64,000 bases of DNA from a virus. The notes beneath the pieces are model-generated. The model made no database searches. It was not told the DNA's origin and saw only the letters and a program-made list of their open reading frames with translations. The position numbers were made by a program, and so were the translations under genes. The stretch is taken from the IMG/VR virus record IMGVR_UViG_3300028840_002073, positions 2,783-66,782 of that record; one strand, given 5' to 3'. Position 1 is the stretch's first letter. Each line of letters starts with the position of its first letter. Shown one piece after another: positions 1 through 64,000 of this stretch.

Positions 1-447
1 GGTGACCCGCAGCTCGGCGCCGCTGTTCTGGATGTTTGACCAGACGCGCCCCTCTCCGGTAAGCTCGCCGACGTTGACGATGTTCGACGGGTCGGATTCC
101 GCCAGGACTCGCAGACCGTTCTTGTGGAGGAACGTGATGTAGGCGAGGCATCCGCCGCTCGACCCACCGCTCCCGCTCCCCGGGACCACCGACAGCTTCT
201 CGCTCGGCGGAACGATCCCCGCCTTGAGCCAGCGTCGGTCGGCGGCGTGCCGGACCAAGACCCGCGAGTATACCCCTCCGAGGTAGGCGTCTCCACGGAA
301 TTTCTCGAAGACGGGCCGGCGGTCTGTCCTGTACACCCCCTGGCTCGAGAGGTCGCCGTAGTCTATCCCACCCGACGCCCCATCCGTTCCGATGTTCGTC
401 GCTGTGTTAATCGAGGACGGATCGTCCTGGGTGTAGAAGATAGCCAC
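1..447 (-). CDS. Putative tail/virion protein, 3' end outside the window
   Basis: Hand translation from GTG at 447 (MAIFYTQDDPSSINTATNIG...CLAYITFLHKNGLRVLAESDPSNIVNV...) stays open to position 1; abuts the stop of the upstream tail gene; missing from the ORF track. Confidence 0.7.
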   Translation of the reverse strand, partial: MAIFYTQDDPSSINTATNIGTDGASGGIDYGDLSSQGVYRTDRRPVFEKFRGDAYLGGVYSRVLVRHAADRRWLKAGIVPPSEKLSVVPGSGSGGSSGGCLAYITFLHKNGLRVLAESDPSNIVNVGELTGEGRVWSNIQNSGAELRVT

Positions 448-448
448 C

Positions 449-2050
449 CTAGAGTTCCTCGTCGTTCAGCACCGTGTCCTCCGGCGCGTGGGTGATGACG
501 TGCTTCCCAACCTGTTCGATCTCGTAGTCCGGGGGACTCAACTGGCTGGGGTCCGGGTACAGCGCGGTCACTGTCGGTCCGTTCGTGGTGTTGAAGTTGG
601 AAATCTCGGTGAAGTACTCCTTGACGATTCCGTTGCCCGCCTGGTTTGCCCAGTAGGCTTCGACGGCTACGGCGCCCATGAAGACTCGCCCGCCCGCGAC
701 GTGCATCCAGTAGCAGTCGCCTGGCCAGTCCTGGGCCCAGTTGATCTCCTTCGGGAGTTGCGTCCAAGTGCTGTCGTTCACCCACTTCCGCAGGTAGAAG
801 CCAGAGGCAGCGAAGCCCTCCCAGGTGTACTCCGTGACGTAGAGGGTGTTCCGGTACTGGAGGAACATCCCGGCCGCCAGGACGTCTCCGCTGGTCGATC
901 CGTCCACCCACGGGAACTGGTAGATGTAGGCGGGCAGGGTCGAGCCACCCTGGTAGCGGTAGATCCGAGGCGAGTTGTTTCCTGTGGTCGAGTTCTCGTT
1001 GGCGACGATGTAGAGGGATCCGTTCCACGGTGCGATGTCGGTGACGATGATGTTCGTCTCCGGCAGGGTGACGGTGGACCAGGTCGCGCCCGGCGCCGGC
1101 AGGAAGGCGGCCACCGCCGTTCCCGTGCCACCGTCGACCGACGTGGTCGATCCGATGGCGAAAACGCCCAGCCCGTTGTAGACCCCGAGGCGCACGTAGT
1201 AGGTCCCGCTGAAGTCGTGCTCCTCCTGGAGGGTGGTCCCGTCGAAGCTCCAGACGGTGCCGTCCGTCCGGGCGATGTACATGACCTCACGGATCTGGTC
1301 CGCGCCCTCCAGCTCCTCCTGGGTCCGCTCGAACACGGAGACGGCGTCGGAGATGAGAGCCTTGGCCGCGCCCTCGTCCGCCACCACCCACAGATCGCGG
1401 TAGACCTCGTAGGCGGCCGCCTCCTCTCCCTCCGTGGGGAGCTTCACCTCGTAGAGGCAGACGACGTACTCCTCCTCGTCCTCCTCATTCTCCTTTGGCC
1501 GGGGCCTCCAGCCGAACTGCAGAAGCCGCTTGCGGTACTTGATGAACGACACCCACGACCCGCCGTCGCCCACCTTGTAGTCGACCGTCTTCTGGCCGGT
1601 GATGATGCCGGCCTGTTTGGCCCCGGTGGGCTCGATGTACGGAGGGTCAAATGGCTTCTTGCCGGAGACGTCGGTTTCCCCGCGGTTGTACCGTTGGTAC
1701 TCCTCTCCGGTCGGCCGGGTTTCGTTGAAGTTGCCGAGGTTGGTGTCGTCGTCGTCGCCTGTGTTGGTGTTGTCCCAGAAGGCCGGCGTCACCCACAGCC
1801 CGATCCCGTCCTCGTCTATCTCGATCATCCCGGTGATGCAGCCGGCCACTCCGGTGTCGTGGTGTGGCACCAGGCCGGGGCGATCCGTCATCCCGGCCGG
1901 CGTCAGCCGCACATTCGAGAGAAAGTGGAACTGGTTGCCGGGGATGGCTCCCGGGTCCGCGGAGCGGTTCATCCCGCGGAAGTACTGGAACCCGAGGCCA
2001 GGCCTGACCTCGAACGGCTGCGACTCGGAGTCTGCGGTGGTCCTCGGCAT
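449..2050 (-). CDS. Putative tail tubular/stabilisation (nozzle, beta-propeller-like) protein
   Basis: 533 aa, beta-rich; N-terminal F.G.N...DP..I..NQ....NVRL...G....RPG pattern typical of podovirus tail-tube-B/P22 gp10-like proteins; follows the adaptor gene. Confidence 0.55.
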   Translation of the reverse strand: MPRTTADSESQPFEVRPGLGFQYFRGMNRSADPGAIPGNQFHFLSNVRLTPAGMTDRPGLVPHHDTGVAGCITGMIEIDEDGIGLWVTPAFWDNTNTGDDDDTNLGNFNETRPTGEEYQRYNRGETDVSGKKPFDPPYIEPTGAKQAGIITGQKTVDYKVGDGGSWVSFIKYRKRLLQFGWRPRPKENEEDEEEYVVCLYEVKLPTEGEEAAAYEVYRDLWVVADEGAAKALISDAVSVFERTQEELEGADQIREVMYIARTDGTVWSFDGTTLQEEHDFSGTYYVRLGVYNGLGVFAIGSTTSVDGGTGTAVAAFLPAPGATWSTVTLPETNIIVTDIAPWNGSLYIVANENSTTGNNSPRIYRYQGGSTLPAYIYQFPWVDGSTSGDVLAAGMFLQYRNTLYVTEYTWEGFAASGFYLRKWVNDSTWTQLPKEINWAQDWPGDCYWMHVAGGRVFMGAVAVEAYWANQAGNGIVKEYFTEISNFNTTNGPTVTALYPDPSQLSPPDYEIEQVGKHVITHAPEDTVLNDEEL

Positions 2051-2989
2051 CTAGGTCCGCCCGAAGAAGGAGGGGAGCTGGCGCCACTCGCCTTGGAACC
2101 GCTGCTCCTCCATCTTCATCATCTTCCGGCCCCGCGCGTACTCGTTGACCGACGTCTGCCACCTGGCGTCGCCCTTGGACTCCCGGGCCTTCGCGCGGAG
2201 GCCCGGCATGATGACGCTCTGGTGGTACTTCTCGGGGATCTTCTTGATGTCGTTGACGTGCCCCTCCAGGACGACCGAGGGCCCCAGCGCCTCGGCGACG
2301 AGCGTGTCCCCGGCCGGCTTCATGAGGGGCATGGAGTTGGCCGCGACCGTGCCGACGATCTCGAACTCGCCGTTGTTCTCCTCGTTGGCGAAGCCCGAGA
2401 TGCGGACGTACTTCTGGTTGAGGAACTGCGTGGTGAAGTCCGTCGTGCTGGCAGTCAGGGTGCCCTGGTTGCCGTCCACGGCGGTCATGGCGATGTCGGT
2501 CTTCGCGGTGAACCCGACGACCTCATCGAGGCGCGGCGGGTTGGACTGATACCAGACGGCCAGCGTGATGTCCTGGCCCGGAATCGGGATCTGGACGTAC
2601 TGCCGGTAGAACGGACCCTGGCCGAAGATGGAGCAGATCCACGGGTTCGAGGTTTGGTAGTCCGCCTCCCTCAGGTCGGTGATGACTCCTTCGTGGCTGA
2701 CTTTGAGGCGGCGCCCGTCGCCCTGGACTCCTGGGATCGGGTAGTAGATGCCTCCGTAGTGGCCGAGGCTCTGGAAGTCGGGAGGGAGCTCGACGTAGCC
2801 GGTGGCGGCCGGGATCGTGATGGTGTCGCGCTTCTTCTTCCAGCTCCAGTCGCTCTCCCACCAGACCTCGGCCGCTACCTCGCGGAGATACTCCAGGTGG
2901 CGGATCCGTCGCTCTGTGTTGTCTGCCCCGGTGTCGTCTACGTTGTCGTCCCGCCCGAGGACCTGGTCGATCATCTCGGTGACGTTCAC
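2051..2989 (-). CDS. Putative head-tail adaptor / tail tubular protein A
   Basis: W.W.....TIT....YVELP.DF and IPEKYH..I..G motifs typical of phage adaptors; position downstream of capsid; GTG start chosen. Confidence 0.6.
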   Translation of the reverse strand: MNVTEMIDQVLGRDDNVDDTGADNTERRIRHLEYLREVAAEVWWESDWSWKKKRDTITIPAATGYVELPPDFQSLGHYGGIYYPIPGVQGDGRRLKVSHEGVITDLREADYQTSNPWICSIFGQGPFYRQYVQIPIPGQDITLAVWYQSNPPRLDEVVGFTAKTDIAMTAVDGNQGTLTASTTDFTTQFLNQKYVRISGFANEENNGEFEIVGTVAANSMPLMKPAGDTLVAEALGPSVVLEGHVNDIKKIPEKYHQSVIMPGLRAKARESKGDARWQTSVNEYARGRKMMKMEEQRFQGEWRQLPSFFGRT

Positions 2990-3012
2990 GGACCCCCCTC
3001 CCGGGGGCAAGC

Positions 3013-3789
3013 TCAGGCCGTCGCTTCCGACGCCTCCTTGCGCCCCTTGATCTTCTCCTTCACGAATTCGATCTGCTCGTCGTCGCCCTCGATCAGGCCC
3101 TCGAGCTCGGTCTTCGTGAGCTTCAGGCCAACCTCATGGGCCTGGGCCATGATCTGCTTCGCGGTGAGCTGCTCGACTTCCGCGACCTCCTGCGGCTTCG
3201 GCTTGACGAACTGACCCGAGAGCACCGCGGCCAGGTCGTCCTTTCCGAATCGCGCCACGTCGGCGGTCCGGCGCTGCTGGAGATGGGAGATGGCCCAGGC
3301 GACTCGCTCCGCGTTGGAGCCCTCCGGTGCCGGCTGTCCCTTCTCCTCGTACTTGCTGATCCGCTCCATCTCGGTCGAGAGGATCTGCTGGGCGCGGGCG
3401 TCCTGCGACCGCTCCCACATGGGCCGTGCCGCTTCCATGGCGGCCTGGACCTGGTCGGGCTTGCCGACGATCTCGAGGCCCCGCTCGAACAGGTGGGTCT
3501 TGTCCCGCTCGAGGAACTCGCAGAACTCGCCCACGTCAAAGACCTTCTTGACCCCACCTGACGGGGTATCCACGACGACGTCGGTCACGAGGAGCGTCCC
3601 CGGGATGAGCCGGTCCTTGCCGTCTCTGGCCGACTCGAATCGGAACGGGTGTCCCTTGCCGATCTGTGCCGTCTCGTTGTGTGCCGGCAGCAAGATCGGC
3701 TTGCCGTCGTACCGAAGCTGCTCTCTCTCGTCTCCACTCCACACGAGGATCTGCGCGTTGATCCTGTTCCACAGCCGCTTGGCTCTCAT
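3013..3789 (-). CDS. Hypothetical phage protein (258 aa)
   Basis: Coding-like codon bias; ATGA-coupled to the upstream gene. Confidence 0.75.
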   Translation of the reverse strand: MRAKRLWNRINAQILVWSGDEREQLRYDGKPILLPAHNETAQIGKGHPFRFESARDGKDRLIPGTLLVTDVVVDTPSGGVKKVFDVGEFCEFLERDKTHLFERGLEIVGKPDQVQAAMEAARPMWERSQDARAQQILSTEMERISKYEEKGQPAPEGSNAERVAWAISHLQQRRTADVARFGKDDLAAVLSGQFVKPKPQEVAEVEQLTAKQIMAQAHEVGLKLTKTELEGLIEGDDEQIEFVKEKIKGRKEASEATA

Positions 3790-4511
3790 GCGTCACTCCT
3801 GGAGGGGGCGACCCTCCCGTATGTCTCAAACGGGGACCGGGGCGACCGGCCCGCCGCCTTGCCTACCGTCACCATCGGATTCGCCTCTCGATGGCGGGGC
3901 GGGGTTCGTCCTTCACGAATGGCCCGTTCACGCTCGGCCATGAATCGGGAGTACTTCTGCCAGTCTGCTGCCGAGAGCTTCTCCAGTTGCCTCAGGATGT
4001 ACGGCTCGACGTGCTTCTTCGTGTACTCGAGCTTCTCCTCCCAGTCGGCGTGCGCCTTTGCCTCGCGCTCGCGCCGCTTCTCGATGCGCTTCCAGTAGGC
4101 CGCGATGGTGATGCGCTCGTACTTCGTCCGGCACCAGCGGTAGGTGTCCCAGCTCCAGGGCATGAAGTCCCCGGGCCCACTCAGCATGTACCGGGCCGAG
4201 TAGACGTCCTCGAAGATGGCGTCGAGGAAGTTGGGTTCGGGGAAGTCGGCCCCGGCCGGCATCTCGACCTGGAACGGCTTTCGAAGGTGCTTGAAGAACG
4301 GGTAGTGCCGTCCGATCCCGTGGTGTACGAACTGGCGCGGCTGCTTCTCCCCCGGTGGGATGTAGACGGCGATGCGCCAGATCGGGATGACGCCCGGATC
4401 GAAAGAGCGAATGGCAGCCGTGACAGCAGGGTCGGCGTCGTACCCCGGTGGGGCCAATGCCGAAATGCGTTCCGACCTCCAGATCCAACCCTTGTCTGTC
4501 ACGACTGCCAC
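3786..4511 (-). CDS. Hypothetical phage protein (up to 241 aa)
   Basis: Open frame in the late operon with coding-like composition. Confidence 0.75.
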   Translation of the reverse strand: MAVVTDKGWIWRSERISALAPPGYDADPAVTAAIRSFDPGVIPIWRIAVYIPPGEKQPRQFVHHGIGRHYPFFKHLRKPFQVEMPAGADFPEPNFLDAIFEDVYSARYMLSGPGDFMPWSWDTYRWCRTKYERITIAAYWKRIEKRREREAKAHADWEEKLEYTKKHVEPYILRQLEKLSAADWQKYSRFMAERERAIREGRTPPRHREANPMVTVGKAAGRSPRSPFETYGRVAPSRSDA

Positions 4512-4519
4512 CCCCCTTT

Positions 4520-5317
4520 CTACGGCAACGACTGGAGCTTCGGATCCTTCCGGACGGCCGCGAGAGCTCCGCCCTCGATCTCCTTGATGCCGAAGTCGCT
4601 TCCACCCGTGACCTGGAGCCAGTGGATGAAAGGCAGGACGATCTCGGCGGCATCGAAAGCGAATGCACCGCCGTACTTCGTGCCGTTCACGTAGAACGTC
4701 ACGTTGCCGGCCTTGTCGACCCGCACCTCGAGCTCGACGTCCACGCCGTCCGCCACGTCCACTCCGGTGTCCGTGGTGGCGGTGGCCCCGCCGTTGAGGA
4801 TCGTCTCGATGTTGACGTCGCCGCCCTGGAGGTTCAGGCAGGCCATCTCGTCGTAGTCGTCGAGAGCGGCCTGGAACGCCTCGGCCTTGCGGAATCCGAT
4901 GGCGGCCTCGGCCACGTTGGCGACCGTCTCCGCGAAGAACTTGACCCGGAGGAACTTGGCGACGCCCTCGCCGACCGTGTGGGCCAGCGGGTTGCCGTCC
5001 GTCAGGCCGGCGCCCAGCAGGTACTCGACGCCGTCCGCGGCCGTCTTGTCGAGGCCGGCGAGGAGGCAGTCCTGCGCGAAGTCCATGGTCGGGGCCAGGA
5101 GCGTCTGGGTCCCGATCATGTGGTAGACCACGTCCAGGTTGGGGAAGGCCGCGACGTTCTCGTCACCCCCGGTCCCGGTCGGATCCGAGTATCCGTCTCC
5201 CGCATGGCAGCGCGGGGCCGCCGACGGGAAGATGAACTTGAAGTACTGGCCACGGTAGAACCCGTCGTGCAGCACGATGCCACCGACAGACCCGTTGCCC
5301 TGCGATACGAACGACAC
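4520..5317 (-). CDS. Putative capsid-associated/decoration protein
   Basis: Directly downstream of the major capsid gene; beta-sandwich-like composition; start uncertain (5317 or 5350). Confidence 0.5.
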   Translation of the reverse strand: MSFVSQGNGSVGGIVLHDGFYRGQYFKFIFPSAAPRCHAGDGYSDPTGTGGDENVAAFPNLDVVYHMIGTQTLLAPTMDFAQDCLLAGLDKTAADGVEYLLGAGLTDGNPLAHTVGEGVAKFLRVKFFAETVANVAEAAIGFRKAEAFQAALDDYDEMACLNLQGGDVNIETILNGGATATTDTGVDVADGVDVELEVRVDKAGNVTFYVNGTKYGGAFAFDAAEIVLPFIHWLQVTGGSDFGIKEIEGGALAAVRKDPKLQSLP

Positions 5318-5366
5318 TCCACCTCTGCCCACTGTACGTCCTCCTCTCACCCCCTTCGTCTGGGGG

Positions 5367-5397
5367 AAATCCCGGGGGGCGTGAGCTGCCCCCCGGG
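5367..5397 (-). terminator. GC-rich hairpin after the major capsid gene, possible partial terminator
   Basis: CCCGGGGGGC-N7-GCCCCCCGGG followed on the minus strand by only a short ATTT. Confidence 0.45.
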
Positions 5398-5415
5398 GGC
5401 ACTGACGTTAGACCT

Positions 5416-6669
5416 CTACGTGCCCAGGATCGGGTCCGTGAGGCCCTCGAGCCGCGAGCTCGACCGCGGCATGGTGTTGATCTGGTTCTCGACGCAGCCC
5501 ACGTAGGCCAGGAACCCGGCCTTGTGACCCCCCGACGTCGGGATCATCTTCAGCAGGGCATCGTCGTCGATCCAGTCGACGTCCATCGCGGTGTACCGAC
5601 CGAACACCTCCCAGCAGAGGAAGTAGATCCGACCGGGCTCGATGTCGAAGTCGACCTCGAGCTTCATGTTGACGCCGGGGTAGATGATCTGGAGCGAGTC
5701 CTCGTCGTACCCCACGGTGTACTTCGGCGCGGACCCGGTCGGACCGGGGTAGCGCCGCTCGGCCTGGATGAACTCGACGTACTTCCGGGCCTGACCGGTG
5801 TTGGTGAGCGCACGGGTGACCCGCTTGCCCGTCTCCCTGCGCGGCAGGTCGATGGTCTGCAGGATCATCTGCTCGGTCAGGTCGTTGTTGCCCGCGTCCT
5901 CGACGAACGAGTTGAGCTCCGGGTAGGTCGAACGGGACTGGCCGAAGATGGACGCGGCGTCCGAGGCGTCACCGATGATCTGCGGGAGGGTCCAGATGGA
6001 CCGCCCGGAGGTGCCGGTGATGTAGACCTCGTCGCCGGCCGCGATGGCCGCGTCGTCCGCGCCGGAGTACGTGATGACGTTCGTGTCGCGGTTCAGGACG
6101 GTGATGGTCCGGTTGACGGCGGTGCGGAGGGCCCCGCCGGGGATCTTGAAGTCGATCCGCATGTTCTTGTTGAGAAGCAGGTTGCCCAGCGGCGTCGCCA
6201 GGGTCACGGTGCTCGACCCGTCGTTGGTCGAGACGTAGCCCAGGATGGCGCCGTAGGAGCCGGCGTAGACCTTGTTGATGTACTTGCCGAGTTCCGCGAC
6301 GGTGTTCTCGACGCGGTCGGCCATGATGCCGCCCTGGTTGAAGGTGCCCACCTTGGACTTGGCGGCGACCTTGGTCTTGACACCGATCTGGAACGAGCCG
6401 GTGAACAGTTCCGGGGTCACTTCGCCCTGCACGCGGGTGGGGTCGATGGGCGACGGGAAGTCGCCCACGTCGGCGATGAGGCCGACGTTCCAGGCGGACG
6501 CGATCCCCAGCGGGAACTTGGCGATCCCGTCGTTCATGACGAGATCGACCCGCTGAAGGTCACGCCTGTACTTCGTCTCCTTGTTGACGGGCTCCTCGAA
6601 CGTCCCCGGGGGGTATGCGTTCTTGAGCTCGGTGGTGATGTCTTCGAATGCTCCTGGGGTGGTGGCCAT
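5416..6669 (-). CDS. Major capsid protein (HK97 fold presumed)
   Basis: 417 aa after scaffold; strong codon bias; ELK..YP N-arm, L.QI...IFG.SRSTYP.L.S pattern and C-terminal ...L.GL typical of this capsid class. Confidence 0.8.
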   Translation of the reverse strand: MATTPGAFEDITTELKNAYPPGTFEEPVNKETKYRRDLQRVDLVMNDGIAKFPLGIASAWNVGLIADVGDFPSPIDPTRVQGEVTPELFTGSFQIGVKTKVAAKSKVGTFNQGGIMADRVENTVAELGKYINKVYAGSYGAILGYVSTNDGSSTVTLATPLGNLLLNKNMRIDFKIPGGALRTAVNRTITVLNRDTNVITYSGADDAAIAAGDEVYITGTSGRSIWTLPQIIGDASDAASIFGQSRSTYPELNSFVEDAGNNDLTEQMILQTIDLPRRETGKRVTRALTNTGQARKYVEFIQAERRYPGPTGSAPKYTVGYDEDSLQIIYPGVNMKLEVDFDIEPGRIYFLCWEVFGRYTAMDVDWIDDDALLKMIPTSGGHKAGFLAYVGCVENQINTMPRSSSRLEGLTDPILGT

Positions 6670-6684
6670 TGTCGTTCTCTAGGA

Positions 6685-7818
6685 CTACAGACCTCTCTCG
6701 CGCAGGTACTTTCTGGCCCTGAGCATCTGAGGGGTCGTGTCGCCCGTGGACATGAGAGAAGGCGGAACCGGAGGCTTCTTCGCCACCGGCACCGGCTTGT
6801 TTGCGTTCTTGCCGGTCACCTTCCGCTTCTCAGCCGAACGCTTCTCGAAGCGGGTCCTCGACACCAGGTCGCGGTCGGTGAGGTACTCCTTGACGTAGGA
6901 CTCCACCATCTGGGGGACGTCGAGGTCCTCCAGGTCGGTGTCGCCCTGATTCATCAAGTCGACCATCATCGCGCGGTTGACGTGGTTCCAGAGAGACTGT
7001 CGGAACCGCTCCTCGGGGGGAGCGTCCAGTCCGTCTGCCGTCTTGGTGATGAGGGTATCCACGTACTTCGGGAATTCGGCGTTGAAGCGGGCGGTCTTCG
7101 CCTGCTCGCTCTTTTCGGTTGACCTCTGCTGTTTCGCTGCCTTGATGAGCCAGTCCTTGTCGGTGAGGAGTCGCTCCATGTCGAAGGCGTAGCCCTCGCG
7201 CTTGTCGTTGAGGTTTCCGTACCGATCAATGACCGACTGTCGCTTGCCTTGCGCCGCCTCGAGCTGGGCCTTGAGACTCTCCTTCCGGTACTCGTCGTCC
7301 GAATCTTCGAGCCTGGCTTCGATCTTGGCGATGTTCTTGTCGGCGTCAGCGAGCTTGACCAGGACTTCCTGCTGCTGCTTCTCTGCTGTCTGGTCTTTCT
7401 GATAGAGGGTCTGGATGCGCTTGTCGAGGGCCTCGATCTGAGGAGTGGACGGGGGCTCGTCGGGTTCCTCGGGCTCCGGGGGCTCCTCCTTGGCGAGTTG
7501 CTCCCTGAGTTCCTCGTTCTCCCGAGCGACACGAGAGGCGTAGTTCTTCGCCTCCCAATACTGATCGCCAACCTGGGCCCGCAACTCCTTGTCGGAGAGG
7601 TTCGGGTACTTGGCCCGCAGGGCCTTCCAGGACTCGGCGTCTTCTTCCTCGGCTGCTCCTTCAGTCGTGGCGTCTTCCGGTTCGGCTTCGGCCTCACCTT
7701 CGGCGCCAGGGACCTCGATTTCGTCTCCGTCTTCGGTGGGGGGCGTCCCCGTCATGTCCTCGGGCGCACCATCAGAGGGCGTCTCGGTGGCTGCGTCGAG
7801 GTTTCCGTTTTCCTTCAT
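6685..7818 (-). CDS. Capsid scaffolding protein
   Basis: Acidic disordered N-terminus, long coiled-coil, basic C-terminus; immediately upstream of MCP. Confidence 0.7.
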   Translation of the reverse strand: MKENGNLDAATETPSDGAPEDMTGTPPTEDGDEIEVPGAEGEAEAEPEDATTEGAAEEEDAESWKALRAKYPNLSDKELRAQVGDQYWEAKNYASRVARENEELREQLAKEEPPEPEEPDEPPSTPQIEALDKRIQTLYQKDQTAEKQQQEVLVKLADADKNIAKIEARLEDSDDEYRKESLKAQLEAAQGKRQSVIDRYGNLNDKREGYAFDMERLLTDKDWLIKAAKQQRSTEKSEQAKTARFNAEFPKYVDTLITKTADGLDAPPEERFRQSLWNHVNRAMMVDLMNQGDTDLEDLDVPQMVESYVKEYLTDRDLVSRTRFEKRSAEKRKVTGKNANKPVPVAKKPPVPPSLMSTGDTTPQMLRARKYLRERGL

Positions 7819-7946
7819 CTCAACCTCCGCGGGGCGACCGCGTACTTGCTACGTCGTGGTACGATTCGTCTCGGGCAGGGTGTGGTATGGGAGCCGACAC
7901 CCGGGACCCACCTGGGGATTGTCGGCCCCTGCCCCTTCCATCCTTC

Positions 7947-8252
7947 TCAGTCTCCTCCCGCCACATCCCGGAACGCGAGAATCTCGTCCTCACGGAGGAT
8001 GATGATGCTGTCGTCGTCCGGCTCCAGGTTGATACCGGCGTGCTCGTGGAACAGGACCTCCTGGCCGACCTGAACGACCAGGGGGATGGGGTAGGACAGC
8101 CCCGGAACGAGTCGGCCCGTACCGACCTTCAGGATGATGCCCTTGTTCTTCAGAGTCTCGTGGGCGGGCGCAACGTCGATACCCGCGATGGCCTTGTCGG
8201 GCGCGTGCCGTTGCACCACGATCTTGTCGTACAGCGTGTTCCAGTCCGTCAC
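7947..8252 (-). CDS. groES: Co-chaperonin GroES (Cpn10)-like protein
   Basis: LYDKIVV...GI...G.I.KVGTGR...P..VQVG.EVLF...G.......ILREDEILA matches the Cpn10 pattern. Confidence 0.85.
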   Translation of the reverse strand: MTDWNTLYDKIVVQRHAPDKAIAGIDVAPAHETLKNKGIILKVGTGRLVPGLSYPIPLVVQVGQEVLFHEHAGINLEPDDDSIIILREDEILAFRDVAGGD

Positions 8253-8261
8253 GTAGCCTCC

Positions 8262-8768
8262 CTACTGGCTATCGTCGTCGCTCTCGCCCTTCTTCTTCTT
8301 CTTCTCTCGGGCCGCCACGTCTCCGATGCCACCGGTTGGCTTGGCGGCGGCGGTGCCCTGGAGCTTCTCTCTGGTGGCGGCGCGGGCCACGTCCTTCTCG
8401 ACCTTCTCGAGTCGGCGCCGCTCGCCCCGCTCGTGGAGGCTGGTGCCGCGCCCGCCCTTGCTTGTCTTGGTCACGGTGCGCCCGCCGAGGGCCTTCGCCC
8501 CGGCCGACGCCGGCTGGCCCTCCGAGCTCCGCGGCGCCTTCGCCTTCGGCGTCTCCTTCGGGGCCTCGGTCTTCGCGGGGGCCTTCTGCTTGGAGGACTT
8601 CACGAACTCGCCCCACGCCTTCTTCCCGGCCGGCGAGGAGGCCCAGGCCTTGTACGCCTCGCGGGACTTCACCGCGTCGGCTGAGATCCCGGTCTTGTAC
8701 TTCTTGCCGGTGGTCCGCTCGTAGACACCGATGGCGTCCTGGGCGGTGTGCTTCTTCTTCTCGGCCAT
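8262..8768 (-). CDS. Lys/Arg-rich hypothetical protein
   Basis: 168 aa, GGAGG RBS, codon bias. Confidence 0.7.
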   Translation of the reverse strand: MAEKKKHTAQDAIGVYERTTGKKYKTGISADAVKSREAYKAWASSPAGKKAWGEFVKSSKQKAPAKTEAPKETPKAKAPRSSEGQPASAGAKALGGRTVTKTSKGGRGTSLHERGERRRLEKVEKDVARAATREKLQGTAAAKPTGGIGDVAAREKKKKKGESDDDSQ

Positions 8769-8769
8769 C

Positions 8770-9063
8770 TCACTTCCTCCCGAAGCTGACTTCCCCCGAC
8801 TCGACCTTCAGGTTCTTCTTCTTCCCCTTCACCGCAGGACGCTCGACCTCGTGGAGGGAACCCTTCCGGAGGGCCTGGTGCCCCCCATGGGTTCGCAGGC
8901 TGCCCTCGCTGTCGCCCATGTCGATGCTGTCGCCGCCGTAGACCTTCGTCCCGACCGGGGCCTTCTCCCACTTCCTCTGTCCCGCCCGCCTCACCCGTGG
9001 CGTCCCGCCCTTGAGGAGCGAGATCGTGCCGATGGCAGCAGCCGCATCCTTGGCGCTAGGCAT
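8770..9063 (-). CDS. Small basic hypothetical protein
   Basis: 97 aa, tightly packed in the operon. Confidence 0.65.
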   Translation of the reverse strand: MPSAKDAAAAIGTISLLKGGTPRVRRAGQRKWEKAPVGTKVYGGDSIDMGDSEGSLRTHGGHQALRKGSLHEVERPAVKGKKKNLKVESGEVSFGRK

Positions 9064-9226
9064 GGATCTTCCTCTCCATCCGGCGCCCCTTCTTCGTCAC
9101 CTTCGAGCCCTTCATGGCGCCCATTGAATTCATGATCGCGTAGGCCGACTCCTCTGCCGAACGCCCCTTGTAGGAGGGCTTGCCCCGAAGGCTGGCGACG
9201 ATCTGTCGCTTCAGCTTCTCGGGCAT
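9056..9226 (-). CDS. Small basic hypothetical protein (56 aa)
   Basis: Hand translation MPEKLKRQIVASLRGKPSYKGRSAEESAYAIMNSMGAMKGSKVTKKGRRMERKIHA; TGATG-coupled; not in the ORF track. Confidence 0.65.
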   Translation of the reverse strand: MPEKLKRQIVASLRGKPSYKGRSAEESAYAIMNSMGAMKGSKVTKKGRRMERKIHA

Positions 9227-9420
9227 CACCGTCTCTGGAGGCGCATCCTCATGGCCTCGCCGGCCTGCCCGGCGGTGGCCCGGCCCCGCCGGCCCTGGCG
9301 GGGCTTCGGTCGTCCCGCGCCCGGAGCTCGTGGCGCTCCGGAGGGCGGGGTGGTGCCGCCGGGCTGGTACGTGCCCTGCGGTCGGCCAGGTGGCATCCGG
9401 CGGTCGAGAGCTGGCTTCAT
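9226..9420 (-). CDS. Small Arg/Gly/Pro-rich hypothetical protein
   Basis: 64 aa, coupled to both neighbours. Confidence 0.55.
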   Translation of the reverse strand: MKPALDRRMPPGRPQGTYQPGGTTPPSGAPRAPGAGRPKPRQGRRGRATAGQAGEAMRMRLQRR

Positions 9421-9689
9421 CGCGTGTACTCCCTCAGTCCCTTCTCCATGCTCTTGGAGAGCGCCTGGGCCGCCTCGTTCGCCGACCGGCGCTTCGAGAT
9501 CCGCTTGCCCCGCTTCCGGGGATGCGACACGACCGGCCCCGGACGGGTCTGCTCGTCGTAGTAGCTCGTCTCGTTGGCCTCGAGACGGTCGTAGTCCTTC
9601 CGGTTGTGAGCCGGGGGGACCCGGTGGTCATCCGAGGGCAGGGAGGTGTGCCCCTTGTCCCTCATGTTTCCGTGCATCTTTCCCTTCAT
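9417..9689 (-). CDS. Small basic hypothetical protein
   Basis: 90 aa, AGGAGG RBS after the portal stop. Confidence 0.65.
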   Translation of the reverse strand: MKGKMHGNMRDKGHTSLPSDDHRVPPAHNRKDYDRLEANETSYYDEQTRPGPVVSHPRKRGKRISKRRSANEAAQALSKSMEKGLREYTR

Positions 9690-9698
9690 CGCGTCCTC

Positions 9699-12476
9699 CT
9701 ACGCGGCCGGCGGCGCGGGCTCTGGCGCGGGCTCTGCCCCCCCCGCGGCCGGTTCGCCCCCGGCGGGAGCCCCCATCGGCGCACCCTGCTCCATGACACT
9801 CAGCCTGTACGACTCGATCACGGCTCGCATCTCCATGAGCTTCTGGAGCTCGACGAGCCGCTTGGCCTCCACTCCGAGACGCTTCCCGGAGTCCTTCTCC
9901 CCGGTGACCGCCCGCATCGCCGGACGGAGGGTCGGGAGCATCCGCATCCAGACCTCCATGATGCGAAGGTGCATCGCCTCGGGGAGGAACCCGCCATCGG
10001 GCGGCGGCGGGAACTCCTCCATGATGGGCTTGTGCGGCGGCTCGGGCAGATCCATCGGCTCGGCACCAGGGGGCGCCGACTGCAACGCCTCGGAGTGGCT
10101 CTCGGCGGCCTTCTGGTAGTCCGCCGTGGCGGCCTCGACGAGCTCCTTGCCCTCCTCGTAGATCGTCCCCCACTCGCCGGGGTCCGCGGGTCCGTAGATC
10201 GGCTTCTGCGCGATCTCCTGGAGCTCGATCTGCCCCTTGAACTCCTCCCAGTTGGCGAGCTGCGGGATGACCTCGTCCCATTGGGCCTGGCGCTGCATGA
10301 TGATGCACTCGTCCGAGAACCACCGCTTCGCCAGGACTGCGTACCAGATGACGGGATGCTCGATCGTCGGATCCGGAGTGTGGATGCTGTCCTCGTGGAC
10401 GAAGTCGCTCCACGCCTCCTCGGCGCGGGTGACCTGGAGGTGGTCCCTCTCGTTCAGGTCCTTCGGGAGCCGCATCAGCTCGAGGATGCGGTCGACCTGG
10501 TCGGGCGAGGACGGCATGACGATCCCAAGCTGCATGGCCTCGGCGGTGGCCTCCTTGTTGTAGAGGGTCTGGTCGTAGCCTGCCCTGGCGGTGAGCTTCA
10601 CGCGCATCGTCCCGAGAAGGTCGGTGCCGGTGTAGGACTTCTTCTCGTAGACCCCACCGTCCCGCTGGATCTCGTAGGTGGCGTCCTCCTTGCGGAAGCC
10701 CCACGCCATGCCCAGGACGTGCTCGAAGGCAGACTCGAACATCCTCGTCAGCGACCGTTCGCGGGGCCCGCGCTTCTGGCCCGCCTCCTCCGAGAGGAGC
10801 ATCAGGCCGGAGGTGGTCTTCACGGATCCGGGAGACTGGCCGACCTCGATGTCCTGGGGGGCCCCCACCATCTGGGCGTCACGCAGCGTGTTGTCCCGCT
10901 CCGTCATGTACGGGCTGCCGGCGATGGCCTGGCCCGGGTAGAGGCCAGCCTGCGGGGTCCAGTTCGGGTCGACCGGGTCGTAGTAGATACAGGTGAACGA
11001 CCCCTGCACGTCGTCTCGGGTGTAGAGCGTCGTCCCCTCGGGCAGCCACATATTCGGCTTGCCCCGCTCGCGGATGTCCACCATCTGCGCGTCCAGCTCG
11101 TTGAGGCGGCGCTGGATCGGCACCAGGTCGTCCACGACCGTGCGGGCCCAGAAGTTCTTGGGCCACCGCTTGAACCGGGCAAAGTGGTACTTCACCCGCG
11201 CGATCTTCTGGGGGCCGTCCTCGCCCTCGACCTCGACCATCAAGGGCTTCTTCGTGATCTGCTCGCCCACCGAGGCGAAGACCGCGCCCTGCTCTAGGCC
11301 GGGGATGTGCGGCTGGGGCTGGACGATGACCTCCCGCAGCTTCGCGTGGTTGTAGTAGGACTCGTACCCCGTCGAGAGGTTGTAGCCCATGTAGCCCGAC
11401 AGGAGCGGCTCGGAGTAGATCGGGTTGTACCGGATCAGCTCTCGCGGCTCCTCGGGCCGGAGCTTGTCGGCGAACTCCGGGTAGCGGAGGGCGATGTACT
11501 CGAGGGACCGGATCGAAGTCTGCTGGTTGATGGTCTGCTCGTGGGGCTCGACGTTGATGCCACCGTTCTCGGGGAAGTACTCGTGGAGGGACACGACCTC
11601 GATGGCCGACTCCCCGGTGGGCACGAACATCCCGAGTTGCCGGCCGAAGGCGTCCTTCTCCGAGGCCTCGGACTCGTTGATCGGGTAGGACGAGAGCTCG
11701 TGGACCTCCTGGCAGAAGGGGCAGTTCCGCAACTCGACCATCTTGATCCCGCGCGGGTGGAGGGCCGAGGCCTCACCCGACTTGGGATCGACGTCCATGA
11801 GCGTCTCCTTGTGCATGAGATCCATGGGCCCGTTCGGTGTGGGCGCACCCACGGTGGCGAAGGCCCGGGGGACCTGGCGCGACGCGAACCGGGCGCCGCA
11901 CCCGGGACAGGTGGCTGTCTCTCCGGAGGAGATGAGCGACACCTCCGTGTCGTTCTCGTCCCACCAGGTCCGCAGGATCGAGACGGCGTCGATCAGCAGA
12001 TTGAAGCTCAGGTCCTCCCGCTTCTGCTCCCACAGCACCTTGCCCGTCTCCCACTTCAGGATGTCGGTGGCCAGGCGCGCCGCGGCCATCCACTCGGGCT
12101 GGTTCTTCCCGGGCTCGGCCTCGGGGACGAACTCCTTGCGGCCCAGGCGGGCGATCTCGTTGTCCACGGTGGGCGAGATGATGTTGGTGACCGGCCGGGG
12201 GAAGGCGGCGACGCTGTTCCGGTAGACCTCACGGAAGTGGTAGACCCCGTTCCCGGGGGCCAGCTCGGCCCTCGCCTCGATCCACTGCCGGCCGAGGTAG
12301 AACCAGAGATTCAGGGCGGCCCGCTGGGTGTGGTAGCGGCGGCGGTGCGACATGATGTTCATGTGCCGCTCCATCCATCCCCGCACGTCCTCGTCGCTGG
12401 AGTTCAGCGTCGGGAGGGCGAGCCAGGTGTCCTTCTGCTTCGCCGGCTGGATGGACGTCGCCGCTTGGGTCATCAC
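9699..12476 (-). CDS. Portal protein (P22-like) with Zn-ribbon insertion
   Basis: 925 aa downstream of TerL; FYLG.QW, VTN.I.P.V, L.PIQRR.N..., TTSG..LL.E motifs of P22-type portals; CPGC...CPFC insert. Confidence 0.8.
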   Translation of the reverse strand: MMTQAATSIQPAKQKDTWLALPTLNSSDEDVRGWMERHMNIMSHRRRYHTQRAALNLWFYLGRQWIEARAELAPGNGVYHFREVYRNSVAAFPRPVTNIISPTVDNEIARLGRKEFVPEAEPGKNQPEWMAAARLATDILKWETGKVLWEQKREDLSFNLLIDAVSILRTWWDENDTEVSLISSGETATCPGCGARFASRQVPRAFATVGAPTPNGPMDLMHKETLMDVDPKSGEASALHPRGIKMVELRNCPFCQEVHELSSYPINESEASEKDAFGRQLGMFVPTGESAIEVVSLHEYFPENGGINVEPHEQTINQQTSIRSLEYIALRYPEFADKLRPEEPRELIRYNPIYSEPLLSGYMGYNLSTGYESYYNHAKLREVIVQPQPHIPGLEQGAVFASVGEQITKKPLMVEVEGEDGPQKIARVKYHFARFKRWPKNFWARTVVDDLVPIQRRLNELDAQMVDIRERGKPNMWLPEGTTLYTRDDVQGSFTCIYYDPVDPNWTPQAGLYPGQAIAGSPYMTERDNTLRDAQMVGAPQDIEVGQSPGSVKTTSGLMLLSEEAGQKRGPRERSLTRMFESAFEHVLGMAWGFRKEDATYEIQRDGGVYEKKSYTGTDLLGTMRVKLTARAGYDQTLYNKEATAEAMQLGIVMPSSPDQVDRILELMRLPKDLNERDHLQVTRAEEAWSDFVHEDSIHTPDPTIEHPVIWYAVLAKRWFSDECIIMQRQAQWDEVIPQLANWEEFKGQIELQEIAQKPIYGPADPGEWGTIYEEGKELVEAATADYQKAAESHSEALQSAPPGAEPMDLPEPPHKPIMEEFPPPPDGGFLPEAMHLRIMEVWMRMLPTLRPAMRAVTGEKDSGKRLGVEAKRLVELQKLMEMRAVIESYRLSVMEQGAPMGAPAGGEPAAGGAEPAPEPAPPAA

Positions 12477-12733
12477 TCAACCTCGATTGCGGGCTTTCCC
12501 GGCGGGCGCTCGTAGCCCGGGTACTGAGGCAGCGGAACGGAGGGAGGAACCACCTTCGCCGGGTCGATGGGCCGCGGCGGCCGGAGGCGGCGGTCGATTC
12601 CCGGGTCGGCGATCTCCGTGAGCCGCTTCGTCAGCGTCTCGTTCTGCCGGTGAACCTGCTCGAGCTCGGCCCGGAGGTGGGTGATCTCCTCCCGCCTGGC
12701 CTCGCATCCTTCGCACTTCTTGAACCAGCCCAT
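12473..12733 (-). CDS. Hypothetical protein (CxxC plus coiled coil)
   Basis: 86 aa between TerL and portal. Confidence 0.65.
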   Translation of the reverse strand: MGWFKKCEGCEARREEITHLRAELEQVHRQNETLTKRLTEIADPGIDRRLRPPRPIDPAKVVPPSVPLPQYPGYERPPGKPAIEVE

Positions 12734-12743
12734 CCCTTCCCCC

Positions 12744-14261
12744 CTACTGCAAGCCCGGAAACTGCATCTGCCGCGGGTCGTGCTTCTGCGCCGCGGCGAT
12801 CTTGCCCTGGATCTTCTCGCGGAGCTCGTGGGCCAGGAGCTCCTTGTTGTTCGTCGGCAGGGCCTCGGCGGCGATCCGCTCCTGGGTGTTCTCCCAGCCC
12901 CAGGACCTCGGCATCAGGTGGGTGATCGCCTGGACCATGGCGTCCACCATGTCGTCGTGCGTCCCGTGCGGGAACTGCGCCGCCTCGTCCACCAGCGTGG
13001 CCGCCCAGGACACCCCGCGGGGCAGCCAGGCCTGGCCGCGCTCGATGACGGCGGCCACGGAGTTCACGCCCCAGTGGAGCCGCGTCTCCTTCGACTTGCC
13101 CTTGGTCCCGACCGGGGTGATTCCTCGCATCTCGCGCTGGAGGAGCTGGATGATGGCGAAGCCGGAGGCCGACCGCTCGATGAGCTTCGTCCTGGCCTGC
13201 GGGTACTGCTCGCAGATTTGCTTGATGGCGCGGATCGTCTCCGGCGTGTCGAGGCGCTGGCGCACACAGTCGAGGGCGTAGAAGTCCCGGCCCAGCCGGC
13301 CCCACACCTGGCCGACGACGTAGTCCGAGGAGTCGGCGTTGTCGAAGGTGGGGTCCCAGCTCTGGATGATCTGGTCGAACTCGTCCAGCTTCGGGGCGGT
13401 GTCGTACCACTTCCACCAGAGCCGCTTGATGCCGGCGCCCTCGGGCGGCGACGGGTTCTGCTGGTACAGGGACTCGAAGACGCGCGAGCCCATCTGCGCC
13501 CGCTTGTTCTCGAGTTCGACCTCATCGAAGCGATCCGGCCAGAGGGCCTCGCCCTCCTCCCGTCCCAGCGGGTCCTCGTGCCCGGCCAGGGCGGCGAGGT
13601 TGAGGATGCGCCAGTACTTCGCCTCGGGGCTGGCGAGGATGCGCCCGGCCAGGTCGTCCTCGTGCCACCGGGTCAGGATGAGGATGAGGACGGCTTGGGG
13701 CTCCTCGCGCGAGAGGAAGGTGCTCTGCCACCACTCCCAGAGGTTCTCGCGCATCCGTTCGGAGGCGGCCTCCTCGGCGTTCTTGATCGGGTCGTCGATG
13801 ATGCCGAGCTTGAAGCCCTTACCGGTGATCGGCCCGCCGACGCCGGCCGTCGTCATCCCGCCCCGCTGCGGTGTCTCCCATCGGTGGGCGGCCCGGGAGT
13901 CCTCGACTATCTTCGTGCCGAGGATCGGGTAGAGCTCCTCGGTGGTCCGGCGGGCCAGGCGGCCCCACTTCGCGGCGAACTCTGCCTCGTAGCTGCAGAG
14001 GATGATCGGGGTGGACGGGTCCAGGGAGAGGGCCCAGACCGGAGTCCAATGGGAGCACAGCTCGCTCTTGCCGTGCCGCGGGGGCATGGTCACCATGAGC
14101 CGGCGGGGGTGGCCGGGGCGGCGGGCGACCAGGTCGACTATCTCCTGGGAGAGGAGCTCGAGGTGTGGCGCGTGAACGTAGGGCCGGGGCATGTTGCGCG
14201 TCGCCGTGGTGGCGAGCGCCAGGGGGCTCAGGAGGTGAGCGTAGTCAGTTTCGTGAATCAT
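12744..14261 (-). CDS. terL: Terminase large subunit
   Basis: Walker A PPRHGKS, Walker B IIDDP, TRWHEDDL, RNase H-like SWD and FPHGTHDDMVDA. Confidence 0.95.
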   Translation of the reverse strand: MIHETDYAHLLSPLALATTATRNMPRPYVHAPHLELLSQEIVDLVARRPGHPRRLMVTMPPRHGKSELCSHWTPVWALSLDPSTPIILCSYEAEFAAKWGRLARRTTEELYPILGTKIVEDSRAAHRWETPQRGGMTTAGVGGPITGKGFKLGIIDDPIKNAEEAASERMRENLWEWWQSTFLSREEPQAVLILILTRWHEDDLAGRILASPEAKYWRILNLAALAGHEDPLGREEGEALWPDRFDEVELENKRAQMGSRVFESLYQQNPSPPEGAGIKRLWWKWYDTAPKLDEFDQIIQSWDPTFDNADSSDYVVGQVWGRLGRDFYALDCVRQRLDTPETIRAIKQICEQYPQARTKLIERSASGFAIIQLLQREMRGITPVGTKGKSKETRLHWGVNSVAAVIERGQAWLPRGVSWAATLVDEAAQFPHGTHDDMVDAMVQAITHLMPRSWGWENTQERIAAEALPTNNKELLAHELREKIQGKIAAAQKHDPRQMQFPGLQ

Positions 14262-14670
14262 CGAGTCGTCCGGGTGCGGGCAGCTCCGTCAGGCGGCGGC
14301 TGGAGCGGCCCACGGCGATGTCCAGAACCTTCCCGTCCTTCTTCCCCTCTGCGATGATCTCCTTGACCTCCTTGCGGATGTCCTCGAACCTCTGGCGCTC
14401 CGCTTCCTCGTCGGCCCGGTCGGGCTTGGGGTCGCCGTAGCCGTAGCGGTAGAGCCAGGCCTCGATGGCGCCGGCCTCCCCGGCGATGAGCCGGTCGCGC
14501 AGGGCCTCGATGTAGCTGGCGTCCTCCAGGAGCTCGCGGGCCCGCGCCTTGATCGGGCGGTTGTACTCGCGGGTCTTCGTGACGATCTTCCCGTCTGGGT
14601 TGTCGTCGCCGCCGGGGCGGTTCTTCTTCAGGTTGCGCTCTCGCTTGCGCTGCCCCGGAGTCTTATGCAA
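14245..14670 (-). CDS. Putative terminase small subunit
   Basis: Overlaps the terL start; NP.G and AIEAWLYRYGYG.P pattern seen in small terminases. Confidence 0.6.
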   Translation of the reverse strand: MHKTPGQRKRERNLKKNRPGGDDNPDGKIVTKTREYNRPIKARARELLEDASYIEALRDRLIAGEAGAIEAWLYRYGYGDPKPDRADEEAERQRFEDIRKEVKEIIAEGKKDGKVLDIAVGRSSRRLTELPAPGRLDDSRN

Positions 14671-14878
14671 AGCAGTGCCCCATCAGGAATCCGGAGATGA
14701 GAGCCAGCAGCAGCCACGGCCAGGGGAGCTGCTTCACGTACTTCTGGAGAACCGCGGTGATGTGGTTGTCCGGCGTCTCGTCGTTCAAGGTCTTGATCTC
14801 GATGCCCAGGAGGGCGGCGCCCCAGGCCACGGTGGCTCCGATGACCCAGAGCAAGGTCTTCTTCTGCGCGCTGCTCAC
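14663..14878 (-). CDS. Small two-TM membrane protein
   Basis: GTGA-coupled; two hydrophobic stretches (LLWVIGATVAWGAALLG; WLLLALISGFLMGHCF). Confidence 0.6.
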   Translation of the reverse strand: MSSAQKKTLLWVIGATVAWGAALLGIEIKTLNDETPDNHITAVLQKYVKQLPWPWLLLALISGFLMGHCFA

Positions 14879-15189
14879 TCCAGGCCTCCGTCGCTGTGGC
14901 ACTCCTCGAGCACCTTCTCGAAGTCCTCGGGGTCCCGGTACATCTCCAGGGCGGTGTCGCACGCGGCCTCGCGGGCCACGTAGTCCTGTAGCGTCTCGTA
15001 GGTGGTGTCGAGGATGCGCTCGGCGCGAACGCCCTCGGTGGCCGCGCTCTCGGCGGCCCGGAGCTCACCGGTCACGGAGTCCTCGAGACTGCCGGCGCCG
15101 AAGGATCCGGCGATGGCGATGACCAGGACGACGAGCTTGCGGATGACCGGGAGCCACTCGGCGAGCTCGAACTTGGGTGCCGCTTCCAC
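14875..15189 (-). CDS. Membrane-anchored hypothetical protein
   Basis: 104 aa, N-terminal TM segment then helical domain with two Cys. Confidence 0.6.
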   Translation of the reverse strand: MEAAPKFELAEWLPVIRKLVVLVIAIAGSFGAGSLEDSVTGELRAAESAATEGVRAERILDTTYETLQDYVAREAACDTALEMYRDPEDFEKVLEECHSDGGLE

Positions 15190-15190
15190 G

Positions 15191-16477
15191 TCAACGCACT
15201 CCCTCCGCTTCGGCCGTGGAGCCGAGAGCGGAGCACCAGGTCTTCCAATGCCCTCTGCAGTTGCTCTGTGCCGGGTTCCCTCGCCAGCCGGGGACCGGCT
15301 CTCCGTTGCACTCCCACTTCTGGTCGCAGAGCTCGGCCTCGCAGGGCTCTCGCTCCTCGTGGCCCTCGGGCCTGACCGGGCAGCCGCCCCTGGCGATGCA
15401 CCCCGGCGCCCCGCACGGGCCCGTGCCCGGCATACAGCACATCCCGATCTCGGCGCAGTACTCGGGCTGGCCCACCGTGATCCAGGTGCAGTCGAGGATG
15501 CCGTTGTGCTCGCCGCAGTTGAACTTCATGCGGGTCAGGTCCGGGTGCGGCGCTCCGCACTGTCCAGGCGGGACCTCGCCGCAGTCCACGTACCAGCCGT
15601 CCTGGTTCGCGTGCGGCGCCCAGATGACCTTGCCGCCGCCGTAGTTGTAGACCTTGTAGTTCTCGTGCTTCCGGCCGTCGCAGAAGTCGGTGCCCTTCAC
15701 GCTGATCTGGTCGCTGGCCCCAGGTGGGGTAGCCTTGTGGCGGCCAGCGCAGAGGCCCAGCTCGCGCAGCTTGTCCTCGACCATGCCCATCCAGATGTCA
15801 GGGTGGAACGTGACCGGGCAGTCACTCCCGACAGCGCAGCCGGTGAGCTCGGCCATGACCTTGTTGACCGCGGACCCGAAGGTGCCGGGGTTGCTCGTGC
15901 CGGTGAAGGCGTCCTCGGGGAGGCCCTGGGGGAAGGAGCATCCCTCCGGCGGTGGGTCGACCTCGCAGGGCTCCCAGACGTCGCCCACGTAGCAGTCGCA
16001 GTCCCTCACCCGCACCGTCCCGCCGCGATCCGTGAACGTCTCGCACTGGGGCTGCGGGAGCGGGTCCTGGCAGGGGATGGCCTCCTCGCAGTAGTAGGGG
16101 TCGTCCGAGGGGTTCGTCTTGCACGGCGACTCGGGGCTCGAGCACTTCTGCCCCACCTCGTTGCACCAGGGCCAGTCCGGGTAGGGGCAGTTGTCCTGGT
16201 GGCAGATCAGGTCGGGGCCGCACACCTGGCCCTCGGGGCACCCGACGTCGGCGCACGTCGCCGGCCGGCAGGACCCGTCGTCGCAGACCTCGCCCTCGGG
16301 ACAACCAGTCTCCTCGCAGGGCGGGATCTCGACGCAGGCGTAGGTGCCGTCCTCCTGCTCCTCGCACTGGAAGCCCGCGCCGCAGCCGAACAGCCGGCAG
16401 TCCTGGGGGATGGGCGGCAGGTTGCCTCCGCAGGAGACAATGAGGGCAAGACCGAGGACGATAGACAGAGTTCTCAT
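15191..16477 (-). CDS. Cys-rich lipoprotein
   Basis: Signal peptide with lipobox-like LIVS-C; dozens of Cys in C-x3-C-P-x-G-x2-C repeats. Confidence 0.8.
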   Translation of the reverse strand: MRTLSIVLGLALIVSCGGNLPPIPQDCRLFGCGAGFQCEEQEDGTYACVEIPPCEETGCPEGEVCDDGSCRPATCADVGCPEGQVCGPDLICHQDNCPYPDWPWCNEVGQKCSSPESPCKTNPSDDPYYCEEAIPCQDPLPQPQCETFTDRGGTVRVRDCDCYVGDVWEPCEVDPPPEGCSFPQGLPEDAFTGTSNPGTFGSAVNKVMAELTGCAVGSDCPVTFHPDIWMGMVEDKLRELGLCAGRHKATPPGASDQISVKGTDFCDGRKHENYKVYNYGGGKVIWAPHANQDGWYVDCGEVPPGQCGAPHPDLTRMKFNCGEHNGILDCTWITVGQPEYCAEIGMCCMPGTGPCGAPGCIARGGCPVRPEGHEEREPCEAELCDQKWECNGEPVPGWRGNPAQSNCRGHWKTWCSALGSTAEAEGVR

Positions 16478-16522
16478 GCGGCGACCCCCTCCCCCGGCCG
16501 GCTACCCGTCCCAGAGTGTCGA

Positions 16523-16538
16523 CCACAACATATTGTGG
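16523..16538. promoter_or_regulatory. 16-bp palindrome, NrdR-box-like
   Basis: CCACAACATATTGTGG, directly downstream of a minus-strand TTGACA (16544-16539). Confidence 0.5.
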
Positions 16539-16552
16539 TGTCAAGGAAATGC

Positions 16553-16582
16553 TTGACATACGCTGGCGCCAGCGTATAGATT
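16553..16582 (+). promoter_or_regulatory. Sigma70-type promoter of the recombination/replication operon with an overlapping operator
   Basis: TTGACA-18 nt-TAGATT; perfect 20-bp palindrome ATACGCTGGCGCCAGCGTAT at 16558-16577; ATG 7 nt after the -10 (possibly leaderless). Confidence 0.7.
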
Positions 16583-16589
16583 CCGAACC

Positions 16590-16919
16590 ATGGCTGAGTA
16601 CCCCGTTCACCCGAGGAAAACCGGTCGGCGATACGACCGACCCAAGAGCCGCAAGAAGGCAGAGAAGGCCGGATCCGTGCTTAGCCAGAGGCGAGCGAGC
16701 CGAGATGAGATGTCCGAGGCTGGCCGCACTCTGCACGAGCGGCGCTACTCTCTCATGACCAAGAAGCAGCGGACCGCGCAGGCCTCGAAGGCAGCGTCGG
16801 CCTATTGGGCCGGGATGTCCGAGGACGAGCGGAAGATCGAGATGCGTCGGCGGCACCGCGTCAAGCGCAAGCGGCGCATGGCCGCACGAATGGAGCGGAT
16901 CAAGAATCCGCAGAGCTGA
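16590..16919 (+). CDS. Highly basic hypothetical protein, possible regulator
   Basis: 109 aa R/K-rich; first gene after the operator-containing promoter. Confidence 0.6.
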   Translation: MAEYPVHPRKTGRRYDRPKSRKKAEKAGSVLSQRRASRDEMSEAGRTLHERRYSLMTKKQRTAQASKAASAYWAGMSEDERKIEMRRRHRVKRKRRMAARMERIKNPQS

Positions 16920-16939
16920 AGTGACCAAAGGGGGGAAGC

Positions 16940-17779
16940 GTGTCCAAACTCAAGCCCGGGGTGTATCACAACGTCGACTTCGACACCTACGCGGCGTGGC
17001 CGGCGGTGAACCACGGTCTGCTCCACCACTTCCGAAAGACCCCGGCCCACGCCCACTACGCCCGCACCCACGACGAGGAGTCGAAGGCAAAGGCCCTCGG
17101 CTGGCTCGTCCACCTGGCCGTCCTCGAGCCGGAGAAGTTCCGGGATGAGGTCGTCATCGCGCCGAAGGTGGACAAGCGCACGAAGGTGGGCAAGGCCGAG
17201 TGGGCCCGGTTCGAGAAGGCCTCCGAGGGCAAGTACATCGCCAGCCCCGACGACCATGAGGTGGCCCAGACGATCCTGCAGAACATCGAGGGCCACGCCT
17301 TCGCCCGGGAGCTGATCCGCGCCGAGGGAGCCCAGGAGCTCTCCATGGTCTGGAGGGACGAGGCTACCGGGGTCCTCTGCAAGGGACGCATCGACCGGCT
17401 GACCATGGTGTCCGACGCCCCCATCGTGGTGGACGTGAAGACGGTCGGAAAGCCGGCGAGCACCCACTCCTTTCAGCAGTCGGTCCAGGAGTACGGGTAT
17501 CACGACCAGGCCGCCTTCTACCTGATGGGCCTGATGAAGCTGGTGCCCCAGGAGGAGATCCCCAAGTTTGCGTGGGTCGCCTGCGAGACGAAGCCGCCCA
17601 ACCTCGTCCGGGTCTTCGAGGCCGAGGAGGAGGCCCTGGCGATCGGCGCCGACAACATGGCGAAGGCCCTCCGGACCTTCAAGGAGTGCGACGATTCAGG
17701 CTTCTGGCCCGGCTGGGGCGACGGAATGGACACCGCGGGCTTGCCGCCGTGGGTCTACAAGCGGTACGACGTCGAGTAG
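16940..17779 (+). CDS. RecE/exonuclease VIII-like PD-(D/E)XK nuclease (DUF3799-like)
   Basis: G...H.AVLEPE, CKGRID, DVKT, YGY..QAAFY motifs. Confidence 0.85.
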   Translation: MSKLKPGVYHNVDFDTYAAWPAVNHGLLHHFRKTPAHAHYARTHDEESKAKALGWLVHLAVLEPEKFRDEVVIAPKVDKRTKVGKAEWARFEKASEGKYIASPDDHEVAQTILQNIEGHAFARELIRAEGAQELSMVWRDEATGVLCKGRIDRLTMVSDAPIVVDVKTVGKPASTHSFQQSVQEYGYHDQAAFYLMGLMKLVPQEEIPKFAWVACETKPPNLVRVFEAEEEALAIGADNMAKALRTFKECDDSGFWPGWGDGMDTAGLPPWVYKRYDVE

Positions 17780-17790
17780 GGGGGGGAGAG

Positions 17791-18876
17791 ATGAGCGAGA
17801 GCAGCGATCCGCGCCAGCGGATTGGAGTTGACGACGAGGGTCGACCGCAGCTCCAGAACGTCGGCGACCTGATCCAGATGGCGACGTGGTGCTTCGAGTC
17901 GGGCTTTCTGCCCAACCACATCAAGAACGCCAAGCAGGCCTTCGCCATCATGCAGTACGGGGCCCAGATCGGGCTTCCGCCCTTCCCGGCCTGGCGGTTC
18001 ATCTACCAGACCAAGGGGGGCAAGCTCGCCATCGAGACGAAGGGGGCCCTGGCCGTCGTCCAGTCCAAGCCCACCTACGAGGACTACCAGGAGCGCATCG
18101 AGGGCACCGGGGAGGAGATGCGGGCGGTGGCGGTGGCCCAGCGGAAGGGGCACAAGCCGGTCATCAAGGAGTTCTCCTACGCCGACGCCCGCGCCGCCGG
18201 CCTCACCCGCCGGCCCAAGACGCGCGAGGGCCGGGAGTACGACGGGCCCTGGCAGGCGTACCTCAAGGACATGCTCCTCTCGAAGGCCCGCGAGCGGGCC
18301 CTGGGCATCGCCTTCGCCGCGGAGCTGGGGGGCATCCCCATCGAGGGCGTGGCCGAGGAGATCGAGGCCCGCCAGTCCCAGCGCGCCGGCGCCGCCCGGG
18401 ACCTGAAGAAGCACATGAGGGTGGTCGAGGGCGAGGTGGCCAGGGCCCTCCCGGAGGGGAAGCCCCGGGAGACGCTCGTGGACCTGATCCGCGGGAAGGA
18501 CGTCCAGGTGGTCGAGACACCCCCGCCCGAGGAGCGTCGTGTCTCAGCCTACAACCCGGAGGGGGTCGAGATCGGGTACACGGAGGAGGTCGTCAAGGAG
18601 GCGCCGCCGGCCGATCCCATCGAGCAGGTGATCTCCGATCAGGTGGACGAGGCCCTCGGGGACGGCCCCTCGAGCGTCACCTGCGAGGGCTGCGGGACCA
18701 TGTACCACATCGACCGGGAGGGGTGCCCGGAGTGCGGCGTCGCCAAGGGGGAGGGCCCGCCCCCGGCCGAGGCGCCCCCGGAGCCTGAGCCGGAGCCCGA
18801 GGGGTCGCCCTTCGCCCAGGCGCTCCGGCGGAAGGCCAAGACCCGGCAGGCCCAGATGTTCCAGGACGAGGAGTAG
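17791..18876 (+). CDS. RecT-like single-strand annealing protein
   Basis: Follows the RecE-like gene; G.QIGL.P, DA..AGL, W..Y.KDML..KA motifs; ATG at 17791 after a G-rich RBS. Confidence 0.7.
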   Translation: MSESSDPRQRIGVDDEGRPQLQNVGDLIQMATWCFESGFLPNHIKNAKQAFAIMQYGAQIGLPPFPAWRFIYQTKGGKLAIETKGALAVVQSKPTYEDYQERIEGTGEEMRAVAVAQRKGHKPVIKEFSYADARAAGLTRRPKTREGREYDGPWQAYLKDMLLSKARERALGIAFAAELGGIPIEGVAEEIEARQSQRAGAARDLKKHMRVVEGEVARALPEGKPRETLVDLIRGKDVQVVETPPPEERRVSAYNPEGVEIGYTEEVVKEAPPADPIEQVISDQVDEALGDGPSSVTCEGCGTMYHIDREGCPECGVAKGEGPPPAEAPPEPEPEPEGSPFAQALRRKAKTRQAQMFQDEE

Positions 18877-18883
18877 GGCCCCC

Positions 18884-18987
18884 GTGGCCCCCCTCCAGGA
18901 AGACGGCAGGGTGCGCCATCTCACCCGACAGGTTGGCTACCTGCCGCTCTCGCTCCGTGCTCTGTCGTCTTCCTCGAGGGGGGCCGC
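18884..18987 (+). promoter_or_regulatory. Long RNA hairpin sequestering the initiator RBS
   Basis: 32-nt arms 18884-18915 and 18956-18987 pair with one mismatch and five G.U wobbles on the + transcript. Confidence 0.65.
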
Positions 18988-19983
18988 GTGAGGGCTGCGT
19001 GGTGGTGGGTGGACCGGTGGCGTAAGTCTACTGCCTACACCGACATGACCCTCGCCGAGCAGGGTGCCTACCGGAACCTCCTCGACGAGCTGTGGCTCCG
19101 TGACGGGGTCCTCCCGAACGACGAGCGCATCCTCGGGAAGGTGTCTGGTGACGCCCTCGCGTGGCCCGAGGTCAAGGATAAGGTGCTGTCCTACTTCGAG
19201 TTGCGTGAGGATGGGTGGCATAACCCCACCCACGATGAGATCCAGGCCGAGTCTCAGAAGCGGGCAGAAAGACAGAAACGTTACCGCAACGGGCAGCGTA
19301 ACGTTACACGTAACGTTGCCCCTTCTCCGTCTCCGTCTCCGTCTCCGTCTAAGGATCAGTCTCCGAAGGAAACGGACGGCACGGCTGACGCCGTGCTGGC
19401 GGTCTTCGAGTACTGGAAGAAGCGGACCGGACGCACGGAAGGCGTCGTCCTGACCCCGAAGCGGAAGGCCTGCCTCAAGGCCAGGCTCAAGGAGCAGCCC
19501 GGGGAGACGCTCGAGGAGCGGGTGGCCGCCCTGAACATGGCCGTCGACGGGGCGATCCTCGATCCGTTCTACGCCGGCGACAACGACAAGGGGAAGAAGT
19601 ATTGGGACTTCGAGTCGATCTTCCGCAACCGGGACCGGGTGGAGAAGCTGCAGCACGTCGGCCGCTTCCGGGAGGCGGACCCCTCCTTGGAGCCGGTCGA
19701 GGATGCCGTCCCGGAGCGTGCCCAGGACGCCTGCGAACTCTGGCGTGGCATCAAGACCATCCTGTCGGGTACGATTCCCGGCCAGAACTTCGTCACCTGG
19801 TTCAGGCCCACGGAGGGGCACGGATGGGAACTCGACGAGGCCAGCGACACGCCCGTGCTCGTCGTGGCCGTCCCGAGCCAAGAGCACAAGCGACAGATCC
19901 GCGAGGTGTACGGCGACCGGATCAAGAAGCTGCTGTCCAACCGCGGCGTGAAGCTCATGCGCCTCGCTGTCCAGGGGCCGTGA
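18988..19983 (+). CDS. Replication initiator: DUF1376/YdaU N-terminus plus DnaA domain-I-like C-terminus
   Basis: MTLAEQGAY..LL...W and LP.D...L at N-terminus; LW..I...L...I....F.TWF.P...L.VAVPS...I...Y...I at C-terminus. Confidence 0.75.
   Translation: MRAAWWWVDRWRKSTAYTDMTLAEQGAYRNLLDELWLRDGVLPNDERILGKVSGDALAWPEVKDKVLSYFELREDGWHNPTHDEIQAESQKRAERQKRYRNGQRNVTRNVAPSPSPSPSPSKDQSPKETDGTADAVLAVFEYWKKRTGRTEGVVLTPKRKACLKARLKEQPGETLEERVAALNMAVDGAILDPFYAGDNDKGKKYWDFESIFRNRDRVEKLQHVGRFREADPSLEPVEDAVPERAQDACELWRGIKTILSGTIPGQNFVTWFRPTEGHGWELDEASDTPVLVVAVPSQEHKRQIREVYGDRIKKLLSNRGVKLMRLAVQGP
19277..19350. repeat. Iteron-like AACGTTAC/CGTAACGTT repeats and (TCTCCG)n inside the initiator; candidate origin
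   Basis: AACGTTAC, CGTAACGTTACACGTAACGTT and a TCTCCG tandem encoding SPSPSPSPS. Confidence 0.5.
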
Positions 19984-20171
19984 GGCACTCCGCAACGTGG
20001 ACCTGTGGTGCCTGTGGCCGGCAGTTCCCGGCCTCGATGCTGTCAACCAAGGGAAAGTGCTGGTGGTGCCAGCACGGAGTTGAGATCAGGAGGCAAGATG
20101 ACCGACGCAGAACAGCCCACCGAGGAACAGCTCGCCGCGGCCGTCGCAAAGCACCGCGAGATGAGGGCTAA
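19980..20171 (+). CDS. Small CxxC-CxxC protein
   Basis: GTGA-coupled to the initiator stop; WTCGAC...CWWC; 3' part overlaps the next gene. Confidence 0.4.
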   Translation: MRHSATWTCGACGRQFPASMLSTKGKCWWCQHGVEIRRQDDRRRTAHRGTARRGRRKAPRDEG

Positions 20172-20481
20172 GTCCTTCCAGGCCCTCGCCCACTCCGTCT
20201 GTATGCTCTCGAGCTCGCTGGCTGTGACGCTCGTGGTCACGGACCTCACGGGCGACAAGGACGGGGAGGCCATGGAGGCCCAGACCCAGCAGTTCACGGT
20301 CTGCCCCTACGGCACGAACCCGCTCCTGGACCACATGGGTCGGGGGGCCGAGCTCATCTACGAGAAGCAGCAGGAGATCCTCACGGAGGTGCGCGAGGCC
20401 CAGGAGAAGGCGAAGCAGGAGGCCGCCGAGAGCCTCCCGATGCCGGGCGAGGATGATGACCCCTCCGACCGGCCCTCGTGA
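20098..20481 (+). CDS. Hypothetical protein (127 aa)
   Basis: AGGAGG RBS, ATG 20098, codon bias. Confidence 0.7.
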   Translation: MTDAEQPTEEQLAAAVAKHREMRAKSFQALAHSVCMLSSSLAVTLVVTDLTGDKDGEAMEAQTQQFTVCPYGTNPLLDHMGRGAELIYEKQQEILTEVREAQEKAKQEAAESLPMPGEDDDPSDRPS

Positions 20482-20923
20482 GCCCTACGAGAAGCCCCGT
20501 GTGAGCCGCCGGCGCCGGAGCCAGGGGGAGATCACCCTCTCGCGCCACATCGCGTGGGAGGGCCTCCCAGAGCCCGAGCTCGAGTACCACTGGGCCCGGG
20601 ACGAGGGCCGGCGCTTCCGTTTCGACTTCGCCTGGCCGAACCGACTGCTGGCCGTCGAGGTGGACGGGGGCAAGTTCATGATCCGCCGGTCCCGGAAGCA
20701 GCGGGGCCGCATGGTCGTCGTCGGCGCCCATAACCGGCGAGAGGACCTCGAGCGCCAGAACCTCGCCGCGCGCCTGGGCTGGACGGTGCTACGCTACACC
20801 CCCGACATGGTAGCGAAGGGGGAGGCGATCCGTGAGCTCAAGGCTATGCTGCTTCGTCCTGTGCTTGACGATGCTCCCGGCGTGCTCAGCGAAGATCCGG
20901 GTCCCGGTAGCAGCGGGGGCTGA
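20453..20923 (+). CDS. DUF559/Vsr-like endonuclease (possible resolvase)
   Basis: EY...RRFRFDFAWP...AVEVDGG...D.E..N.A..LGW.VLR motif. Confidence 0.75.
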   Translation: MMTPPTGPREPYEKPRVSRRRRSQGEITLSRHIAWEGLPEPELEYHWARDEGRRFRFDFAWPNRLLAVEVDGGKFMIRRSRKQRGRMVVVGAHNRREDLERQNLAARLGWTVLRYTPDMVAKGEAIRELKAMLLRPVLDDAPGVLSEDPGPGSSGG

Positions 20924-21182
20924 CCTCCTCACCACCGAGATGGCCCTCCAGCGTGGCTTCGTGGAGGGTAACCCCCTGGTCCCGGAGACTCCCGCCGGCC
21001 GGGCAGCCTTCAAGGTGGCCGGCGCCGGCCTCATCCTGGTCATCAGCCATGAGCTCCGGGAGCGGGGGCACCCGAAGATGGCGGGCTTCCTCGAGTGGAC
21101 CGCGACCATCCTGTGGGGCGGGGCCGCGGCCTGGAACTCCTACCTGATGGCTACTGGAGGGTCGGGTGGAGCGGGTGAATGA
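20832..21182 (+). CDS. Small membrane protein (DUF5658-like)
   Basis: D..TT..AL..G..E.NP motif with hydrophobic helices. Confidence 0.55.
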   Translation: MSSRLCCFVLCLTMLPACSAKIRVPVAAGADLLTTEMALQRGFVEGNPLVPETPAGRAAFKVAGAGLILVISHELRERGHPKMAGFLEWTATILWGGAAAWNSYLMATGGSGGAGE

Positions 21183-21498
21183 AGGGCTGGGGCTGCTGGG
21201 GCCTCACCAGCTCCATGACCTGGCTGACCTGAACGATCGCCTCTGAGGGGCTCTCAGCCTTCCAGCAGACGAAGATCACCGGGGCGGTCAGGTGGATCGC
21301 CCGCCCATCCCGGTGGATCACGCACGCGGTCGGGCCCTGCTGGTGGGAGTCGAAGTAGATCGTCATGTGGTCCAGCGACAGCATGTCCAGGAGCCCGCGC
21401 CCGCTCTGGGTCGCCTCCTTCTCGAGCCAGCCTACCGACACCGCGCGGACCTTCCGGATCGAGAGCTCGCCCCCGTCCAGCTTCATCACGTAGGTCAC
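21151..21498 (-). CDS. Hypothetical protein
   Basis: GTGA-coupled; last gene of the minus-strand accessory operon. Confidence 0.55.
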   Translation of the reverse strand: MTYVMKLDGGELSIRKVRAVSVGWLEKEATQSGRGLLDMLSLDHMTIYFDSHQQGPTACVIHRDGRAIHLTAPVIFVCWKAESPSEAIVQVSQVMELVRPQQPQPFIHPLHPTLQ

Positions 21499-21848
21499 GG
21501 GTACACCTTCTCCAGCACGATGCACCGCCAGGCGCCCAGCCGCCTCATGCAGGCCTTCACGTCGCGGTGGTCGTCGTCGTCCCTCTGGCCGTGCTGCTTG
21601 AGCCAGAGGTGGCAGACCTCATGGTACGCTGTCCTGCAAAGTTCATCCGGCGGCGCCCACCCCAGGAAGTCCCGGTCGATCCAGACCACCGGGTGGGGAG
21701 GGTACACCCAGGCCTCGTACTTCCTCGAGAGGCCCACGCGCACCTCGACGCGGCCCACGCCCCCCTCGTGAGCCGCCCGGTTGATATGGGCCTCGAAGCA
21801 CTCCAGAGGCGAGGCCCCCAGCAGCAGGATCAGGGCGAGGGACTGCAC
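21495..21848 (-). CDS. Small HExxH zinc-metallopeptidase-like protein (SprT-like)
   Basis: AYHEVCHL motif with downstream H; hydrophobic N-terminus. Confidence 0.55.
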   Translation of the reverse strand: MQSLALILLLGASPLECFEAHINRAAHEGGVGRVEVRVGLSRKYEAWVYPPHPVVWIDRDFLGWAPPDELCRTAYHEVCHLWLKQHGQRDDDDHRDVKACMRRLGAWRCIVLEKVYP

Positions 21849-22009
21849 GCCTCCTCCTTCTCGAGCTCCGCGGCCCGCTCCTGCGCCCGCTCCCAGGCGT
21901 TCGGACCGGTGAAGATGGTGGCCAGGACGCCCTTCTTCGTGTCCTTCACCTGGACGTTCTCCCCGAGGATCGGGTGGAAGGACTCGACGCAGATGAAACG
22001 TTCACTCAT
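21830..22009 (-). CDS. Small hypothetical protein (59 aa)
   Basis: Hand translation MSERFICVESFHPILGENVQVKDTKKGVLATIFTGPNAWERAQ...; ATGA-coupled. Confidence 0.55.
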   Translation of the reverse strand: MSERFICVESFHPILGENVQVKDTKKGVLATIFTGPNAWERAQERAAELEKEEACSPSP

Positions 22010-22644
22010 TCAACACTCTCCCGCCGGCACTCGACGCACACCGGGCGCCGCTTGCCGATGAAATCGACGTGCCCATCGGTCACCACCCCGCACGCCGCAC
22101 GCCAGGTGTCGACCAGGACGTGCAGCTTGTTCGCCCCCGCGACGGAGCCGAGAGCGCGGGGGTAGGTGGTGACGCCCTCTCGGTCAGGCTCAGCCCAGGC
22201 TGGGAGGGGCATCGGTGCCCTCCATCACCCAGCGGACGGCGGCGTCCATGGTCTTCGTCCGGGTGCTCTCGACCCCGGTCAGCAGCCAGCCCAGCTCCCC
22301 CGGCGAGGCGCCCACCGAGGGCTCGAACTGGCCCCAAAACGCCGTGAAGCCACCGGGCCGCGGCCAGACCAGCGCCCGGAAGACCGTCTCCCCAGCCATC
22401 CGATCAATCCGGAGGCCTTGGTCCGTCATCCAGACCCTCACCGTGTCCGTCATCGCATCGCCTTCCTGGCCCAATGGGCCATCTCCCGGGCGGCGTAGTA
22501 CGCCTCGGGCGCCAAGTCGTCCCGGTGGTCGTAGTCGAGCTCGCCAACGTGGTCCTTCCAGACCGCGTCTTTCAGGATGGCGAGCAGGCGCCGGCGGGCG
22601 GCGAACATCGCCCGCCGGGCGTAGTGCCGGCTCCTGGGGTTCAT
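22006..22644 (-). other. Three small hypothetical genes (22006-22212, 22190-22453, 22450-22644)
   Basis: Overlapping start/stop coupling and codon bias. Confidence 0.55.
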
Positions 22645-22817
22645 GACTCCCCCTCGCCGCAGCCGTCGTCGTAGGAGGTGCGCGGCCACCAAGCCCCCTG
22701 TCCCTCGCGCTGGATTGGCTGAGGTGCCTTCGCCCGGCATTCGCCGTACTTCTGGCCCTCGCTGCTCTCGTCCAGCTTCCAGTACTGGCAGTCTCCGCAG
22801 TCGATCAGGTACTTCAT
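22641..22817 (-). CDS. Small 4-Cys protein (CxxC...C...C, HiPIP-like spacing)
   Basis: CGDCQYW...GECR..AP...WP.T..DDGCGE. Confidence 0.6.
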   Translation of the reverse strand: MKYLIDCGDCQYWKLDESSEGQKYGECRAKAPQPIQREGQGAWWPRTSYDDGCGEGES

Positions 22818-25543
22818 TCGCTCCCCTTCTCTTGCTCGGCGCGGCGGTCGCAGTCGTCGCAAACCCCGCTCTCCTCGTAGGTCACCTCGCCCGTCTCGAT
22901 GTCCAGGAAGGCCTCCCGCCGGGTGATCCTCACCCTGTAGACCTCGGACCCGCAGTCCCGGCACCGGAAACTCGTGTACATCTCGATCATCGGTCCCCCC
23001 ATCCTCTGCTTGAGCTCGGCCAGGCGCCGGTCAGGCCCCGGCCCGTGCGTGGCGGCGTAGTGCTCGAGGTCCGGTAGAACCTCCTTCACCGCGCGGAGTA
23101 GATCGCTCATCGGTCCTCCTCGGGCCAGCGCCGCGGTGGTGGTGGCTGTCGATCCCGGAGCAGGCGCCCCAGGCACGGCCCCACCACCACCGCCACCGCG
23201 AGCCAGCAAAGCAGCGTGCCCAGGATCAGCGCGAGCCAGTCAGGCATCCCGAGTCCTCGAGTACCACTCGACTGCCTCCGGGTCCAGCTCGCAACTGGCG
23301 CAGAGGCCCTCTCGCTGGCCCGCGCATGAGAACGGCCGCTCGCAGTTGGCGCAGAGGTAGACCCCATCGTCGACGTCTGGCTCTGGTGGCTCCTCGGGCT
23401 CCTCATCCGGGAGCTCCCCGATGGAGGCGAGCACCACCCGGGCGTCGTCCACCGTCTCCGCCACCCCCTGATCGAGCAGCAGATTCACAGCCCCGAAGCC
23501 CCCAAGGTCCTCGCCCAGCTCGCGCCGGCACTTCTCGAGCACCTCGCGGGCGTGGAGCTTGCGCCCCAGGTCGCACAGCGGGCACCGCCCCAGCCTGCAC
23601 CGCCCCTCGGCCTCAGACACCATCGGGCTTCTCGTAGTGCTCGAGGGACCACCGCCCCACCGTGTTGCCGTTCAGGTCCCGGAGGGGAGCTCCGGCGTAG
23701 CCGGCCTCGACGTCTGCCGCGGCCTCCCGGAGGAGGCGGGCCACCTCGGCGCCCGCCTGGCCCTCAAACGCCGCGTTGCGCGTGTCGACGATCATGCGGA
23801 ACATCAGCACCCTCCCTTCCCGGGGATAGCCCGGTAGCAGACCTCGGCCCCATAGGGGCGGGGGTCGTCGGCGTCGCGCACGTAGAACACGCCCGACCGG
23901 CCCCACTTGTCAGGGCCAGCGACGTAGTAGACCACCGCGCGGCGGCCGGTTCGGGCTAGCAGGGATTCCGCTTGTGCGATGGCGGCATCCTTCAGGCCGG
24001 GCAGCATCAGACCACCTCCCGGAACGGAGTCGGCATCTCCCGCCGGCGCCGCTGGGCCTCGCGCTCCTCCCACGTCTCGTGCCACCACCACCGCTGGCGG
24101 ACCGGGACGCAGAGGCCCACCTTGCCCCAGTCGTCATACCGCCCGGAGGGGACCTCGAGCTTCACCGTCGCCCCCCGGCAGTCGCCTTGGAACACCGGCC
24201 GGACCCCGTAGGGCTCGAGCTCGGCCCGCATCCTGGCCTCGATGCGGTGCTCTTTCGCCTGCTCCTGGATGGTCAGCTCCCGGAGGCTGCACGCGATGCA
24301 CTGGAGGCGCTCGTATGTCGCCGCCCACCGCATCACCCGCCGGGACACCGGCTCCGGCACGCCCTCCACCCGGAGGGCCTCCACAAACCGCCCTCTCTCG
24401 CTCTCGTGGCTCACCAGATCACCTCCCGCGCCGGGCGCCGCTGGAAGGGGATCAGCCGTCCGCACCCCTCCGCGCGCTGCTCTGTCTCGTCGTCGTCCTC
24501 GCCGATGCACCGCACGCCCCCGGGCTCCACCGCGAAGCAGGAGCACCCGCAGCCGTCGCACTGCTCGAGGTAGAGCACCTCGCCCACCGTCCGGCCCTCC
24601 TCGACGTGCTGCGGCTCGCCGGAGCGGACCTCAACGCACAAGGTGGGCTCGTCGCACCGTAGGCAGGGGCAGCACGGCCCCCCGTCGCACCCCTGGCCCT
24701 CGATGCGGGCCACATCCCACGCGCTCAGGCTCATCGCTCCTCCCGTGCGGTCCAGATGAGACGCTCACCCATGCGGATGAAGGGCTCCGGGTCCGGGTCG
24801 GACCAGTAGCCGAGCTCCGTCGCCTCGTCCCGCTGGACTCCAGGGGGCCAGGAGACGAGGACCGACCCGAGCAGCGCCTCGGCCCGCGCCTGTGCTGCTG
24901 CCTTGGCCAACCGTCCGGATCCGTGCCACATGGCCCGGACGGTCAGGGCTCGCTGTCTGCGGTCGCTCATCACCAGTCTCCAAAGGTGCAGACAGGCCCA
25001 CATCCGGCCCGCCGGCAGTCGTGTCGCCTGATCTCCTCGGTGCGCCGCGCCTCGTCGCGCGTCCGGCCCCAGCCAGGCCGGGGAGCTGCGCCGCCGTCCA
25101 GCTCCGCACACCGGGGGCATCCTGCGACCCGCCGGCCGAACACCACCGCATGAGAGTGGCGGGTGTGGGGGGCCGAAGCCCCCCGGCTCGAGGCGCTCAC
25201 CCCTGCCCCCGGTCGGGGATCAGGACCAACACGCGCTCGCCCGTCTGGTCCTCGTCCTCCGCGATGTCAACCCGCGCCACGTCATCCAGATCAGCTCCAC
25301 CGGGCTCCTGGACGACCACGAACGACCAGCGCTCGAGGCCCTCCATCCAGCCGCGGAGCTGCTCAACCGTGAGCGGGCTCACTCGCCCGGCTCCAGCTCG
25401 ACCCGGCCCGACTCCACCGCCACCGCCGACGACACCATCCCCGACCGGACGAACGCCGCGTCAATCTCGCGGTCGAGCTCACAGTCGGGACATGGGCAGT
25501 CCAGGTGATGGGGAACGAACCCGGCCTTGATCTCTCGGCCCAT
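22814..25543 (-). other. Run of 11 small coupled early/accessory genes (22814-23110, 23107-23247, 23240-23623, 23613-23804, 23804-24007, 24007-24414, 24411-24734, 24731-24970, 24970-25200, 25197-25382, 25379-25543)
   Basis: ATGA/GTGA/TGATG overlaps throughout; several CxxC proteins; strong RBS before 25543. Confidence 0.6.
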
Positions 25544-25739
25544 GGTCCTCTCCTCCGTGTGTAGGGGTGGCAGGGCCAGGCAGCTCTCCCACTGCCCAGC
25601 CCCACCGGATGACGTAGAGCAGACAGGAGCGGGAGCGGCTGCGGGGGGGAAGGAAGCCCCGTCTGATGCCTGTGACCCGCCGTGCTGTGCTGCCCTCGCC
25701 ATCCTTCTTCTAATGTAGGTCTGCCAAGTCTAGGCGCCA

Positions 25740-25833
25740 GAGGAAGATATGGGGGTTCAGCCCGACACACCCCAACATCTTGGGGTAGCCCCAACACCTT
25801 GGGGTAGACCAGGGACACCCCCATATCTTGTGG
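25740..25833. promoter_or_regulatory. Four 16-bp NrdR-box-like sites in a symmetric arrangement
   Basis: 25740-55 (rev CCCCCATATCTTCCTC), 25770-85 CCCCAACATCTTGGGG, 25789-804 CCCCAACACCTTGGGG, 25818-33 CCCCCATATCTTGTGG. Confidence 0.55.
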
Positions 25834-26292
25834 CGTAGCGGAGGCGAAGGTGCGCCCGGCCCGCGGCCCCGGCCCGGCCCGCCCGCCGGCGAGCGCACCG
25901 CGGGGCGTGTTACGTGCGCGTAACGTCAAGGCCAGGTGGCTCGAGGCCGCGCGCCACACCTCGGCCGAGGGAGGGGGGCTCCGGGGACATGCGATGAAGG
26001 ACGTGGGTCGGCAAGCAACCGACGAGGCAGGCCGGAGGGGGCAGGCCCGCGGCCAGCTCGAGGCGGGGGAGCTCAGCCTGCTGTGGGCCAGGCCGGCCAG
26101 GTGGTGGGTGCTCCTCTCCTTCTAAGTTGCTCTGTCTTCACATCATGGTGACGTAATGTCTTTTAGCGGACGCTGGCCCCCGGCCCCGGCCCCCGCCGCG
26201 GGCACCCCCACCAGGACCCGGTCGGTTCCCGCAGGGCGCCCCGGGGCCAATCGTAGGGTCCCACCCCTCGACCTCACAACCCTCCTCACGTC

Positions 26293-26324
26293 ATACGCTC
26301 GCGGTCGTTATACGCTGGCGGTCG
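26293..26324. repeat. 15-bp direct repeat containing the operator half-site
   Basis: ATACGCTCGCGGTCG and ATACGCTGGCGGTCG, 17-bp period. Confidence 0.65.
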
Positions 26325-26341
26325 GGATGGGACCCCACGGT

Positions 26342-26773
26342 TCAGTCCTGGTCGTGTGGGGGCTCGGTTCGGCCCACGGTGTCTTCGCCGGGGGGCAGAT
26401 CGGGCGATGGGGTGTCGTGTTCCGACGTCGATGGGGTGCTGGGCTGGGTGTCGTCGGGTCCTGGGGTGGGGTCTGCGTTGGAGAACTCGAAGTATCCGAC
26501 CTCTCGGGACTCGAATTCTGGGGTGAGGTCGGGCTGGCCGGGCTGGACGACGTCGTCGGAGTGGGGTGGTGTCCAGAAGGGGATGATCTGGTGCATGGCG
26601 CGGCCCTCGCCGGCGTATGGGGTGGTCTCGAGGGCGTCGTGTGCCTTCTGGACGAGGTGCTGGAGGGCTTCGGCGAGGGGCTTGCCGTCCAGTTCGTGGA
26701 CGGAGACGTCGATGATGGCGCGCTTCGTGCGGATGGTGAAGCCGTTGGGGGGTGCTTTCGGGGTTTCGGTCAT
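26342..26773 (-). CDS. Hypothetical protein with acidic Pro-rich tail
   Basis: AAGGAG RBS before ATG 26773. Confidence 0.6.
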   Translation of the reverse strand: MTETPKAPPNGFTIRTKRAIIDVSVHELDGKPLAEALQHLVQKAHDALETTPYAGEGRAMHQIIPFWTPPHSDDVVQPGQPDLTPEFESREVGYFEFSNADPTPGPDDTQPSTPSTSEHDTPSPDLPPGEDTVGRTEPPHDQD

Positions 26774-26779
26774 TTGGGG

Positions 26780-27092
26780 CTCCTTTTCGGTTGAACGTAG
26801 GTCTGCGGCGAGTGCGTCGAGGGGGTACGGGGCCATCAACGGGGTCAGGCCCGGTTCTCGTCGAGCTTGTGGTCGCCGCACCAGTCGGCGGGGAAGACGA
26901 CGGGGTAGCCGCCCATGGTGGGGGCGTGGCGCCGGCAGCGCCCGAGGTCCTGGCGATCGGGCTGCTCCTCGCCCTTGGCTGGGGGTGTGGCGGCTTTTCG
27001 GACGTAGAACATGCAGGTTCGGCAGGACATGGCGGTGGAACGGTGCTTCCAGGGGTCAGGGTTCATGATTTCTCCTTTTCGGTTGAACGTAG
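26780..27092. repeat. 21-bp direct repeat containing an RBS (26780-26800, 27072-27092)
   Basis: CTCCTTTTCGGTTGAACGTAG in two identical copies. Confidence 0.8.
26845..27066 (-). CDS. Small 4-Cys protein, paralogous pattern to 22641-22817
   Basis: SCRTCMFY...GRCRRHAP...YP.V...DWCGDH. Confidence 0.7.
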   Translation of the reverse strand: MNPDPWKHRSTAMSCRTCMFYVRKAATPPAKGEEQPDRQDLGRCRRHAPTMGGYPVVFPADWCGDHKLDENRA

Positions 27093-27526
27093 TTGCGGCG
27101 TTCGCGGTAGATGTGTCGGAGCCAGCCGACGTACTCGGGCGGGCTCATGTGCCTCCAGCCGCGGGAGGCGGTGACGTTGTAGACCCAGAATCCGCGATCT
27201 ATCTCGTCCAGGATCGGCACGACGGCGTAGAGGGGGACCTGGAGGCGTTCGGCGAGGTGCCTGAGCATCATGCCCTGGGGTCTGGTGGTGGCGAGCTTGT
27301 CCAGGACCTTCTCGAGGAAAAGGGGAGAGGGGTCAGGGTGGCACCATTCGGGGTCCGCCACCGAGAGTTCGAGGACGGCGACGGGGACTGGCTCGTCGGA
27401 GATGATGGTGTATTCGACCTGGTCGGCGTCTCCGACCGCACCGTGGCCGAGCTGGGTGCGCCAAGTGCGGTAGAACTCGGTTCGGTCGGCCCCGCCGGCC
27501 TTGGACCAGTTGTCGTTGTAGGTCAC
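27056..27526 (-). CDS. Hypothetical protein
   Basis: GTGA-coupled start at 27526; globular composition. Confidence 0.6.
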   Translation of the reverse strand: MTYNDNWSKAGGADRTEFYRTWRTQLGHGAVGDADQVEYTIISDEPVPVAVLELSVADPEWCHPDPSPLFLEKVLDKLATTRPQGMMLRHLAERLQVPLYAVVPILDEIDRGFWVYNVTASRGWRHMSPPEYVGWLRHIYRERRNYVQPKRRNHEP

Positions 27527-29330
27527 GGGTCCTCCCGGGGTCCGGAAGGGCCATTTTCGGCCTCCTGGGGCTCCTGACAGCCCGAATGGGCCTCCGAGAA
27601 GGCGTCCGCGAGGTTGCACCACACCGAAATGGGCTTCGGGAGGCTGATTTCCGCGATGTCGCCGCATCTGCGGCACCGGAAACGGGCTCCGTTGGCCTCT
27701 GCGACGACCCAGGGGACCTTTCTGCTCATCTGACGCTCAAGACGGCGCCCACGAGGGCCCCGAACATGGCCCAGACGGTCAAAACGGCGGCCCAGATGGC
27801 CCTTTTCAGGCCTCTCATGGCGAGCCAGGCCTCGAAGGTGTGGTGCTCGAGGCCTTCGAGGGTGTCCACGAGGCTCCGGCCGAGCCGGATCGAGCCACAT
27901 TCGGTGCAGTCGGGGTCTTCACAGCCTTCGAATGGAGGGTGTCCGAAGGTGGGGTTCACGTCATCCTCCTCTCAGCCGGTCCCAGAGGGCCCGGAGCTTG
28001 CCGGCGAGCCACATGAGCGCGTTTCGCTCATGGGTGGGGCGGTAGTAGTAGACCTTCTGGGTATCGAGGCGCATCTGACGGAGCTCGTTGAGGCGATCCT
28101 GCTCCCTGAACAGCTCCGGCAGGAACATGGTGGAGCACCGCCGGCAGACGCACGATGGGGGGTGTGGCCGCCCGCCAGGGAGTCGCCAGTCGACGTCGGG
28201 GTTCTCATCCTCTTTCCGCATCGTCCTCCCCCAGTAGCTCGCGGGCCTTGGCCCTCCATGCCAGCCACTCATGCGCAACGTCGTCATCGGCCAGCGGCTT
28301 GTCCTCGTCCACGCAGAGGGGGTACATGGCATCGACCACCCCCACCGCCTCCCGCAGGCACCTCTCCACAGTCTCCCGCACCGCCTTCTCCCACTCCCTG
28401 TCCCTCTCCTCCCGCACGCGGGCGAGGAGGACGGCGAGGGTTTCCACCTCATCGGGGTAAAACCGTGGCTTCCCAACCCATTCCCTGAGCCACTCCCGGG
28501 CCCTCGCCCGGTCCTGATCGGTTGGCTCAGTCATCGGCGACCCCCAGTAGCTCGCGGGCCTCCGCGTAGTCTTCGGGCTCAACCCAGAAATCCGGGCGGA
28601 CATAGCAGCGGCCCCTGCGCGCCTTCAGCCGCTTGACTGCCGCCCCATGCTTCCGGGGGCTGCGCCACTTCCACACGCCCAGCCGTCGCACGCGGGCTTT
28701 CGCTCGCTGCCACCATGGCTTACTCATTTCTCCCCCAGCCTGTATAGATTCCCAGCAGGAAGCACACCACCGCCCAGAAGCACGCCCACTCGACACAGGT
28801 CATTTCCCTTCCTCCCCCAGTAGCTCGCGGGCCTCGGTGATCAGGGCCGACACCACAAACCGTGTGTTGTTCGGGTCCGCCATGTGCTCCGACGCCTTCC
28901 GCAGGCAGGACTCCGCTGCCGGAATCCACTTCTCCCTGCGAGCATGAATTTCGGCGGAAATGGCAACGTAGTCCTTGGGCACTTCGAGAGCAGCCTTCAA
29001 CCGCTCGTTTTCTTCGACCAGCTTGCCACCTTTCTGTATCGCTCCTTCGAACAGAACTTTCAGCCGCTCCACCTTGCTCTCCATCTCCACTAGCATCCGC
29101 TCCCGCTCCTCCGTTGCATGGTTGGCAATGGTGACGCAGTTCTCCAGGGCGTTTTGTTGGCTTCTCCGTTCCGTTACCTCAACCCTCAGCCGGTCCCGCT
29201 CCTCCAGCAGCGCGAGGAAGTCTCGGGCCATAACTGACGCCTTCAGTTGCGTCGGCTCATAGTGAGGATCGGCGGTAGCCCGCGCCCGCTTCTCCGCTTC
29301 GGTCCAGTCAGACGTGCCGTCGTCGGCCAT
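27523..29330 (-). other. Run of small coupled genes (27523-27729, 27726-27959, 27961-28221, 28205-28534, 28527-28727, 28720-28803, 28800-29330)
   Basis: Overlapping starts and stops; CxxC, TM and coiled-coil micro-proteins. Confidence 0.6.
28228..28834. repeat. 21-bp repeat x3 at gene 3' ends (28228-48, 28541-61, 28814-34)
   Basis: CCCCCAGTAGCTCGCGGGCCT, read as ARELLG in three genes. Confidence 0.85.
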
Positions 29331-29853
29331 CTTCGTCCTCCAGTTGGGCCAGGAGCTCCTCGATGGATCGCAGCTCCGAGAAGGCCTGGGAGCGGGTCAT
29401 AACCCCGTGGTCCCCGAAGGCGCTCTCCGGCCACTCCAGGGCCTCGGTTCTGGTGGCCCAGCCCATCATGCGCGCGAGAGTCTCCTCCTCCTCCAGGCGG
29501 ACGGCCACGTAGACGTCCCGGCGGTGCCGTGCGAGCTGCGCGGAGGGGATCATCATGCGGCGGTAGTTGGCCTTGGAGGCCGTCTTCACGTCCAGGCGCA
29601 GCACGCGCCCGCTGGCCCACGCGATCACGTCGAAGTCGTCGGCCTTGCCGTCAGAGCGGTGGCAGGACCGGAAGGCCTTGCCTTTCTCCTCCAGGAGGTG
29701 CTCGAAGGCCAGGTGCCCGAGGGTCCCGAAGTAGTACCGCTGCTGGATGGACAGGTGGGTGTAGTTCTTCCGCTTGAGGGTCTTGCTCCGGGCGATCTTC
29801 GCCTCGATGTCCCGGGCCTCCTGGACCCAGGACTGCTGGATCTCGACCAGCAT
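29308..29853 (-). CDS. PD-(D/E)XK restriction-endonuclease-like protein
   Basis: G.LG..AF...DD.D...LDVKT...D.YV.V...GW pattern. Confidence 0.55.
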   Translation of the reverse strand: MLVEIQQSWVQEARDIEAKIARSKTLKRKNYTHLSIQQRYYFGTLGHLAFEHLLEEKGKAFRSCHRSDGKADDFDVIAWASGRVLRLDVKTASKANYRRMMIPSAQLARHRRDVYVAVRLEEEETLARMMGWATRTEALEWPESAFGDHGVMTRSQAFSELRSIEELLAQLEDEDGRRRHV

Positions 29854-30918
29854 CAGAACTCCAGGCGGTTGGCGGCGTCGTCGACGGCATCCCGGATTCT
29901 GGAGAGGCACCGGGTCTGCTCAAACAGCCATTGGCCGTGCGTCGATGCGGCTGGGCCGGGCTCGGCCGGCTCCTTGGGCTGCTCAGGTGCGTCGGACATG
30001 ACCGGCCCCAGCCGCTCGATCAGGTGCCTTACCACCTGGTTGAGGCAGGCCAGCTCCTTCTCGTGGTTCAGGCAGAGCGCCTCCATGATGGAGCCCTCGG
30101 TCCGCTTGCCGAGTTGCTGCCCGGCCATGGCGGCGTTGCGGTAGGCGCGGTGGTCCTCGATCCGCTCCTTGCCGCGGGCCATCTCAACCTCGGACATCAG
30201 GAGGCCTCGTCCTGTCGTTTCCTCACTCATCTTTCCCCCCTCGGGACCCGCTTTCCAGGCTGGGTCCGCTTGAACTTCGGTTTGCTGTTGAGGTACTTCC
30301 CGCAGTGCGGGCACTTCTTCCGCTCCAGGTAGGCGGCCTGTCGGCACGTCCGCCCGCAGTACTCCTGCTGCTTCGGCTGGTGCGGTGGGTACTCTCTCCC
30401 GCATCGCTTGCACGTCTTGAGCGGCGCGTTCTTCGCTCGAGGCACGCTACCCCCCGAACGCCGTCAGGTAGGCCAGCCGGTAGTGGGGTGGCGCGTTCCG
30501 GGCCATGTCCCTGGCCATGGCCTCGGTGTACTCATAGCCGTACTCGCGGAGCCAGTGACCGATCATGCGGGCCGCCCCGCCGAAGGCCAGGAGGAGCGGG
30601 TCGTACTGGTACTTGGAGATCCGGATGGTCGTCGGGTCTACGTCCATTTCCCTTCGCCCTCGCCCGGGAACTGCTCCGGGACCTGGCGTAGGAGGACCGG
30701 CTCCGGGGGCGGCTCCCGCTGGTGACGCGCGAGAGCCGCCCCCGCCGCGAAGGCCAGAGCCGCGAGGAGAAGGAGGGAAGCGAGCTTTGTCACCGGTTCC
30801 CCCTGCGGGAGAGCTGCTGAAGGCGCCGGAGCTGCTTCCTCCGGGCCTGGCGCTTCCTCTTGGCCATGGGCTTCTTGTAGTGGGGATGCCGAACCCCGTT
30901 GACCGTAAAGACGTTCAC
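29853..30918 (-). other. Five small genes (29853-30230, 30227-30445 Cys-rich Zn-finger-like, 30447-30647, 30638-30793 with signal peptide, 30790-30918 basic)
   Basis: Coupled ORFs; 30638-30793 hand-translated as MTKLASLLLLAALAFAAGAALARHQ... Confidence 0.55.
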
Positions 30919-31097
30919 GAGCCCCCCTTCAGCCGCCTCAGGAAGGGCGACTCCTTCTCCACCAGCGCCTCGAAGCATCCGGGAGGGTAGACCTCCTTCA
31001 AGGCGCAGAAGAAGACGTGCTCCTCCGCAGCCTTCTTGGCGACGAAGGGGGCCGCGACCAGGGCCGCGACCCGTGCGATGAAGCCTCGCCGCTTCAC
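30915..31097 (-). CDS. 60-aa protein: twin-arginine-like signal plus capsid N-terminus-like segment
   Basis: GTGA-coupled at both ends; MKRRGFIARVAALVAAPFVA...LKEVYPPGCFEALVEKESPFLRRL. Confidence 0.7.
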   Translation of the reverse strand: MKRRGFIARVAALVAAPFVAKKAAEEHVFFCALKEVYPPGCFEALVEKESPFLRRLKGGS

Positions 31098-32077
31098 AGC
31101 GTGAACCCGTGCTTGGCCTGGACGAGCGGGGCCTTGCACGCGATCGTCACGTCACGCCCGTCGCTCATCGTCCCGCCGGCGAACAGGAGCCCGACGAGCG
31201 CGTTGCCGTCGTAGCTGAGGATCGCGCTGCCGCTGTCGCCGCCCTGGCTGAAGGGCCCCCCGGCCGAGATGATGAGGAGCTGCTCCTCGAACAGGGCGGT
31301 GAAGTAGTTGTACGACACCTCGACCGTGAGGTCCGTGGCCTCCACGACGCCCTCGGTGAACTCCGTCGTGCGCCCCGCCTTCTTGACGTGCTCGCCGATG
31401 GTGGCGTCCCGGATGGCGACCGGTCGCCCGAAGCCGTGGATCTCGGGGGTGTAGGTGCCCCCAAACTCCTCGGCCAGGCCCGAGTCCATGAGGTTGGGGT
31501 AGTCCCCCTCGAGCGCCCCCTGCGTCGAGGGCCTCCAGGGGATCATGTCGAGGCACCCCGGGGGCAGCTCGCCGCCGCCGTTGCCCGGGTCCTCGTGGAG
31601 GATCTTCACAAACTCCGTGAGCTTCGCGGCGAAGAACCCGCTGTCGGTGATCGAGCCGCCATCGGCCCGGCCCGGCTGCAGGATCCAGTCACCCGCCGTC
31701 GCCTCGTTGCTGTTCGCCAGGACGTGGTTGTTCGACAGGATGTGAGGCCTGCCGTTCTTCATCACCCAGATCCCGAGCGTCCCCGCGGTGATGTCCTTGT
31801 GGCCGACGCTGAAGCCCCCCGGAGTCGGCCTCATCTTCTGCGTGAAAGTCTGGGGGGCCGCCACAGGGTCGCGGGGTGCCCTGATCTCGCCCCAGATGAC
31901 CACGTCGGTCGGACGGCCCTCGACGGCCCGGGGCACCACGTCGACGGGGGCCAGGCCGGCGATGGGGAGCTTCTTCGACACGACCACGACCACCGTCCCG
32001 TCCTGCCGGGTGTAGGTGGCCTTGACGTTGCGTTTCGCCAGGAGCGTCGCTCTGGCGTTTGCGGAGATGGCGGCCAT
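31094..32077 (-). CDS. Trypsin-like (S1, Nal1-type) serine protease
   Basis: GTLG, ILSNNHV (His), QPG..DGG, D..LA (Asp), GRTT, GDSGS (Ser). Confidence 0.85.
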   Translation of the reverse strand: MAAISANARATLLAKRNVKATYTRQDGTVVVVVSKKLPIAGLAPVDVVPRAVEGRPTDVVIWGEIRAPRDPVAAPQTFTQKMRPTPGGFSVGHKDITAGTLGIWVMKNGRPHILSNNHVLANSNEATAGDWILQPGRADGGSITDSGFFAAKLTEFVKILHEDPGNGGGELPPGCLDMIPWRPSTQGALEGDYPNLMDSGLAEEFGGTYTPEIHGFGRPVAIRDATIGEHVKKAGRTTEFTEGVVEATDLTVEVSYNYFTALFEEQLLIISAGGPFSQGGDSGSAILSYDGNALVGLLFAGGTMSDGRDVTIACKAPLVQAKHGFTL

Positions 32078-32103
32078 AGAGAGTCCTCCTCTGCCTGCCC
32101 TGA

Positions 32104-32132
32104 AACCTATAACTCTACAGGGTGGGTGTCAA
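32104..32132 (-). promoter_or_regulatory. Sigma70-type promoter of the protease-led operon
   Basis: TTGACA-17 nt-TAGGTT, followed by a GAGGAG RBS. Confidence 0.75.
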
Positions 32133-32186
32133 GAAAAGATGCAGGGGGATGCCCGATATTTGGGCCTCGGAGCCGGGCTCGTGGCC

Positions 32187-32614
32187 CTACTTCGGGCCCG
32201 TGATCGTCTCGCCGTCGCGCGAGGGCCCGAGGACCGTGGTGTTGGAGCTGAACTTGCCCCAGAAGGCCACCACCAGAGCGGTGAAGATCCCGCTCCACTC
32301 GTTTCCGGTCACGACCCCGTCCGCCAGGGCCAGTTGCAGCGCCGGGGCCGCGGCCCCGATCCCGTACAGCAGCGACACGACCAGCTTCTTGACCAACATG
32401 GACACCTCCAGGGGGCGCCAGGCCCCCGTCCTCTGTTTCAGCCACCAGATCACGACCCTGATGACCAGCGGCAGCCGAATCTCACCCGGCCTTCGGCCGT
32501 GTTTCCGCTCCGTGATCTTGCGAGCTCGCCTCCAGGCCTCGAGCGGCGTGAGGCCCCGCAGGTTGATGAGGTGCATCCGCCTGGCGTCGAAGTGGGCGTC
32601 CCACTCGTCCTGGG

Positions 32615-32618
<4 letters not shown>
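32187..32618 (-). CDS. Holin-like two-TM protein; internal start at 32399
   Basis: ATGA-coupled start at 32618; second ATG at 32399 with GGAGGTG SD; two TM helices around DGVVT..EW. Confidence 0.5.
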
Positions 32619-33379
<761 letters not shown>

Positions 33380-33388
33380 GTCGTCCTC

Positions 33389-35458
33389 CTACCAGAACTT
33401 CCCTTCGCCCGCCGCGTAGTCCTCGGCCATGCCTTCCGGCCCGATGTCCCGCGACCAGATCTTGATCTCGTCGACGACATGGTCTTCCTGGCCGACCCCT
33501 ACAGTGAACTGGTTGGAGGAGTCAGCGAGTCCACCATCGACTCCAGTACCACAGACCGTGTCGATGCAGGCGTAGGCAGTCGTGCCTGTGTAGCGACCGC
33601 AGGCGTGATGCCATGAGTTGAGCGTCGCATTCCCAGCCACGGCGGACACAATGCTGCCGTCGCCGACGATGAACTCAACTCGCCCCGCAGGGCTATCCCC
33701 GGTCCGGAGAATCCACCCAACGCTGGTCGAATACTCCCTCGCAATGTTGTTGTCGGTCGTGAAGTTCCGCCCATTGACCCAGGCGCAAACCGAGAACGGC
33801 CCGGCGGACCCGAACGGGCTCGTTGCGTTAGACAGGTACGAGTTATCTCCGTCGTCGAGTCGGACCCCCATCCCGCTGTCCGGCAGCTCCACCAGACCGG
33901 CGGCCTGGGTGGGAGTATTGACTCCTGTCAGATCGTTCGACCCGATGGCGTCCTCGTAGGGTCCGCCAGCCTCGGACATTGGCCAGCAGGAGACGAGAGC
34001 CACCTTGTCTGCCGTTGTGAGTTCACTACACGACTTGCCCTTACCACCGTTGTACAAAGACGATCGAATTGAGGCGTCAGGAATTCCAGTGTCGTAGTAG
34101 AAAACGGGCCCAATGACTCCATCGCTATAGTTGGTTCCATACGTCCCAACTGTGAACGCTCCTGAGCCAGTGTTTGATGTGGCGAATGTTCCAGCGCTGT
34201 CCCTGATTGTAGTATCTGCATTCCGCTCCAGGTGGACTTTATCGTCTCCTGCACCGTCCCACCATGCACATACGAATGTCCGTGTGCCATTGGCCAGGAA
34301 CGCAGAGCCAGAACTCACTGCCAAACCAGTTCCGCCACTGTCTGCGAAGTTGGCAGTGAGCACTCCAGCGCTGGAGGTAAATAGGTGGAAATCGCTGGTA
34401 GAACCAATGCCAGTCCATTTGGAAATCAAGTAGTCGTTACTTGCCATCGTCTCTGGACGAATCCAGAAGCAGAATCCACGGCCAATGGCATCTCCATCGA
34501 ACGAGGAGTTGTCGTTAACGTAGGCATACTGGCTGCTATCATTCTCGAAGTCTGCCGCATACCCCTTCGCCCCACCAGTTGGGGTAGGGGTGTTCACAGC
34601 CGAGAGGTCGTAGGCGTCCCCGTACTCGACCAGGGGATCAGACGCCTCCAGGGTCCCGGTAGCGGTCCCGTTCGCCCCGGAGATCGAGTCGGTGAGCCCC
34701 CAGGTCGAGAGGTCCATCGAATAGCAGGTGGTGGCGGTGGTGTTCTGCTCAACCCACTCGCAGTCGCGCCCAGCCCCAGAGTTGTAGAGGTCGGAGGCGG
34801 GAGGCTCACCGTCGATGAAGGTGACGATCTGGTCCACCTTTCCCACGAAATCCGGCCCAGCCGCGTTGGCCCCGATCCGGAAGTCCGCAGACGAGTTCGG
34901 GGCGTCGTAGTCCATGTCGCCCGAGTCGATGAAGTAGCCACCCCCGTTGACGGAAACCCGTGCCTTTCTGGTCGGGTCGTAGAAGTAGCCGCACATGAAC
35001 GTCTTGGCCCCGGGAGTGAACGGAGCACTCACCTCCGTCGTTGTGTCCCCATCGATCCCCCGCTCGTAGCGCACCCAGACGACGTTCGTCCCAGTGGTGA
35101 ATGACAGCTCGACGTCGATGTAGCCGCCCTTGAACAGAATCTTCTGGTCGTTCCCCACGTCGTCGAACCAGACACAGGCTGACAACCCCTGGCCGCCCGT
35201 GTGGTTGAAAGCCTCGTGGTCGGGCACAGAGACGTAGTCCCCCGAGGAGAACGTCGCTGACTCTGCCCGGTTGTGGAACGCCGAATCCCAGCCCATGTTG
35301 TCGGGGTCGTTGAACGTGTAGTAGGCAGCGAGGTTGGACCAGATGGGGGGCCAGGAGTCCCCCGCCATGTCCACGGCGCCGTCGTCGGGCTGGGACTCGT
35401 ACACCTGACCGCACACCGGGACGGCCAGGAGGAGGAGCGCGGCCAAGAGCTTCTTCAT
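33389..35458 (-). CDS. Signal-peptide, multi-LamG (concanavalin A-like) protein
   Basis: MKKLLAALLLLAVPVCG|Q; three LamG-like repeats (F.G.VDQ, G.IGP, VDE..IW.R...Y..G.G). Confidence 0.75.
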   Translation of the reverse strand: MKKLLAALLLLAVPVCGQVYESQPDDGAVDMAGDSWPPIWSNLAAYYTFNDPDNMGWDSAFHNRAESATFSSGDYVSVPDHEAFNHTGGQGLSACVWFDDVGNDQKILFKGGYIDVELSFTTGTNVVWVRYERGIDGDTTTEVSAPFTPGAKTFMCGYFYDPTRKARVSVNGGGYFIDSGDMDYDAPNSSADFRIGANAAGPDFVGKVDQIVTFIDGEPPASDLYNSGAGRDCEWVEQNTTATTCYSMDLSTWGLTDSISGANGTATGTLEASDPLVEYGDAYDLSAVNTPTPTGGAKGYAADFENDSSQYAYVNDNSSFDGDAIGRGFCFWIRPETMASNDYLISKWTGIGSTSDFHLFTSSAGVLTANFADSGGTGLAVSSGSAFLANGTRTFVCAWWDGAGDDKVHLERNADTTIRDSAGTFATSNTGSGAFTVGTYGTNYSDGVIGPVFYYDTGIPDASIRSSLYNGGKGKSCSELTTADKVALVSCWPMSEAGGPYEDAIGSNDLTGVNTPTQAAGLVELPDSGMGVRLDDGDNSYLSNATSPFGSAGPFSVCAWVNGRNFTTDNNIAREYSTSVGWILRTGDSPAGRVEFIVGDGSIVSAVAGNATLNSWHHACGRYTGTTAYACIDTVCGTGVDGGLADSSNQFTVGVGQEDHVVDEIKIWSRDIGPEGMAEDYAAGEGKFW

Positions 35459-35934
35459 GGGAGCCTCACAGTCCTCTGGGCGGTGGGTGGCTGCTCCAGC
35501 TTCCAATGCCAGTTGAGCACCGTAGGCGTGCCGAGGGAACAGTCCACGTTGGCCTCGAAGGTCACCTGATTCGTCCCGGTGGTGAAGACGACGTCCCCAG
35601 ACTGGTAGAACCCCGCGCTGCCCTGGTCCGCGTAGTCGCTCCCACTGTCCACGTAGCAGCCCAGCGACCCGGCATCGTTGTAGCAGGAGATGTAGTAGTC
35701 GGTGGTGAGGATGCGGATGTCGGTCGCGTTGAGGCACTCCGTCGTCGTGAGGAGCCTCCCGCCGAGGAAGGAGTCCGCCGGGATCTCGACGATCATGAAC
35801 TCCGTGTCCACGGACTCCGTCACCGCCGTGACGCCGTAGCTGATTGCTGCAGCCCCCGGCCCCGAAGGCGGCGGGAACGTCTGCCCCAGGAGCAGGAGCG
35901 GCGAGAGTAGCGCGAGAATCAGTAGCTTCTTCAT
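35455..35934 (-). CDS. Signal-peptide beta-sandwich protein
   Basis: MKKLLILALLSPLLLLG|QTFPPPSG; 4 Cys. Confidence 0.7.
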   Translation of the reverse strand: MKKLLILALLSPLLLLGQTFPPPSGPGAAAISYGVTAVTESVDTEFMIVEIPADSFLGGRLLTTTECLNATDIRILTTDYYISCYNDAGSLGCYVDSGSDYADQGSAGFYQSGDVVFTTGTNQVTFEANVDCSLGTPTVLNWHWKLEQPPTAQRTVRLP

Positions 35935-37929
35935 CTCACCCTCACGGAATGGTCGCCAGTGCGTACCAGGCGTAGGTGTCGGACGAGTTCTTCGCGCACA
36001 CCTCGAAGGTGTCGGCTACCCCAGCACCCCCCTGGTCCCTCCACAGCACGCCCCGGATGGTGGAGTCGCATGTCGGCTTGGTCCCAGAGTCGGATACCAC
36101 CGGGCCTTGAGGCTTGATGATGAGGCGATTGGATTCGGTCTGCTGGGTTGAACCCGAACCAAGGGCTGATCCTGTCCTCAGGTAGATCCACCCAGGAACC
36201 CCTGCACCAGTCCCGAACCCTCCACGGATGACTACAGCGCCCCCGTCGTAGTCGGTGTTCCCGGCTGCCGAATCGACACCCATCCAACTAGACAGCGATG
36301 GCGTCGAGTAGCCGTTGACGTCTACCCCTCCGATGTTCACGTAGCCCTGAGCCCCGTGGGCGAAGAACGCTCCCTGGAGCGTGTTGAGGGACGAACCGGA
36401 TGCTGCTCCCCCAGGAGCGATGGTCAGCGAGATGTTTCCTCCAGCAGCCGTACCCGTCCCGACCCCACTCCGGAGGTAGGTGCCCGTCGAGGCGGTGTCG
36501 GTTCCACTGGCCCGCTTCCCCTGAAGGATGATGTGGTCCGAGGAATCCCAGAGCCCTGCCGTGGTGTTGTCAGTGAACGAGTAGGAGGGTCCAGTGTCAG
36601 CACCGTCCGCCTGGAGGAACGGGACCGTCGCGGTGACGTCGGCCTCGTCAATGGTCATCCGAGTCGTGGCAGTTTGCTGGGTGGTGCCACTCCCGAGGGT
36701 GGTACCAGTTTGCAGGCGAATCACGCCTGGGGCTGCCGCCCCTGTAGACAGTCCACCTCTCAGGTACAGCTTCCCCGCCTCTATATCGGTGACACTTGCC
36801 GCCCTGTCCGATGCGGCAATAATGGTGTCTCCTACGAGGCTGTTCTCAATGGTGTCGAGGCCACCGATCGTCACCGTCCCGCCTGCGTTCGCAACAATCA
36901 CGGGCGAGTAGCTGTTTGGCGTACTGCCGCTGGTGGCTCCCTTCGGAGTGACCTGTACGTTGAACTCCCCGCCACCTCCAGTCCCGGTGGAGGCACCCCC
37001 CTGGAGGGCAACAGTGCCACCAGCCGCATCCGTCCCAGAGCCGTCTGCCCCAGACACGATGATCGCGCCTGACGCCCCCCACATCCCCGAGCTTGGTGCA
37101 GACGCAATCGAATAGGAAGGAGCGGTAGCAGAGCCGTCCGGACCCAGGAGCGGCCACGTCAGCCCGCCCGAGAAGTTGACCCCTGCGCCCCCGCCTGCGC
37201 CACGCGCCGCCAGGACAGGGCTCGCTGCCTCCACGTAGTCGTAGGAGATGAAGTCGGCGTCAGCAGCCGTGGTCTTGTAGGCAGTTGCCCCTGCTCCAGT
37301 CGTCCGCCCTGCCGTGGTCGGGATGTTCGTGGCCAGGGTGTCGGACCAGAGGAGCGTCCCAGTGTCGTCGTTCAGGCTGTAGGACACCGACGAGGCATCC
37401 GAGTTGACCGTGACCCGCCCGGTGTACCACGTCCCCGTGCTGATCGTGTAGGAGCTGGTGGTCGTGCTGCGGGTCCCGTTGTCGGCGGTCATCCCGTCGA
37501 GGGTGGTCCCGTCGATGTTCAGGTAGACCCCATCGGTCGGTTCCGCTGCAGTGAAGCTGTCCTGAAAGCCGAGGTGGGCAACGACGTCCGTCGCAGCGTC
37601 CACTTGGAAGACGATGACGAAGGCCTCGCCCCCTCCGATCAGGAAGCTGAAGCCGCCTACCTGCCAGTAGACGCCACCGTTGGCGTTGGAGTTGTTGCCG
37701 ACCTGCACGACACCCGGATGGGGAACCGTGCCGTCGATCTGGGTCTGGTTCCCGCTGTTGATAACCCCGGAGCCGAAGTGGGTCCCGGAGGTCCCAGTGA
37801 AGTCCCACCAGAGCACACGGGTGCCGTTGCCCCCCGAGGCCCCCTCCGGGGGGTAGACGACCTGAGCGAAGACAGGAACAGCCAGGAGTAGAAGGATCGC
37901 CAGTAGCTTCTTCATCTCACCCTCACGGA
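35920..37929. repeat. 29-bp identical direct repeats flanking the 657-aa gene (35920-35948, 37901-37929)
   Basis: CAGTAGCTTCTTCATCTCACCCTCACGGA = stop, RBS and MKKLL on the minus strand. Confidence 0.9.
35942..37915 (-). CDS. Signal-peptide tail-fibre-like Gly/Thr-rich protein
   Basis: MKKLLAILLLLAVPVFA|Q; repeated DG....PSYS and GG...L.GG.STG motifs; C-terminal PTC...RG...C...W module. Confidence 0.7.
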   Translation of the reverse strand: MKKLLAILLLLAVPVFAQVVYPPEGASGGNGTRVLWWDFTGTSGTHFGSGVINSGNQTQIDGTVPHPGVVQVGNNSNANGGVYWQVGGFSFLIGGGEAFVIVFQVDAATDVVAHLGFQDSFTAAEPTDGVYLNIDGTTLDGMTADNGTRSTTTSSYTISTGTWYTGRVTVNSDASSVSYSLNDDTGTLLWSDTLATNIPTTAGRTTGAGATAYKTTAADADFISYDYVEAASPVLAARGAGGGAGVNFSGGLTWPLLGPDGSATAPSYSIASAPSSGMWGASGAIIVSGADGSGTDAAGGTVALQGGASTGTGGGGEFNVQVTPKGATSGSTPNSYSPVIVANAGGTVTIGGLDTIENSLVGDTIIAASDRAASVTDIEAGKLYLRGGLSTGAAAPGVIRLQTGTTLGSGTTQQTATTRMTIDEADVTATVPFLQADGADTGPSYSFTDNTTAGLWDSSDHIILQGKRASGTDTASTGTYLRSGVGTGTAAGGNISLTIAPGGAASGSSLNTLQGAFFAHGAQGYVNIGGVDVNGYSTPSLSSWMGVDSAAGNTDYDGGAVVIRGGFGTGAGVPGWIYLRTGSALGSGSTQQTESNRLIIKPQGPVVSDSGTKPTCDSTIRGVLWRDQGGAGVADTFEVCAKNSSDTYAWYALATIP

Positions 37930-38420
37930 GTTTCCAGGGCCGTCCACCCCTTGTCAGGCGCAGGACCGAACAGCCCCCTCGCCTTCTCGTAGACCACCCC
38001 GTCGTACTGGATCCGGTAGGCTACCTGCACCCCTTCCCCACCGGAGTTCTTGAACGTGTTGGTCCGAAGCTGCACCGGACCCGTTGCGGGGAGGTCCACA
38101 CCCGAGAGCACCCAGGTGTCCCTCGTGTCGTCGTAGCAGTCACCGCACACACTTCCTACGAAGGGACCCGGATCGTCGTGCGTGACCGTGGCCAGCGCCG
38201 AGTCCGAGGGGTCCGTGTTCGGCAGCACCGTCGAACTCCACGTCGGGTGGCAGAGCCTCAGCGGGTTGCTCGCCACGCACGCCTGGAAGTCAGTCGTGAG
38301 GCTGGCCTCCTGCGTGTCCATCCAGGCATCCGCCTCGGCCTGGGCCTGCACCAGCGTGATCTGAGCACTGGCTGGCGCCGCCATCAGCACCAGCACAACG
38401 AGCAGCTTAGTGAACCGCAT
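37923..38420 (-). CDS. Signal-peptide hypothetical protein
   Basis: AGGAGG RBS; MRFTKLLVVLVLMAAPASA|Q. Confidence 0.7.
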   Translation of the reverse strand: MRFTKLLVVLVLMAAPASAQITLVQAQAEADAWMDTQEASLTTDFQACVASNPLRLCHPTWSSTVLPNTDPSDSALATVTHDDPGPFVGSVCGDCYDDTRDTWVLSGVDLPATGPVQLRTNTFKNSGGEGVQVAYRIQYDGVVYEKARGLFGPAPDKGWTALETP

Positions 38421-39867
38421 AGATCCTCCTGATCTCCGGCCTCTGGCTCCAAGCGAACCTCGGCCCCTCGAATATGAAGTCCCAGTACGCTGAGTAGAAG
38501 AAGCCTGCTCCAGAATTGTAGAGTTCGTCCAGCTCGGCAGTGGACAGGGCCCTTCGCCAGAGTGCGAGGTTGTCGAACTGCCCCAGCAAGGTGTTCGCAG
38601 AAGTGACCCCAAACTGAAAGCTGGGGTCCCCATCCGAGGCCCGCAGGGGATAAGTCATGACCTCGGACTCTACGGTTTCATCCGCACGGTGCCAGCAAGT
38701 ATTGGTGGCGCTGTCGTATCCACCAGCGACGAAGTGCCAGCGACCCTCGAACGCACCTATGGCCTGGTTGTAGGTATTCGCTTCAGTGTCGTAGCAGCGG
38801 GTCACGTTGTTGTAGTTCAGAATCGACAGCCCGCTGCTGACACCGACAGTCACCTGATACGAGGTGATCTCAGCCACCTCTCGGAACATCCAGTAGGAGT
38901 AGGAGAACGACTCGTCCTCCGCGAGATCGAAGACTGCATCTCCGAGAGTCATCGTCTCGTTGGTGCCTGAGTACCTGACCGCCATCCCCGAGTCGCTCTG
39001 CTCCACCAGCGCAGCAGCCCGTGTGGGGGTGTTCACCGCCGTCAGGTCGTTCGACCCAACAACGTCCTCGTAGGGCCCTCCATTCTCGGACAGGGGCCAG
39101 CAGGACTCCAGATTGGAGGTAGGTGCATCATCACACAGCAGCCCCTTCCCGCTGTTCCACAGGGTAGCCCTCGGGGGGATTCCACCCTTGTAGTAGAAGG
39201 TTCTGCCCTGCACGCCGTCCCAGTCCCCGCCAGGAGCCGCTGGAATCTCCAGATCGTTTGCGGTGTCGGCTGGGTAGTTGGTCAGGGCTGCGCCTGCCGT
39301 CGCCGTCTCGTTGTCTATGGAGATGTATGCCTTCTTGTCCGAGGAGTCGTACCAGAAGCAGGCGAAGTGCCGCTTCCCAACCGTCAAGTTGGTGGACGAC
39401 GTAGCCACACTCGTTCCCGACACAGAGTCGTAGATGATGGTCTGCGAGAGTGCAGTCTTGAACTGGATCAGGTACTCGTCCTGCTTGTAGACTGGCCGTC
39501 TACTTGTGGCATCGAGAGATTCGGGCCTCACCCAGGTGCAGAAGCCGAAGCTGGTGTTTGACCCCTGCGACACAGAAGCGTTGTCGGTGACGCTGGCGTA
39601 CTGATCGGAGTCGATCTCGAAGTCCGACGCATACCCGAGTCCTCCACCCGTCGCGGTCGGGGTGTTCACCTCGGTCAGGTCGTAGGTGCCGTCGCCGTTG
39701 TCCGCGCCCAGGTCGTCGGGATCGTTGAAGGTCCAGACCACTTCGGCGTCGTCGTAGACACCAGTCCCCCCAGCCTCGACCGGGTAGTAGATCGGCCCTT
39801 CACCGGGGTAGTCCTGAGCGACGAACGCACTGAGCGCGATCGCAAGGAGAAAGATCGCCGTTCTCAT
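38407..39867 (-). CDS. Signal-peptide, double-LamG protein (paralogue of 33389-35458)
   Basis: MRTAIFLLAIALSAFVA|Q; GQFDNLALWRRALS.AE..ELYNSG.G. Confidence 0.75.
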   Translation of the reverse strand: MRTAIFLLAIALSAFVAQDYPGEGPIYYPVEAGGTGVYDDAEVVWTFNDPDDLGADNGDGTYDLTEVNTPTATGGGLGYASDFEIDSDQYASVTDNASVSQGSNTSFGFCTWVRPESLDATSRRPVYKQDEYLIQFKTALSQTIIYDSVSGTSVATSSTNLTVGKRHFACFWYDSSDKKAYISIDNETATAGAALTNYPADTANDLEIPAAPGGDWDGVQGRTFYYKGGIPPRATLWNSGKGLLCDDAPTSNLESCWPLSENGGPYEDVVGSNDLTAVNTPTRAAALVEQSDSGMAVRYSGTNETMTLGDAVFDLAEDESFSYSYWMFREVAEITSYQVTVGVSSGLSILNYNNVTRCYDTEANTYNQAIGAFEGRWHFVAGGYDSATNTCWHRADETVESEVMTYPLRASDGDPSFQFGVTSANTLLGQFDNLALWRRALSTAELDELYNSGAGFFYSAYWDFIFEGPRFAWSQRPEIRRIYAVH

Positions 39868-39901
39868 CGGAGCCTCCCCTCGCCCAGGAGGAGAAATCGC
39901 T

Positions 39902-40663
39902 TCATGGCGTGACCGCGAGGGTTGCCGTAACGCTCTCACGGGTGCCCCCGTCGCTGGTGCTGTAGGCGAGCGAGATCCGGCACTCGGAGAAGGCATTGTG
40001 AGGGATCTTGTACGAGAGCCCCTGGCCGGTCGTGCTGAACTGGCAGACCGTTCCGCTCAGGGTGCCATCGCCGCAGTCGGAGCTCGGGCCCGGATAGACC
40101 CGAACGTCAGACGCACCCAGGGCCCCCTCCTTGCAGAAGTAGGCGACGTCCAGGCTGCCGAGGTCCCCGGCGTCGTACTGGACCGTCATCTGGACCGTCC
40201 TGTAGCCCGAGACGCGGATCCACCCGTCGTCACCACCAGTCCCGCAGTTCAGGGTCTTGTAGTAGTAGGCGTTGTAGTCGGCGTCGTCGGTGGTGTTGGC
40301 GACGGTGATGTTGTTGTTGTTGGTCTTCACCGTGACGTAGGTTTCGACGTCCGGCACCACGGGGTCGGCGCTGGTGTCGCCGTCGCTGGACCGCAAGATG
40401 ATGGCGTCGCCAACCGACACGTCGGCGAAGGCATCGTTCGTTCCGTTGTCGATGATCGTCCCGGCGGTCTTCTGGATGTCGTAGTCGGGTGCGATGACCT
40501 TGAAGCCGGTCGTGTCGAACGGATCACCGTTCCTGCCGGTCACGGTGCAGTAGGTGGCGGTGGTCGAGGCGACGTCGTATCCGAAGGCGAAGTTCGCCTC
40601 CTGGGCCGTTGCTGGAATGGCCAGGGCCAGTACGAGGGCCGCCAGCACGAGAATCCTTCTCAT
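39902..40663 (-). CDS. Signal-peptide virion-like beta protein
   Basis: ATGA-coupled; MRRILVLAALVLALAIPATA|Q; 6 Cys. Confidence 0.7.
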   Translation of the reverse strand: MRRILVLAALVLALAIPATAQEANFAFGYDVASTTATYCTVTGRNGDPFDTTGFKVIAPDYDIQKTAGTIIDNGTNDAFADVSVGDAIILRSSDGDTSADPVVPDVETYVTVKTNNNNITVANTTDDADYNAYYYKTLNCGTGGDDGWIRVSGYRTVQMTVQYDAGDLGSLDVAYFCKEGALGASDVRVYPGPSSDCGDGTLSGTVCQFSTTGQGLSYKIPHNAFSECRISLAYSTSDGGTRESVTATLAVTP

Positions 40664-40926
40664 CGTCCTGCTCCTTTCGCGGCCAGGGCCGCCTTGCTCT
40701 TTCCGTGTCCGTTCAGAATCGCCTCGAGATAGGCGAGTCTCTGCACGATCCCATGGTGCTGGTCGTTGTTGGTCCGCTCGTAGCGGATCACCCGCTTCGC
40801 CATCGCCCGATCCCGGAGCTCGGCCTTGTCGAGTGCCGTCATGATGTGTGAGTACCCGATCCTTCCGAAGGCCCCGAATAGAACCCCGAATGCGCCAATG
40901 ATGATTGCTGCCGCTGATCCATCCAC
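40660..40926 (-). CDS. Single-TM protein next to the endolysin (holin/antiholin candidate)
   Basis: N-terminal TM plus coiled-coil tail. Confidence 0.5.
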   Translation of the reverse strand: MDGSAAAIIIGAFGVLFGAFGRIGYSHIMTALDKAELRDRAMAKRVIRYERTNNDQHHGIVQRLAYLEAILNGHGKSKAALAAKGAGR

Positions 40927-41405
40927 TAGTAAGCCCTCCCGAATTGAAAGTGCATGGCGTCAGGCACACGCCATCTCCCCCCCCATGTCCACCCGAGGCG
41001 CTCGAAGACCCGGACGACTTCTCGCGGCATATCGAAGTCGACCTGGCCGAGGCGATTCGTCCCGGCGTTGAAGTCGAGAGCGGCCCCGAAGGCGTGCATC
41101 GAGAGCTTGCTCGAGCCGCGCTTCGGTCGCCAGGTGTAGCCGCCGTCGTAGGTCTTGAGGAGGCCCCAGGCCCCTTCTTCCATGAGGGCCAGGAACGTCT
41201 CCTCGACCAGCCCAGCGATCTTGTTGTGGACGCGCACGCGGATTGCCTCGGTCCTGGGGGCCCACCCGAGTGGCAGCGGGTAGGGCATCGGAACCAGGAC
41301 CATCTGCGACTCCCATGCTGGGTGGGCGGACCCATCGGCGCGGATCCAGAGGTTCGGGTTGCCGTAGAAGGCGGTGAGCTCTTTCAGGCCTCGTGGAGAC
41401 TTCAT
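40926..41405 (-). CDS. Endolysin, peptidase M15 family
   Basis: R...S.H..G.A.D...WGG.W..PD.MHFQ zinc-peptidase motifs. Confidence 0.88.
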   Translation of the reverse strand: MKSPRGLKELTAFYGNPNLWIRADGSAHPAWESQMVLVPMPYPLPLGWAPRTEAIRVRVHNKIAGLVEETFLALMEEGAWGLLKTYDGGYTWRPKRGSSKLSMHAFGAALDFNAGTNRLGQVDFDMPREVVRVFERLGWTWGGRWRVPDAMHFQFGRAY

Positions 41406-41406
41406 G

Positions 41407-41520
41407 TCAGACCCCCGTGATCCAGCTCACCCAGACGTTGTTGCTGACCCCTACGAGCACCTGTGGGGCCCAGACGTCTCCGGGCCAGACGTCATCGGGC
41501 CAGACATCATGTGCCCACAT
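41407..41520 (-). CDS. 37-aa Trp-periodic micro-protein
   Basis: TAATG-coupled; MWAHDVWPDDVWPGDVWAPQVLVGVSNNVWVSWITGV; fills the gap to the endolysin. Confidence 0.55.
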   Translation of the reverse strand: MWAHDVWPDDVWPGDVWAPQVLVGVSNNVWVSWITGV

Positions 41521-42164
41521 TAGAGCCCCGTGAGGTCATAGGAGATCGCCGTTCTGTTCCCGTTCGCGTCGTAGCTCACGGTGATCCGGTCCAGCGCGTC
41601 GGCCAGGTCGCGGACCTTGAATGGACCGGGGGGCGAGCCTGCCCCCGAGGTCTTGCCCACGAGGCCCGCGCTCACCAGCAGTACGGCGAGGGCCTGCTTC
41701 ATGGTGACGTTGCCCTCCACGAGCTCGTTGGCGATGGACACGAGGCCGGGCGACGTGTCCGCCTGGTAGTGGACGTTGACGTAGGCCGAGCCCTGGATGG
41801 GTGAAGGCTGGAGCGACGCTGCAGCGTCGTAGGCCACGATGTCCCCGTCCGTCACGTAGCAGTTGACCCACGACGGCCCCGCCCGCGCCTCGAACTCCAG
41901 CAGCGCGTTGTCGAGGACGCAGACGATCCCGGTGAAGCGTCCGGTGCCGATCTGCTTCTTCCCCTCGGTGCCTTCCTTGGTGGCGCTCTCCTCCTCGCCT
42001 GCGGCCGCGTAGATGCTCGGGTAGCGGAGGTTCTCCTGGCGGTACTCCAGATGGAACAGGGTATCGACCAGGTCTTGGACGGTGAGCGAGGTCGACGGGG
42101 AGGCCACCGTGATGATCCTCGGTGAAACCCCCCAGTCGATGCTGATGTCTGAGCGGAAGGACAT
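41520..42164 (-). CDS. Putative virion structural protein
   Basis: 214 aa in the fibre block; C-terminal RIT...D.NGNRT motif. Confidence 0.55.
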   Translation of the reverse strand: MSFRSDISIDWGVSPRIITVASPSTSLTVQDLVDTLFHLEYRQENLRYPSIYAAAGEEESATKEGTEGKKQIGTGRFTGIVCVLDNALLEFEARAGPSWVNCYVTDGDIVAYDAAASLQPSPIQGSAYVNVHYQADTSPGLVSIANELVEGNVTMKQALAVLLVSAGLVGKTSGAGSPPGPFKVRDLADALDRITVSYDANGNRTAISYDLTGL

Positions 42165-42167
42165 GGC

Positions 42168-42425
42168 TCAGGCCTTTACTTCCTCCTCCTCGGGGACTCT
42201 CTCCACCGCCACCTCGAAGAAGCCCGGCTTCGCCTGGAGCTCGAGGACTTCCTCCAGCACCTTGATGTTCCGGTCGTGCTGCTCGAGCTGGCGCTCGGCG
42301 TTGTGGACGGCGAGCCGCAGCGCCGAGAGGTTCTTCTCCATGGTCGGTCGGCCCTTCTTCAGGGCCCCGAGACGGTTTCGGATGACGTCTGGCGTCTCCT
42401 TCACATCGTCGGCAGGGTCTTTCAT
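42168..42425 (-). CDS. Small coiled-coil protein (possible fibre chaperone)
   Basis: ATGA-coupled; heptad pattern. Confidence 0.55.
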   Translation of the reverse strand: MKDPADDVKETPDVIRNRLGALKKGRPTMEKNLSALRLAVHNAERQLEQHDRNIKVLEEVLELQAKPGFFEVAVERVPEEEEVKA

Positions 42426-42745
42426 GTGGCCTTCTTCTTCAGCTTCTTGGTCCACTCCTTGCCCCGGGCCACGAGCCTCTTGGACTCCAGCATCGGGTCG
42501 TCCGGGTGGATCTGGCGGTGACCGCGTCCGGCCTTCTTGACCGCTTCGAGGCAGTCGTAGTGGTCACGCTCATGGGTGTGGTGATCGAGAGGTTCGCCAT
42601 CTACGAATGCCGTCACATGGCCGGTGCGGTGGTCCTGGTGGAGGCCGATCTTCATGCCGCCGAAGGACAGCCGCATGGCGATCTTCTCCACCATGTCGTA
42701 GCTGACCCTCCGGCGGGGGATGAAGGGCAACCCGCTGTCGCGCAT
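42422..42745 (-). CDS. Hypothetical protein (107 aa)
   Basis: AAGGAGG RBS. Confidence 0.65.
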   Translation of the reverse strand: MRDSGLPFIPRRRVSYDMVEKIAMRLSFGGMKIGLHQDHRTGHVTAFVDGEPLDHHTHERDHYDCLEAVKKAGRGHRQIHPDDPMLESKRLVARGKEWTKKLKKKAT

Positions 42746-42755
42746 TCGCTCCTCC

Positions 42756-45197
42756 TTACGCTGCGATCGTTTCGGGTGTACGGATGACGCCCTGGCTGAG
42801 CCCCGAGTTCTCGATGGTCAGCTCGACCGCGAAGTTCTTGATCTTGTAGGTCGCGTTGTCCGCGTTCCTGACGCGCAGCAGCACGGGGATGTCGACCGAG
42901 TAGGTCACGGTGGTGGACTCGGACCCCGGGGCGCCGTCCGTCCCGGTGTCCTCGTTGACCATCAGGAAGGCGACCCAGAGGTAGTCGGACGAGTCGTAGG
43001 CCGCCACGGTGTAGCCCTGGGTGTAGGAGTCGCCGGTCGTCTGGTTCGTGATGTTCCGGTCGAGGGTGACCTGGTCGTTGGAGTCCACGGACTTGACGTA
43101 GGCGTAGGCCGTCCGGGTCGAGTTGTAGATGATGTCGCCCACCTGGGTGTTGGCGAAGGCCCCGGTGTCCACGATGGTGTCCTCGTCCGAGGTGGCGTCC
43201 ATGGTGGTCGACGCCACCCCCCAGAGCGTGAACGTCGAGCCGGTCCACGAGCTGTAGCGATACCAGTGCTCGGTGCCGGCCGCGTCGTCCCGGACCGCCA
43301 GCTTCCCGGCGGCGGGCTTCTCGGCCGCGATGGAGGTTCCCACGGTGAGCGAGGTGGACCCGATGGCGGGGGTGCCGCTGATGGAGTACTCGTCGTCGTC
43401 GATGACCCCACCCGCGGCCGTGAGCTTGAACAGGGCGATCCAGTCGTCCACGCGGGTGTTGGTGATGGCGACTGTGACCTTGTTGGGCTTCGCCTTCGTC
43501 GCGCCCAGGTCGTCGGTGGTGTTCCAGTTGTTCTCGTCCGCCGAGTCGTAGTTCTTTACCACGTAGCCGGGCTGGAGGAACCAGAACCCACCCGCGAAGG
43601 TGCCGAAAGGGGCCGCCACGTTGGGCGCGATGGTGACCGGAGTGACGCTGGTCACGTAGTTCGACCCATCCACCTCCACCGTCTCTCCACTGGAGAAGGT
43701 GCCCCGCACCGACCGCAGGGTCATCTGTTCCGGTGTCAGGTGATGGGCGACCACGACTCCTGTCGCTCCCGAGGTGGCCCCGGTGACGGTTGCGCCCTCG
43801 CTGACGGTCCCGGTGAGCGACCCAGCCGAGTAGTCGAGTCGGACCTCGATGCCGATGTAGGACTCCGCGGCGATGCCGTCCGTGAGAGTGGTCCCGGTCC
43901 GGCCTCGGTGCAGCTCGTACATGAGGTACTGGTAGACCTCGGCCAGGGTGTAGCTGTTGCAGTCGATGACGACCGAGAAGTACTCGTTGGTGCCGTCCTC
44001 GTCCACGTCGAGGGTGTTGTCGTTGGCGTGGGTCACGGTCACGCCGGTGACGTCCTGCGGGGGGCCGTCCGCGCCGGGGGTGCCCGAGGTGCAGCTCGCG
44101 TCCCCGCCCACCTCCGTGATCGTCTCCCCGTTGGTGAAGTCGTCCTGGGGCTCGCCGATGAGGAAGTACTGGAGGATCGGAGCTCCGACCGTCCCGCCGA
44201 CCGCGGTCAGGATGCCCCTGGCTCCGCTGGTGCCTCCGAGGATCTCCGATCCGACGTCGAAGGTGTTGGAGCCGCCGCTGCCGGTGTTCGTCCGGTAGCC
44301 CTCGGAGACGTTCAGGTCGTTGTTGTTGCCGATGGGGACAGCGTTCCGGCCGCCGCCGGACAGGTCCACCGTCCAGTACGAGAACGTCGCGCCGTACTGC
44401 CGGTTGAAGACCGTGATGTAGCCCTCGTCGATGAGGCTGTCCGCCTCCTTCACGAGGAACAGGTGGTCGATGTGGCCGTCCTCGGTCCAGTAGTCCGTGT
44501 CGGTGGACTGGTGGGACACGAGACGCGAGCCGTCCTGGTACACGTAGATGTGGGACTTCTCGCCCTGGTTGATGCTGCCGACGCTGGCGCCGAGGAGTCC
44601 GCCCTGGGTGAAGACGCCCGACCAGAGACTCTCGCCCTTGACCGCAGCGGCCGTCTGGGCTGCGGTGTGCCCGTTGCAGGTGATGGTCCCCGAGGTGGAG
44701 TCCCAGTTGTTCGCCGCCGCCTCGGAGTCGGGCCTGATCCACAGCTCGAGCTCCCCGGCTCCACCCCCGTCCTTGAACCCCACGAGGACCCCGGAGTCGA
44801 GGTCGGCGTGGGTGATGGTGTTCCCCACGTCGCCGATGACAATGTCGGTGTTCGTCGCGGCCACCTTCACCAGGCCGGCGTAGGTGCCGTCGACCCGTGT
44901 CCAGTTGGCGGTCTGCAGCGCACCCCCTGTGAAGTGCTCCGCGGACTCCCGGTCGATGAACCACGGCAGGGGATCGAACTGGTCGATCTGGCCGACGGTG
45001 AACTCGGTCGGGGTCTGCGCCGACATGGGCTCGCCGGCCTTCATGTTGTCCTGGGCGTCGAACGCCGTCTGGAGGGCGAGATAGGTTTCCTTCACAGTGC
45101 GCTCGTCGCCCGCCGCACCTGTCCAGCCGAGGCGCTGCTGGTTGTTGTCGATCTTGTGGTAGATCGTCCAGTCGCCTCCGAGAATCGTCTCGCTCAT
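42756..45197 (-). CDS. Large Thr/Gly/Asp-rich virion (tail fibre/spike) protein
   Basis: 813 aa, repeated G..I.G.TSGA.G and F..GE.I motifs; no signal peptide. Confidence 0.65.
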   Translation of the reverse strand: MSETILGGDWTIYHKIDNNQQRLGWTGAAGDERTVKETYLALQTAFDAQDNMKAGEPMSAQTPTEFTVGQIDQFDPLPWFIDRESAEHFTGGALQTANWTRVDGTYAGLVKVAATNTDIVIGDVGNTITHADLDSGVLVGFKDGGGAGELELWIRPDSEAAANNWDSTSGTITCNGHTAAQTAAAVKGESLWSGVFTQGGLLGASVGSINQGEKSHIYVYQDGSRLVSHQSTDTDYWTEDGHIDHLFLVKEADSLIDEGYITVFNRQYGATFSYWTVDLSGGGRNAVPIGNNNDLNVSEGYRTNTGSGGSNTFDVGSEILGGTSGARGILTAVGGTVGAPILQYFLIGEPQDDFTNGETITEVGGDASCTSGTPGADGPPQDVTGVTVTHANDNTLDVDEDGTNEYFSVVIDCNSYTLAEVYQYLMYELHRGRTGTTLTDGIAAESYIGIEVRLDYSAGSLTGTVSEGATVTGATSGATGVVVAHHLTPEQMTLRSVRGTFSSGETVEVDGSNYVTSVTPVTIAPNVAAPFGTFAGGFWFLQPGYVVKNYDSADENNWNTTDDLGATKAKPNKVTVAITNTRVDDWIALFKLTAAGGVIDDDEYSISGTPAIGSTSLTVGTSIAAEKPAAGKLAVRDDAAGTEHWYRYSSWTGSTFTLWGVASTTMDATSDEDTIVDTGAFANTQVGDIIYNSTRTAYAYVKSVDSNDQVTLDRNITNQTTGDSYTQGYTVAAYDSSDYLWVAFLMVNEDTGTDGAPGSESTTVTYSVDIPVLLRVRNADNATYKIKNFAVELTIENSGLSQGVIRTPETIAA

Positions 45198-45212
45198 TGC
45201 TCTCTCCCTCTC

Positions 45213-47324
45213 CTACGAAATGTCCGGTGTGAGCGTCACCTCGGCGGTGAACCCCGTGGACTCGATTGTACCGCCGCCTCGGCGGCTCGCATTCCCCCCG
45301 GTTGCGTCCCTGACTCGCCAGAAGATGGCCTGGTCGCCAGTGTAGTTGTAGTCCTCTTGGGCGATTCCGCCCGCGATGGTGTCCTCGTTCATCAGCTCTG
45401 TCTGGGCCTCGTCGTCGGTGTGGATCGACACCTTCGCCCCGACGATGGCTGTCCCGTCCGGCTCCTTCACGGTGATCTTGAGGGTGACGGTGTTGACGAT
45501 GATCGTTGCACCCTTCGTCGTCGCCGTTTCCTCGGCCGTGCCGGGGTCGGACTCGGTCGCGTTGATCTTGACGATCCCATCCCGGTTGACCTGGAACCGG
45601 CAGTCGTAGGTCTGACCGCTCCAAGAGCTGACGTAGGTGTTGCACGCCTCAGACCCGCTCCCCGCGGTCAGGTACTCCACCTCCAGCCGATTCGAGGAGT
45701 CGCCCCCGGTGTATTCAATGCTGATGTGGTACTCGGTGGATGCGACCAGGGTGTACTCGTCCTCGAACTCGAAGTCCACGTCGGCGAAGGACGTTCCCAG
45801 CCCAGCGATGTCGACGGCTTTGCTGGTCGCCAGGGGCGACCCCGTGGGGGCGCCTCCGCTGTTGGCGTACAGCTTGGCGTAGACGCTGCCGGTGGGGGTG
45901 CCCTGTTTGCGGATGCTGAAGATGGCCCGGGACAGGTCGCCCGCGGTGCCCGTGAACTGCTGGGCCACCCGGGTGATGGAGCCGCTGTAGACATCGACGT
46001 CGCCGTCCTCCGTGGGCTGGTACGAATCCACCACGGTGGCGCTGGCGCTGTTGTTGATGTCGTAGTCGTTGCCCGAGAACGTCATGCCGGAGTAGCTGAA
46101 GGTCCCCGCTGTGTCGTGCTCGATGGCGTGGGGGTCGTTCGTCCCGTCCGTGTTCCCGAGGAAGGAGCAGTTCTTGATGTCGATGTTCGCGTTCCACAGG
46201 AGGGCTCCATCGGTGTCTGGGGTGTAGCCGATGAAGCTGCAGTTCCGTGTGAAGACTCGACCCAGTGCGACCTGGCTACAATTCGAGAACGTGCATCCAG
46301 CGATGTCGTGGTTGGGGCCGTTCGTGGCATCTGCCGAGAACGCAATCGTCCCCTGCAACCCCAGGAACGAGCACCCGTACAGCAGCACAGTCTCGATGTC
46401 GGAGTCGCTGAAGTCGAAGTCCACGGGCTGGTTGGCAGGGTTGGCGTTGACGAAGGTGTTGCCGTTGCGCCCAGACATGGAGTCGCCGGAGCTGACCACC
46501 GTACCCAGCTCCACGCTGAAGGTGCCTGTGGCCGAATGCTGCCCACTGAACTTGAAAGCGGTGTTGGTCCCCGTCCCCCTGACTCGGTCCTCGAAGATGA
46601 CGACGGCGTCCGACTCCTTGTAGTCGATGGAGTTGCCGGCGGTGTCGCCGAACAGGATGTCGCCCTGGATCCCGTAGACCCCGGGCTGGATCTCTCGGAT
46701 GATGCCGTAGGCCTTGCCGGTCGCCGAGCTGAAGTCGTCGGCGGCGATGTCGGCCAGGTCGATGTCGTCCGAGGCTCCGCTGGTGACGATGATCCCGCTG
46801 CCGTAGCGCACGACGTCCACGAACACGTTGAGGGCGTTGCCCGAGGGGGCCACCACGTTGTAGATCCCGAAGCCGAACTGAGTGATCGCGGAGAGGGTTG
46901 GCTGGGCCGATCCGGCCTGCTGCTGGTAGTTCGCCGGCAGGTTCGCCGTGTCCAGCATCAGGCAGTACCAGCCCTTGACGGCGAAGGGCACGTCGTCCGA
47001 ACCCCCAACCCGGTAGGCTCTGCGGTTCGTGCCGTCCCCGATCAGGACCATCCAGCCGTCCTGGGCGGCAGTCCCGGCGCCGATGGAGTTGACCCAGATG
47101 TAGACCCGCTCGTTGCCCGAGACGGTCATGTCGACGGAGGAGCCGTGGGTGTGCCAGGCGTAGCCGAAGGAGTTGAGGGCCACCTGACCGCCGACGCAGT
47201 TCGTTCCTTCACGGGAGGCCGTGGAGGTTGCCGTCTTCGTGATCCCGCTGAAGGACCAGCCAGTCGTCGCCTCTGCAGCGTCGATCAGGTTGAGGTTCGT
47301 CGTGGAATCAACCGAGAGCGCCAT
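45213..47324 (-). CDS. Virion fibre/spike protein with beta-helix-like segment
   Basis: 703 aa; repeated (G/N)C(S/T)F motifs; no signal peptide. Confidence 0.65.
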   Translation of the reverse strand: MALSVDSTTNLNLIDAAEATTGWSFSGITKTATSTASREGTNCVGGQVALNSFGYAWHTHGSSVDMTVSGNERVYIWVNSIGAGTAAQDGWMVLIGDGTNRRAYRVGGSDDVPFAVKGWYCLMLDTANLPANYQQQAGSAQPTLSAITQFGFGIYNVVAPSGNALNVFVDVVRYGSGIIVTSGASDDIDLADIAADDFSSATGKAYGIIREIQPGVYGIQGDILFGDTAGNSIDYKESDAVVIFEDRVRGTGTNTAFKFSGQHSATGTFSVELGTVVSSGDSMSGRNGNTFVNANPANQPVDFDFSDSDIETVLLYGCSFLGLQGTIAFSADATNGPNHDIAGCTFSNCSQVALGRVFTRNCSFIGYTPDTDGALLWNANIDIKNCSFLGNTDGTNDPHAIEHDTAGTFSYSGMTFSGNDYDINNSASATVVDSYQPTEDGDVDVYSGSITRVAQQFTGTAGDLSRAIFSIRKQGTPTGSVYAKLYANSGGAPTGSPLATSKAVDIAGLGTSFADVDFEFEDEYTLVASTEYHISIEYTGGDSSNRLEVEYLTAGSGSEACNTYVSSWSGQTYDCRFQVNRDGIVKINATESDPGTAEETATTKGATIIVNTVTLKITVKEPDGTAIVGAKVSIHTDDEAQTELMNEDTIAGGIAQEDYNYTGDQAIFWRVRDATGGNASRRGGGTIESTGFTAEVTLTPDIS

Positions 47325-48697
47325 CAGGCCGTTCTCCTCACGTAGGCCAGGATGGTCATGTGCGTCGGGCTTCCCGTCGCCGTCTGCACCATGGCTTCCA
47401 TGATGTCGCCGGCCGAGTAGCTGGCGTTCTGGATCGTGCCGCCGTCGTAGAGCGTGTCCACCGCGGCCAGGGACAGGTCGCTGGACAGGTGGTTCGAGGT
47501 GAAGTTCTTTCTCATGTTGACCGTCGCCCCGGTCCCGTCACGGCGCAGGGCCTTGACGTTGATGACCTCGCAGGCCCAGGGGGCCACGAAACAGATGGCC
47601 TGGTCGGGGCTGCTGATCCCGGCCGCGTTCTTCACCGTCGAGCCCGCGGGGAGGATGAGGTTCGTCCCTCCCGGGACCCCGATCTGCGGGAGCCACAGCT
47701 CCCGGCCGTCCCCGCCCGCGTAGAGGATCTCGTGCTCCCCGTCCGACAGGGCCCGCTGGTGCCAGTGCAGCGCGTCGACCTGGCCGTCGAGCTCGTCCGT
47801 CTCGGCCCCGTACTCGTGGGCGCCGACCATGAAGCTGTCCGTCCCGGTGTAGGGAGTCTCGCTGGCGCAGGACGTCGAGTAGGTGGTGCCGTCGTTCACC
47901 CGGATGTTGATGGTGCTCGCGGCGTGGTCGTACCAGAACCGGACGAAGTACCAAGTTCCCGTGGCAGGAGTGACGTCCTCATCCTCGACGGTGTAGGTCG
48001 TCGGCGTGGTCGATCCGAGGGTGGCGACGAAGGCGCCGGCGGTGGAGTCGTAGTAGAGCCCGTACTCCAGATTGGAGGCCGAGTCCTTGGCGACGATCCA
48101 TTGGTCGGCGGCGATGGAGTCGAGCTTGACCCAGAGCGCCACCGAGTAGTCGAACTCACCCTGCTGGAGGGCCGTGCCGTCCGCGACGTAGAGGTTCTCG
48201 CTCCCGGTGAAGTCGGCGGCGTCCCCGATCTTCCCGGTGGCGCTGGCGGTGGCGCCGTTCTCCGTGAGGATGTGCTCACCCATCGACGGGTAGCGGTCGC
48301 CACTCGCCTCCTCGAAGCGCCAGGCGGCGACCAGATCCTCGTAGAGATCGAAGTAGGGATGGACGTGGGTCGCGCGCGCGAGCTCCAGGCTGGCGCCCTC
48401 GTCGGCCTCGTACCCCAGCTCCACGGGGATCCCGGTCGAGATTGGGTGGAAGTGGGTGCCCGGCGACCACCCATCGGTGGGCTCTCCCACCGCGGCCTCC
48501 AGGCCGGCTTGGATCGTCGTCGGCAGGCCCTCGTAGCCCCCGGCTGGCAGGCCGGCGTCGTCGGAGTTCTGGAGGTAGCGCAGGAAGCGGTTGAGCTCCC
48601 CGAAGACCGCGTTCAGGGACTTCTCGAGTTTCTTGTCCTCGCACCTGATCCGGTCGACCAGGTAGGGGGCGTGAATCGAGTGTCGCCGGAAGGGCAT
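47324..48697 (-). CDS. LamG-domain virion protein (no signal peptide)
   Basis: LVAAW.FEE.SG.R, GK.G.A.DF, DGQVD......RALS..E...LY.GG.G. Confidence 0.7.
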   Translation of the reverse strand: MPFRRHSIHAPYLVDRIRCEDKKLEKSLNAVFGELNRFLRYLQNSDDAGLPAGGYEGLPTTIQAGLEAAVGEPTDGWSPGTHFHPISTGIPVELGYEADEGASLELARATHVHPYFDLYEDLVAAWRFEEASGDRYPSMGEHILTENGATASATGKIGDAADFTGSENLYVADGTALQQGEFDYSVALWVKLDSIAADQWIVAKDSASNLEYGLYYDSTAGAFVATLGSTTPTTYTVEDEDVTPATGTWYFVRFWYDHAASTINIRVNDGTTYSTSCASETPYTGTDSFMVGAHEYGAETDELDGQVDALHWHQRALSDGEHEILYAGGDGRELWLPQIGVPGGTNLILPAGSTVKNAAGISSPDQAICFVAPWACEVINVKALRRDGTGATVNMRKNFTSNHLSSDLSLAAVDTLYDGGTIQNASYSAGDIMEAMVQTATGSPTHMTILAYVRRTA

Positions 48698-51600
48698 CAG
48701 CGCCTCTTGAGCTCGTATTCCCCCGTAGCGATCCGGGCCATGATACTACGGTGGATCTCCCGCCTCGCCGCGTCGTGCGCGAAGCGGTAGATGCGCTTCA
48801 GGAACTCCGTCTTGGCGTAGATGTCCATGCCGTCCCAGTCGGAGTTGGAGGTGAGGTTCCGGGCGAAGGCAGAGGCCCTGGCCGCGTAGGCCGCGTAGAG
48901 CTCGCGCTCCCTCTGATTCAGGGCGATCTTCCGACCCATGGCCCCGGGGATGGACATGAAGCGGGGCGGGGCGTTCGGGGTGTAGCCCGTCTCGAGGAAC
49001 AGCCGCTCCAGGTTGCGCTCCGGGCCCGCCTCCGGGGAGTACCGGAACGGCGAGGCGAAGCGGCTGAACGGGTCCTCGCCGCGCTGGATCGGCTCGCCCG
49101 TCCCGGTCAGCTTCGGCGGGAGGTTCTGGGAGAACCAGGGCACCCGGGCGATGAGCGTCGAGGAGATGTCGTCAGTCTGCCGGATCGTCGGGTCGATGGA
49201 TCGGGCCGCGGAGGCCAGGAGGTTCGGGATCATGGCCCCGACCATCCGCTTGAAGAACCGGGCCCCGTACCGGTCCGGGTCGCCCACCGCTTCGGCCGCG
49301 CTGACCATGCCCTCCAGGTAGGTCTTCCCGGTGATGTTGTTCATGACCGAGTAGTGGAGCTTGTCCCAGATGTCCCCGGCGATCCTCTCGTCGGTGGCCT
49401 CGGCCAGGTCGGCGGCGAAACCGAGGCTCGTGGCGATGGGCTCGATGCGGGCCATGGACACCCAGGTGTTCCCGATCTTGATGGCGTAGGGCTGCTTGCC
49501 GGTGGCGAGCCAGTTCCGGCGCTCGTCCCACTCGGCGGGCCCGCCCCCGGTGATGAGCCCGTCCTTCGCCATCATGTAGACGCCCGCGCTGATGAACGAC
49601 CCGAGGATCCCCTGGGCCAGGCGGTCGGAGGCCTCGCCGCCCTTCAGCTTCCCGCTCCGGATGTTCTGGACCGTCCGGGCTAGGCCGACCGGTGTGCGCC
49701 GCACAGCCTGTATCAAGATGCGTTCGGGGGTCCGAATGAAGGGCACCACGAAGGTCAGCCAGGGATACTTCCCGCGGAGGAGCTGGATGTACTTCGAGAA
49801 CAGGGTCGTCTCGTCGCGGAAGGTCGAGACGTCGGCGGCGTGCTCCATCTCCTTCTTGATCTTCCCGAGCTCCTTGTTCCGCAGGAGGAACGACACGTCC
49901 TCCTTCGACACCTCGCGTGGGTCGATCTGGCGCCGCGCCTCGATCTCGAGGTACTTGTCGAGGCTCTGGTTGATCTCCTTCATTCGGTTGAGGAGCTGCT
50001 CCCGGGTCCAGCCCTGCCCCCGGCTCTCCAGGGCGGCCTTGCGGAAGACCTGGGCCGACCGCTCAGCCGAGGCCGCGGCGTACTTCGCGCCGACGTCGAG
50101 GGCCTCCATGATCCGGCCCGGGGTCCGGACGAGCTTCCCGAAGCGCCCGGGGATGGCGGGGGGCCGGTACTCGCCCTTCACGCCGAAGCCGATGTCCTCT
50201 CTGACGAGGGCGGTCTTGGCGAGCTTGAACGCTGAGACGAGGCCGAACCGGTACTTCCCCAGGGCCCTGGCCGCCTCCATCATCTCGCCGGGCACGCGCT
50301 CCTGGGGCCGGGCCTCTCCGGTGAGGAACCGCTCGATGGCCTGGCGCACCCCGCGTTGCTCGAGGGCGGACGCGATCCCGCGCTCCGGCGTCCGGAGGAG
50401 GGCCTCGTGGACGAGGTTGCCGGTGATGTTCGCGCCCTGCGTGGCGGGCCCGGACAGGATGGAGTTGATCCAGTACTCGAGGAACTGGTCGAGGCGGGTC
50501 GGCTTGTGGATCTGGCGGTAGATTTGGTTCACCGCCGCCATGTCCTGCTTGTGGATCGCCGCGGCGAGTTCGTCGATGAGCTGATCGCCGGGCTTCCGGC
50601 CCCGCATCATCCGCTGGAGAAACCGCTCCTCCGGCGTCAGGGACTCGATCCACATTCGGTGTGCGGCCAGGGCCCGGCCTGCCTCGGAGCCGGCGGCCAC
50701 GGTGGCGTACTGGATGCCGATGGCCTTCTGCAGGGCGGCGTGCATCTCCCGCTCCAGCTCCAGGGCCGTCTGCTGGCGGGCCGCCTTCTCCTGTGGGGTC
50801 TGGGCCTCGGCCACGGCGGTCTTGGCGTCGCGGTAGGCCTGCTGCTTGTTGATGAAGTCGATCCCGGCTTCCTGCCGCAGGATGCGCCCGGCGATGATCT
50901 CGTAGTCGGTGAGTGCCCCCTTCTCCTTCAGGGCCTTGACGAACTCGCGCTCAGTCCACCCGAGCTCGAGGGCCATCTCCTTGGCTTCCCTCCAGGACCG
51001 GTAGGAGCGGGCCTCGCCGAACTTCGACTCCAGGGCGTGGGCGCTCTGAGTGATGAAGTCGCGGATGCCCCGCTCGTTGGAGATCCGGGTGATGTTGGTC
51101 GAGAGTCCGATCCGCTCGCCCTTCCAGTTGAACTCGGGCGGCTTCCCGGTGCCGGGGTCCGGGACCATCATGGACTCCAGCCACTTCAGCATCGCCCGGA
51201 GGTCCTTCTTCGAGGGCTCCGGGATGGGCCGGATCGGGCCTCGTGGGCGTCCATCCGGGGTCCGAACGCCGGTCACGTCGGTGGGCTTCCCGCGCTTGAT
51301 CGTCTCTCGGTACTGCGGTCGGGCGATGCTCTGGAGGTACTCCCAGACCCGCTGCAGGAGGGTTCGGTCCTTCACGTCGCCCATGCTGATGAGCCACCTC
51401 GAGAACGACCGGATGCCCCTGGCGAAGCTGTCGGCGCCCAGGACCACAGCGTCCCAGAACCAGCGGGGGTCGAAGCCCATGGCGGCCTCGCCCCACCGGG
51501 CCCTCATGCGCGCCCGCGCGTAGGCCACCCGCCGGTTCCACCACCTGGTCCCCGGCCCCTCCCGGTCCGGCCAGTTGAACGGTCCGGGCGGCTCGTCCCC

Positions 51601-54600
51601 GTCGTCGCCGCCGCCGCCGGCCGGTGGAACCCCGCGGCCCCTGCGCCGGTAGGGTTGGCGCTCCTCGGCAACGAATATCTCTGGCCTGACGCTGCGCTGC
51701 TCCAGCCGGGGGAGGGCCTGCCAGAATGGGATGCCCTGGCCCATCGCCCCGACTCTGGTCCGCAGAGTCTCAGCGGCTACTGGATCGGTGGAGACGACCC
51801 CGTCGAGAGCGTAGCCGTCCTTGATGAGGTCGGACGCGGTCCGGAGGACGCTGAGATTCCCGGGGTCGATGATGAGCACGGCGTTGTCTGCCCCGATGGC
51901 CCGGCCCTGGTTGATGATCCAGCGCCGCATTCGGTGGCTCTCGTTGAAGAAGTCCACCGGGACAGAGGCGATCTGACGGATGCGGTACTCGACGTCGAGG
52001 AACATGATGAGCGGTTGGTCTGCGGCCTGTGTCTCGGCAGCTCTCAGAGCGAGAGCCTCTGGTACAGCTTCCTGGAGGGCTTCCGTATGGGCCAGCTTCC
52101 GCTTGTAGATGTTGGCGCGGTCCTTGACCATGAACGGGTCGGGGAGTCGTCGGATCGACGGGGCGTACTTGATCCACTCGTGCGCCCTGGCCTTGAGCCG
52201 CTGTGGGTTCGTGAGCTCCATGGACAAGCTCATCGCCTGCTCGTCCGTGATGTCTCCCTCGACGTAGGCGTGGCGCAGGCCCATGAACTGCGCGAGGGAG
52301 CGCCAATTCGCCTTGAAGTCGCCCTTGTGCGGGTCCATCACGGTGAACGTTCCGTGGTCGACGACGACCTGGCCGAGGAACCGATCCCCGAACAGATGCA
52401 GCAGGACGCCCGTGATGTTGATGTCTGAGACGGAGGCCACCGGGTTGCCGGAGGGATGGTTGTGGAAGGCGTAGAACCCTTCGGCGCCGACCGCGTCGAG
52501 CTTCTCGCCGAGCCGCTGCTTCCAGTCGGTCCAGTCATCGGGTCGCGGCGTCGCCGGCGCTGCGGCCGGCAGCCGGATCGTCTCGGCCCAGCTCTCCAGG
52601 ATCTCGCCGTCCTTGACCGGGAAGATGTAGGACGTCTCGAAAGCCGGGTTGCGGAGGAGCTGGCCCAACAGCCCGAGGTCTTCGATGGAGTTGACCTTCA
52701 TGCCGTCGAGGTCGAACTGGCCTTCCTTGAAGAAGGCCTCCCGGATCGAAGCTCCGAGATGCTTCGGCGTATCGGAGGCCCCGAGGTCCTCGAGCGCAAT
52801 CCCGGTCCCGATCCGGTAGGGCCTGAGCTGTCCAGGAGGTCCTACGACTCGCTCGACCCAGTCGAGTCCGATTTCGGCGAGGTCTTCCGGGTCGTGGGAC
52901 TCGTCTCTGTCTCCGAGGAAGTCGAGGGCGATCTGGACCGGATCTCTGCCGCTTTCCGCAAGAGCTGACAGAGCATCATCGACCCGTCCTCCCGGTCCCG
53001 CAACGTCCCCGAAGTAGGACCGGAAACGTCGAATCGCGGTCGCATGTCTCTGGAGGACTGTGTCATAGGTCATCACCTCCTCGGGTGGGATGCTGTCTCC
53101 CCTGATCTGCTGGGCGGCCCACACGGCCGAGGCCACCTCGTCGCCGGTCCAGCCGAGTTCATCGGCGGCCTGGCGCAGGAGGTCCTGAATGAACTTCACC
53201 TGACTCCCGTTCGGGGAGTTGCCCTTCTGGAGATTCTCTCTCCCGAGGACGAACCGGGCGATGTGGCGGTCCACGGCGATGGCGTCGAAGCCCAGCTCCG
53301 CGCGGGTGTAGGGGCGGATCTTCTGGCCTCGGACCCCGTTGGAGCTCCGCAGTCGCTCCAGGTTGCGGCGGACCGCCGGCAGGTAGCCCTTGAAGGGCTC
53401 CCCGAGCCGCATCTGCTGGTAGGCCTTCACGGCGAGGGCCACGTTGGCCCGCACGTCCGCGGCCTGGGAGGTGATCCCGAGGATGGCCCGGAACAGCATC
53501 GCGTCGTTGCCGAACAGGCTGGCGAGGGTCTTGTCGTGCCGGACGTGGAAGTCGCGCCAGTCCTTGAACTCGTCCAGCGTGGCGAACAGCTCGTCCATGC
53601 CGATGGCGGCGTCGGTGCCGTACTTCCGGCGCGGGGCCTCGACGCCGAAGAAGGACGGGCGCTCGCCCACGGCCCAGGAGAACAGCCCTCGGAACGCCGC
53701 GGTGTTCCCGGCCGCGGGGCGGAAGGGGTGGAACTTCCCGTAGATCGTGTCGGTCGACGTCTTGATCTGGAAGCTGTTGCGTGGATCGCCCACCGGCGCG
53801 GTGAAGACGGCTCCGAGCTTCTTCAGCTTGTTGTAGATGAACCGGTTTTGCTTGATCGAGACGAGAGGCTTGGTCTGCCGGCGGCCCTTGTACTTGTTGG
53901 CCCCGCTGGCGAGCTGGTTCATCTCGAACAGCACGTCGTCCATCTCCGCGGGCTCGGCCACGATCTTCGGGTCTGGCTTCTCCCGCTTCGGGAGCTCCTC
54001 GCCCGGTCCCGCGTAGGAGACGTAGCCGGCGGGACCGATGTCGCCCTCGGGTGGGATGAGTCGCCCGGTGAACGGCTCGCCGTCGCTCGTCTCAATCGTG
54101 AAGTCGCCGTACTTCCCGAGGGTGTCGTGGCGGTCGTCGAAGATCGCGCCGAGGGCCTGGAGGCGTCGCCTGATGAAGCGGAACTGCTTGAGCGAGACGA
54201 CGTCCTGGCCGCGGTTGCGGATGAGCGTCTCGAGGTGGCTTCGCGCGATGTGCTGGAGCGGAGACTGCTTCTTCCGGTCGGCGCCGGGGTCGGGCTGACC
54301 GGGGTCCCCGAACTCGCTCATCTCGCCGGGGTCCAGGAGCCCGACGTTGCCCGACACCTGGGCGCCGAGCATCTTCATCTTCGTCCCGATGATGGACTTG
54401 TTCCAGTCGTCTACCGCCTGGTCGGAGAACAGGTAGATCACCCGCCCCTGCGACTTCGTGGTGACGCGGTGGATCCGTCCGACCATCTGGACGTTGTTGA
54501 TCGAGTCGAAGGGGGCGGTAATGACGATCATCGTCCGGGGCCGGCTTCCGGTCCGGTCGTCCAGGTTGATCCCGGTCCCGCCTGCCTCCGGCGTGGCGAT

Positions 54601-57600
54601 CATCACGTTGACCTGGCCGCTCTGGAAGCGGTCCATCTCCTCGGCCGCGCCCTTCTCGGCCGCGCCGTGGACCTCGGCATAGGGGATGTTCTGGTCCTGG
54701 AGCCAGCTTCTCAGGAGCTTCAGCGTGCCCTCGGAGGAGGCGATCACCTCCTTCTCGATGCCCAGCTCCTCACCGTTCAGGTCGCGGATCTTCGTCTTCA
54801 CCGCGGCCTCTGAGAAGTTGACCCGGGCGGCGAAGACGACGACGGACCGCCCGGCGGCGAGCTCGCTCTGGATGAGCTCCTGGGCGGCAGGCAGCTTGTC
54901 GGGCTCCTGCTGCCGGCGCTGGTGCTGGAGCATGACCGCGCGGTTGGGCCACTTGGCCTCCGCGATCCGGTCCAGCATCTCCTTCGTCTCCTCTCCGAGC
55001 GGGACGTCCCGGAACTGGATGTCCATGCCCGTCATGTCGATCTCGCGCCGGATGATGTTGCCCTTGCGCGTGACCCGCTCGAACAGCTCCTCCATGAGCC
55101 GGTAGGTCTTCTTCTTCGAAGCCCCGTGGGAGTAGACCGTCTTCGTCACGTCCTTCCACTCGCCGGTCTTCGGATCCTTCAGACGGAACTTCTGCTTCAC
55201 CGCGGTCATGCCCAGGTCCTTCATGAATTGGTCCTGGGGCTTGCCCTCACGGATCCCGATGCGATCGAGGTAGAGGAGGTGAATCGGCTTGTCGCCCGGG
55301 GTCGCGGTGGCGAACAGCACGGCGGCGGCCTTGGCCGCATGGTTGATCCCGGCCTGGCCGGTCTGGGAGGCGAAGGCGCTCTTGAACTTGTGGGCCTCGT
55401 CGGAGATGAGGATGGTGTTCTCGTCCACCGGCTGGTGGGCGACCTTGTAGTACGTGGAGATGTGGATGACGCCCGGGTCGAGTTCACCCGCCGGCTTCCC
55501 GCGCGAGCTCGAGGGCAGGAACTTCAGGCTCACGCCCATCTGGGCCCCGTCGTCCACGTAGGAGCCGGAGATCGTCCAGGCCCCCTGCCGCTTCTTCGCC
55601 TTCAGGACCTCGGCCGGGGCCAGGATGAGGACCTTCTTCCCCTGCCGGGCGTAGCGGGCCGCGACGGCGAGCACCTGGCGTGTCTTCCCGACACCGGTCC
55701 CGTCCGCCATGAGGAAGCCCTCGCCCTTGTCCATGGCGGCCAGGGCCTTGGCGACCCCGACGTGCTGCGCTGAGTTGAGGTGGGGCTTGAGATCCGCCGG
55801 GATCAGGTCGAAGTCGGGGGCGATTGCGTCGGTGGCTTCCGGTCGGATGGTGAGGATGTCGTAGATCCCCGCCCGCGGCGCCGCTCCAGGAGCCTGTTGT
55901 ACTTCTGGAGGACGCTCCACTCCTCCAAGTCCCCGTCCCCGTCGATCAACGCCTGGAGGACCTCCGGGGGCAGGTTGTCGATCTGCTTCTCGTCCAACCC
56001 CTGCTCGAGGAGCTGGCTGAGGCTCAGGGCGACCCCGTCCGGGGCCTCCGGCGGCTGCCGGTCCACGTCTCGGAGAGTAACTGGGGGTCGCCGGCCTGTC
56101 AACGGGTTTCGCGGGCCGCTCGAACAGGTCGAGCTGCTTCTTCGTCGGGCGGACGGGCCGCGGGCCATACCGGCCCCCGAGCGGGCGCGGGGCCTCGGCC
56201 AGGCCGCCGAACAGGTCCATCTGGCCGGGTTCCTTCGGCTTCTCCTCGCCCTTCTCGGCCCGGTCCCGCTTCTGCTGCTCCTCCTTGGAGAACATCGACC
56301 CGGGGAGGTTGCCCTCCGTGATGATCGGCGTCTCCATGGTGGCTTCGGTGTAGCCCGGGATGAGCTCCTGGCCCGACTTGTCCCGCACCCGCCCGTAGGG
56401 CTGCTTCTTGGCCTCGACCAGGCCGTGGAGCCCCAGCTCGTCCACCTCGACGCGGATGGCGTCGGGCCAGTTCTCGCGGGCCCGGTAGAGGGCATGGCCC
56501 GGGTTGAGGCCCTTCACGGCGTCGTGGTGGACGCTGCCGTCTTCCCAGGTGACCTTCACGGGGACGGCCCAGGCGTACCGCTGCTCTCCGTAGGGCTTCG
56601 CCGGGGTGCTCTCGACGGGCCCCTCCCCGGGCGCGGCCCCTCCCTCGGGCACGTCGAAGGGAACGTCGTCGGCCTCGCCGCCCTCAGCGTTCACGGCGTC
56701 GCGGAAGGCGTGGACGATGCGGACGTACTCCTGCCCCTTGCCCCGCCGGATGGCGTCGATGACCTCCTGGGTGGTGAACGATTCCTGTGTCCCCGGCTTC
56801 TTCAGGCCCCACATGAAGGTCTTGAGGAGGTGGGTTTCGGTGCCGTCTGCGAACTGGCCCTCGTTGTCGCCGGCCAGCGCGGGGCGCCCCGCCGGCTCCG
56901 GCGTCTCCTGGAGATCCTCCTCGAGCGCCAGGCCGATGGACTCCAGAGCGGCGAGGGCGTCGGGGTCGTCGAAGTAGTCCGGCTTCATGTCGGCCAGGGC
57001 TTCCTCGATGGCCCGTCCCTCGGCCAGCTTCCGGGTCCGGAAGTCCAGGATCTTCTTGAACTGCGGGTGCCCCGGCCCCGACTGCAGGGCCATCTTGATC
57101 GTCTTCTCGCCCATGCCGGGGATGTCGGCGAAGTGGAACTTCCAGCGGATCTTGACCTTCTTCGCCCGGTCCCACGCCTTCGTCACCACGTTGTAGGCGA
57201 GCACGTCCTCCAGCTCGCCGCGCTCAGCCATGCCGGCGAACTTCTCGGCGTCCCGCTCGATCTCGCCCAGGACCACGTCCTCAGGGACCGTGATTTCTGT
57301 GCGGTTCTGCTCGACTGCCGCTTCGAGCTCTGCCGGGTCGATGTCCAGGTGATCCACCGCGGAGTCGATCGTGCGCTGGGTGATCGGCAGGAACTTCCCG
57401 TCAGCCTTCACCCGGCTCTTGGGGACGACGACCCTCTCCTTGGCGATGCGCTTGATGAGCCGGATGATCTTCTCCCGCGCTCCGGCATTGGGCAGCACCA
57501 TGCCCAGGTAGTTCTCGAACCCGCCGGAGATCCCCTCCAGCTCCAGCTTCTTCTCCTCGTACTCGCGCTTGGCCTTCCGGCCCTTCTGCGTCTTCAGGTC

Positions 57601-60600
57601 CTCCCGGCGGCGCCGGACCTCGGCGGTCAGGCGGATGAGCTCGCGGGCCTTGTCCCCGGTCTGCATTCGCCGGACGTCCTCGACGTGCTTGCCGATGAGG
57701 GCGTAGAGTTGGTCCTCGAGCGTCTTCGGCTTCGGCTCCTTCTTCGGCTTCGGCTTCTTCTTGCGCGGGGGCTTCTTCTTCCCCGTCTCCTCGCGCGCCT
57801 TCTCCCGCTCGATGGCTTCCTTCACCCGCTCCTGGACGACAGCCTCGTCCACCGCGGGCGGGTTGGAGACGATCTCGGAGACGATCTCGGCTGGGACGAA
57901 GGCCTGTGCGTACCCCTCGCCGTCTGCCGTCAGGGTGCGCTCGACCGCCTTGGCGGCGACCGCGTCCTGGATCGCGTCGTACTGGAAGTCCTTTCGGAAC
58001 CACTCCGGGTCCGTCTCGTAGCCCATCATGCGGCCGTAGCGGCTGAAGCGTTCGAAACCGCCGAGCTGCTGGAGGATCTCGTAGAGGGCTTCGGTGTCTT
58101 CGATGAGCCCTTCTGCTTCCGCCTGGGCGTGGATCCTGGCCCAGCCGAGCTCCAGCTCGCGGTGCTTCATCCGTTCGACGTCGACGCCCAGGTCCTCGAA
58201 GGCGTCCTCTGCCCTGAAGAAGACCGCGGGATCCGTTGTCCACTGGCCGTCCACGACGTGGGCGTCTCGCTGGCGAGAGAGCTCATCCCAGGCCGCCACG
58301 ATGCTGTCAGGAACGCTGGTGGCGTAGGCGTGGTGGCGCTTCGTGTTGCCGTTCCGCTCCATCTCGAGGGCCAGCTCCCCGACCTCCGGGTTGTTGGTGA
58401 TGATGGCGTAGAAGCGGACGTTGTGGTCCAGCTCTGCCCTGATGGCGTCGAGGTAGGCAGTCTCGTCGGGGTAGTTGGCTTCGGCTGCCCGCAGGATCTT
58501 GAGGTACTTCCTGACGGGATCGTAGCCGTTCATCGGCTTGTAGGTGTTCTGCTTGTACAGCTCCGTGTCGCCGCCCTGCTGCTCGATGTAGGCGTCGCGG
58601 TCCTTGGGGTTGACCTTCTTGACCTTGGTTCCACGGGGAACGTTGATCGCTGGCGGGGCAACCTGTGGCGGCGGTGGCGGCTCCGGTTCCTCCTCGTACT
58701 CCTCCTCGGGTTCCGCCTCCTCGGGCGGCTTCTCGGCGAACCGCTCCAGGTGCCACTGGGCCTCGTCCGCCGGCATCTCGACGATGAGCTGCTCCTCGGC
58801 CCACGCCATGAGCTTCTCCGGCGTGTCCTGGCCCTGGTTGATTCCGGCCTCGACCAGGGCGACGTACTCGAGGCGCTGGACCGGGTCCATCTTCTGCAGG
58901 GACTCGGGCAGTCCGCGGACGCCCGGCTGTTCGAGCGGCGGGGCGCCGCCCTCCAGAGTCCCCGGCGGGGCGCCGAGCGCACCCTCCTGGGCGTCCACCC
59001 GGGCGACCCCGGGGGTCATCATGGAGCGGACGAGGTTCGCGTCGGCGGTGACCGGGATGGTCCGGTTCGGGTCCATCGGCCCCGCGTCCCGCACCGCGTC
59101 GACCAGCTCCTCCAGCCGGGCCCCGGGCCCGACGCCGAGGAAGTGGATCTGCGGCGGGAGTGTGCCGGCCTCCTTGGCCTGGCGGACGAACTCGCCGACC
59201 TCCTCGGGAGTGACGGCGGCGGCGTTGCCGGGGATCCCCACCGTGAAGTCCTGGGTCCCAGCGTGCTGGGCGACCGCCTGCCACATCTCGAACAGCGACA
59301 GGTCGCCCTTCTGGAGCGGGAAGATCGGGTTGACGTGGGCCTGGCCGAGGAACCGCTGGACCTCGGGCGCGAAGGCCGCCAGGGCCTCCAGGGTCGCGGC
59401 CTGGTCGCCCACCACGTCAGGCATCACGAGGTTGAACGTTCCCCAGGTGCGTTCCTCGGGGTCCGCGAGCGTGGCGGTGCGGTCCAGGAGCTCGTCGTAC
59501 TTCTGGAGGATCTTCCCGAAGTCCAGGGGCTCGACCTCGACGCCCTCGGGGGCCCGCAGGCCCTTCTTGAACAGCGAGTAGGCCCCGGAGTCCACGAAGA
59601 CGTTGGCCCCCATCCGGCCCACCGCGGCGGCGATCTCGTCCACGCCGCGCTTCGAGAGCTCGCCCACGTCCACGCCGAACGGCCGCTCCATCTGCGCCGC
59701 CGCGGCGATGTCCCGGGGCCGGCTCTGTCCGGAGACGAAGAACAGGTCCGCGGCCTCGGCCCCCTCGATCCGCTCCCCGGACACGAACTCGGCCCGGTCC
59801 TCGGGGCTCATCTGGGGGTCCAGCTCGCCCTTCCGGATCGGGGTCCGCTTCCCGGTTGTCTCGATCTCAGACAGGAGGGGGAAGACCTCCAGCCAGGACG
59901 GGTGGATCTCGGCGCCAAGCTGCTTCGCGGAACGGAGCGACTTCAGGATGTGAGAGGAGCCAGGTCGGCCCGCTGCGTAGGCCTCGAGAGCCAGTTGAAA
60001 CGAGTCCTCATCCCGTAGGGTGACGGGATCGGTCGCCACAACGCGGCCTTCCTCGGGGGACAGGGTCACCTTCCGCTCCTCGCGGCGATTCCGCTGGAGC
60101 GTGGTCTTGGCCCCCTTCAGGATCTCCTTGGCCTTGGCCTTCGTGGGCGCGCTGAGGGGGGGCATGGCCTCGCGCCCCTCGCGGTCGTAGAACCGGACGA
60201 CCCAGCCTTCGCCGCCGGGGCCCCGGCCGATGTCGCCGCGCACCGCCGGCCCGGCCTCCTCCATGTCGGGGGCGCCAGGTGTGGGCGGGACCCGGGGCCC
60301 AGCCGGTGGAGCCTCCCCCGGGGGAAGCTGGGGGGCTGTCGGCGGGACCCCGGGTCGTTCTGTCGGCGGGGCTGGACGGGCGGGCGGCGCCTTCCCGGGC
60401 GCGGGGGCCGGCACAGCGGCTCCCTCGACCACGGGGGGCACCTCGGTCGGTGGCGGGCTCGGCGGCGGCTTCGGAGCGGGGCCCTCGACCGGCTCGGGGA
60501 GGACTCCCTCTGCCGGCGGGGCCGGGGGCCCGTGGAGGCGCCCGGGCTGTCGGAGCTGCGCGTCGATGCTGTCGATGACCAGCTCGACCCTCGTCCGCTG

Positions 60601-62355
60601 GGTCGGATCGGTGATGGCTTGGACTTCCTGCGTGAGGCGGCCCCGGAGGTTCACGAGCTCCGCGTCGCTCGCGGCCTGGCCGATGGGGTCGTCGGCGCCG
60701 GGCGGCTCCACCCGGCCCTTGTTGACTTCCCTCTGGGCCTCGGCCAGGGCCTCTCGCATCTTCGTGAGCGACGTGATCTCCGCGGGGTCCTTGGCCCCGG
60801 CGATCTCGCCGTCCAGGCGCCGGAGGATCTCGGCGACCGCGTCCTGGGCCGTCTCGCCCACCGCGCCCTGCTTCGGCTGCTGCGGCCGCCCGATGCGGTC
60901 CACCAGCTCGAGGAGGTTCCGCTCGGCCGAGGCGGCATCCCCGAGGTCTATCATCCGCTCGCTCGGGGGCTGGCCGGGCGGGGTCGGTTCCTTGACCCGC
61001 ACGCGCAGGGGCGGGTCCGCGCCGGGCTCCCACCCCCCGCGGTACTCGCGCAGAGTCGCGGCGTCGGCCTCGGCCAGGGCCCGCGCTCGGTCCGAGAGCT
61101 TGCTCAGGTCCAGGTTCTCGAGTTCCGCCAGCGGATCCCGGATCGCTCCGGAGCGGCGCATATTCTGGAGCCCGAGGAGGAGGTCGTCGGCTTGGTTGTT
61201 GAGATCCATCCGGGCGGCTTCCGCCTCGGGGGTGCCGGACCGCCCGAGTTCCTCGACGCGGAACCGGATGCGCCGGAGCTGCTCCAGGGCCTCGAGCTCC
61301 GACATGGCCCTCGCCGCCGGGGGCTCGTAGGCCAGCTTCGGCTTGCGGAACGGGGCGACCGGGCTCGGCGTTGGCGGGGCCTCTGGAGGCGCTCCCGGGC
61401 GGGGCTCGAACGGCAGCGTCCCGGGCGGGGCGCCCTCGGGCGGGGGCGGACCCTCCGGGGGCGGGCCTTCCGGTGGCGTCTCTGGGGGCTCCTCGGGGAG
61501 GTCCTTCTTCGGCTCCTGGCCCCGCATCTGGTCGCGCAGCTTCCGGAGCTCGGCGGTCGTCAGGCCGCGGGTCGTCTCGGGGGGCACTCCCAGGCCGTCC
61601 AGCTCCCGGACGATCCGGCCCCGGCTCCGGATGGCCAGGCCGCGCTCGGCCAGGGGGGCGAACACCAGGCCCGCCTCGACGGCCGACTCCGCGGCCGCCT
61701 GCGAGACGGCGGGACTCCAGCCCTCCTCGCGGTACGTCTGGTAGGCGTGGTCGGCAGAGTCGTAGGCCCCCTTCAGCATCATGGCCCCGAACCCGACGTT
61801 GGCGACCTTCCCGACGACGGGGAAGACCTGCGAGGCCCCGTGGGTCGCGGCGATCAGGGCGAGGTTCGTGGGGTCTGAGGCGATGTCCACCGTCTTGCCG
61901 ACGACGCCCCGCGCCGCGGCCTTGGCGTGCTGCATGGCCGGCGCGTCGGTGGCCTCGACCCGGCCGACGTAGGTGTCCTGGGCCAGCTCCGGCGTGGAGA
62001 CGGGCGGCGGCACCGAGGGGTCCTCGGGGACACCCGGAATCGGTGCAATCTTCCGCATCCAGGACTGCGGGCTCCGGTGCATCCAGTTGGCGGCCTTCTG
62101 GCCGACCGGGCCCCCGACTGCCAGGGCGACCGGGAGGTCACGGATGTTGGTCGAGATGTTCTGCTGGAGGGCGCCGAGGCCGGCGAGGATCCGCTCCATG
62201 CGGCCCTGCTCGTCCTCCTCCTGGGGGGCGCCGGGTCGGGGCGCGACGTGCTTGGAGACAACGGGCCGTTCCAGCCCCTCGTACTGCTTCCGGAGCTTGG
62301 CCAGGTGGCGCTGTAGACGCGGCGAGTAGGTGGGTGGCCTGAAGTTGGTCCCCAT
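48697..62355 (-). CDS. Giant polyvalent (DarB-like, probably ejected) protein, 4552 aa
   Basis: TGT-like domain (about 59030-59750), strawberry-notch SF2 helicase (about 54350-55800), HhH-glycosylase-like domain (about 53080-53570), JAB/RadC domain (about 52330-52700), helical C-terminal virion domain. Confidence 0.85.
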   Translation of the reverse strand: MGTNFRPPTYSPRLQRHLAKLRKQYEGLERPVVSKHVAPRPGAPQEEDEQGRMERILAGLGALQQNISTNIRDLPVALAVGGPVGQKAANWMHRSPQSWMRKIAPIPGVPEDPSVPPPVSTPELAQDTYVGRVEATDAPAMQHAKAAARGVVGKTVDIASDPTNLALIAATHGASQVFPVVGKVANVGFGAMMLKGAYDSADHAYQTYREEGWSPAVSQAAAESAVEAGLVFAPLAERGLAIRSRGRIVRELDGLGVPPETTRGLTTAELRKLRDQMRGQEPKKDLPEEPPETPPEGPPPEGPPPPEGAPPGTLPFEPRPGAPPEAPPTPSPVAPFRKPKLAYEPPAARAMSELEALEQLRRIRFRVEELGRSGTPEAEAARMDLNNQADDLLLGLQNMRRSGAIRDPLAELENLDLSKLSDRARALAEADAATLREYRGGWEPGADPPLRVRVKEPTPPGQPPSERMIDLGDAASAERNLLELVDRIGRPQQPKQGAVGETAQDAVAEILRRLDGEIAGAKDPAEITSLTKMREALAEAQREVNKGRVEPPGADDPIGQAASDAELVNLRGRLTQEVQAITDPTQRTRVELVIDSIDAQLRQPGRLHGPPAPPAEGVLPEPVEGPAPKPPPSPPPTEVPPVVEGAAVPAPAPGKAPPARPAPPTERPGVPPTAPQLPPGEAPPAGPRVPPTPGAPDMEEAGPAVRGDIGRGPGGEGWVVRFYDREGREAMPPLSAPTKAKAKEILKGAKTTLQRNRREERKVTLSPEEGRVVATDPVTLRDEDSFQLALEAYAAGRPGSSHILKSLRSAKQLGAEIHPSWLEVFPLLSEIETTGKRTPIRKGELDPQMSPEDRAEFVSGERIEGAEAADLFFVSGQSRPRDIAAAAQMERPFGVDVGELSKRGVDEIAAAVGRMGANVFVDSGAYSLFKKGLRAPEGVEVEPLDFGKILQKYDELLDRTATLADPEERTWGTFNLVMPDVVGDQAATLEALAAFAPEVQRFLGQAHVNPIFPLQKGDLSLFEMWQAVAQHAGTQDFTVGIPGNAAAVTPEEVGEFVRQAKEAGTLPPQIHFLGVGPGARLEELVDAVRDAGPMDPNRTIPVTADANLVRSMMTPGVARVDAQEGALGAPPGTLEGGAPPLEQPGVRGLPESLQKMDPVQRLEYVALVEAGINQGQDTPEKLMAWAEEQLIVEMPADEAQWHLERFAEKPPEEAEPEEEYEEEPEPPPPPQVAPPAINVPRGTKVKKVNPKDRDAYIEQQGGDTELYKQNTYKPMNGYDPVRKYLKILRAAEANYPDETAYLDAIRAELDHNVRFYAIITNNPEVGELALEMERNGNTKRHHAYATSVPDSIVAAWDELSRQRDAHVVDGQWTTDPAVFFRAEDAFEDLGVDVERMKHRELELGWARIHAQAEAEGLIEDTEALYEILQQLGGFERFSRYGRMMGYETDPEWFRKDFQYDAIQDAVAAKAVERTLTADGEGYAQAFVPAEIVSEIVSNPPAVDEAVVQERVKEAIEREKAREETGKKKPPRKKKPKPKKEPKPKTLEDQLYALIGKHVEDVRRMQTGDKARELIRLTAEVRRRREDLKTQKGRKAKREYEEKKLELEGISGGFENYLGMVLPNAGAREKIIRLIKRIAKERVVVPKSRVKADGKFLPITQRTIDSAVDHLDIDPAELEAAVEQNRTEITVPEDVVLGEIERDAEKFAGMAERGELEDVLAYNVVTKAWDRAKKVKIRWKFHFADIPGMGEKTIKMALQSGPGHPQFKKILDFRTRKLAEGRAIEEALADMKPDYFDDPDALAALESIGLALEEDLQETPEPAGRPALAGDNEGQFADGTETHLLKTFMWGLKKPGTQESFTTQEVIDAIRRGKGQEYVRIVHAFRDAVNAEGGEADDVPFDVPEGGAAPGEGPVESTPAKPYGEQRYAWAVPVKVTWEDGSVHHDAVKGLNPGHALYRARENWPDAIRVEVDELGLHGLVEAKKQPYGRVRDKSGQELIPGYTEATMETPIITEGNLPGSMFSKEEQQKRDRAEKGEEKPKEPGQMDLFGGLAEAPRPLGGRYGPRPVRPTKKQLDLFERPAKPVDRPATPSYSPRRGPAAAGGPGRGRPEPQPAPRAGVGREADRQPAPGGPPGVDRRGRGLGGVERPPEVQQAPGAAPRAGIYDILTIRPEATDAIAPDFDLIPADLKPHLNSAQHVGVAKALAAMDKGEGFLMADGTGVGKTRQVLAVAARYARQGKKVLILAPAEVLKAKKRQGAWTISGSYVDDGAQMGVSLKFLPSSSRGKPAGELDPGVIHISTYYKVAHQPVDENTILISDEAHKFKSAFASQTGQAGINHAAKAAAVLFATATPGDKPIHLLYLDRIGIREGKPQDQFMKDLGMTAVKQKFRLKDPKTGEWKDVTKTVYSHGASKKKTYRLMEELFERVTRKGNIIRREIDMTGMDIQFRDVPLGEETKEMLDRIAEAKWPNRAVMLQHQRRQQEPDKLPAAQELIQSELAAGRSVVVFAARVNFSEAAVKTKIRDLNGEELGIEKEVIASSEGTLKLLRSWLQDQNIPYAEVHGAAEKGAAEEMDRFQSGQVNVMIATPEAGGTGINLDDRTGSRPRTMIVITAPFDSINNVQMVGRIHRVTTKSQGRVIYLFSDQAVDDWNKSIIGTKMKMLGAQVSGNVGLLDPGEMSEFGDPGQPDPGADRKKQSPLQHIARSHLETLIRNRGQDVVSLKQFRFIRRRLQALGAIFDDRHDTLGKYGDFTIETSDGEPFTGRLIPPEGDIGPAGYVSYAGPGEELPKREKPDPKIVAEPAEMDDVLFEMNQLASGANKYKGRRQTKPLVSIKQNRFIYNKLKKLGAVFTAPVGDPRNSFQIKTSTDTIYGKFHPFRPAAGNTAAFRGLFSWAVGERPSFFGVEAPRRKYGTDAAIGMDELFATLDEFKDWRDFHVRHDKTLASLFGNDAMLFRAILGITSQAADVRANVALAVKAYQQMRLGEPFKGYLPAVRRNLERLRSSNGVRGQKIRPYTRAELGFDAIAVDRHIARFVLGRENLQKGNSPNGSQVKFIQDLLRQAADELGWTGDEVASAVWAAQQIRGDSIPPEEVMTYDTVLQRHATAIRRFRSYFGDVAGPGGRVDDALSALAESGRDPVQIALDFLGDRDESHDPEDLAEIGLDWVERVVGPPGQLRPYRIGTGIALEDLGASDTPKHLGASIREAFFKEGQFDLDGMKVNSIEDLGLLGQLLRNPAFETSYIFPVKDGEILESWAETIRLPAAAPATPRPDDWTDWKQRLGEKLDAVGAEGFYAFHNHPSGNPVASVSDINITGVLLHLFGDRFLGQVVVDHGTFTVMDPHKGDFKANWRSLAQFMGLRHAYVEGDITDEQAMSLSMELTNPQRLKARAHEWIKYAPSIRRLPDPFMVKDRANIYKRKLAHTEALQEAVPEALALRAAETQAADQPLIMFLDVEYRIRQIASVPVDFFNESHRMRRWIINQGRAIGADNAVLIIDPGNLSVLRTASDLIKDGYALDGVVSTDPVAAETLRTRVGAMGQGIPFWQALPRLEQRSVRPEIFVAEERQPYRRRGRGVPPAGGGGDDGDEPPGPFNWPDREGPGTRWWNRRVAYARARMRARWGEAAMGFDPRWFWDAVVLGADSFARGIRSFSRWLISMGDVKDRTLLQRVWEYLQSIARPQYRETIKRGKPTDVTGVRTPDGRPRGPIRPIPEPSKKDLRAMLKWLESMMVPDPGTGKPPEFNWKGERIGLSTNITRISNERGIRDFITQSAHALESKFGEARSYRSWREAKEMALELGWTEREFVKALKEKGALTDYEIIAGRILRQEAGIDFINKQQAYRDAKTAVAEAQTPQEKAARQQTALELEREMHAALQKAIGIQYATVAAGSEAGRALAAHRMWIESLTPEERFLQRMMRGRKPGDQLIDELAAAIHKQDMAAVNQIYRQIHKPTRLDQFLEYWINSILSGPATQGANITGNLVHEALLRTPERGIASALEQRGVRQAIERFLTGEARPQERVPGEMMEAARALGKYRFGLVSAFKLAKTALVREDIGFGVKGEYRPPAIPGRFGKLVRTPGRIMEALDVGAKYAAASAERSAQVFRKAALESRGQGWTREQLLNRMKEINQSLDKYLEIEARRQIDPREVSKEDVSFLLRNKELGKIKKEMEHAADVSTFRDETTLFSKYIQLLRGKYPWLTFVVPFIRTPERILIQAVRRTPVGLARTVQNIRSGKLKGGEASDRLAQGILGSFISAGVYMMAKDGLITGGGPAEWDERRNWLATGKQPYAIKIGNTWVSMARIEPIATSLGFAADLAEATDERIAGDIWDKLHYSVMNNITGKTYLEGMVSAAEAVGDPDRYGARFFKRMVGAMIPNLLASAARSIDPTIRQTDDISSTLIARVPWFSQNLPPKLTGTGEPIQRGEDPFSRFASPFRYSPEAGPERNLERLFLETGYTPNAPPRFMSIPGAMGRKIALNQRERELYAAYAARASAFARNLTSNSDWDGMDIYAKTEFLKRIYRFAHDAARREIHRSIMARIATGEYELKRR
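55803..56066 (-). CDS. Overprinted 87-aa gene nested in the giant ORF (different frame)
   Basis: GTG 7 nt after a consensus promoter; nested frame has GC3-rich codons and a helical protein-like sequence while the host frame is R/G/P-rich. Confidence 0.6.
   Translation of the reverse strand: MDRQPPEAPDGVALSLSQLLEQGLDEKQIDNLPPEVLQALIDGDGDLEEWSVLQKYNRLLERRRGRGSTTSSPSDRKPPTQSPPTST
56074..56102 (-). promoter_or_regulatory. Intragenic sigma70 promoter
   Basis: TTGACA (56102-56097)-17 nt-TACTCT (56079-56074). Confidence 0.7.
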
Positions 62356-62363
62356 GTCTCCTC

Positions 62364-62393
62364 TTTACACGCTCGCGTTGAGCGTGTTAGTGT
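62364..62393 (+). promoter_or_regulatory. Promoter with palindromic operator in the spacer
   Basis: TTTACA-18 nt-TAGTGT with TG extension; ACACGCTC-N5-GAGCGTGT at 62367-62387. Confidence 0.55.
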
Positions 62394-62416
62394 CCTCCTT
62401 GCGGGAGAAAAGCACG

Positions 62417-62803
62417 ATGTCTGAGTACCAAATCGACCCTTGGCACCCGACGAGCCCGCTGGTTCCTGGGGGGTGGGCTGAAAGCCATGCAGACGCGAAT
62501 TCCACGTCCAGTCTCAGCCTGACCCAGGACTTTCGGTTTGAGGTTCCGGCGCCCCCGGTGCCTCCAAGTCCCCGGGGGGATGTCCAACCCATCGTTCAGG
62601 GAATCCAGGCCCACTACGCCAGCCTGCCGTCCCTCGTCGTCGCGTCGTCCCCACCCTCTCATGGCGTCCAGGAGGACGGGCTGAGCGAGGTGGGCCTGCT
62701 GCTGCTCATCTCGGTCGCCGTCGCTGGCTTGCTCGTGGGGGTCATGGGGGCGGGGCTCCTACTTCTCCTGCGGCGTCGACGGCGCGAGCATCCCCGCCGC
62801 TAG
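62417..62803 (+). CDS. Counter-oriented membrane protein with C-terminal TM and poly-Arg (moron-like)
   Basis: GGGAG RBS, own promoter, LLLLISVAVAGLLVGVMGAGLLLLL-RRRRR. Confidence 0.5.
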   Translation: MSEYQIDPWHPTSPLVPGGWAESHADANSTSSLSLTQDFRFEVPAPPVPPSPRGDVQPIVQGIQAHYASLPSLVVASSPPSHGVQEDGLSEVGLLLLISVAVAGLLVGVMGAGLLLLLRRRRREHPRR

Positions 62804-63802
62804 CATCGAGAGCGGATCCGCCTTCGGGTCGCGGAGCTGGTGGCCCATGATGATGTTCGCGTAGTCCCGGCGCTCCCGCTCGAGGCGCTCCATGTACTGC
62901 GTCTTCTCCGGGCCGTCCGGCATCTCGGCCATGGCCTGGTTCATCTGCTCCGTGACCTTCGCGTAGGCCTGCAGCGCGGCTTGGACCCGGGCCCCCTGCG
63001 ACTCCTGCTCGATGATCTCGCCCCCGTACCGCCCCTCGGCCTCGATGCGGGCCTCCTCCATGGGGTCGATCTCGGCTTCGGCGACGGCCCGCTTCGCCTG
63101 GGCCTCGGTCATCTCCTGCTCGATGTCCTGGGCCCTGGCCCCGCGCTCCCACCGCTGGCGGTCCGAGACGTCGCGGGCATCCATCGAGAGCTCACCCGCG
63201 GCGTAGAGCTGGTTGAGGGCCGCGCTCGGGGCCCAGCCGGGCGAGCGGTCCGCCGGCAGACCGGACGGGGGCCCGGCCGATGGCTCCGCACCGGGCGGGG
63301 TGTAGATGGTGGCCTCCGGCCCCGCCGCCACGCCACCCTGGGGCATCTCCTCGGGGTCCCGCATGGGGACCGGCGGCTTCCCGCCCAGCGGGTCCGTGAT
63401 GTCGATGGGGGCGTTGGTCGCCACGATGCGCCCGTCCGGCATCTTGATCGCCCGGTGTCGCCCGCCGCCCTCGTTCTCGCCCTTCCCGAACTTCGGGAGC
63501 GGGGCGTCGGGGGAGCCCGCGTCCTGCTTCTGGGAGGCTCCCTGGCCCCGCGGGTCCACCTCGGCCCGGTCGGCCTCGATCTCCTCCTGGGCCTTCGCCT
63601 GGGGAGGGGGCGGCGCCGGGGTCGCCCCGGCCAGGCCGAGAGTCGCATCGCGGGAGGGGAGTTGCGGCACGCCTCCGGGTCCGGGTGCCGATCCGGCCAC
63701 GCCCAAGGCTCGCTGGAAGCGAGGATGCCGCCAGATGCCTCGCAGCACTCCACCGACCGCCCTGGGGACGGCTCCTGGGTCTGGTCTGAGGACGTCAGCC
63801 AT
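62759..63802 (-). CDS. Putative internal virion/ejection protein
   Basis: 347 aa Pro/Ala-rich N-half and helical Glu/Gln/Met-rich C-half; upstream of the giant gene. Confidence 0.55.
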   Translation of the reverse strand: MADVLRPDPGAVPRAVGGVLRGIWRHPRFQRALGVAGSAPGPGGVPQLPSRDATLGLAGATPAPPPPQAKAQEEIEADRAEVDPRGQGASQKQDAGSPDAPLPKFGKGENEGGGRHRAIKMPDGRIVATNAPIDITDPLGGKPPVPMRDPEEMPQGGVAAGPEATIYTPPGAEPSAGPPSGLPADRSPGWAPSAALNQLYAAGELSMDARDVSDRQRWERGARAQDIEQEMTEAQAKRAVAEAEIDPMEEARIEAEGRYGGEIIEQESQGARVQAALQAYAKVTEQMNQAMAEMPDGPEKTQYMERLERERRDYANIIMGHQLRDPKADPLSMLAAGMLAPSTPQEK

Positions 63803-63805
63803 CTC

Positions 63806-63988
63806 TCACCTCGCTCCCATGCGGGCCCGGAGGGCGCGTGCGCCCGCCTTGGCGTCCCGCTTCCGCCGGGGCTTCTTCGTGCCGCCGACGTAGGTGTCCT
63901 TGAGCCACTCGTTGTGCGGCTCCGACCGGGTGAAGTTTCTGAGCGGCTCACCCGGCGTGTGGAACTTCGTCCAGTTCTTCAGGCTCAT
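63806..63988 (-). CDS. Small basic hypothetical protein
   Basis: 60 aa ORF ending 3 nt before the next start. Confidence 0.5.
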   Translation of the reverse strand: MSLKNWTKFHTPGEPLRNFTRSEPHNEWLKDTYVGGTKKPRRKRDAKAGARALRARMGAR

Positions 63989-64000
63989 CCGAGGGTGCCG

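Follow-up and report, generated by a model that had tools for sequence, protein, structure and literature searches.

A phage micro-protein family that places a copy of the capsid N-terminal arm behind a putative export leader

Why would a phage encode part of its capsid protein a second time, in a separate gene of 60 codons far from its head genes? The question is raised by a micro-gene in a complete phage genome of 66,782 bp (66.8 kb) with direct terminal repeats, of which we analyzed a stretch of 64,000 nucleotides (the window). It had been predicted, from the letters of the DNA, to join a twin-arginine-like leader to a mimic of the N-terminal arm of the major capsid protein (MCP). The predicted distance of 24 kb between the micro-ORF and the capsid gene agrees with the 24.2 kb that we measured. 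The relevant features of the window are:

30915 to 31097, minus strand: micro-gene, 60 codons plus stop with a GTG start (from the ORF translation, GC3 and homologues)
31038 to 31097, minus strand: leader, residues 1-20 (from the family alignment, A7, and stretch lengths)
30927 to 31010, minus strand: copy of the capsid N-terminal arm, residues 30-57 (from BLASTP, the family profile and comparison with 24 MCP N-termini)
31094 to 32077, minus strand: S1-family serine protease gene, 327 aa (phrog_20754), whose TGA stop overlaps the micro-gene GTG
5416 to 6669, minus strand: MCP gene, 417 aa (phrog_14242, capsid_maj_Podo and IMG/VR relatives)
6544 to 6654, minus strand: N-terminal arm of the MCP, residues 6-42, the type from which the copied module derives
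6685 to 7818, minus strand: candidate scaffolding protein gene, between portal and MCP (from the translation and a weak coiled-coil-type PHROG match)

A micro-gene homologous to the capsid arm

The micro-ORF translates as (GTG)KRRGFI...LKEVYPPGCFEALVEKESPFLRRLKGGS (60 aa). Its GC3 of 0.92 is similar to that of real genes in this genome, and the identical 60-aa protein is called on two to three near-identical contigs. Searches of Pfam, PHROGs and NCBIfam gave no match for the micro-protein itself. Given the GC3 value, the homologues described below, and the conservation of their end modules while the linker varies, we conclude that this ORF is a real, functional accessory gene under selection and belongs to a small unannotated family.

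The original prediction counted 13 identities over 24 residues between the micro-protein and the MCP, and recounting from the translations returned the same number. By BLASTP, micro-protein residues 33-57 align without gaps to MCP residues 15-39 (13/25 identical; 31.6 bits, E 5e-7 for the pair). None of 5000 shuffles of the micro-protein reached the observed local score of 65 (mean 25.2, sd 3.8, maximum 44), so the similarity is more than chance. When all six frames of the whole 66,782-bp genome were searched, the MCP N-terminus was the sole non-self match (E 7.2e-4). An independent profile, made from the 14 family members from other samples with the window copy left out, was searched against the window (967 open frames, 113,627 residues in all), where the micro-ORF scored E 2.1e-18, MCP residues 6-41 scored E 2.5e-10 and the runner-up frame scored E 4.8. 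Profiles built from micro-proteins only found the MCP N-terminus as their best match in all 11 other related records (G011-G021). Pairwise BLASTP and the independent profile both support homology of the micro-protein to the MCP N-terminal arm, and these comparisons indicate a likeness at the protein level that is beyond chance.

At the DNA level, the micro-gene and the MCP gene share 43 of 75 aligned bases (57%), with 15, 17 and 11 matches of 25 at the successive codon positions. This low identity, lowest at third positions, led us to reject both a recent repeat at the DNA level and gene conversion with the MCP gene. We compared the arm module column by column over 37 residues with 24 MCP N-termini. 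Mean identity is 0.41 among the micro-proteins, 0.39 between them and MCPs of the YPPG clade, and 0.26 between them and the other MCP clade; from these alignments we assign the copied module to the YPPG clade. The micro-protein is best described as a copy of the arm and not as a capsid protein, since it is 60 aa long and matches MCP residues ~6-41 only. It lacks the complete set of HK97-fold elements (A and P domains, spine helix and E-loop).

The MCP itself matches phrog_14242 ‘major head protein’ (E 1e-17) and, below the cut-off of that model, NCBIfam capsid_maj_Podo (E 3.1e-7); 27 MCP-related loci were found in IMG/VR. Its arm is nearly invariant among MCPs of 67-92% identity and recognizable down to 29%. 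In the AF2 model, helices at residues 12-18 and 33-39 flank the YPPG motif, with pLDDT <50 in this region. The pLDDT of the MCP model was 35.7 with 9 sequences and 60.8 with 24 sequences, in the latter case with residues 1-134 below 50. Foldseek gave no match of the model to the PDB at E <= 0.001, and the weak rows mixed phage capsids (9in6, 7f38 and SU10 entries) with ATP synthases. No relative was found among solved structures by sequence with an MCP profile. The HK97 fold is thus predicted here from family matches only. The neighboring candidate scaffolding protein has an acidic N-terminus, a coiled coil and a basic C-terminal helix, and its relatives adjoin the MCP gene in G012, G013, G018 and G019. 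It is possible that this protein is a ligand of the capsid arm.

A family with conserved ends and a patchy distribution

Fusions of leader and capsid arm, as foreseen for the window, also occur elsewhere: 15 proteins of 60-135 aa share both parts, and so does a frameshifted copy in the genome of a related phage (G012). The 14 remote homologues of the window copy (73-135 aa) were obtained by profile search; phmmer gave 6 homologues in 1.84 billion representative proteins. Pairwise identity among the 15 intact copies is 27-81%. Each protein begins with M-x-RRGFLGR (M-x-R-R in 13/15 members), followed by an uncharged stretch of median 11 residues that usually ends A-A-P-x-V-A and then by K or R. 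A linker of approximately 0-50 residues without conserved sequence leads to a gap-free copy of MCP residues ~5-42. In longer members this copy extends to about residue 55-60, at times with an acidic tail after it. Thus, both end modules are conserved in the alignment while the linker drifts. Sequence comparison indicates that the family originated when part of a YPPG-clade MCP gene, at its 5' end, was duplicated and set behind an N-terminal leader. Other members are encoded on contigs of 64,124, 62,875, 30,127 and 24,418 bp.

We found no description of such a leader/capsid-arm family in print. A search of genome contigs with the family found no relatives, and 50,697 GenBank phage records contain no relatives of the MCP or of the family. 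Scans of IMG/VR with the module and the leader returned only MCPs, one further protein in G011, and unrelated leader ORFs; one row was a chance match inside a terminase gene. In G011 a leaderless protein of 166 aa starts directly with the same arm module; the AEP-like leads for this protein are all sub-threshold. The module on this leaderless protein shows that the arm is also used inside the cell.

Among eight large related genomes, the micro-gene is present in two (G000 and G012) and absent from six (G006, G011, G013, G017, G018 and G019). We conclude that it is an accessory gene. The G012 copy is frameshifted inside the Y-P codons and has an A-K-A of the cleavage-site form A-x-A. It follows a 98-aa Cys/His-rich ORF with the same GTGA overlap of stop and start that joins the window copy to the protease gene, and G012 has no protease gene. 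The coupling to the protease claimed by the original prediction is therefore present in the window and is not a trait of the family, in a comparison that covers two genomic contexts and, in addition, 159 loci with protease homologues, none of which holds a family member. The separate promoter that had also been proposed was not recovered, a sigma-70-type scan of 29500-33500 finding no promoter-like site, with a consensus that may not be that of the host. No tyrosine integrase was found in G000, G012, G013 or G018, and expression from a prophage is accordingly not supported.

A leader resembling twin-arginine signals

In the window copy, the leader consists of MKRR, GFIAR, an 11-residue uncharged stretch with a P-F-V-A end, and KK. 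Across the 15 members R3, R4 and A12 are invariant, and M1, F6 and L7 are conserved in at least 90%. The uncharged stretches measure 8, 8, 8, 11 (six members), 12 (three members), 14, 15 and 24 residues, and thus 8-15 residues in 14/15 members. Their mean Kyte-Doolittle hydropathy is 2.2-2.7 in 13/15, a basic residue follows in 13/15, and the hydrophobic stretch has a proline close to its end. Such stretches are too short for an ordinary membrane-spanning helix, and a transmembrane helix, a holin and a spanin were rejected for this reason.

The consensus string of twin-arginine (Tat) signals is S/T-R-R-x-F-L-K, and their h-regions are usually longer than the median of 11 residues in this family. 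The family resembles Tat signals in its basic N-terminal region, in RR and then F-L before the hydrophobic stretch, and in the basic residue after it. It differs in the very short n-region, the short hydrophobic stretch and the lack of a conserved A-x-A cleavage site in the family alignment, most members having P-x-V-A and then K or R. The passengers differ as well, being a peptide of 35-110 residues in the family and a cofactor enzyme in Tat proteins. According to one published account, the RR motif of Tat signals marks the boundary between n-region and h-region, and uncleaved anchors include Rieske proteins (PMC13673990). The RR motif occupies this boundary in the family, and reads K-R-R-G-F-I-A-R in the window copy.

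The sole NCBIfam model to match several members is TIGR01409 (TAT_signal_seq), which matched 8/15 weakly at E <= 10 (best E 0.016). The earlier twin-arginine reading is plausible in view of the invariant RR, the conserved F and L, and these weak matches, but TIGR01409 does not match the window copy and Pfam TAT_signal (PF10518) matched 0/15 members. Feature matches to Tat-bearing clusters scored 0.82-0.83, which is in the range of chance. An 87%-identical MCP occurs in two MAGs, and each of them encodes TatC, but their assignment as hosts is uncertain. Overall, we consider it plausible from these features that the leader is a Tat-type export signal.

A scan of IMG/VR for a start codon followed by x-RRGFLGR gave 17 matches. 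In 10 of these (8 distinct small ORFs) an uncharged hydrophobic stretch comes next, ahead of mutually unrelated C-terminal parts, which is what a portable signal would show. The 8 ORFs were compared with their own loci and no neighboring structural-gene copy was found; self matches apart, only a tandem paralogue in L197 reached significance. A general pattern of ‘leader plus virion fragment’ was thus rejected among these ORFs.

Possible roles of an arm copy behind a leader

The anatomy of the family and its homology to the MCP are firm, export is plausible, and the target and any exclusion role are conjecture. The roles first proposed for the micro-protein (decoy, interference peptide or membrane anchor for assembly) likewise remain hypotheses. 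Our tentative preference, held at somewhat less than even confidence, is that the micro-protein is an exported or outward-anchored mimic of the capsid arm that acts in the envelope. The leader would act as a twin-arginine-type export signal, either cleaved or retained as an outward anchor; if so, the capsid-arm module would be displayed outside the cytoplasm. There it would compete as a mimic of the arm and capture a protein whose usual docking site is the arms on the inner face of the capsid, for example an internal virion protein ejected into the envelope by an incoming related phage. The net role would be an accessory function of the superinfection-exclusion type. In favor of an envelope role, the micro-gene is accessory and has envelope-related surroundings: its same-strand neighbors in the window comprise one lipoprotein and six proteins with signal peptides, and a Laminin_G_3 domain is present in at least one of these (33389-35455). 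It seems unlikely, though worth considering, that these phages export the inner-face arm of their capsid as a free copy and exclude superinfection by capsid-arm mimicry; we know of no described precedent for such exclusion. Several observations count against the export reading. The known ligands of capsid arms (scaffold and neighboring capsid subunits) are cytoplasmic, which leaves an exported copy without a demonstrated target. Furthermore, the uncharged stretch is short, there is no conserved A-x-A, and the window copy falls outside the curated Tat models. The leaderless protein of G011, with its use of the module inside the cell, and the lack of support for expression from a prophage also weigh against it.

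Alternatively, the arm copy might stay in the cytoplasm and bind the basic C-terminal helix of the scaffold, or capsid subunits. It could then tune, membrane-tether or poison procapsid assembly, its own or that of a co-infecting relative, with the leader serving for membrane association only. We consider this unlikely, although it has several points in its favor. The scaffold-like gene with a basic C-terminal helix adjoins the MCP gene in the window, the copied module retains acidic positions common to MCP arms, and G011 carries the module on a leaderless protein. In 80alpha, the scaffold touches the capsid protein through a C-terminal helix-and-hook, ‘especially the N-arm’ (PMC5644958). Scaffold-capsid contacts are also reported to drive assembly in P22, SPP1, phi29 and D3. 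However, the leader is the best-conserved part of the family and a soluble competitor would not need it, the positive N-terminus and very short hydrophobic stretch argue against an anchor with its C-terminus inside, and competing with the assembly of the phage itself would be costly. The module might instead be a tag that brings cargo into the procapsid, so that the hydrophobic N-terminus of a packaged micro-protein acts on the membrane after ejection. The module does occur on three unrelated carriers (MCP, leader peptides and the 166-aa protein of G011), and in the last it is N-terminal, as in the MCP. The phage also encodes a 4555-aa protein with an SF2/Sno-type helicase region, which may need cargo loading; giant proteins of the SF2/Sno-helicase type are packaged and injected. 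Nevertheless, we judge a tagging role improbable, as in the micro-proteins the module lies C-terminal to the leader, and neither the giant protein nor other structural genes carry a copy of it.

A link to the adjacent protease, whether the micro-protein mimics a substrate, inhibits the enzyme or escorts it by Tat ‘hitch-hiking’, would fit the GTGA overlap. The protease matches phrog_20754 ‘protease’ (E 1.5e-46) and, weakly, the Pfam families Nal1_C and S64, with H118, D198 and S282 (GDSGS motif) invariant in 19 and in 50 relatives. It has no signal peptide despite standing in a block of exported proteins. More than 6660 relatives of the protease exist, those among the matches listed in a metagenome search being at most 46% identical. 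The micro-protein showed no linkage to this protease family (0 of 159 loci), the genes downstream of protease homologues are diverse, and the G012 copy follows a different gene in a genome lacking the protease. In addition, a sister contig of about 85% likeness has pieces matching the protease and 30658-30882 with 230 letters between them, as against 427 in the window; this would leave no room for the 183-nt ORF, a weak argument because the intervening letters were unread. Co-folding of the protease (50-row alignment) with the micro-protein (15-row) scored 0.00 against a mark of 0.32, from which we draw no inference. A protease partner is therefore very improbable in our estimation. We give equally little credence to a decoy that occupies or mis-triggers a host sensor recognizing the MCP. 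Some defence systems sense capsid proteins, and the mimicry itself is the one point in favor of a decoy, but the sensors known to us so far are cytoplasmic, while an export-type leader is retained across the family; near the micro-gene we recognized neither defence nor anti-defence genes, and a faithful mimic is expected to activate a sensor rather than block it. Finally, the gene could be a decaying, functionless remnant of a partial capsid-gene duplication, as the frameshift in G012 and the patchy presence among relatives might suggest. This is hardly more credible, since 15 intact and diverged copies retain the two end modules around a drifting linker, the codon usage resembles that of real genes, and changes relative to the MCP cluster at third codon positions.

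Known systems offer partial parallels to an exported arm mimic. The C-terminal 28-55 residues of the micro-proteins are homologous without gaps to the MCP N-arm, which in the HK97-fold capsid of 80alpha is contacted by the scaffold and by SaPI1 CpmB; unlike HK97-fold MCPs, the micro-protein lacks the rest of the fold and carries the module behind a leader and linker, 24 kb from the head genes. Among phage satellites, CpmB is reported to copy the capsid-binding end of the scaffold and SaPIbov5 Ccm to be a capsid protein homologue, so that there too a small gene standing apart from the head module holds a duplicate of part of the head-assembly machinery. These mimics are cytoplasmic, leaderless and satellite-encoded, and copy a scaffold end or a whole capsid protein, whereas the micro-protein copies the capsid arm alone, is encoded by the phage itself, and has an export-type leader. 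The micro-protein is small, has a putative N-terminal signal and is patchily distributed as an accessory gene, and in this it is similar to the superinfection-exclusion proteins T4 Imm and Sp and lipoprotein Ltp of TP-J34, and to the T4 antiholin RI. These are signal-bearing phage proteins acting in the envelope; they have no sequence relation to it, and to our knowledge none copies a capsid segment. Portable capsid-loading peptides include the T4 capsid targeting sequence and the cargo-loading peptides of encapsulins. Like them, the arm is a short module common to otherwise unrelated proteins (MCP, micro-proteins and the 166-aa protein of G011); unlike them, it is itself part of the shell protein. 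The arm may be a portable docking module reused on unrelated carriers, namely a leader peptide and, in G011, an AEP-like enzyme.

If the export reading is true, a virus has detached an interaction arm from its capsid protein and dispatches it as an independent peptide to a different compartment. Phages would then have a new means of interfering with one another or with the envelope of the host, and the peptide would be a natural handle on capsid-arm docking proteins in a large uncultured group of GC-rich phages of ~60-67 kb. The members of the family are small genes that annotation pipelines leave as hypothetical. Whatever the function, capsid arms are shown by this family to be capable of independent evolution as modules.

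A micro-gene carrying the arm of the capsid protein

The window covers bases 2783-66782 of a virus record in IMG/VR (66,782 bp, direct terminal repeats, rated 100% complete) and encodes a micro-protein that resembles part of the phage's own major capsid protein (MCP). The genes concerned are:

30915-31097, minus strand: micro-gene, an ORF of 60 residues with a GTG start
5416-6669, minus strand: MCP gene (phrog_14242, E 1e-17, with a supporting sub-threshold match to capsid_maj_Podo)
31094-32077, minus strand: S1-family protease gene, 327 aa

The anatomy of the micro-protein is clear: MKRR, GFIAR, an uncharged stretch of 11 residues, KKAAEE, and finally a segment with a gap-free alignment to the MCP N-terminus. 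The ORF is a real gene and a member of the family described below; its GC3 of 0.92 is like that of the real genes of this genome. The MCP gene lies in a head module together with a large terminase, a candidate coiled-coil scaffold and a portal-like protein of 925 aa. The micro-protein lacks the capsid fold and is therefore not itself a capsid protein.

The likeness to the capsid arm, on which the original prediction was built, proved significant. BLASTP of the pair gave 13/25 identities (E 5e-7), the observed score was reached in none of 5,000 shuffles, and the MCP N-terminus was the sole non-self match in a whole-genome search with the micro-protein (E 7.2e-4). The strongest test used an independent profile built from the other 14 members of the family, leaving out the window's copy, against the window's 967 open frames; it matched the micro-ORF (E 2.1e-18) and MCP residues 6-41 (E 2.5e-10), followed by the next frame at E 4.8. 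These searches establish homology, and because DNA identity between the two genes is only 43/75, lowest at third codon positions, this homology is old and at the protein level. The same figures rule out a DNA repeat of the MCP gene.

The family and its leader

A word-based search with the micro-protein returned nothing beyond itself. When 1.84 billion representatives were searched exhaustively with phmmer, six relatives came up (E 1e-7 to 1e-4), and a later profile search brought the total to 14 (73-135 aa); one family member is named from a Gemmatimonadales MAG. Analogous leader-capsid fusions thus exist elsewhere, and the conservation of the family is evident from the alignment of all 15 members (A7), in which 15/15 share one build of leader, linker and MCP-arm module. 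The leader reads M-x-RRGFLGR-LLAI-AAP, in which every member has R3, R4 and A12 and conservation of M1, F6 and L7 is 90% or more; the linker varies in length and sequence; and the module reads F-x-x-I-x-x-x-L-K-x-A-Y-P-P-G-x-F-E-E-x-V-x-x-x-S-x-F-x-x-x-L-K-R. As judged by eye, likeness to the MCP extends to residue ~55-60 in the longer members and in the copy of the related record G012. The window's micro-protein falls in no Pfam, PHROG or NCBIfam family. Scanned against Pfam, the 15 members gave just single weak matches to unrelated models, and four other members matched nothing in PHROGs or Pfam. Neither the MCP nor the micro-proteins of the window and of two further members (P0124 and P0134) have a relative in 50,697 GenBank phage records.

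The original prediction of a twin-arginine signal is plausible. The RR-F-L motif is found right at the N-terminus, its arginine pair is invariant, a proline stands close to where the hydrophobic stretch ends, a basic residue follows that stretch in 13/15 members, and TIGR01409 matches 8/15 (best E 0.016). Against this, no curated Tat model matches the window's copy, Pfam TAT_signal matches 0/15 members, the uncharged stretch is short (median 11 residues, 15 members), and no A-x-A site is conserved across the family. The stretch is also shorter than an ordinary membrane helix needs. We infer that the leader is an export signal and regard the micro-protein as a candidate Tat substrate. TatC is encoded in both Planctomycetota MAGs that carry, on short contigs, an 87%-identical MCP.

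Scanning IMG/VR for a start codon followed by x-RRGFLGR gave 17 matches, 10 of which (8 distinct small ORFs) continue into a hydrophobic stretch with unrelated C-terminal parts, which likewise speaks for an export signal. Small leader ORFs of this kind (75-179 aa, M-x-RRGF(L/F)GR plus hydrophobic stretch, C-terminal parts unrelated) occur on GC-rich viral contigs (loci L191, L193, L195-L198, L200, L202-L204 and L262:2741-3001). The L197 ORF has a tandem paralogue, and IMGVR_UViG_3300017997_000001 holds two such ORFs, one just upstream of the terminase gene.

Genomic context and distribution

The window shares its head module and one exonuclease gene with six related records (G006, G011, G012, G013, G018 and G019); elsewhere these relatives match only in scattered parts, none at 20-31 kb, the micro-gene region. 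Eleven other related records were searched with family profiles, and in nine (G013-G021) MCP N-termini were the only matches; G006 has no family copy either. The exceptions are G011 and G012:

G012:C1:41600-42090 (loci L252/L253), plus strand: split family member in two frames, with a frameshift inside the Y-P codons
L175:6064-6561, plus strand (G011:C1:4006-4503, minus strand): 166-aa leaderless protein with the module at its very N-terminus (E 2.3e-9, module profile)

G012 is a 56-kb record classed as a provirus in IMG/VR; its copy (~41.6-42.1 kb) begins with a GTG that shares bases with the stop codon of a 98-aa Cys/His-rich ORF, the same GTGA arrangement as in the window. The frameshift may be an assembly error, decay or a programmed shift. 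In the 166-aa protein the module is nearer the YPPG type, the MCP type of the window, than is G011's own MCP arm; for the remainder there are just AEP (primase-polymerase)-like feature leads, sub-threshold and all scoring <0.9. A six-frame scan of seven related genomes found such RR leaders only in the window and G012 copies. No tyrosine integrase was found in the window's genome, G012, G013 or G018.

Coupling to the serine protease, also part of the original prediction, is seen in the window, where the micro-gene's GTG overlaps the protease's TGA stop (GTGA), and does not extend to the family. The protease family has >6660 members across bacteria, archaea and viruses, with diverse downstream genes; 0/159 of its loci hold a family member, and G012 has no protease. 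The micro-gene family is thus not linked to the protease. Given its absence from relatives and its differing upstream genes in the two contexts read (window and G012), the micro-gene is an accessory insertion that is coupled to the upstream gene, whichever that is. On a ~85%-like contig, pieces matching the protease and 30658-30882 are 230 letters apart, versus 427 in the window, which hints weakly at a sister strain that possesses the protease and lacks the 183-nt ORF.

The protease is 33% identical to a putative serine protease of Aeropyrum coil-shaped virus and matches a record of a 484-kb uncultured phage; several relatives on viral contigs have small membrane proteins downstream of them. 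Upstream of it on the same strand lie a membrane protein, a PT-repeat lipoprotein, six signal-peptide proteins and an endolysin. The 165-aa protein directly upstream (32187-32684, minus strand, two to three hydrophobic segments) matches no family. The lipoprotein-like gene (32615-33379, minus strand) has a signal with a V-V-C-G lipobox-like site and a (Thr-Pro)n linker; its GGCGTC-type repeat at 32850-33083 draws many unrelated contigs (summed depth 190-2374 versus ~20 elsewhere). The six secreted proteins (33389-40700, minus strand), between endolysin (40926-41405) and protease, have Sec-type signal peptides ending A-Q or G-Q, and at least one has a Laminin_G_3/ConA-like domain; such a block is unusual for a phage. 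Downstream of the micro-gene on the minus strand are a 51-aa ORF whose N-terminus looks like a signal or anchor (30638-30793) and a 72-aa zinc-ribbon protein (30227-30445; weak match to HNH-endonuclease phrog_1271). A 4555-aa single ORF (48697-62364, minus strand) has an SF2/Strawberry-notch-type helicase region at residues ~2195-2673 (ResIII, AAA_34, Helicase_C_4, Helicase_C). Giant 'polyvalent' proteins are packaged and injected by some phages, and this ORF is reminiscent of them.

Origin of the module and proposed function

The N-termini of 24 MCPs of the window's group (29-92% identity) fall into two types, that of the window's clade being Y-P-P/T-G-T-F-E-E-P-V-N-K. Over 37 aligned residues, mean module identity is 0.41 among micro-proteins, 0.39 between them and YPPG-clade MCPs, and 0.26 to the other MCP clade, compared with 0.75 for the arm within the YPPG clade. 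The family therefore descends from the 5' end of a YPPG-type capsid gene, and its evolution is faster than that of the capsid arm. Identity of the window's micro-protein to its own MCP (0.35) does not exceed that to others of the clade, and thus there is no sign of ongoing gene conversion.

What the micro-protein binds and does is conjecture. In P22, SPP1, phi29 and D3, assembly is reported to be driven by scaffold-capsid contacts, and thus the likeliest view of a free arm is as a competitor that mimics the arm's docking surface. Such competition might take place in the cytoplasm, against scaffold or capsid, or the leader might serve as a membrane tether; we regard this as an appreciable but lesser possibility, the leader being the most conserved part of the protein and resembling an export signal. 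A capsid-loading tag seems improbable. A remnant without function is less probable again for a gene with the GC3 of its genome and one build in all 15 members, the frameshifted G012 copy being the case that might suit it. A protease partner, which the GTGA overlap would favour and the 0/159 loci speak against, is very unlikely, and we give equally little credence to a defence decoy. The likeness to the satellite assembly mimics CpmB and Ccm is one of principle only, and we found no published description, at the level of titles and abstracts, of a leader-capsid-arm fusion or like phage capsid mimic.

Because of this conserved, export-like leader, we rank first, tentatively, an exported or outward-anchored arm that would act in the envelope. 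Its targets may be those proteins of incoming related phages whose usual docking site is the capsid arm.

Follow-up and report, generated by a model that had tools for sequence, protein, structure and literature searches.

A six-gene cassette of putatively exported lectin- and fibre-like proteins in the late region of an uncultured tailed phage

Genomic context of the cassette

The window, i.e., the whole stretch of 64,000 nucleotides that was analysed, comes from the complete genome (66.8 kb, 65% GC) of an uncultured tailed phage. In agreement with the first-pass annotation, which had placed the locus in the late or lysis region of a tailed phage, the genome encodes TerL, a portal protein and an HK97-type MCP. 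Six consecutive minus-strand genes, g1 to g6, occupy positions 33389-40663, and this 7.3-kb cassette represents 11% of the genome. The genes and their neighbours are the following:

32187-32684, minus strand: 165-aa ORF, C-terminal half containing two hydrophobic segments
32615-33379, minus strand: predicted Pro-rich lipoprotein, 254 aa, with Cys20 after a hydrophobic leader
33389-35458, minus strand: g1, 689 aa, three LamG_3 domains; leader 35408-35458, VCG/Q (the slash marks the apparent cleavage site)
35455-35934, minus strand: g2, 159 aa, minimal 'fibre'; leader 35884-35934, LLG/Q
35942-37915, minus strand: g3, 657 aa, fibre-like; leader 37865-37915, VFA/Q
37923-38420, minus strand: g4, 165 aa, fold unknown; leader 38364-38420, ASA/Q
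38407-39867, minus strand: g5, 486 aa, two LamG_3 domains; leader 39817-39867, FVA/Q
39902-40663, minus strand: g6, 253 aa, two-part beta jelly-roll; leader in codons 1-20 (40604-40663), ATA/Q
40660-40926, minus strand: 88-aa transmembrane (TM) protein, a single hydrophobic segment at the N-terminus, tail charged
40926-41405, minus strand: endolysin, Peptidase_M15_4 (PF13539, E 2.3e-16; phrog_17001 endolysin, E 1.4e-12)

The gene order is therefore endolysin, 88-aa TM protein, g6 to g1, lipoprotein and 165-aa hydrophobic-segment protein. Start/stop codon overlaps run from the endolysin through the 88-aa TM protein, whose stop codon overlaps the g6 start. The first-pass annotation had located the block between the endolysin and a holin-like gene; the endolysin flank holds, but the TM protein, which its sequence suggests to be holin- or i-spanin-like, intervenes, and on the other side the lipoprotein gene precedes the 165-aa ORF. 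This ORF, which gave no match in a PHROG search, is possibly the 'holin-like gene' of that annotation. Searches of Pfam and PHROG returned no family match for the lipoprotein or the 88-aa TM protein. Typical o-spanins are much smaller than this 254-aa lipoprotein.

Leaders and the glutamine at position +1

All six genes start with an ATG located 5-10 nt downstream of a GAGG, GGAG or AGGAGG Shine-Dalgarno site, and their products share the same leader anatomy: Met, Lys/Arg, a hydrophobic core of 10-14 residues, small residues at -3 and -1, and then Gln. Based on a rule-based scan, inspection and conservation, the six leaders present the tripartite organization of Sec/signal-peptidase-I substrates (basic n-region, core of 7-15 residues, small -3/-1 residues). 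In a crude scan for leaders across the entire 66.8-kb genome, the convincing coding frames yielded no further leader of the signal-peptidase-I type; the only other leaders detected were of the lipoprotein type (32615-33379, 15191-16477 and 20832-21182). At a 5% background, the chance of finding Gln(+1) in six of six proteins is approximately 1e-8, although such a result is unremarkable under a host Q-rule. The mature products of g1 to g6 contain 12, 4, 2, 4, 6 and 6 Cys, respectively, all even numbers. The Cys content per 100 residues is 1.3-2.8 in five of the six (0.3 in g3), compared with 1.3 or less in 15 other phage proteins checked.

Alternatively, the leaders could be uncleaved membrane anchors or annotation artefacts, in which case the proteins would be fibres of the usual cytoplasmic sort, and either their N-terminus would simply be hydrophobic or their starts would be mis-called. 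In this sense, the annotated start of 8 of the 44 g6 homologues lies upstream, adding about 70-130 residues ahead of the hydrophobic segment. Nevertheless, the hydrophobic cores fall short of the length that a stable TM helix needs, a Shine-Dalgarno site precedes each ATG, the small -3/-1 residues and the Gln boundary are conserved across dozens of homologues, and the Cys residues, besides being even in number, are conserved. We regard this alternative as extremely improbable. The six leaders proposed in the first-pass annotation, each with Gln after the cleavage site, can thus be taken as real, since their start sites and n-h-c anatomy are consistent in all cases and are kept in relatives. 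Export of the six products is well supported by these features, from which we infer that actual export, cleavage, pyroglutamate formation and disulfide bonding would take place.

Domain composition of the mature proteins

Pfam analysis identified Laminin_G_3 (PF13385, gathering cut-off 27.6) in three stretches of g1 (E 1.1e-17, 65 bits) and in two stretches of g5 (E 2e-12, 47.9 bits). Both genes are paralogues with 34% identity. After the FVA/Q cleavage site, g5 continues with QDYPGEG..YYPVEAGG. For g4, which contains four Cys, only weak leads were obtained.

The g3 protein consists of the leader, a QVVYPPEG motif, a lectin-like PF22237 domain (residues 66-226), two Gly-rich repeats with PSYS (the two copies of the DG..A.PSYS repeat) and a 45-aa C-terminal domain with two Cys. 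The PF22237 match (SO2946-like C-terminal domain) is clear (E 1.2e-27, 97.3 bits, gathering cut-off 27), and the direct match to PDB 2a5z is weak (E 0.012). Two relatives indicate an exchange of modules: P0003 has a common N-domain with g3 (70% identity) and ends in a pectate-lyase domain, while P0002 has the C-part of g3 (68% identity). The beta-helix family PF12708 is present only in P0003, and the window proteins are devoid of a beta-helix. In cells, homologues of the g3 C-domain belong to the surface or to pilus tips, those of Patescibacteria having pilin-type N-termini; in Bryobacterales, these homologues are located in glycosyltransferase loci.

The g2 protein comprises the leader, a disordered QTFPPPSGPGAAA peptide and a beta-sandwich with four Cys, which resembles the C-terminal domains of podoviral tailspikes (Foldseek probability 1.00, E 9e-5 to 8e-3). 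In the structural comparison of g2 (VIA), six phage tailspike, fibre or baseplate chains scored Z 8.5-10.1, and the following rows scored 6.4 and 5.9. Members of the g2 family range from 229 to 863 aa and present a leader, a short conserved N-peptide, a variable shaft and a variable tip. Among the convincing frames of the phage, the motif Q-x-Tyr/Phe-Pro-Pro-x-Gly is confined to the start of mature g2 and g3, except for one copy in the Pro-rich C-terminal tail of the portal protein.

For g6, which has six conserved Cys, the AF2 model (pLDDT 94.7) matched the C-domain of XepA (Z 9.5, rmsd 3.4 Å, 105 residues) and YomS (Z 9.1), with no sequence similarity to either. GOLD domains scored Z 10.1, and TNF/C1q and cement proteins scored similarly; the jelly-roll arrangement behind the XepA match is a common one.

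These results bear out two further proposals of the first-pass annotation, namely, that short aromatic-Pro-Gly motifs follow some of the leaders (found in g2, g3 and g5) and that the bodies correspond to receptor-binding-type modules: LamG in g1 and g5, PF22237 plus repeats in g3, and a tailspike-C-like fold in g2. The lectin domains of g1, g3 and g5 and the tailspike C-fold of g2 are of the kind found in the distal parts of receptor-binding proteins. In a search for anchor or fibre families, PHROG gave no match for any of the six proteins and NCBIfam gave none for the five covered; only the short conserved N-peptide was identified. Likewise, neither Pfam nor NCBIfam (the latter for five proteins) revealed an enzymatic domain in the six window proteins.

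Conservation and synteny in related phages

In the sister phage L002, all five homologues have a leader and Gln(+1), even though the leader sequences differ, and in L086 the Gln is kept in four of four. The identity between g2 and its L002 counterpart is 5/16 in the leader and 26/30 over the first mature residues; for g4 (78% overall), the corresponding values are 7/18 and 25/30 over the first 30 mature residues. Among the 44 matches of the g6 family, the leader is present in all 42 that have an N-terminus, and Gln(+1) in 33 of these; the remaining nine have Ala, Asp, Glu or Ser. In a relative with a GC content of 0.55, the site reads VHA/DE. The leader of the g6 family is therefore constant, while its +1 residue varies with the lineage. 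In the g2 family, a leader with Gln(+1) was found in 17 of 30 matches, and in the g1 family, the leader is present in 4/4 homologues. Leaders are thus retained in homologues, and the close relatives of g6 come from contigs of phage size and not from cellular genomes, these being the two points on which the first-pass annotation had made its reading depend. With g3 and g6 as queries, tblastn gave no match in 50,697 phage records.

We compared six contexts of the cassette: the window, L002, L086, L088, L094 and L095. Small TM proteins and lipoproteins are adjacent to the cassette in all six, and the endolysin in four, an arrangement that speaks for a role in the envelope. In the five relatives, the cassette is flanked by small TM genes similar to that of the window, and the N-termini of the lipoproteins, which accompany the cassette in 6/6 contexts, are Pro-rich and alike by eye in L002, L086, L088 and L094. 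The position of the cassette relative to the head genes and TerL is variable: it lies between the head/neck and lysis genes in L002, L088, L089 and L095 and adjoins the portal gene in L003 and L086. In every relative, g6 is the first gene of the cassette, and it behaves like a core gene of phage contigs of 62-67 kb.

Several of these observations would agree with virion fibres matured in the periplasm, i.e., receptor-binding or decoration proteins exported to acquire disulfides and a pyroglutamate cap, which would build up in the periplasm and dock onto the particle, itself assembled in the cytoplasm, when holin and endolysin merge the compartments. Docking would occur through the conserved mature N-terminal peptide (Q-x-Tyr/Phe-Pro-Pro-x-Gly) or through the g6 protein. 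The position after the head/neck and before the lysis genes, or beside the portal gene, is the usual site of tail fibres; the core-gene behaviour of g6, the podoviral tailspike fold of g2, the peptide-shaft-tip architecture of its family, the exchange of g3 modules with P0003 and P0002 in the style of receptor-binding proteins, and the confinement of the docking motif to g2 and g3, apart from the portal copy, point in the same direction. On the other hand, the presumed anchor is a peptide of roughly 10 residues with no folded adaptor domain, PHROG matched none of the six proteins, the constant companions of the cassette are membrane and lipoprotein genes and not a fixed set of structural ones, and other, leaderless candidate tail proteins are encoded by the phage. 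To our knowledge, no tailed phage exports fibres by Sec, and a literature search on this subject returned nothing on point in the titles and abstracts among the matches listed. We consider virion fibres of this kind possible, yet rather unlikely. A broader formulation, which we hold to be equally doubtful, is that tailed phages of soil diderms build part of their host-recognition apparatus outside the cytoplasm, with pGlu-x-Tyr/Phe-Pro-Pro-x-Gly as a docking tag, and that this part joins the particle at lysis; if true, this would represent a two-compartment assembly pathway that is not known from any member of Caudoviricetes.

Candidate host and the Q-rule

The Q-rule refers to the presence of Gln at position +1 of signal-peptidase-I substrates, which is cyclised by glutaminyl cyclase. 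In the accessible parts of two reports, it is termed exclusive to Bacteroidetes, and Acidobacteria are not among the groups analysed there (Bochtler 2018, PMC5837995; Szczesniak 2023, PMC10653852). The Gln(+1) of the cassette is compatible with this rule, as the first-pass annotation had suggested. Using an automated leader scan that ignores the +1 residue on two Acidobacteriota genome samples (Bryobacteraceae and Solibacteraceae), we found Gln(+1) in 22 of 77 leaders, versus 1 of 30 in controls (Fisher p 0.003). Additionally, of 15 Acidobacteriota proteins in which the g3 C-terminal domain occurs, 12 begin with a leader followed by Gln(+1), and glutaminyl cyclase PF05096 is present in the five candidate-host genomes tested. 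Based on this Q-bias and on the presence of glutaminyl cyclase, the Q-rule seems to extend beyond Bacteroidetes, and the phage host is, judging from sequence, most likely an Acidobacteriota bacterium. Gln(+1) is then best read as a general rule of the host lineage for exported proteins, not as a signal specific to the cassette. Shine-Dalgarno use and GC content did not discriminate between hosts.

The genomes of these bacteria also bear on whether the cassette could be cargo of benefit to the host, i.e., lysogenic-conversion 'moron' genes for surface adhesins or biofilm lectins expressed from a prophage and not in the lytic phase. The GC3 of the cassette (0.75-0.89, versus 0.89-0.95 in structural genes) suggests a foreign origin and, together with its variable position and with the surface or pilus-tip nature of the cellular homologues of the g3 C-domain, is in line with such cargo. 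Against it, non-exhaustive scans of the phage proteins brought up neither an integrase nor a repressor, and prophage relatives were not found, since MCP and g6 are essentially absent from 401 sampled Acidobacteriota genomes (each in only one, both weak matches). Moreover, the cassette is translationally coupled to the endolysin operon, and g6 is conserved across the phage family and is not sporadic cargo. In our opinion, the cassette is very unlikely to be of this type.

Proposed role of the cassette in the host envelope

From their sequences and models, the mature products are predicted to be glycan-binding or adhesin proteins made from parts of phage receptor-binding proteins (LamG arrays, a ConA-like domain, Gly-rich repeats and a tailspike C-domain). 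We infer that the six genes constitute a late-expressed 'envelope module' of a virulent-looking phage. Our preferred reading, to which we assign a probability of roughly 45%, is that the products act on the envelope of the infected cell and not in virions.

According to this proposal, Sec would carry each product across the inner membrane, and the host signal peptidase I would cut before Gln. The host periplasmic glutaminyl cyclase would then convert Gln(+1) to pyroglutamate, leaving the N-terminus capped against aminopeptidases, and the product would fold outside the cytoplasm with disulfide bonds. At lysis, the products would act on the envelope polysaccharide jointly with those of the two flanking genes, the small membrane protein and the lipoprotein. 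By binding or masking the receptor glycan or EPS, they could allow the progeny to escape instead of being lost on debris, and superinfection could be hindered.

The phage encodes leaderless candidate structural proteins elsewhere, such as a 457-aa LamG protein matching a 'virion structural protein' PHROG, and their presence speaks for the envelope role, as do the exported non-virion precedents XepA and WceF in the available text of PMC6834076 and PMC7949094, respectively. Other traits speak against it. No enzymatic domain was recognised in any of the six proteins; an outlay of this size is large for an accessory function; the slot between the head/neck and lysis genes is the one expected of virion receptor-binding proteins; and the invariable first place of g6, the domain swapping of g3 and the tailspike-type fold of g2 are virion-like.

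Comparison with known systems

The C-terminal domains of podoviral capsule-depolymerase tailspikes (Acinetobacter Fri1 gp49, APK09 gp48, AM24 and P1; Klebsiella Kp9 gp42) align with g2 over 111-135 residues at the Z-scores of 8.5-10.1 given above. Nevertheless, these domains end leaderless trimeric beta-helix spikes assembled in the cytoplasm, while g2 is the domain alone, with a leader, a short peptide and four conserved Cys; the identity is 5-9%.

WceF of Pantoea stewartii (PDB 6tgf) is described, in the accessible part of PMC7949094, as an exported bacterial tailspike-like trimer whose gene belongs to an EPS locus and which acts on the exopolysaccharide of the producing cell. The cassette resembles it in the putative export of a tailspike-like protein, in the match of g2 to the C-terminal part of WceF (Z 6.4) and in the location of g3 C-domain homologues in Bryobacterales glycosyltransferase loci. 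WceF, however, is a cellular protein with a Tat signal and a catalytic beta-helix (PMC7949094), whereas the window proteins have Sec-type leaders and no beta-helix.

PBSX XepA and SPbeta YomS (PDB 6i56 and 6i5o) are, like the cassette products, late phage proteins in a lysis-gene setting. XepA is encoded in a lytic cassette beside holin/lysin genes and, as far as the available text of PMC6834076 states, is exported and absent from particles. XepA is pentameric and belongs to a Gram-positive host system, and jelly-roll or C2-like folds such as this are common; g6 differs in its inserted second domain and its six Cys.

Precedents for Q-rule genes in phages exist in those of Porphyromonas gingivalis, which carry genes with leaders following the rule of their host; their function is given as unknown, and the authors propose host-envelope modification (Matrishin 2023, PMC10367356, in the part accessible). 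The P. gingivalis genes number five, are scattered and belong to temperate phages that infect a member of Bacteroidetes, whereas the present case is a conserved six-gene cassette of receptor-binding type in a phage in which no integrase was found. As in the Bacteroidetes Q-rule itself, a leader followed by Gln occurs in 6/6 proteins, a plant-type glutaminyl cyclase is encoded in the candidate hosts, and protection of the N-terminus is presumed; the differences are the 65% GC of the phage, its Shine-Dalgarno sites, and the domain relatives and measured Q-bias in Acidobacteriota.

The only well-known exported receptor-binding protein of a phage is pIII of the Ff filamentous phages. This adhesin of the virion carries a Sec leader and has disulfides formed in the periplasm, as would apply to the cassette products if they were in virions. 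It belongs, however, to a tail-less, non-lytic virus extruded through the membrane, and it is unrelated in sequence and particle type.

Envelope proteins for receptor masking and superinfection exclusion offer a further comparison (cf. PMC9586334). T5 Llp, T4 Sp/Imm and P1 Sim are phage-encoded and directed to the envelope of the infected host, where they obstruct receptors or incoming phage. Envelope blocking of this type is the mechanism proposed here for the cassette. Llp, Sp/Imm and Sim, however, each act as one small protein, with a protein receptor or lysozyme as the target, while the cassette encodes six large lectin- or fibre-like proteins.

Cassette genes and predicted export leaders

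The six consecutive cassette genes, g1 to g6, and their immediate neighbours are arranged as follows:

32615-33379, minus strand: lipoprotein gene
33389-40663, minus strand: cassette of six genes, g1 to g6
40660-40926, minus strand: gene of an 88-aa transmembrane (TM) protein
40926-41405, minus strand: endolysin gene

The first-pass annotation had proposed six leaders, each with Gln after its apparent cleavage site, and this was borne out in 6/6 genes. All of them start with ATG and have a GAGG/GGAG-type (Shine-Dalgarno-type) site 5-10 nt ahead, and every predicted leader shows n-h-c anatomy, i.e., a basic n-region, a hydrophobic core of 10-14 residues and small residues at -3/-1, followed by Gln. 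The TM gene overlaps g6, g5 overlaps g4 and g2 overlaps g1 through their start and stop codons, and the endolysin and TM ORFs have one base in common; thus, the cassette genes are part of one transcription unit with the endolysin. Beyond the cassette, a genome-wide rule-based scan detected three lipoprotein-type leaders and no signal-peptidase-I-type leader in a convincing frame. Besides the lipoprotein next to the cassette, these belong to two predicted lipoproteins located at 15191-16477 (minus strand) and 20832-21182 (plus strand), which have a Cys after a hydrophobic leader and no family match. Neither a T9SS C-terminal sorting domain nor a PEP-CTERM signal was reported by the Pfam and NCBIfam scans.

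The mature g1 to g6 proteins contain 12, 4, 2, 4, 6 and 6 cysteines, respectively, all even numbers, and wherever the window was aligned with the sister phage fragment L002 (g2, g4, g6 and the g3 C-terminal domain), every cysteine is conserved. Such a pattern would fit extracytoplasmic disulfide formation. By sequence logic, we assign a probability of about 0.85 to export of these proteins, cleavage before Gln and oxidative folding.

Conservation of the leaders and of gene order

Homologues lacking the leaders had been named as a possible refutation, and the homologues examined keep them. L002 carries homologues of g6, g3, g2, g1 and g4, and a leader ending in Gln is present in 5/5, with differing leader sequences. 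Among the 44 members of the g6 family, several lie on 62-67-kb contigs; a leader is present in 42/42 members with an N-terminus (8 of these behind a probably over-called extension), and the +1 residue is Gln in 33/42 and Ala, Asp, Glu or Ser in the others. The g1 homologues have a leader in 4/4 cases, and of the 30 matches to the g2 profile 19 have one (17 with Gln, 2 without), the other 11 being leaderless or fragments. In nine window-relative pairs, identity was 68/152 in the leaders versus 163/270 in the first 30 mature residues, while Gln at +1 was conserved in 9/9; the difference is sharp in g2 (5/16 versus 26/30) and g4 (7/18 versus 25/30) and only slight in g3 and g1. That the leaders are an artefact of gene calling is unlikely.

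The suggested synteny search in related phages was also run, and the cassette recurs in five related contigs.

Gene order around the cassette in six contexts
Window: endolysin, TM, g6-g5-g4-g3-g2-g1, lipoprotein
L002: head genes, g6-g3-g2-g1-g4, TM, TM, endolysin, ..., lipoprotein
L088: head genes, g6, LamG, g3-like, TM, endolysin, ..., two lipoproteins
L095: head genes, g6, fibre, TM, ..., endolysin, lipoprotein
L086: portal, ..., TM, g6-g3-g2-g1, lipoprotein, ..., scaffold
L094: lipoprotein, TM, g6, g2-like, LamG, TM, lipoprotein, ..., TerL

In all six contexts g6 is the first cassette gene and membrane-protein and lipoprotein genes surround the cassette, and its position relative to the structural genes varies. 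In the close relative L086, the TM-g6 cassette has a gene immediately upstream (9380-9670) that is, judged by sequence, GroES-like and encodes 96 aa. In L003, an unrelated phage, two g3-like leader-Gln genes adjoin the portal gene, and the large terminase (4258-6747) is apparently split by an intein-like insert that looks by eye like Hint/LAGLIDADG. Five major capsid protein (MCP) relatives in IMG/VR lack g6, g1 and the endolysin; since all are fragments 18-54% complete, they are uninformative on cassette conservation.

Genome setting

The window covers positions 2783-66782 of a 66,782-bp IMG/VR virus record. This record ends in direct terminal repeats of 144 bp and encodes a large terminase, a portal, an HK97-type MCP, RecE/RecT-like and DnaA_N/DUF1376 replication genes and an M15 endolysin, with a GC content of ~65%. 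Because it is a complete viral genome with such repeats, a reading of the cassette as host genes or a prophage flank was rejected. Carriage as prophage "moron" cargo is likewise unlikely; no integrase was found among the ~40 phage proteins scanned, and no tRNA gene was found in the phage. Searches of 401 Acidobacteriota genomes returned one weak match each for the MCP (E 8.7e-9) and the g6 profile (E 8.3e-6), and therefore no prophage relatives were found there. GC at third codon positions amounts to 0.75-0.89 for the cassette, 0.72-0.84 for the genes of the TM protein and the endolysin, and 0.89-0.95 for the head, tail and giant-protein genes; this contrast suggests another origin or another level of expression. 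The giant ORF (4552 aa, 48697-62355, minus strand) has ResIII/SNF2-type helicase and RadC-like matches and 0 Cys, versus ~30 expected at the Cys density of the other proteins of the phage, and may be an ejected "polyvalent" protein.

Domains and folds

The receptor-binding-like character attributed to the protein bodies was recovered in g1, g5 and g3. The paralogues g1 and g5 consist of LamG_3 arrays of three and two domains, respectively, and g3 combines a lectin-like domain (PF22237) with two Gly-rich repeats that bear the PSYS motif and, at its C-terminus, a two-Cys domain of 45 residues. Relatives shuffle the parts of g3: P0003 has the leader, Gln and N-domain in common with it (70% identity) and closes with a pectate-lyase domain, P0002 matches the C-terminal part of g3 (68%), P0004-P0006 carry PF22237 at the C-terminus, and P0007, which has no leader, joins a beta-helix to the g3-type C-terminal domain.

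The g2 model (pLDDT 86.6) is disordered to residue 29 and continues as a beta-sandwich, whose six best structural matches in two independent searches (Z 8.5-10.1; next rows 6.4 and 5.9) are C-terminal domains of phage proteins (tailspikes, a tail fibre and a baseplate protein). Within its family, the g2-type domain forms the C-terminal end of fibre-like proteins that are 229-863 aa long and in many cases begin with a leader, Gln and then x-Tyr/Phe-Pro-Pro-Asp/Glu. The only other aromatic-Pro-Pro-Pro copy in convincing frames of the phage, EEFPPPPDGG in the Pro-rich C-terminal tail of the portal (9699-12476, minus strand; residue ~821), is probably due to chance.

The g6 model (pLDDT 94.7) is a jelly-roll closest to GOLD domains (Z 10.1), the exported PBSX protein XepA (Z 9.5) and YomS (Z 9.1), with phage cement proteins, PRD1 P5 and TNF/C1q knobs at Z ~7; Foldseek of the whole model against PDB and BFVD gave TM scores of only 0.15-0.34. 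These model-based matches are a lead, short of a family assignment, and an ESM Atlas search with g4 (scores <=0.85) likewise gave MAM and Cleaved_Adhesin as leads only, leaving g4 unassigned. Complex prediction for mature g6 and g2, run without controls, gave no answer (score 0.00) and bears on their binding in neither direction. PHROG matched 0/6 cassette proteins and NCBIfam 0/5 window proteins scanned (g2-g6), and neither megablast of the cassette nor tblastn of g6 and g3 found a match in 50,697 GenBank phage records; a scan of IMG/VR with P0069 found nothing.

Gln(+1) in Acidobacteriota

In species-representative genomes, 33 loci contain the g3 C-terminal domain; 15 of them are from Acidobacteriota, where 12/15 of the proteins have a leader and Gln. 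The acidobacterial loci examined include phage-like contigs (L018 and L019) and cellular glycosyltransferase/EPS loci (L030 and L037). In Patescibacteria (L013, L015, L021, L023 and L036), the domain is found at the C-terminus of proteins whose N-termini resemble type IV pilins. After the predicted cleavage, two leader proteins of L028 begin with Trp-Val-Pro-Pro-x-Gly; an aromatic-Pro-Pro-x-Gly mature N-terminus therefore recurs beyond Q-rule lineages.

An earlier statistic, the first polar residue after the core, failed to separate taxa, and a cleavage-site scan blind to the +1 residue was applied instead to 400 kb from a Bryobacteraceae chromosome and 200 kb from a Solibacteraceae MAG; flanks from Longimicrobiaceae, Patescibacteria and others served as controls. 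Gln was found at +1 in 13/39 and 9/38 leaders, respectively (22/77), versus 1/30 in the controls (Fisher p 0.003); these figures are underestimates, since the scan mis-places many sites, and by eye about two thirds of the convincing leaders end in Gln. The strong excess was seen in Bryobacteraceae, Solibacteraceae and Terriglobia MAGs (L046-L075, from samples G003 and G001, and L018-L040), and a plant-type glutaminyl cyclase (PF05096) was present in 5/5 genomes tested. The Q-rule of Gln at +1 appears to hold in Acidobacteriota too. The Q-rule papers, whose analyses took in Bacteroidetes, Chlorobi, Spirochaetes, Chlamydiae and Cyanobacteria, call the rule exclusive to Bacteroidetes (PMC5837995, PMC10653852); in the literature searched, no paper linked Acidobacteria, glutaminyl cyclase and signal peptides.

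In a phage of the same family with a GC content of 0.55, the g6 homologue has VHA before the predicted cleavage and DE after it. Together with the lineage data, this indicates that Gln at +1 tracks the host and that the leader is the constant feature. The present phage most likely infects an acidobacterium; Shine-Dalgarno frequency (6/20 and 10/20 in the Acidobacteriota samples) does not discriminate hosts.

Possible function and comparison with known systems

The usual view is that tail fibres and tailspikes fold, and are assembled, in the cytoplasm. Maturation of fibres in the periplasm, followed by their addition to particles at lysis, would account for the position of the cassette in a tail-fibre slot, for the conservation of the mature N-peptide, for a module exchange like that of receptor-binding proteins and for g6 being a core gene; such an arrangement is not known from any tailed phage, and we consider it the less likely of two readings. 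As the other, we tentatively favour, at slightly short of even odds, an action of the cassette proteins on the envelope glycans of the infected cell at lysis, because of the envelope-gene neighbourhood, the cellular EPS-locus homologues, the leaderless candidate structural proteins that the phage also has, and the precedents of XepA, a late exported non-virion phage protein, and WceF, an exported tailspike-like protein of a Pantoea stewartii EPS locus, as described in PMC6834076 and PMC7949094.

In dozens of uncultured phages, a conserved multi-gene set of fibre-type modules carries predicted export leaders. If action on the envelope is correct, phages routinely deliver receptor-binding-type lectins to the host envelope, which would be a new exit or exclusion device; if the proteins join the virion, some tailed phages complete their virions with periplasm-matured fibres. 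Either would change the annotation of receptor-binding proteins and "auxiliary" lectin genes in soil viromes, where ConA-like lectins are already recorded as abundant (PMC8522061). Gln(+1) in Acidobacteriota would offer a cheap sequence marker for soil-phage host prediction and extend the known bacterial range of (predicted) pyroglutamate capping. Phage genes obeying the Q-rule of their host have a precedent in P. gingivalis phages, for which PMC10367356 reports such genes with unknown function.

Follow-up and report, generated by a model that had tools for sequence, protein, structure and literature searches.

Genes embedded out of frame within other genes are known from phages; they are rare, have mostly been found by accident, and are nearly always unannotated. 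The linkers of giant polyvalent or internal virion proteins are usually written off as low-complexity filler. Leaderless genes, such as lambda cI when transcribed from PRM and many genes of actinobacteria, are expressed from promoters that stop only a few nucleotides short of the start codon; GTG is a poor leaderless start in E. coli and is used in actinobacteria. Here we describe a linker of a giant phage gene that, judging from sequence comparisons, probably contains a real, conserved, and separately initiated gene, which we call M. (This assessment concerns the gene itself and excludes our guesses about its function.)

By analogy, the arrangement at M seems closest to lambda Rz/Rz1 and to comS in srfAB of Bacillus subtilis. 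In the account given in PMC6139136, Rz1 is a small gene with its own start that is contained entirely in a larger gene of the same strand and is read in the +1 frame. Embedded genes of the Rz/Rz1 type are usually missed by gene callers, the overlapped part of the larger product is a flexible linker, and a sketched origin is that the upstream gene loses its stop and reads across the downstream gene (PMC6139136). M is likewise nested on the same strand in the +1 frame, with its own start signal and in a linker, and it probably arose by the same stop-loss route. Unlike Rz1, M is not a spanin: none of the 8 members of its family contains a cysteine, so it lacks the o-spanin lipobox, and it encodes an acidic helical protein within the gene for a 4552-aa virion/helicase protein instead of a lysis gene. 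Also unlike Rz/Rz1, at the M locus the embedded frame alone has the codon signature.

According to PMC12915044, comS encodes a small protein in a distinct frame of srfAB, which is a very large multidomain gene with which it is co-expressed, and the two functions can be separated by introducing stops into the small frame without changing the protein of the host frame. M also lies in a distinct frame of a very large multidomain gene; it differs from comS, as described there, in that comS is bacterial and ComS has a known competence-regulatory role. We found no homology between ComS and M, and M in our genome apparently has its own promoter-like site.

The host gene of M resembles those for the polyvalent proteins of phages and conjugative elements (Iyer, Burroughs, Anand, de Souza, and Aravind 2017, PMC5512222). 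In the main text of that paper, the terms frameshift, out-of-frame, and overlapping are absent, and "nested" and "embedded" are used in other senses only. A linker-embedded gene would thus be an addition to the polyvalent-protein picture, at least as presented in that main text.

Finally, M resembles leaderless genes in that a -10-like element lies 7 nt before its start, which has no Shine-Dalgarno sequence, and the DNA contains a second such site. M starts with GTG, and its leaderless expression is putative.

Codon-position signature within the giant gene

The window (the whole 64-kb stretch of DNA that we analyzed) is part of a complete virus record of 66,782 bp with direct terminal repeats. 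Its largest feature of interest here is the giant ORF (Table 1). In Pfam, the giant protein matches ResIII, AAA_34, Helicase_C_4, and Helicase_C, and by these domains the helicase is clearly predicted to be an SF2 helicase of the Strawberry-notch type. PHROGs matches are to a DNA helicase (residues 2188-2652) and, in the C-terminal region, to an internal virion protein (residues 4145-4448). A RadC-like JAB match scored 17.7 bits, which is under the Pfam cut-off of 22.1, and most of the protein has no domain match in either database. The protein is giant, multidomain, and phage-encoded, as polyvalent proteins are.

Table 1. Features of the giant ORF and the M locus, in window coordinates
Feature	Position	Strand	Frame, evidence, or remarks
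Giant ORF (host gene), 4552 aa	48697..62355	-	ORF list
GRYGP motif, last conserved upstream-half (U) block before the spacer	56161..56175	-	giant frame
Spacer, intergenic-like, inside the giant ORF, contains the promoter-like site	56067..56112	-	intermediate GC3 in both frames
-35-like hexamer TTGACA	56097..56102	-	sequence, pattern count
-10-like hexamer TACTCT (TANNNT)	56074..56079	-	17 nt after the -35; 7 nt (56073-56067) before the GTG
Probable embedded gene M, 87 codons	55803..56066	-	GTG start 56066-56064, stop 55805-55803; +1 relative to the giant ORF
M core, coding signature in the nested frame alone	55885..56066	-	GC3, log-odds
G-I-Y, first conserved downstream-half (D) residues, directly after the M core	55861..55869	-	giant frame
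S/T/P-rich M tail, overlapping the conserved start of the helicase half	55803..55868	-	giant frame has the coding signature
Helicase module, giant protein residues 2192-2670	54346..55782	-	Pfam and PHROGs

A first-pass annotation of this DNA had described TTGACA, 17 nt, TACTCT, 7 nt, and then a GTG that opens an 87-codon frame nested in the 4552-aa ORF. We verified these coordinates on the minus strand: M lies wholly within the giant ORF, on the same strand, at an offset of +1. The same annotation had claimed that codon bias switches to the nested frame, that the giant ORF there reads like a stop-free shadow, and that the site is in the linker just before the helicase, and all three claims were borne out. 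Across the giant ORF, the G+C content at codon positions 1, 2, and 3 is 0.69, 0.46, and 0.91. In 60-nt windows from 56065 to 55930, the giant-frame GC3 falls to 0.20-0.45, versus 0.91 overall, while the nested-frame GC3 is 1.00 over about 56066-55885. In codon-usage log-odds trained on the giant ORF, each 60 nt of the M core scores +7 to +15 bits in the nested frame and -16 to -23 bits in the giant frame, where the translation is a linker rich in G, P, A, R, and E. From about 55885 on, high GC3 is again a property of the giant frame, and the M core ends at the conserved G-I-[FY] that begins the helicase half.

This switch is local. In 90-nt windows over the whole giant ORF, GC3 drops below 0.5 solely between 56091 and 55947. 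When we scanned all long high-GC3 ORFs of the window, 3 were flagged; the other two were flagged just at their 5' ends, where the stop-to-stop frame overlaps the upstream gene, so the M site is the sole internal switch.

The openness of the nested frame is, by itself, little proof of anything, because G/C at each third position nearly excludes stops. Upstream of the GTG, another 143 codons of the nested frame are free of stops, back to an ATG at 56495 (230 aa in all), and this extension bears the giant-frame codon signature. The case for M therefore rests on the codon-position pattern and on conservation.

The first-pass annotation had called the upstream site a consensus promoter. This is apt for the -35 hexamer, TTGACA; the -10 hexamer, TACTCT, matches TATAAT at just 3 of 6 positions, and because of this a stricter promoter scan lists nothing in 48000-63000. 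Nevertheless, the 64-kb window contains the pattern TTGACA-N16-18-TANNNT 3 times, as compared to 0.04 expected, and none of 100 shuffles had 3 or more. If we require a -35 with at least 5 of 6 matches and a start codon 6-8 nt past the -10, then the window contains 2 sites (mean of 0.1 in 30 simulations). These two sites in leaderless geometry are the one at M and 16553-16592.

The spacer also contains giant-frame codons that are rare elsewhere in the gene: AAA (0 of 237 Lys codons), GTT (10 of 268 Val), AGT and TCT (3 and 7 of 178 Ser), and AGG, AGA, and CGT (26, 8, and 10 of 371 Arg). Both promoter-like hexamers consist of codons that are rare in the giant gene.

Database searches with this region returned little. 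There was no match to phage and plasmid DNA records, or in viral-contig scans with single-protein queries (the giant-frame segment, the nested peptide, P0008, and P0007). Two scans of genome contigs found no prophage copy and hence gave no clue to the host. A search for proteins of near length with a 463-aa segment returned one helicase fragment and nothing else, and Rfam gave nothing near any threshold. We gave no weight to a repeat elsewhere in the window (a 31-nt match at about 59480-59510), whose similarity is 10 of 25 residues (E = 0.11).

The nested frame in related genomes

We compared the locus in relatives, all of them metagenomic. Four independent lineages have DNA for the locus: L004, L005, L008, and L010, whose helicase parts are 50%, 41%, 45%, and 38% identical to that of the window. 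(L003, L006, L009, and L011 are near-identical copies of these lineages and were left out of the count.) In all 4 further lineages, the frame switches at the same place, just upstream of G-I-[FY], and with the same offset, and the nested frame is intact. The nested-frame GC3 in the relatives is 0.95-1.00, and the nested second position is A/T-rich. At 38-50% identity, synonymous sites are saturated, so the persistence of this pattern implies that the nested frame is still under selection.

The flanks are anchored by conserved motifs in the giant frame. G-R-Y-G-P is invariant in an alignment of the window, L004, L005, and L008, and it was found in 9 of the 10 closest giant proteins. The junction alignment of the same four sequences shows G-I-[FY], and G7 and I8 are invariant in alignment A1.

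The start of M is conserved as well. The nested ORF begins with ATG in L004 and L005 and with GTG in L008 and L010, at the position homologous to the GTG of the window, so that a start codon is present there in 5 of 5 lineages. In 4 of the 5, a Shine-Dalgarno sequence lies 5-8 nt before the nested start: AAGGAG in L004, GGAGG in L005 and L010, and GGGAGAAG in L008. The promoter-like pattern is not a conserved feature. Among 11 loci, 9 have no match, and the matches are the window's own genome and, by the pattern alone, L007; the relatives have the Shine-Dalgarno sequence instead. We suggest that M has its own start codon and is translated independently. That codon would follow an internal Shine-Dalgarno sequence on the giant-gene mRNA in the relatives; in this phage, it is more likely that an internal sigma-70-type promoter gives a leaderless transcript of M.

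Could M instead be reached by recoding? Ribosomes that translate the upstream half would slip into the +1 frame in the spacer, translate M, and stop at 55803, which would give a truncated upstream-half-plus-M protein beside the full-length product, and M would have no start of its own. The 143 open codons upstream of the GTG in the window would allow this, and the very rare giant-frame codons at the junction (AGT, TCT, AGA, and CGT) could stall ribosomes. Also, a sequence that resembles a Shine-Dalgarno site can promote a +1 shift, as it does in prfB. However, a recoding site does not account for a homologous start codon in all five lineages, with a Shine-Dalgarno sequence at initiation distance in four. 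Furthermore, the nearest nested-frame stop is just 4 codons upstream of the start in L008 and 9 in L005 (22 in L004), so in those two lineages there is almost no space for a shift site. By eye, we saw no common shift motif upstream of M in 4 sequences, and all 7 small database proteins that match the M profile (see below) do so from their first residues. We consider recoding to be very improbable.

Another concern is that this is an ordinary low-complexity Pro/Gly/Ala/Arg linker and that the nested frame is a meaningless shadow of its composition. There are other P/A/G-rich runs in the giant protein and in its relatives. Residue composition by itself also fails to mark out this linker in every relative: P0014, P0015, and P0016 have their longest such run at another place. 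But a true P/G/A/R linker keeps G/C at its third positions (0.67 for the run at 60384-60366), rather than 0.20-0.45. The A/T-rich third position of the giant frame is what one obtains from the second codon position of a protein rich in Leu, Glu, Asp, Lys, and Gln, and the 8 nested peptides share hydrophobic and acidic columns. Given the codon-position pattern in five lineages, which contradicts it, a compositional artefact has hardly any chance of being the explanation.

It is also conceivable that M was once in frame and that two compensating indels, or an assembly error, made the giant reading a recent accident. There are runs of C and G near both junctions, and any +1 shift in the giant gene would be stop-free and tolerable in a linker. 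This is contradicted by all 4 of the other lineages, which have the same offset although they are just 38-50% identical. An ancient shift would have moved the codon signature to the giant frame, and it has not moved. We also found no in-frame copy of the M peptide within a larger protein when we searched a profile against 1.84 billion representative proteins. (Nor did a word-based search, a method that gives weak evidence, find any longer protein that contains the nested peptide.) Finally, Logan contigs from runs X1 and X2 have 0 differences and 0 gaps over the M stretch, although these runs are apparently one data set and may be the source data of the record. The refuting outcomes that the first-pass annotation had named for the sequence, compensating indels and a nested frame broken in relatives, thus did not appear, and this favors the nested gene. 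We give the alternative of compensating indels or an assembly error next to no chance. Contigs from a third run, X3, cover parts of the stretch only, with M outside their coverage.

Overall, four further lineages conserve the frame switch along with the start position and the peptide, which agrees with the earlier proposal of a separately initiated nested gene.

Reading of the giant frame and origin of the arrangement

None of the five lineages has a stop in the giant frame across the M stretch, and in each of them the downstream half continues the frame of the upstream half. Across M itself, no stop is possible in the giant frame, because its first codon position is the third position of M, which is always G or C. 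For this reason, the 4552-aa ORF could be a by-product of the G/C-locked third positions that is never translated as one: the upstream half, M, and the downstream half would be three separate genes. The spacer does look intergenic and contains a promoter-like site or a Shine-Dalgarno sequence, and on short contigs, gene callers report M as a separate protein. On the other hand, the upstream half has no stop in the spacer in any of the five lineages, though stops are compositionally possible there, so a ribosome on the upstream half has no place to terminate. In L005 and L008, the downstream half lacks a canonical start around the point where its conservation begins: the giant frame has no ATG, GTG, or TTG from the start of M to 150 nt past G-I-F, while in the window and L004 the downstream starts either abut GGAGGA without spacing or fall inside the conserved N-terminus of the helicase. 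Also, the halves share one frame in every lineage even though the spacers cannot be aligned. We consider three separate genes to be improbable.

Two other ways to express the helicase half were dropped. A -1 shift that links M to the helicase half has no shared slippery site (none of the 4 aligned junctions shares a heptamer at the boundary of M and the downstream half), and for reinitiation after the M stop, the downstream starts are not conserved.

We propose instead that M fills exactly the unconstrained linker between the upstream half and the helicase half. Ribosomes on the giant gene would read the DNA of M one base out of register and produce a disordered linker rich in G, P, A, and R, whose sequence would be dictated by M.

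The first-pass annotation had described M as overprinted on the giant gene. The direction was probably the reverse, as it is the nested frame that has a normal codon signature and the giant frame that does not. This favors a read-across origin over a new gene inside an old frame: most likely, the small gene was there first and a long ORF came to run across it. The locus could then show in concrete terms how a long fusion ORF crosses a live gene without meeting a stop.

A broader possibility, which we think is rather unlikely, is that giant genes of high-GC phages are built by reading through live small genes and that M is a dedicated partner of the helicase half (an inhibitor while still in the producing cell, an assembly chaperone, or an early antidote). 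G/C-locked third positions would make one alternative frame stop-proof, its shadow would be used as a disordered linker, and the small gene would still be expressed from internal signals. If so, then phage genes that have escaped annotation would be hidden systematically in the linkers of giant genes.

In any case, M indicates that giant phage genes can carry unannotated passenger genes. A local flip of codon-position G+C inside an open frame would be a portable detector of them in high-GC genomes. It should be possible to separate the products of M and of the giant gene with mutations that put a stop into one frame and leave the protein of the other unchanged.

The predicted product of M

M is predicted to encode a small, acidic, helical protein, as the first-pass annotation had suggested. 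The core of the window's protein has a net charge of -6 and a pI of 4.4, and helices are predicted. The AlphaFold model of the window's protein is poor (pLDDT of 60). The tail is 76% S+T+P, and the tails of the relatives are rich in S, T, P, and R.

We searched a profile of 4 nested peptides against the 1.84 billion representative proteins and obtained 9 matches at E ≤ 0.001. Seven of these are proteins of 73-120 aa that align from residues 1-7; the nested ORFs of L004, L005, and L008 account for three of them. The other two matches are long, unrelated repeat proteins. M thus represents an unnamed protein family with at least 8 diverged members.

Searches of M against Pfam and PHROGs gave noise alone (E ≥ 0.01), and there was no match in PADLOC, in a PDB-sequence profile search, or in the protein atlas. 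A Foldseek search with a model of pLDDT 75 against viral and PDB libraries had no match at E ≤ 0.001. When M was co-folded with the N-terminal part of the helicase and a C-terminal segment of the upstream half, the score, in a run without controls, was 0.00, which carries no weight either way.

As we found no family, fold, or partner, what M does is a guess. M may bind or chaperone the giant protein with which it is co-inherited, which we favor tentatively and with less than even confidence. It is less likely that M acts on a target in the host, for instance as an anti-defense factor, and the rest of our expectation goes to some other function. Early expression and a role as an inhibitor or antidote, which the first-pass annotation had put forward, would likewise be guesses.

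M changes faster than its flanks, and fast evolution is common among conflict proteins. The nested peptides are homologous, with just 18% identity between that of L004 and that of the window; the peptide of L010 is short, P/Q-rich, and resembles the others loosely. A closer relative is a contig from runs X1/X2 that is about 82% identical and is probably from the genome that encodes P0014 (72% protein identity). In this contig, 55816-56061 (246 nt) is swapped for 237 other letters, and because the lengths differ by 9, both frames are kept.

Dual-frame anatomy of the giant gene

The window is most of a complete virus record (66,782 bp, with direct terminal repeats) and has a G+C content of 67%. 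Its giant ORF encodes a helicase module, and the C-terminal region of the protein matches a PHROG of internal virion proteins. (There is also a weak RadC-like JAB match at residues 3291-3321, or 52386-52478 on the minus strand, with E = 0.0034 and 17.7 bits, which is below the Pfam cut-off of 22.1. PF04002 is present in the precomputed domain lists of several relatives.) The first-pass annotation described a small nested frame, which we call M, just upstream of the helicase module. On re-reading the minus strand, we found exactly this anatomy: TTGACA, 17 nt, TACTCT, 7 nt, and a GTG that opens 87 codons, offset by +1 from the giant frame.

Coordinates of the giant ORF, M, and the promoter-like sites
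Feature	Position	Strand	Basis or details
Giant ORF, 4552 codons	48697-62355	-	ORF list
SF2 helicase module, Strawberry-notch-type	giant-protein residues 2192-2670	-	Pfam
-35-like hexamer TTGACA	56102-56097	-	read from sequence; 17-nt spacer follows
-10-like hexamer TACTCT	56079-56074	-	read from sequence; then 7 nt to GTG
M, 87 codons	GTG at 56066; stop 55805-55803	-	read from sequence
Promoter-like site and putative leaderless ORF	16553-16919	+	TTGACA, 18 nt, TAGATT (site 16553-16582), 7 nt, ATG 16590, 109 codons
Promoter-like site	32104-32132	-	then leader with GAGGAGG, ATG at 32077

Across the giant ORF, the G+C content at codon positions 1, 2, and 3 is 0.69, 0.46, and 0.91. From about 56066 to about 55885, this pattern is displaced by one base, and third-position G+C is 1.00 in the nested frame versus 0.20-0.45 in the giant frame. 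Nowhere else in the 13.7-kb giant ORF does a 90-nt window have third-position G+C below 0.5. A scan of all long ORFs in the window with high third-position G+C flagged three of them, including the giant ORF at M; because the other two were flagged only where a stop-to-stop frame extends over the end of the preceding gene, M is the sole internal switch in the 64 kb. When codon usage was scored as log-odds, with the giant ORF minus the M stretch as the training set, the nested frame received +7 to +15 bits per 60 nt and the giant frame -16 to -23. Both measures bear out the claim that codon bias shifts to the nested frame. The accompanying claim, that the giant ORF resembles a stop-free shadow frame here, is supported by the reversed codon signature and by the first codon position of the giant frame, which over this stretch (about 56066 to 55885) is always G or C. 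This leaves no possible stop codon, so the openness of the giant frame here is automatic; its product there contains only the residues G, P, A, R, E, Q, V, D, and L.

The dual-frame anatomy is conserved in relatives

The main rival explanation, which the first-pass annotation had raised against itself, is that the M stretch is an assembly artefact or a recent double frameshift whose two changes compensate. Three lines of evidence contradict this. First, Logan re-assembled contigs from two sequencing runs match 55300-56700 with no differences and no gaps, and hence no compensating indels. The record may itself derive from these runs, which appear to form a single data set, so their agreement excludes assembler-specific error only.

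Second, and decisively, the switch is shared with other lineages. Using the helicase part, we scanned contigs from metagenomes and viruses. This yielded loci L003-L011, and removing near-identical copies left four independent lineages: L004, L005, L008, and L010 (50%, 41%, 45%, and 38% identical to the window in the helicase part). In all four, the codon-position pattern and the log-odds move to the +1 frame for 130-200 nt in the identical place, between GRYGP (the last conserved block of the upstream half) and G-I-[FY] (the first conserved residues of the helicase half), with the giant frame still open. Thus, the nested frame is retained, rather than disrupted, in these relatives. Because silent sites are saturated at such divergence, the shifted signature could survive only if the nested frame were under selection, and we infer that it still is.

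Third, we searched a profile of four nested peptides against 1.84 billion representative proteins (HMMER, E <= 0.001). Of the nine proteins matched, seven are small (73-120 aa) and aligned from their first residues, and three of these seven coincide exactly with the nested ORFs of L004, L005, and L008. The other two are long; judged by their repeat sequences, one appears to be a VCBS-like repeat protein and the other an ankyrin-repeat protein. None of the nine contains an in-frame copy of the M peptide inside a larger protein.

Known families account for little of this phage, and a scan of 185,579 prokaryote genomes found no relative. Of the eight large minus-strand ORFs tested downstream of the giant gene, seven (33389-47324) have no PHROG match at E <= 1e-5, and neither does the upstream ORF 62759-63802; the sole match, for 47324-48697 (minus strand), is to a PHROG of unknown function.

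Start signals of the nested ORF

The nested ORF begins with ATG in L004 and L005 and with GTG in L008 and L010. These starts lie 5-8 nt past Shine-Dalgarno sequences (AAGGAG in L004, GGAGG in L005, GGGAGAAG in L008, and GGAGG in L010), and the nearest upstream stop in the nested frame is 22 (L004), 9 (L005), or 4 (L008) codons away. M might instead be reached by a +1 ribosomal shift, but these start codons, Shine-Dalgarno sequences, and close stops favour independent initiation. Downstream, where M meets the helicase half, the aligned junctions do not have a slippery sequence in common. The window's GTG aligns with the starts in the relatives (M-D-R in the window versus M-D-Y in L008 and in P0006, a protein aligned with M).

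In the window, M has no Shine-Dalgarno sequence before its start, and a promoter-like site is found there instead. The pattern TTGACA-N16-18-TANNNT occurs three times in the window, where chance would give 0.04, and 100 shuffles never produced as many. The plus-strand site shares with M the leaderless geometry of 7 nt to the start codon. If we require a -35 match of at least 5/6, TANNNT, and a start codon 6-8 nt further on, then the window has just these two sites, versus a mean of 0.1 in 30 simulations. (The plus-strand ORF encodes a very basic protein with no PHROG match. Its site is in a divergent intergenic region and adjoins the minus-strand ORF 15191-16477, whose 428-aa product begins like a lipoprotein and has a very Cys-rich body. 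The gene after the third site encodes a 327-aa protease-like protein that matches a PHROG protease family, E = 1.5e-46.)

The hexamers at M use codons that are rare in the giant gene (GTT, 10/268 Val; AGG, 26/371 Arg; TCT, 7/178 Ser), and the codons beside them are also rare (AAA, 0/237 Lys; AGT, 3/178 Ser; AGA, 8/371 and CGT, 10/371 Arg). This is what a promoter constraint at the nucleotide level would give. The site had been called a consensus promoter: the pattern is indeed far more frequent than expected by chance, but TACTCT agrees with TATAAT at only 3/6 positions, which is why a standard promoter scan omits the site, and the TTGACA/TANNNT pattern is absent from the relatives' loci apart from L007. 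The linker of a closer giant protein (P0014, 72% identity) retains V-D, Y-S, and R-G, spaced as in the window, which would be compatible with conserved hexamers and start in its genome.

The giant protein, the M family, and a proposed origin

The giant frame is free of stops in 5/5 lineages, including in the spacer, where composition would allow them, and the upstream and helicase halves share one frame in all five. In L005 and L008, the giant frame lacks ATG, GTG, or TTG from the M start to 150 nt past G-I-F, so the helicase half could not start alone. Also, an 82%-identical contig in both runs has 237 other letters in place of 246 nt of M; the length difference is a multiple of three, so both frames are kept. 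Given this evidence of read-through, we take the 4552-aa protein as probably real, with a passenger linker. Among the 10 closest (P0013-P0022) of 44 giant proteins at E <= 1e-10, the G-[IV]-[FY] flank is present in all 10 and GRYGP in 9. Their linkers are 79-106 aa, and residues with A/T-initial codons make up only 9-16%. This would be compatible with the same embedded arrangement, though not specific to it, because P/A/G-rich runs also occur elsewhere in these proteins.

The M family has at least 8 diverged members, all unnamed or "hypothetical protein." Their cores have 50-72 residues, a net charge of -2 to -13, a pI of 4.2-5.1, and no Cys, and three or four helices are predicted for M (pLDDT 60 in the window and 75.5 in L008). 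The expected acidic helical product therefore agrees with computed charge and pI and with predicted models. Behind each core comes an S/T/P/R-rich tail, which is what the conserved beginning of the helicase half gives when translated out of frame until the first stop is reached. M evolves more rapidly than the sequences flanking it. In L004, M is 18% identical to the window and the helicase part 52%; the corresponding values are 21% and 45% in L005 and 32% and 45% in L008. M is also the non-aligning segment in the 82% relative. M did not match any family, fold, or defence-related models. Our guess is that M is either a partner of the giant protein that it travels with or a fast-evolving factor directed at the host.

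What we observe directly is the dual-frame anatomy, together with its conservation and the start signals. As for mechanism, we propose separate translation of M: an internal ribosome-binding site would serve in the relatives, and in this phage more likely the leaderless transcript of a putative internal promoter of host type. The giant protein would employ M's shadow as a linker. The probable origin of the arrangement is a long ORF that began to read across a small gene, as the nested frame has the usual codon signature and the giant frame lacks one. Classical overprinting would leave the reverse trace. M had been described as overprinted; a nested out-of-frame gene is supported, but its codon signature argues for the opposite direction.

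Passages of PMC6139136 propose a similar read-across route for embedded spanins. Among the closest architectures are lambda Rz/Rz1 (in passages of PMC6139136) and comS inside srfAB (in passages of PMC12915044); M is outside both of these protein families. The terms frameshift, out-of-frame, and overlapping are absent from the main text of the paper that defined polyvalent proteins (PMC5512222), and the literature that we searched describes no gene embedded within one for a polyvalent or internal virion protein. Embedded genes as such are already known; what is new is where this one sits, together with its conserved orphan family, the reversed codon signature, and the putative leaderless internal promoter.

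We also noticed a second variable segment, in the upstream half of the giant gene (about 56370-56589, minus strand; residues about 1925-1990). An insert of about 65 residues is present here in the window, and by eye in P0014, but not in L004, L005, or L008. In the 82%-identical contig, 185 other letters replace 218 nt of this segment, and the 33-nt difference is again a multiple of three.
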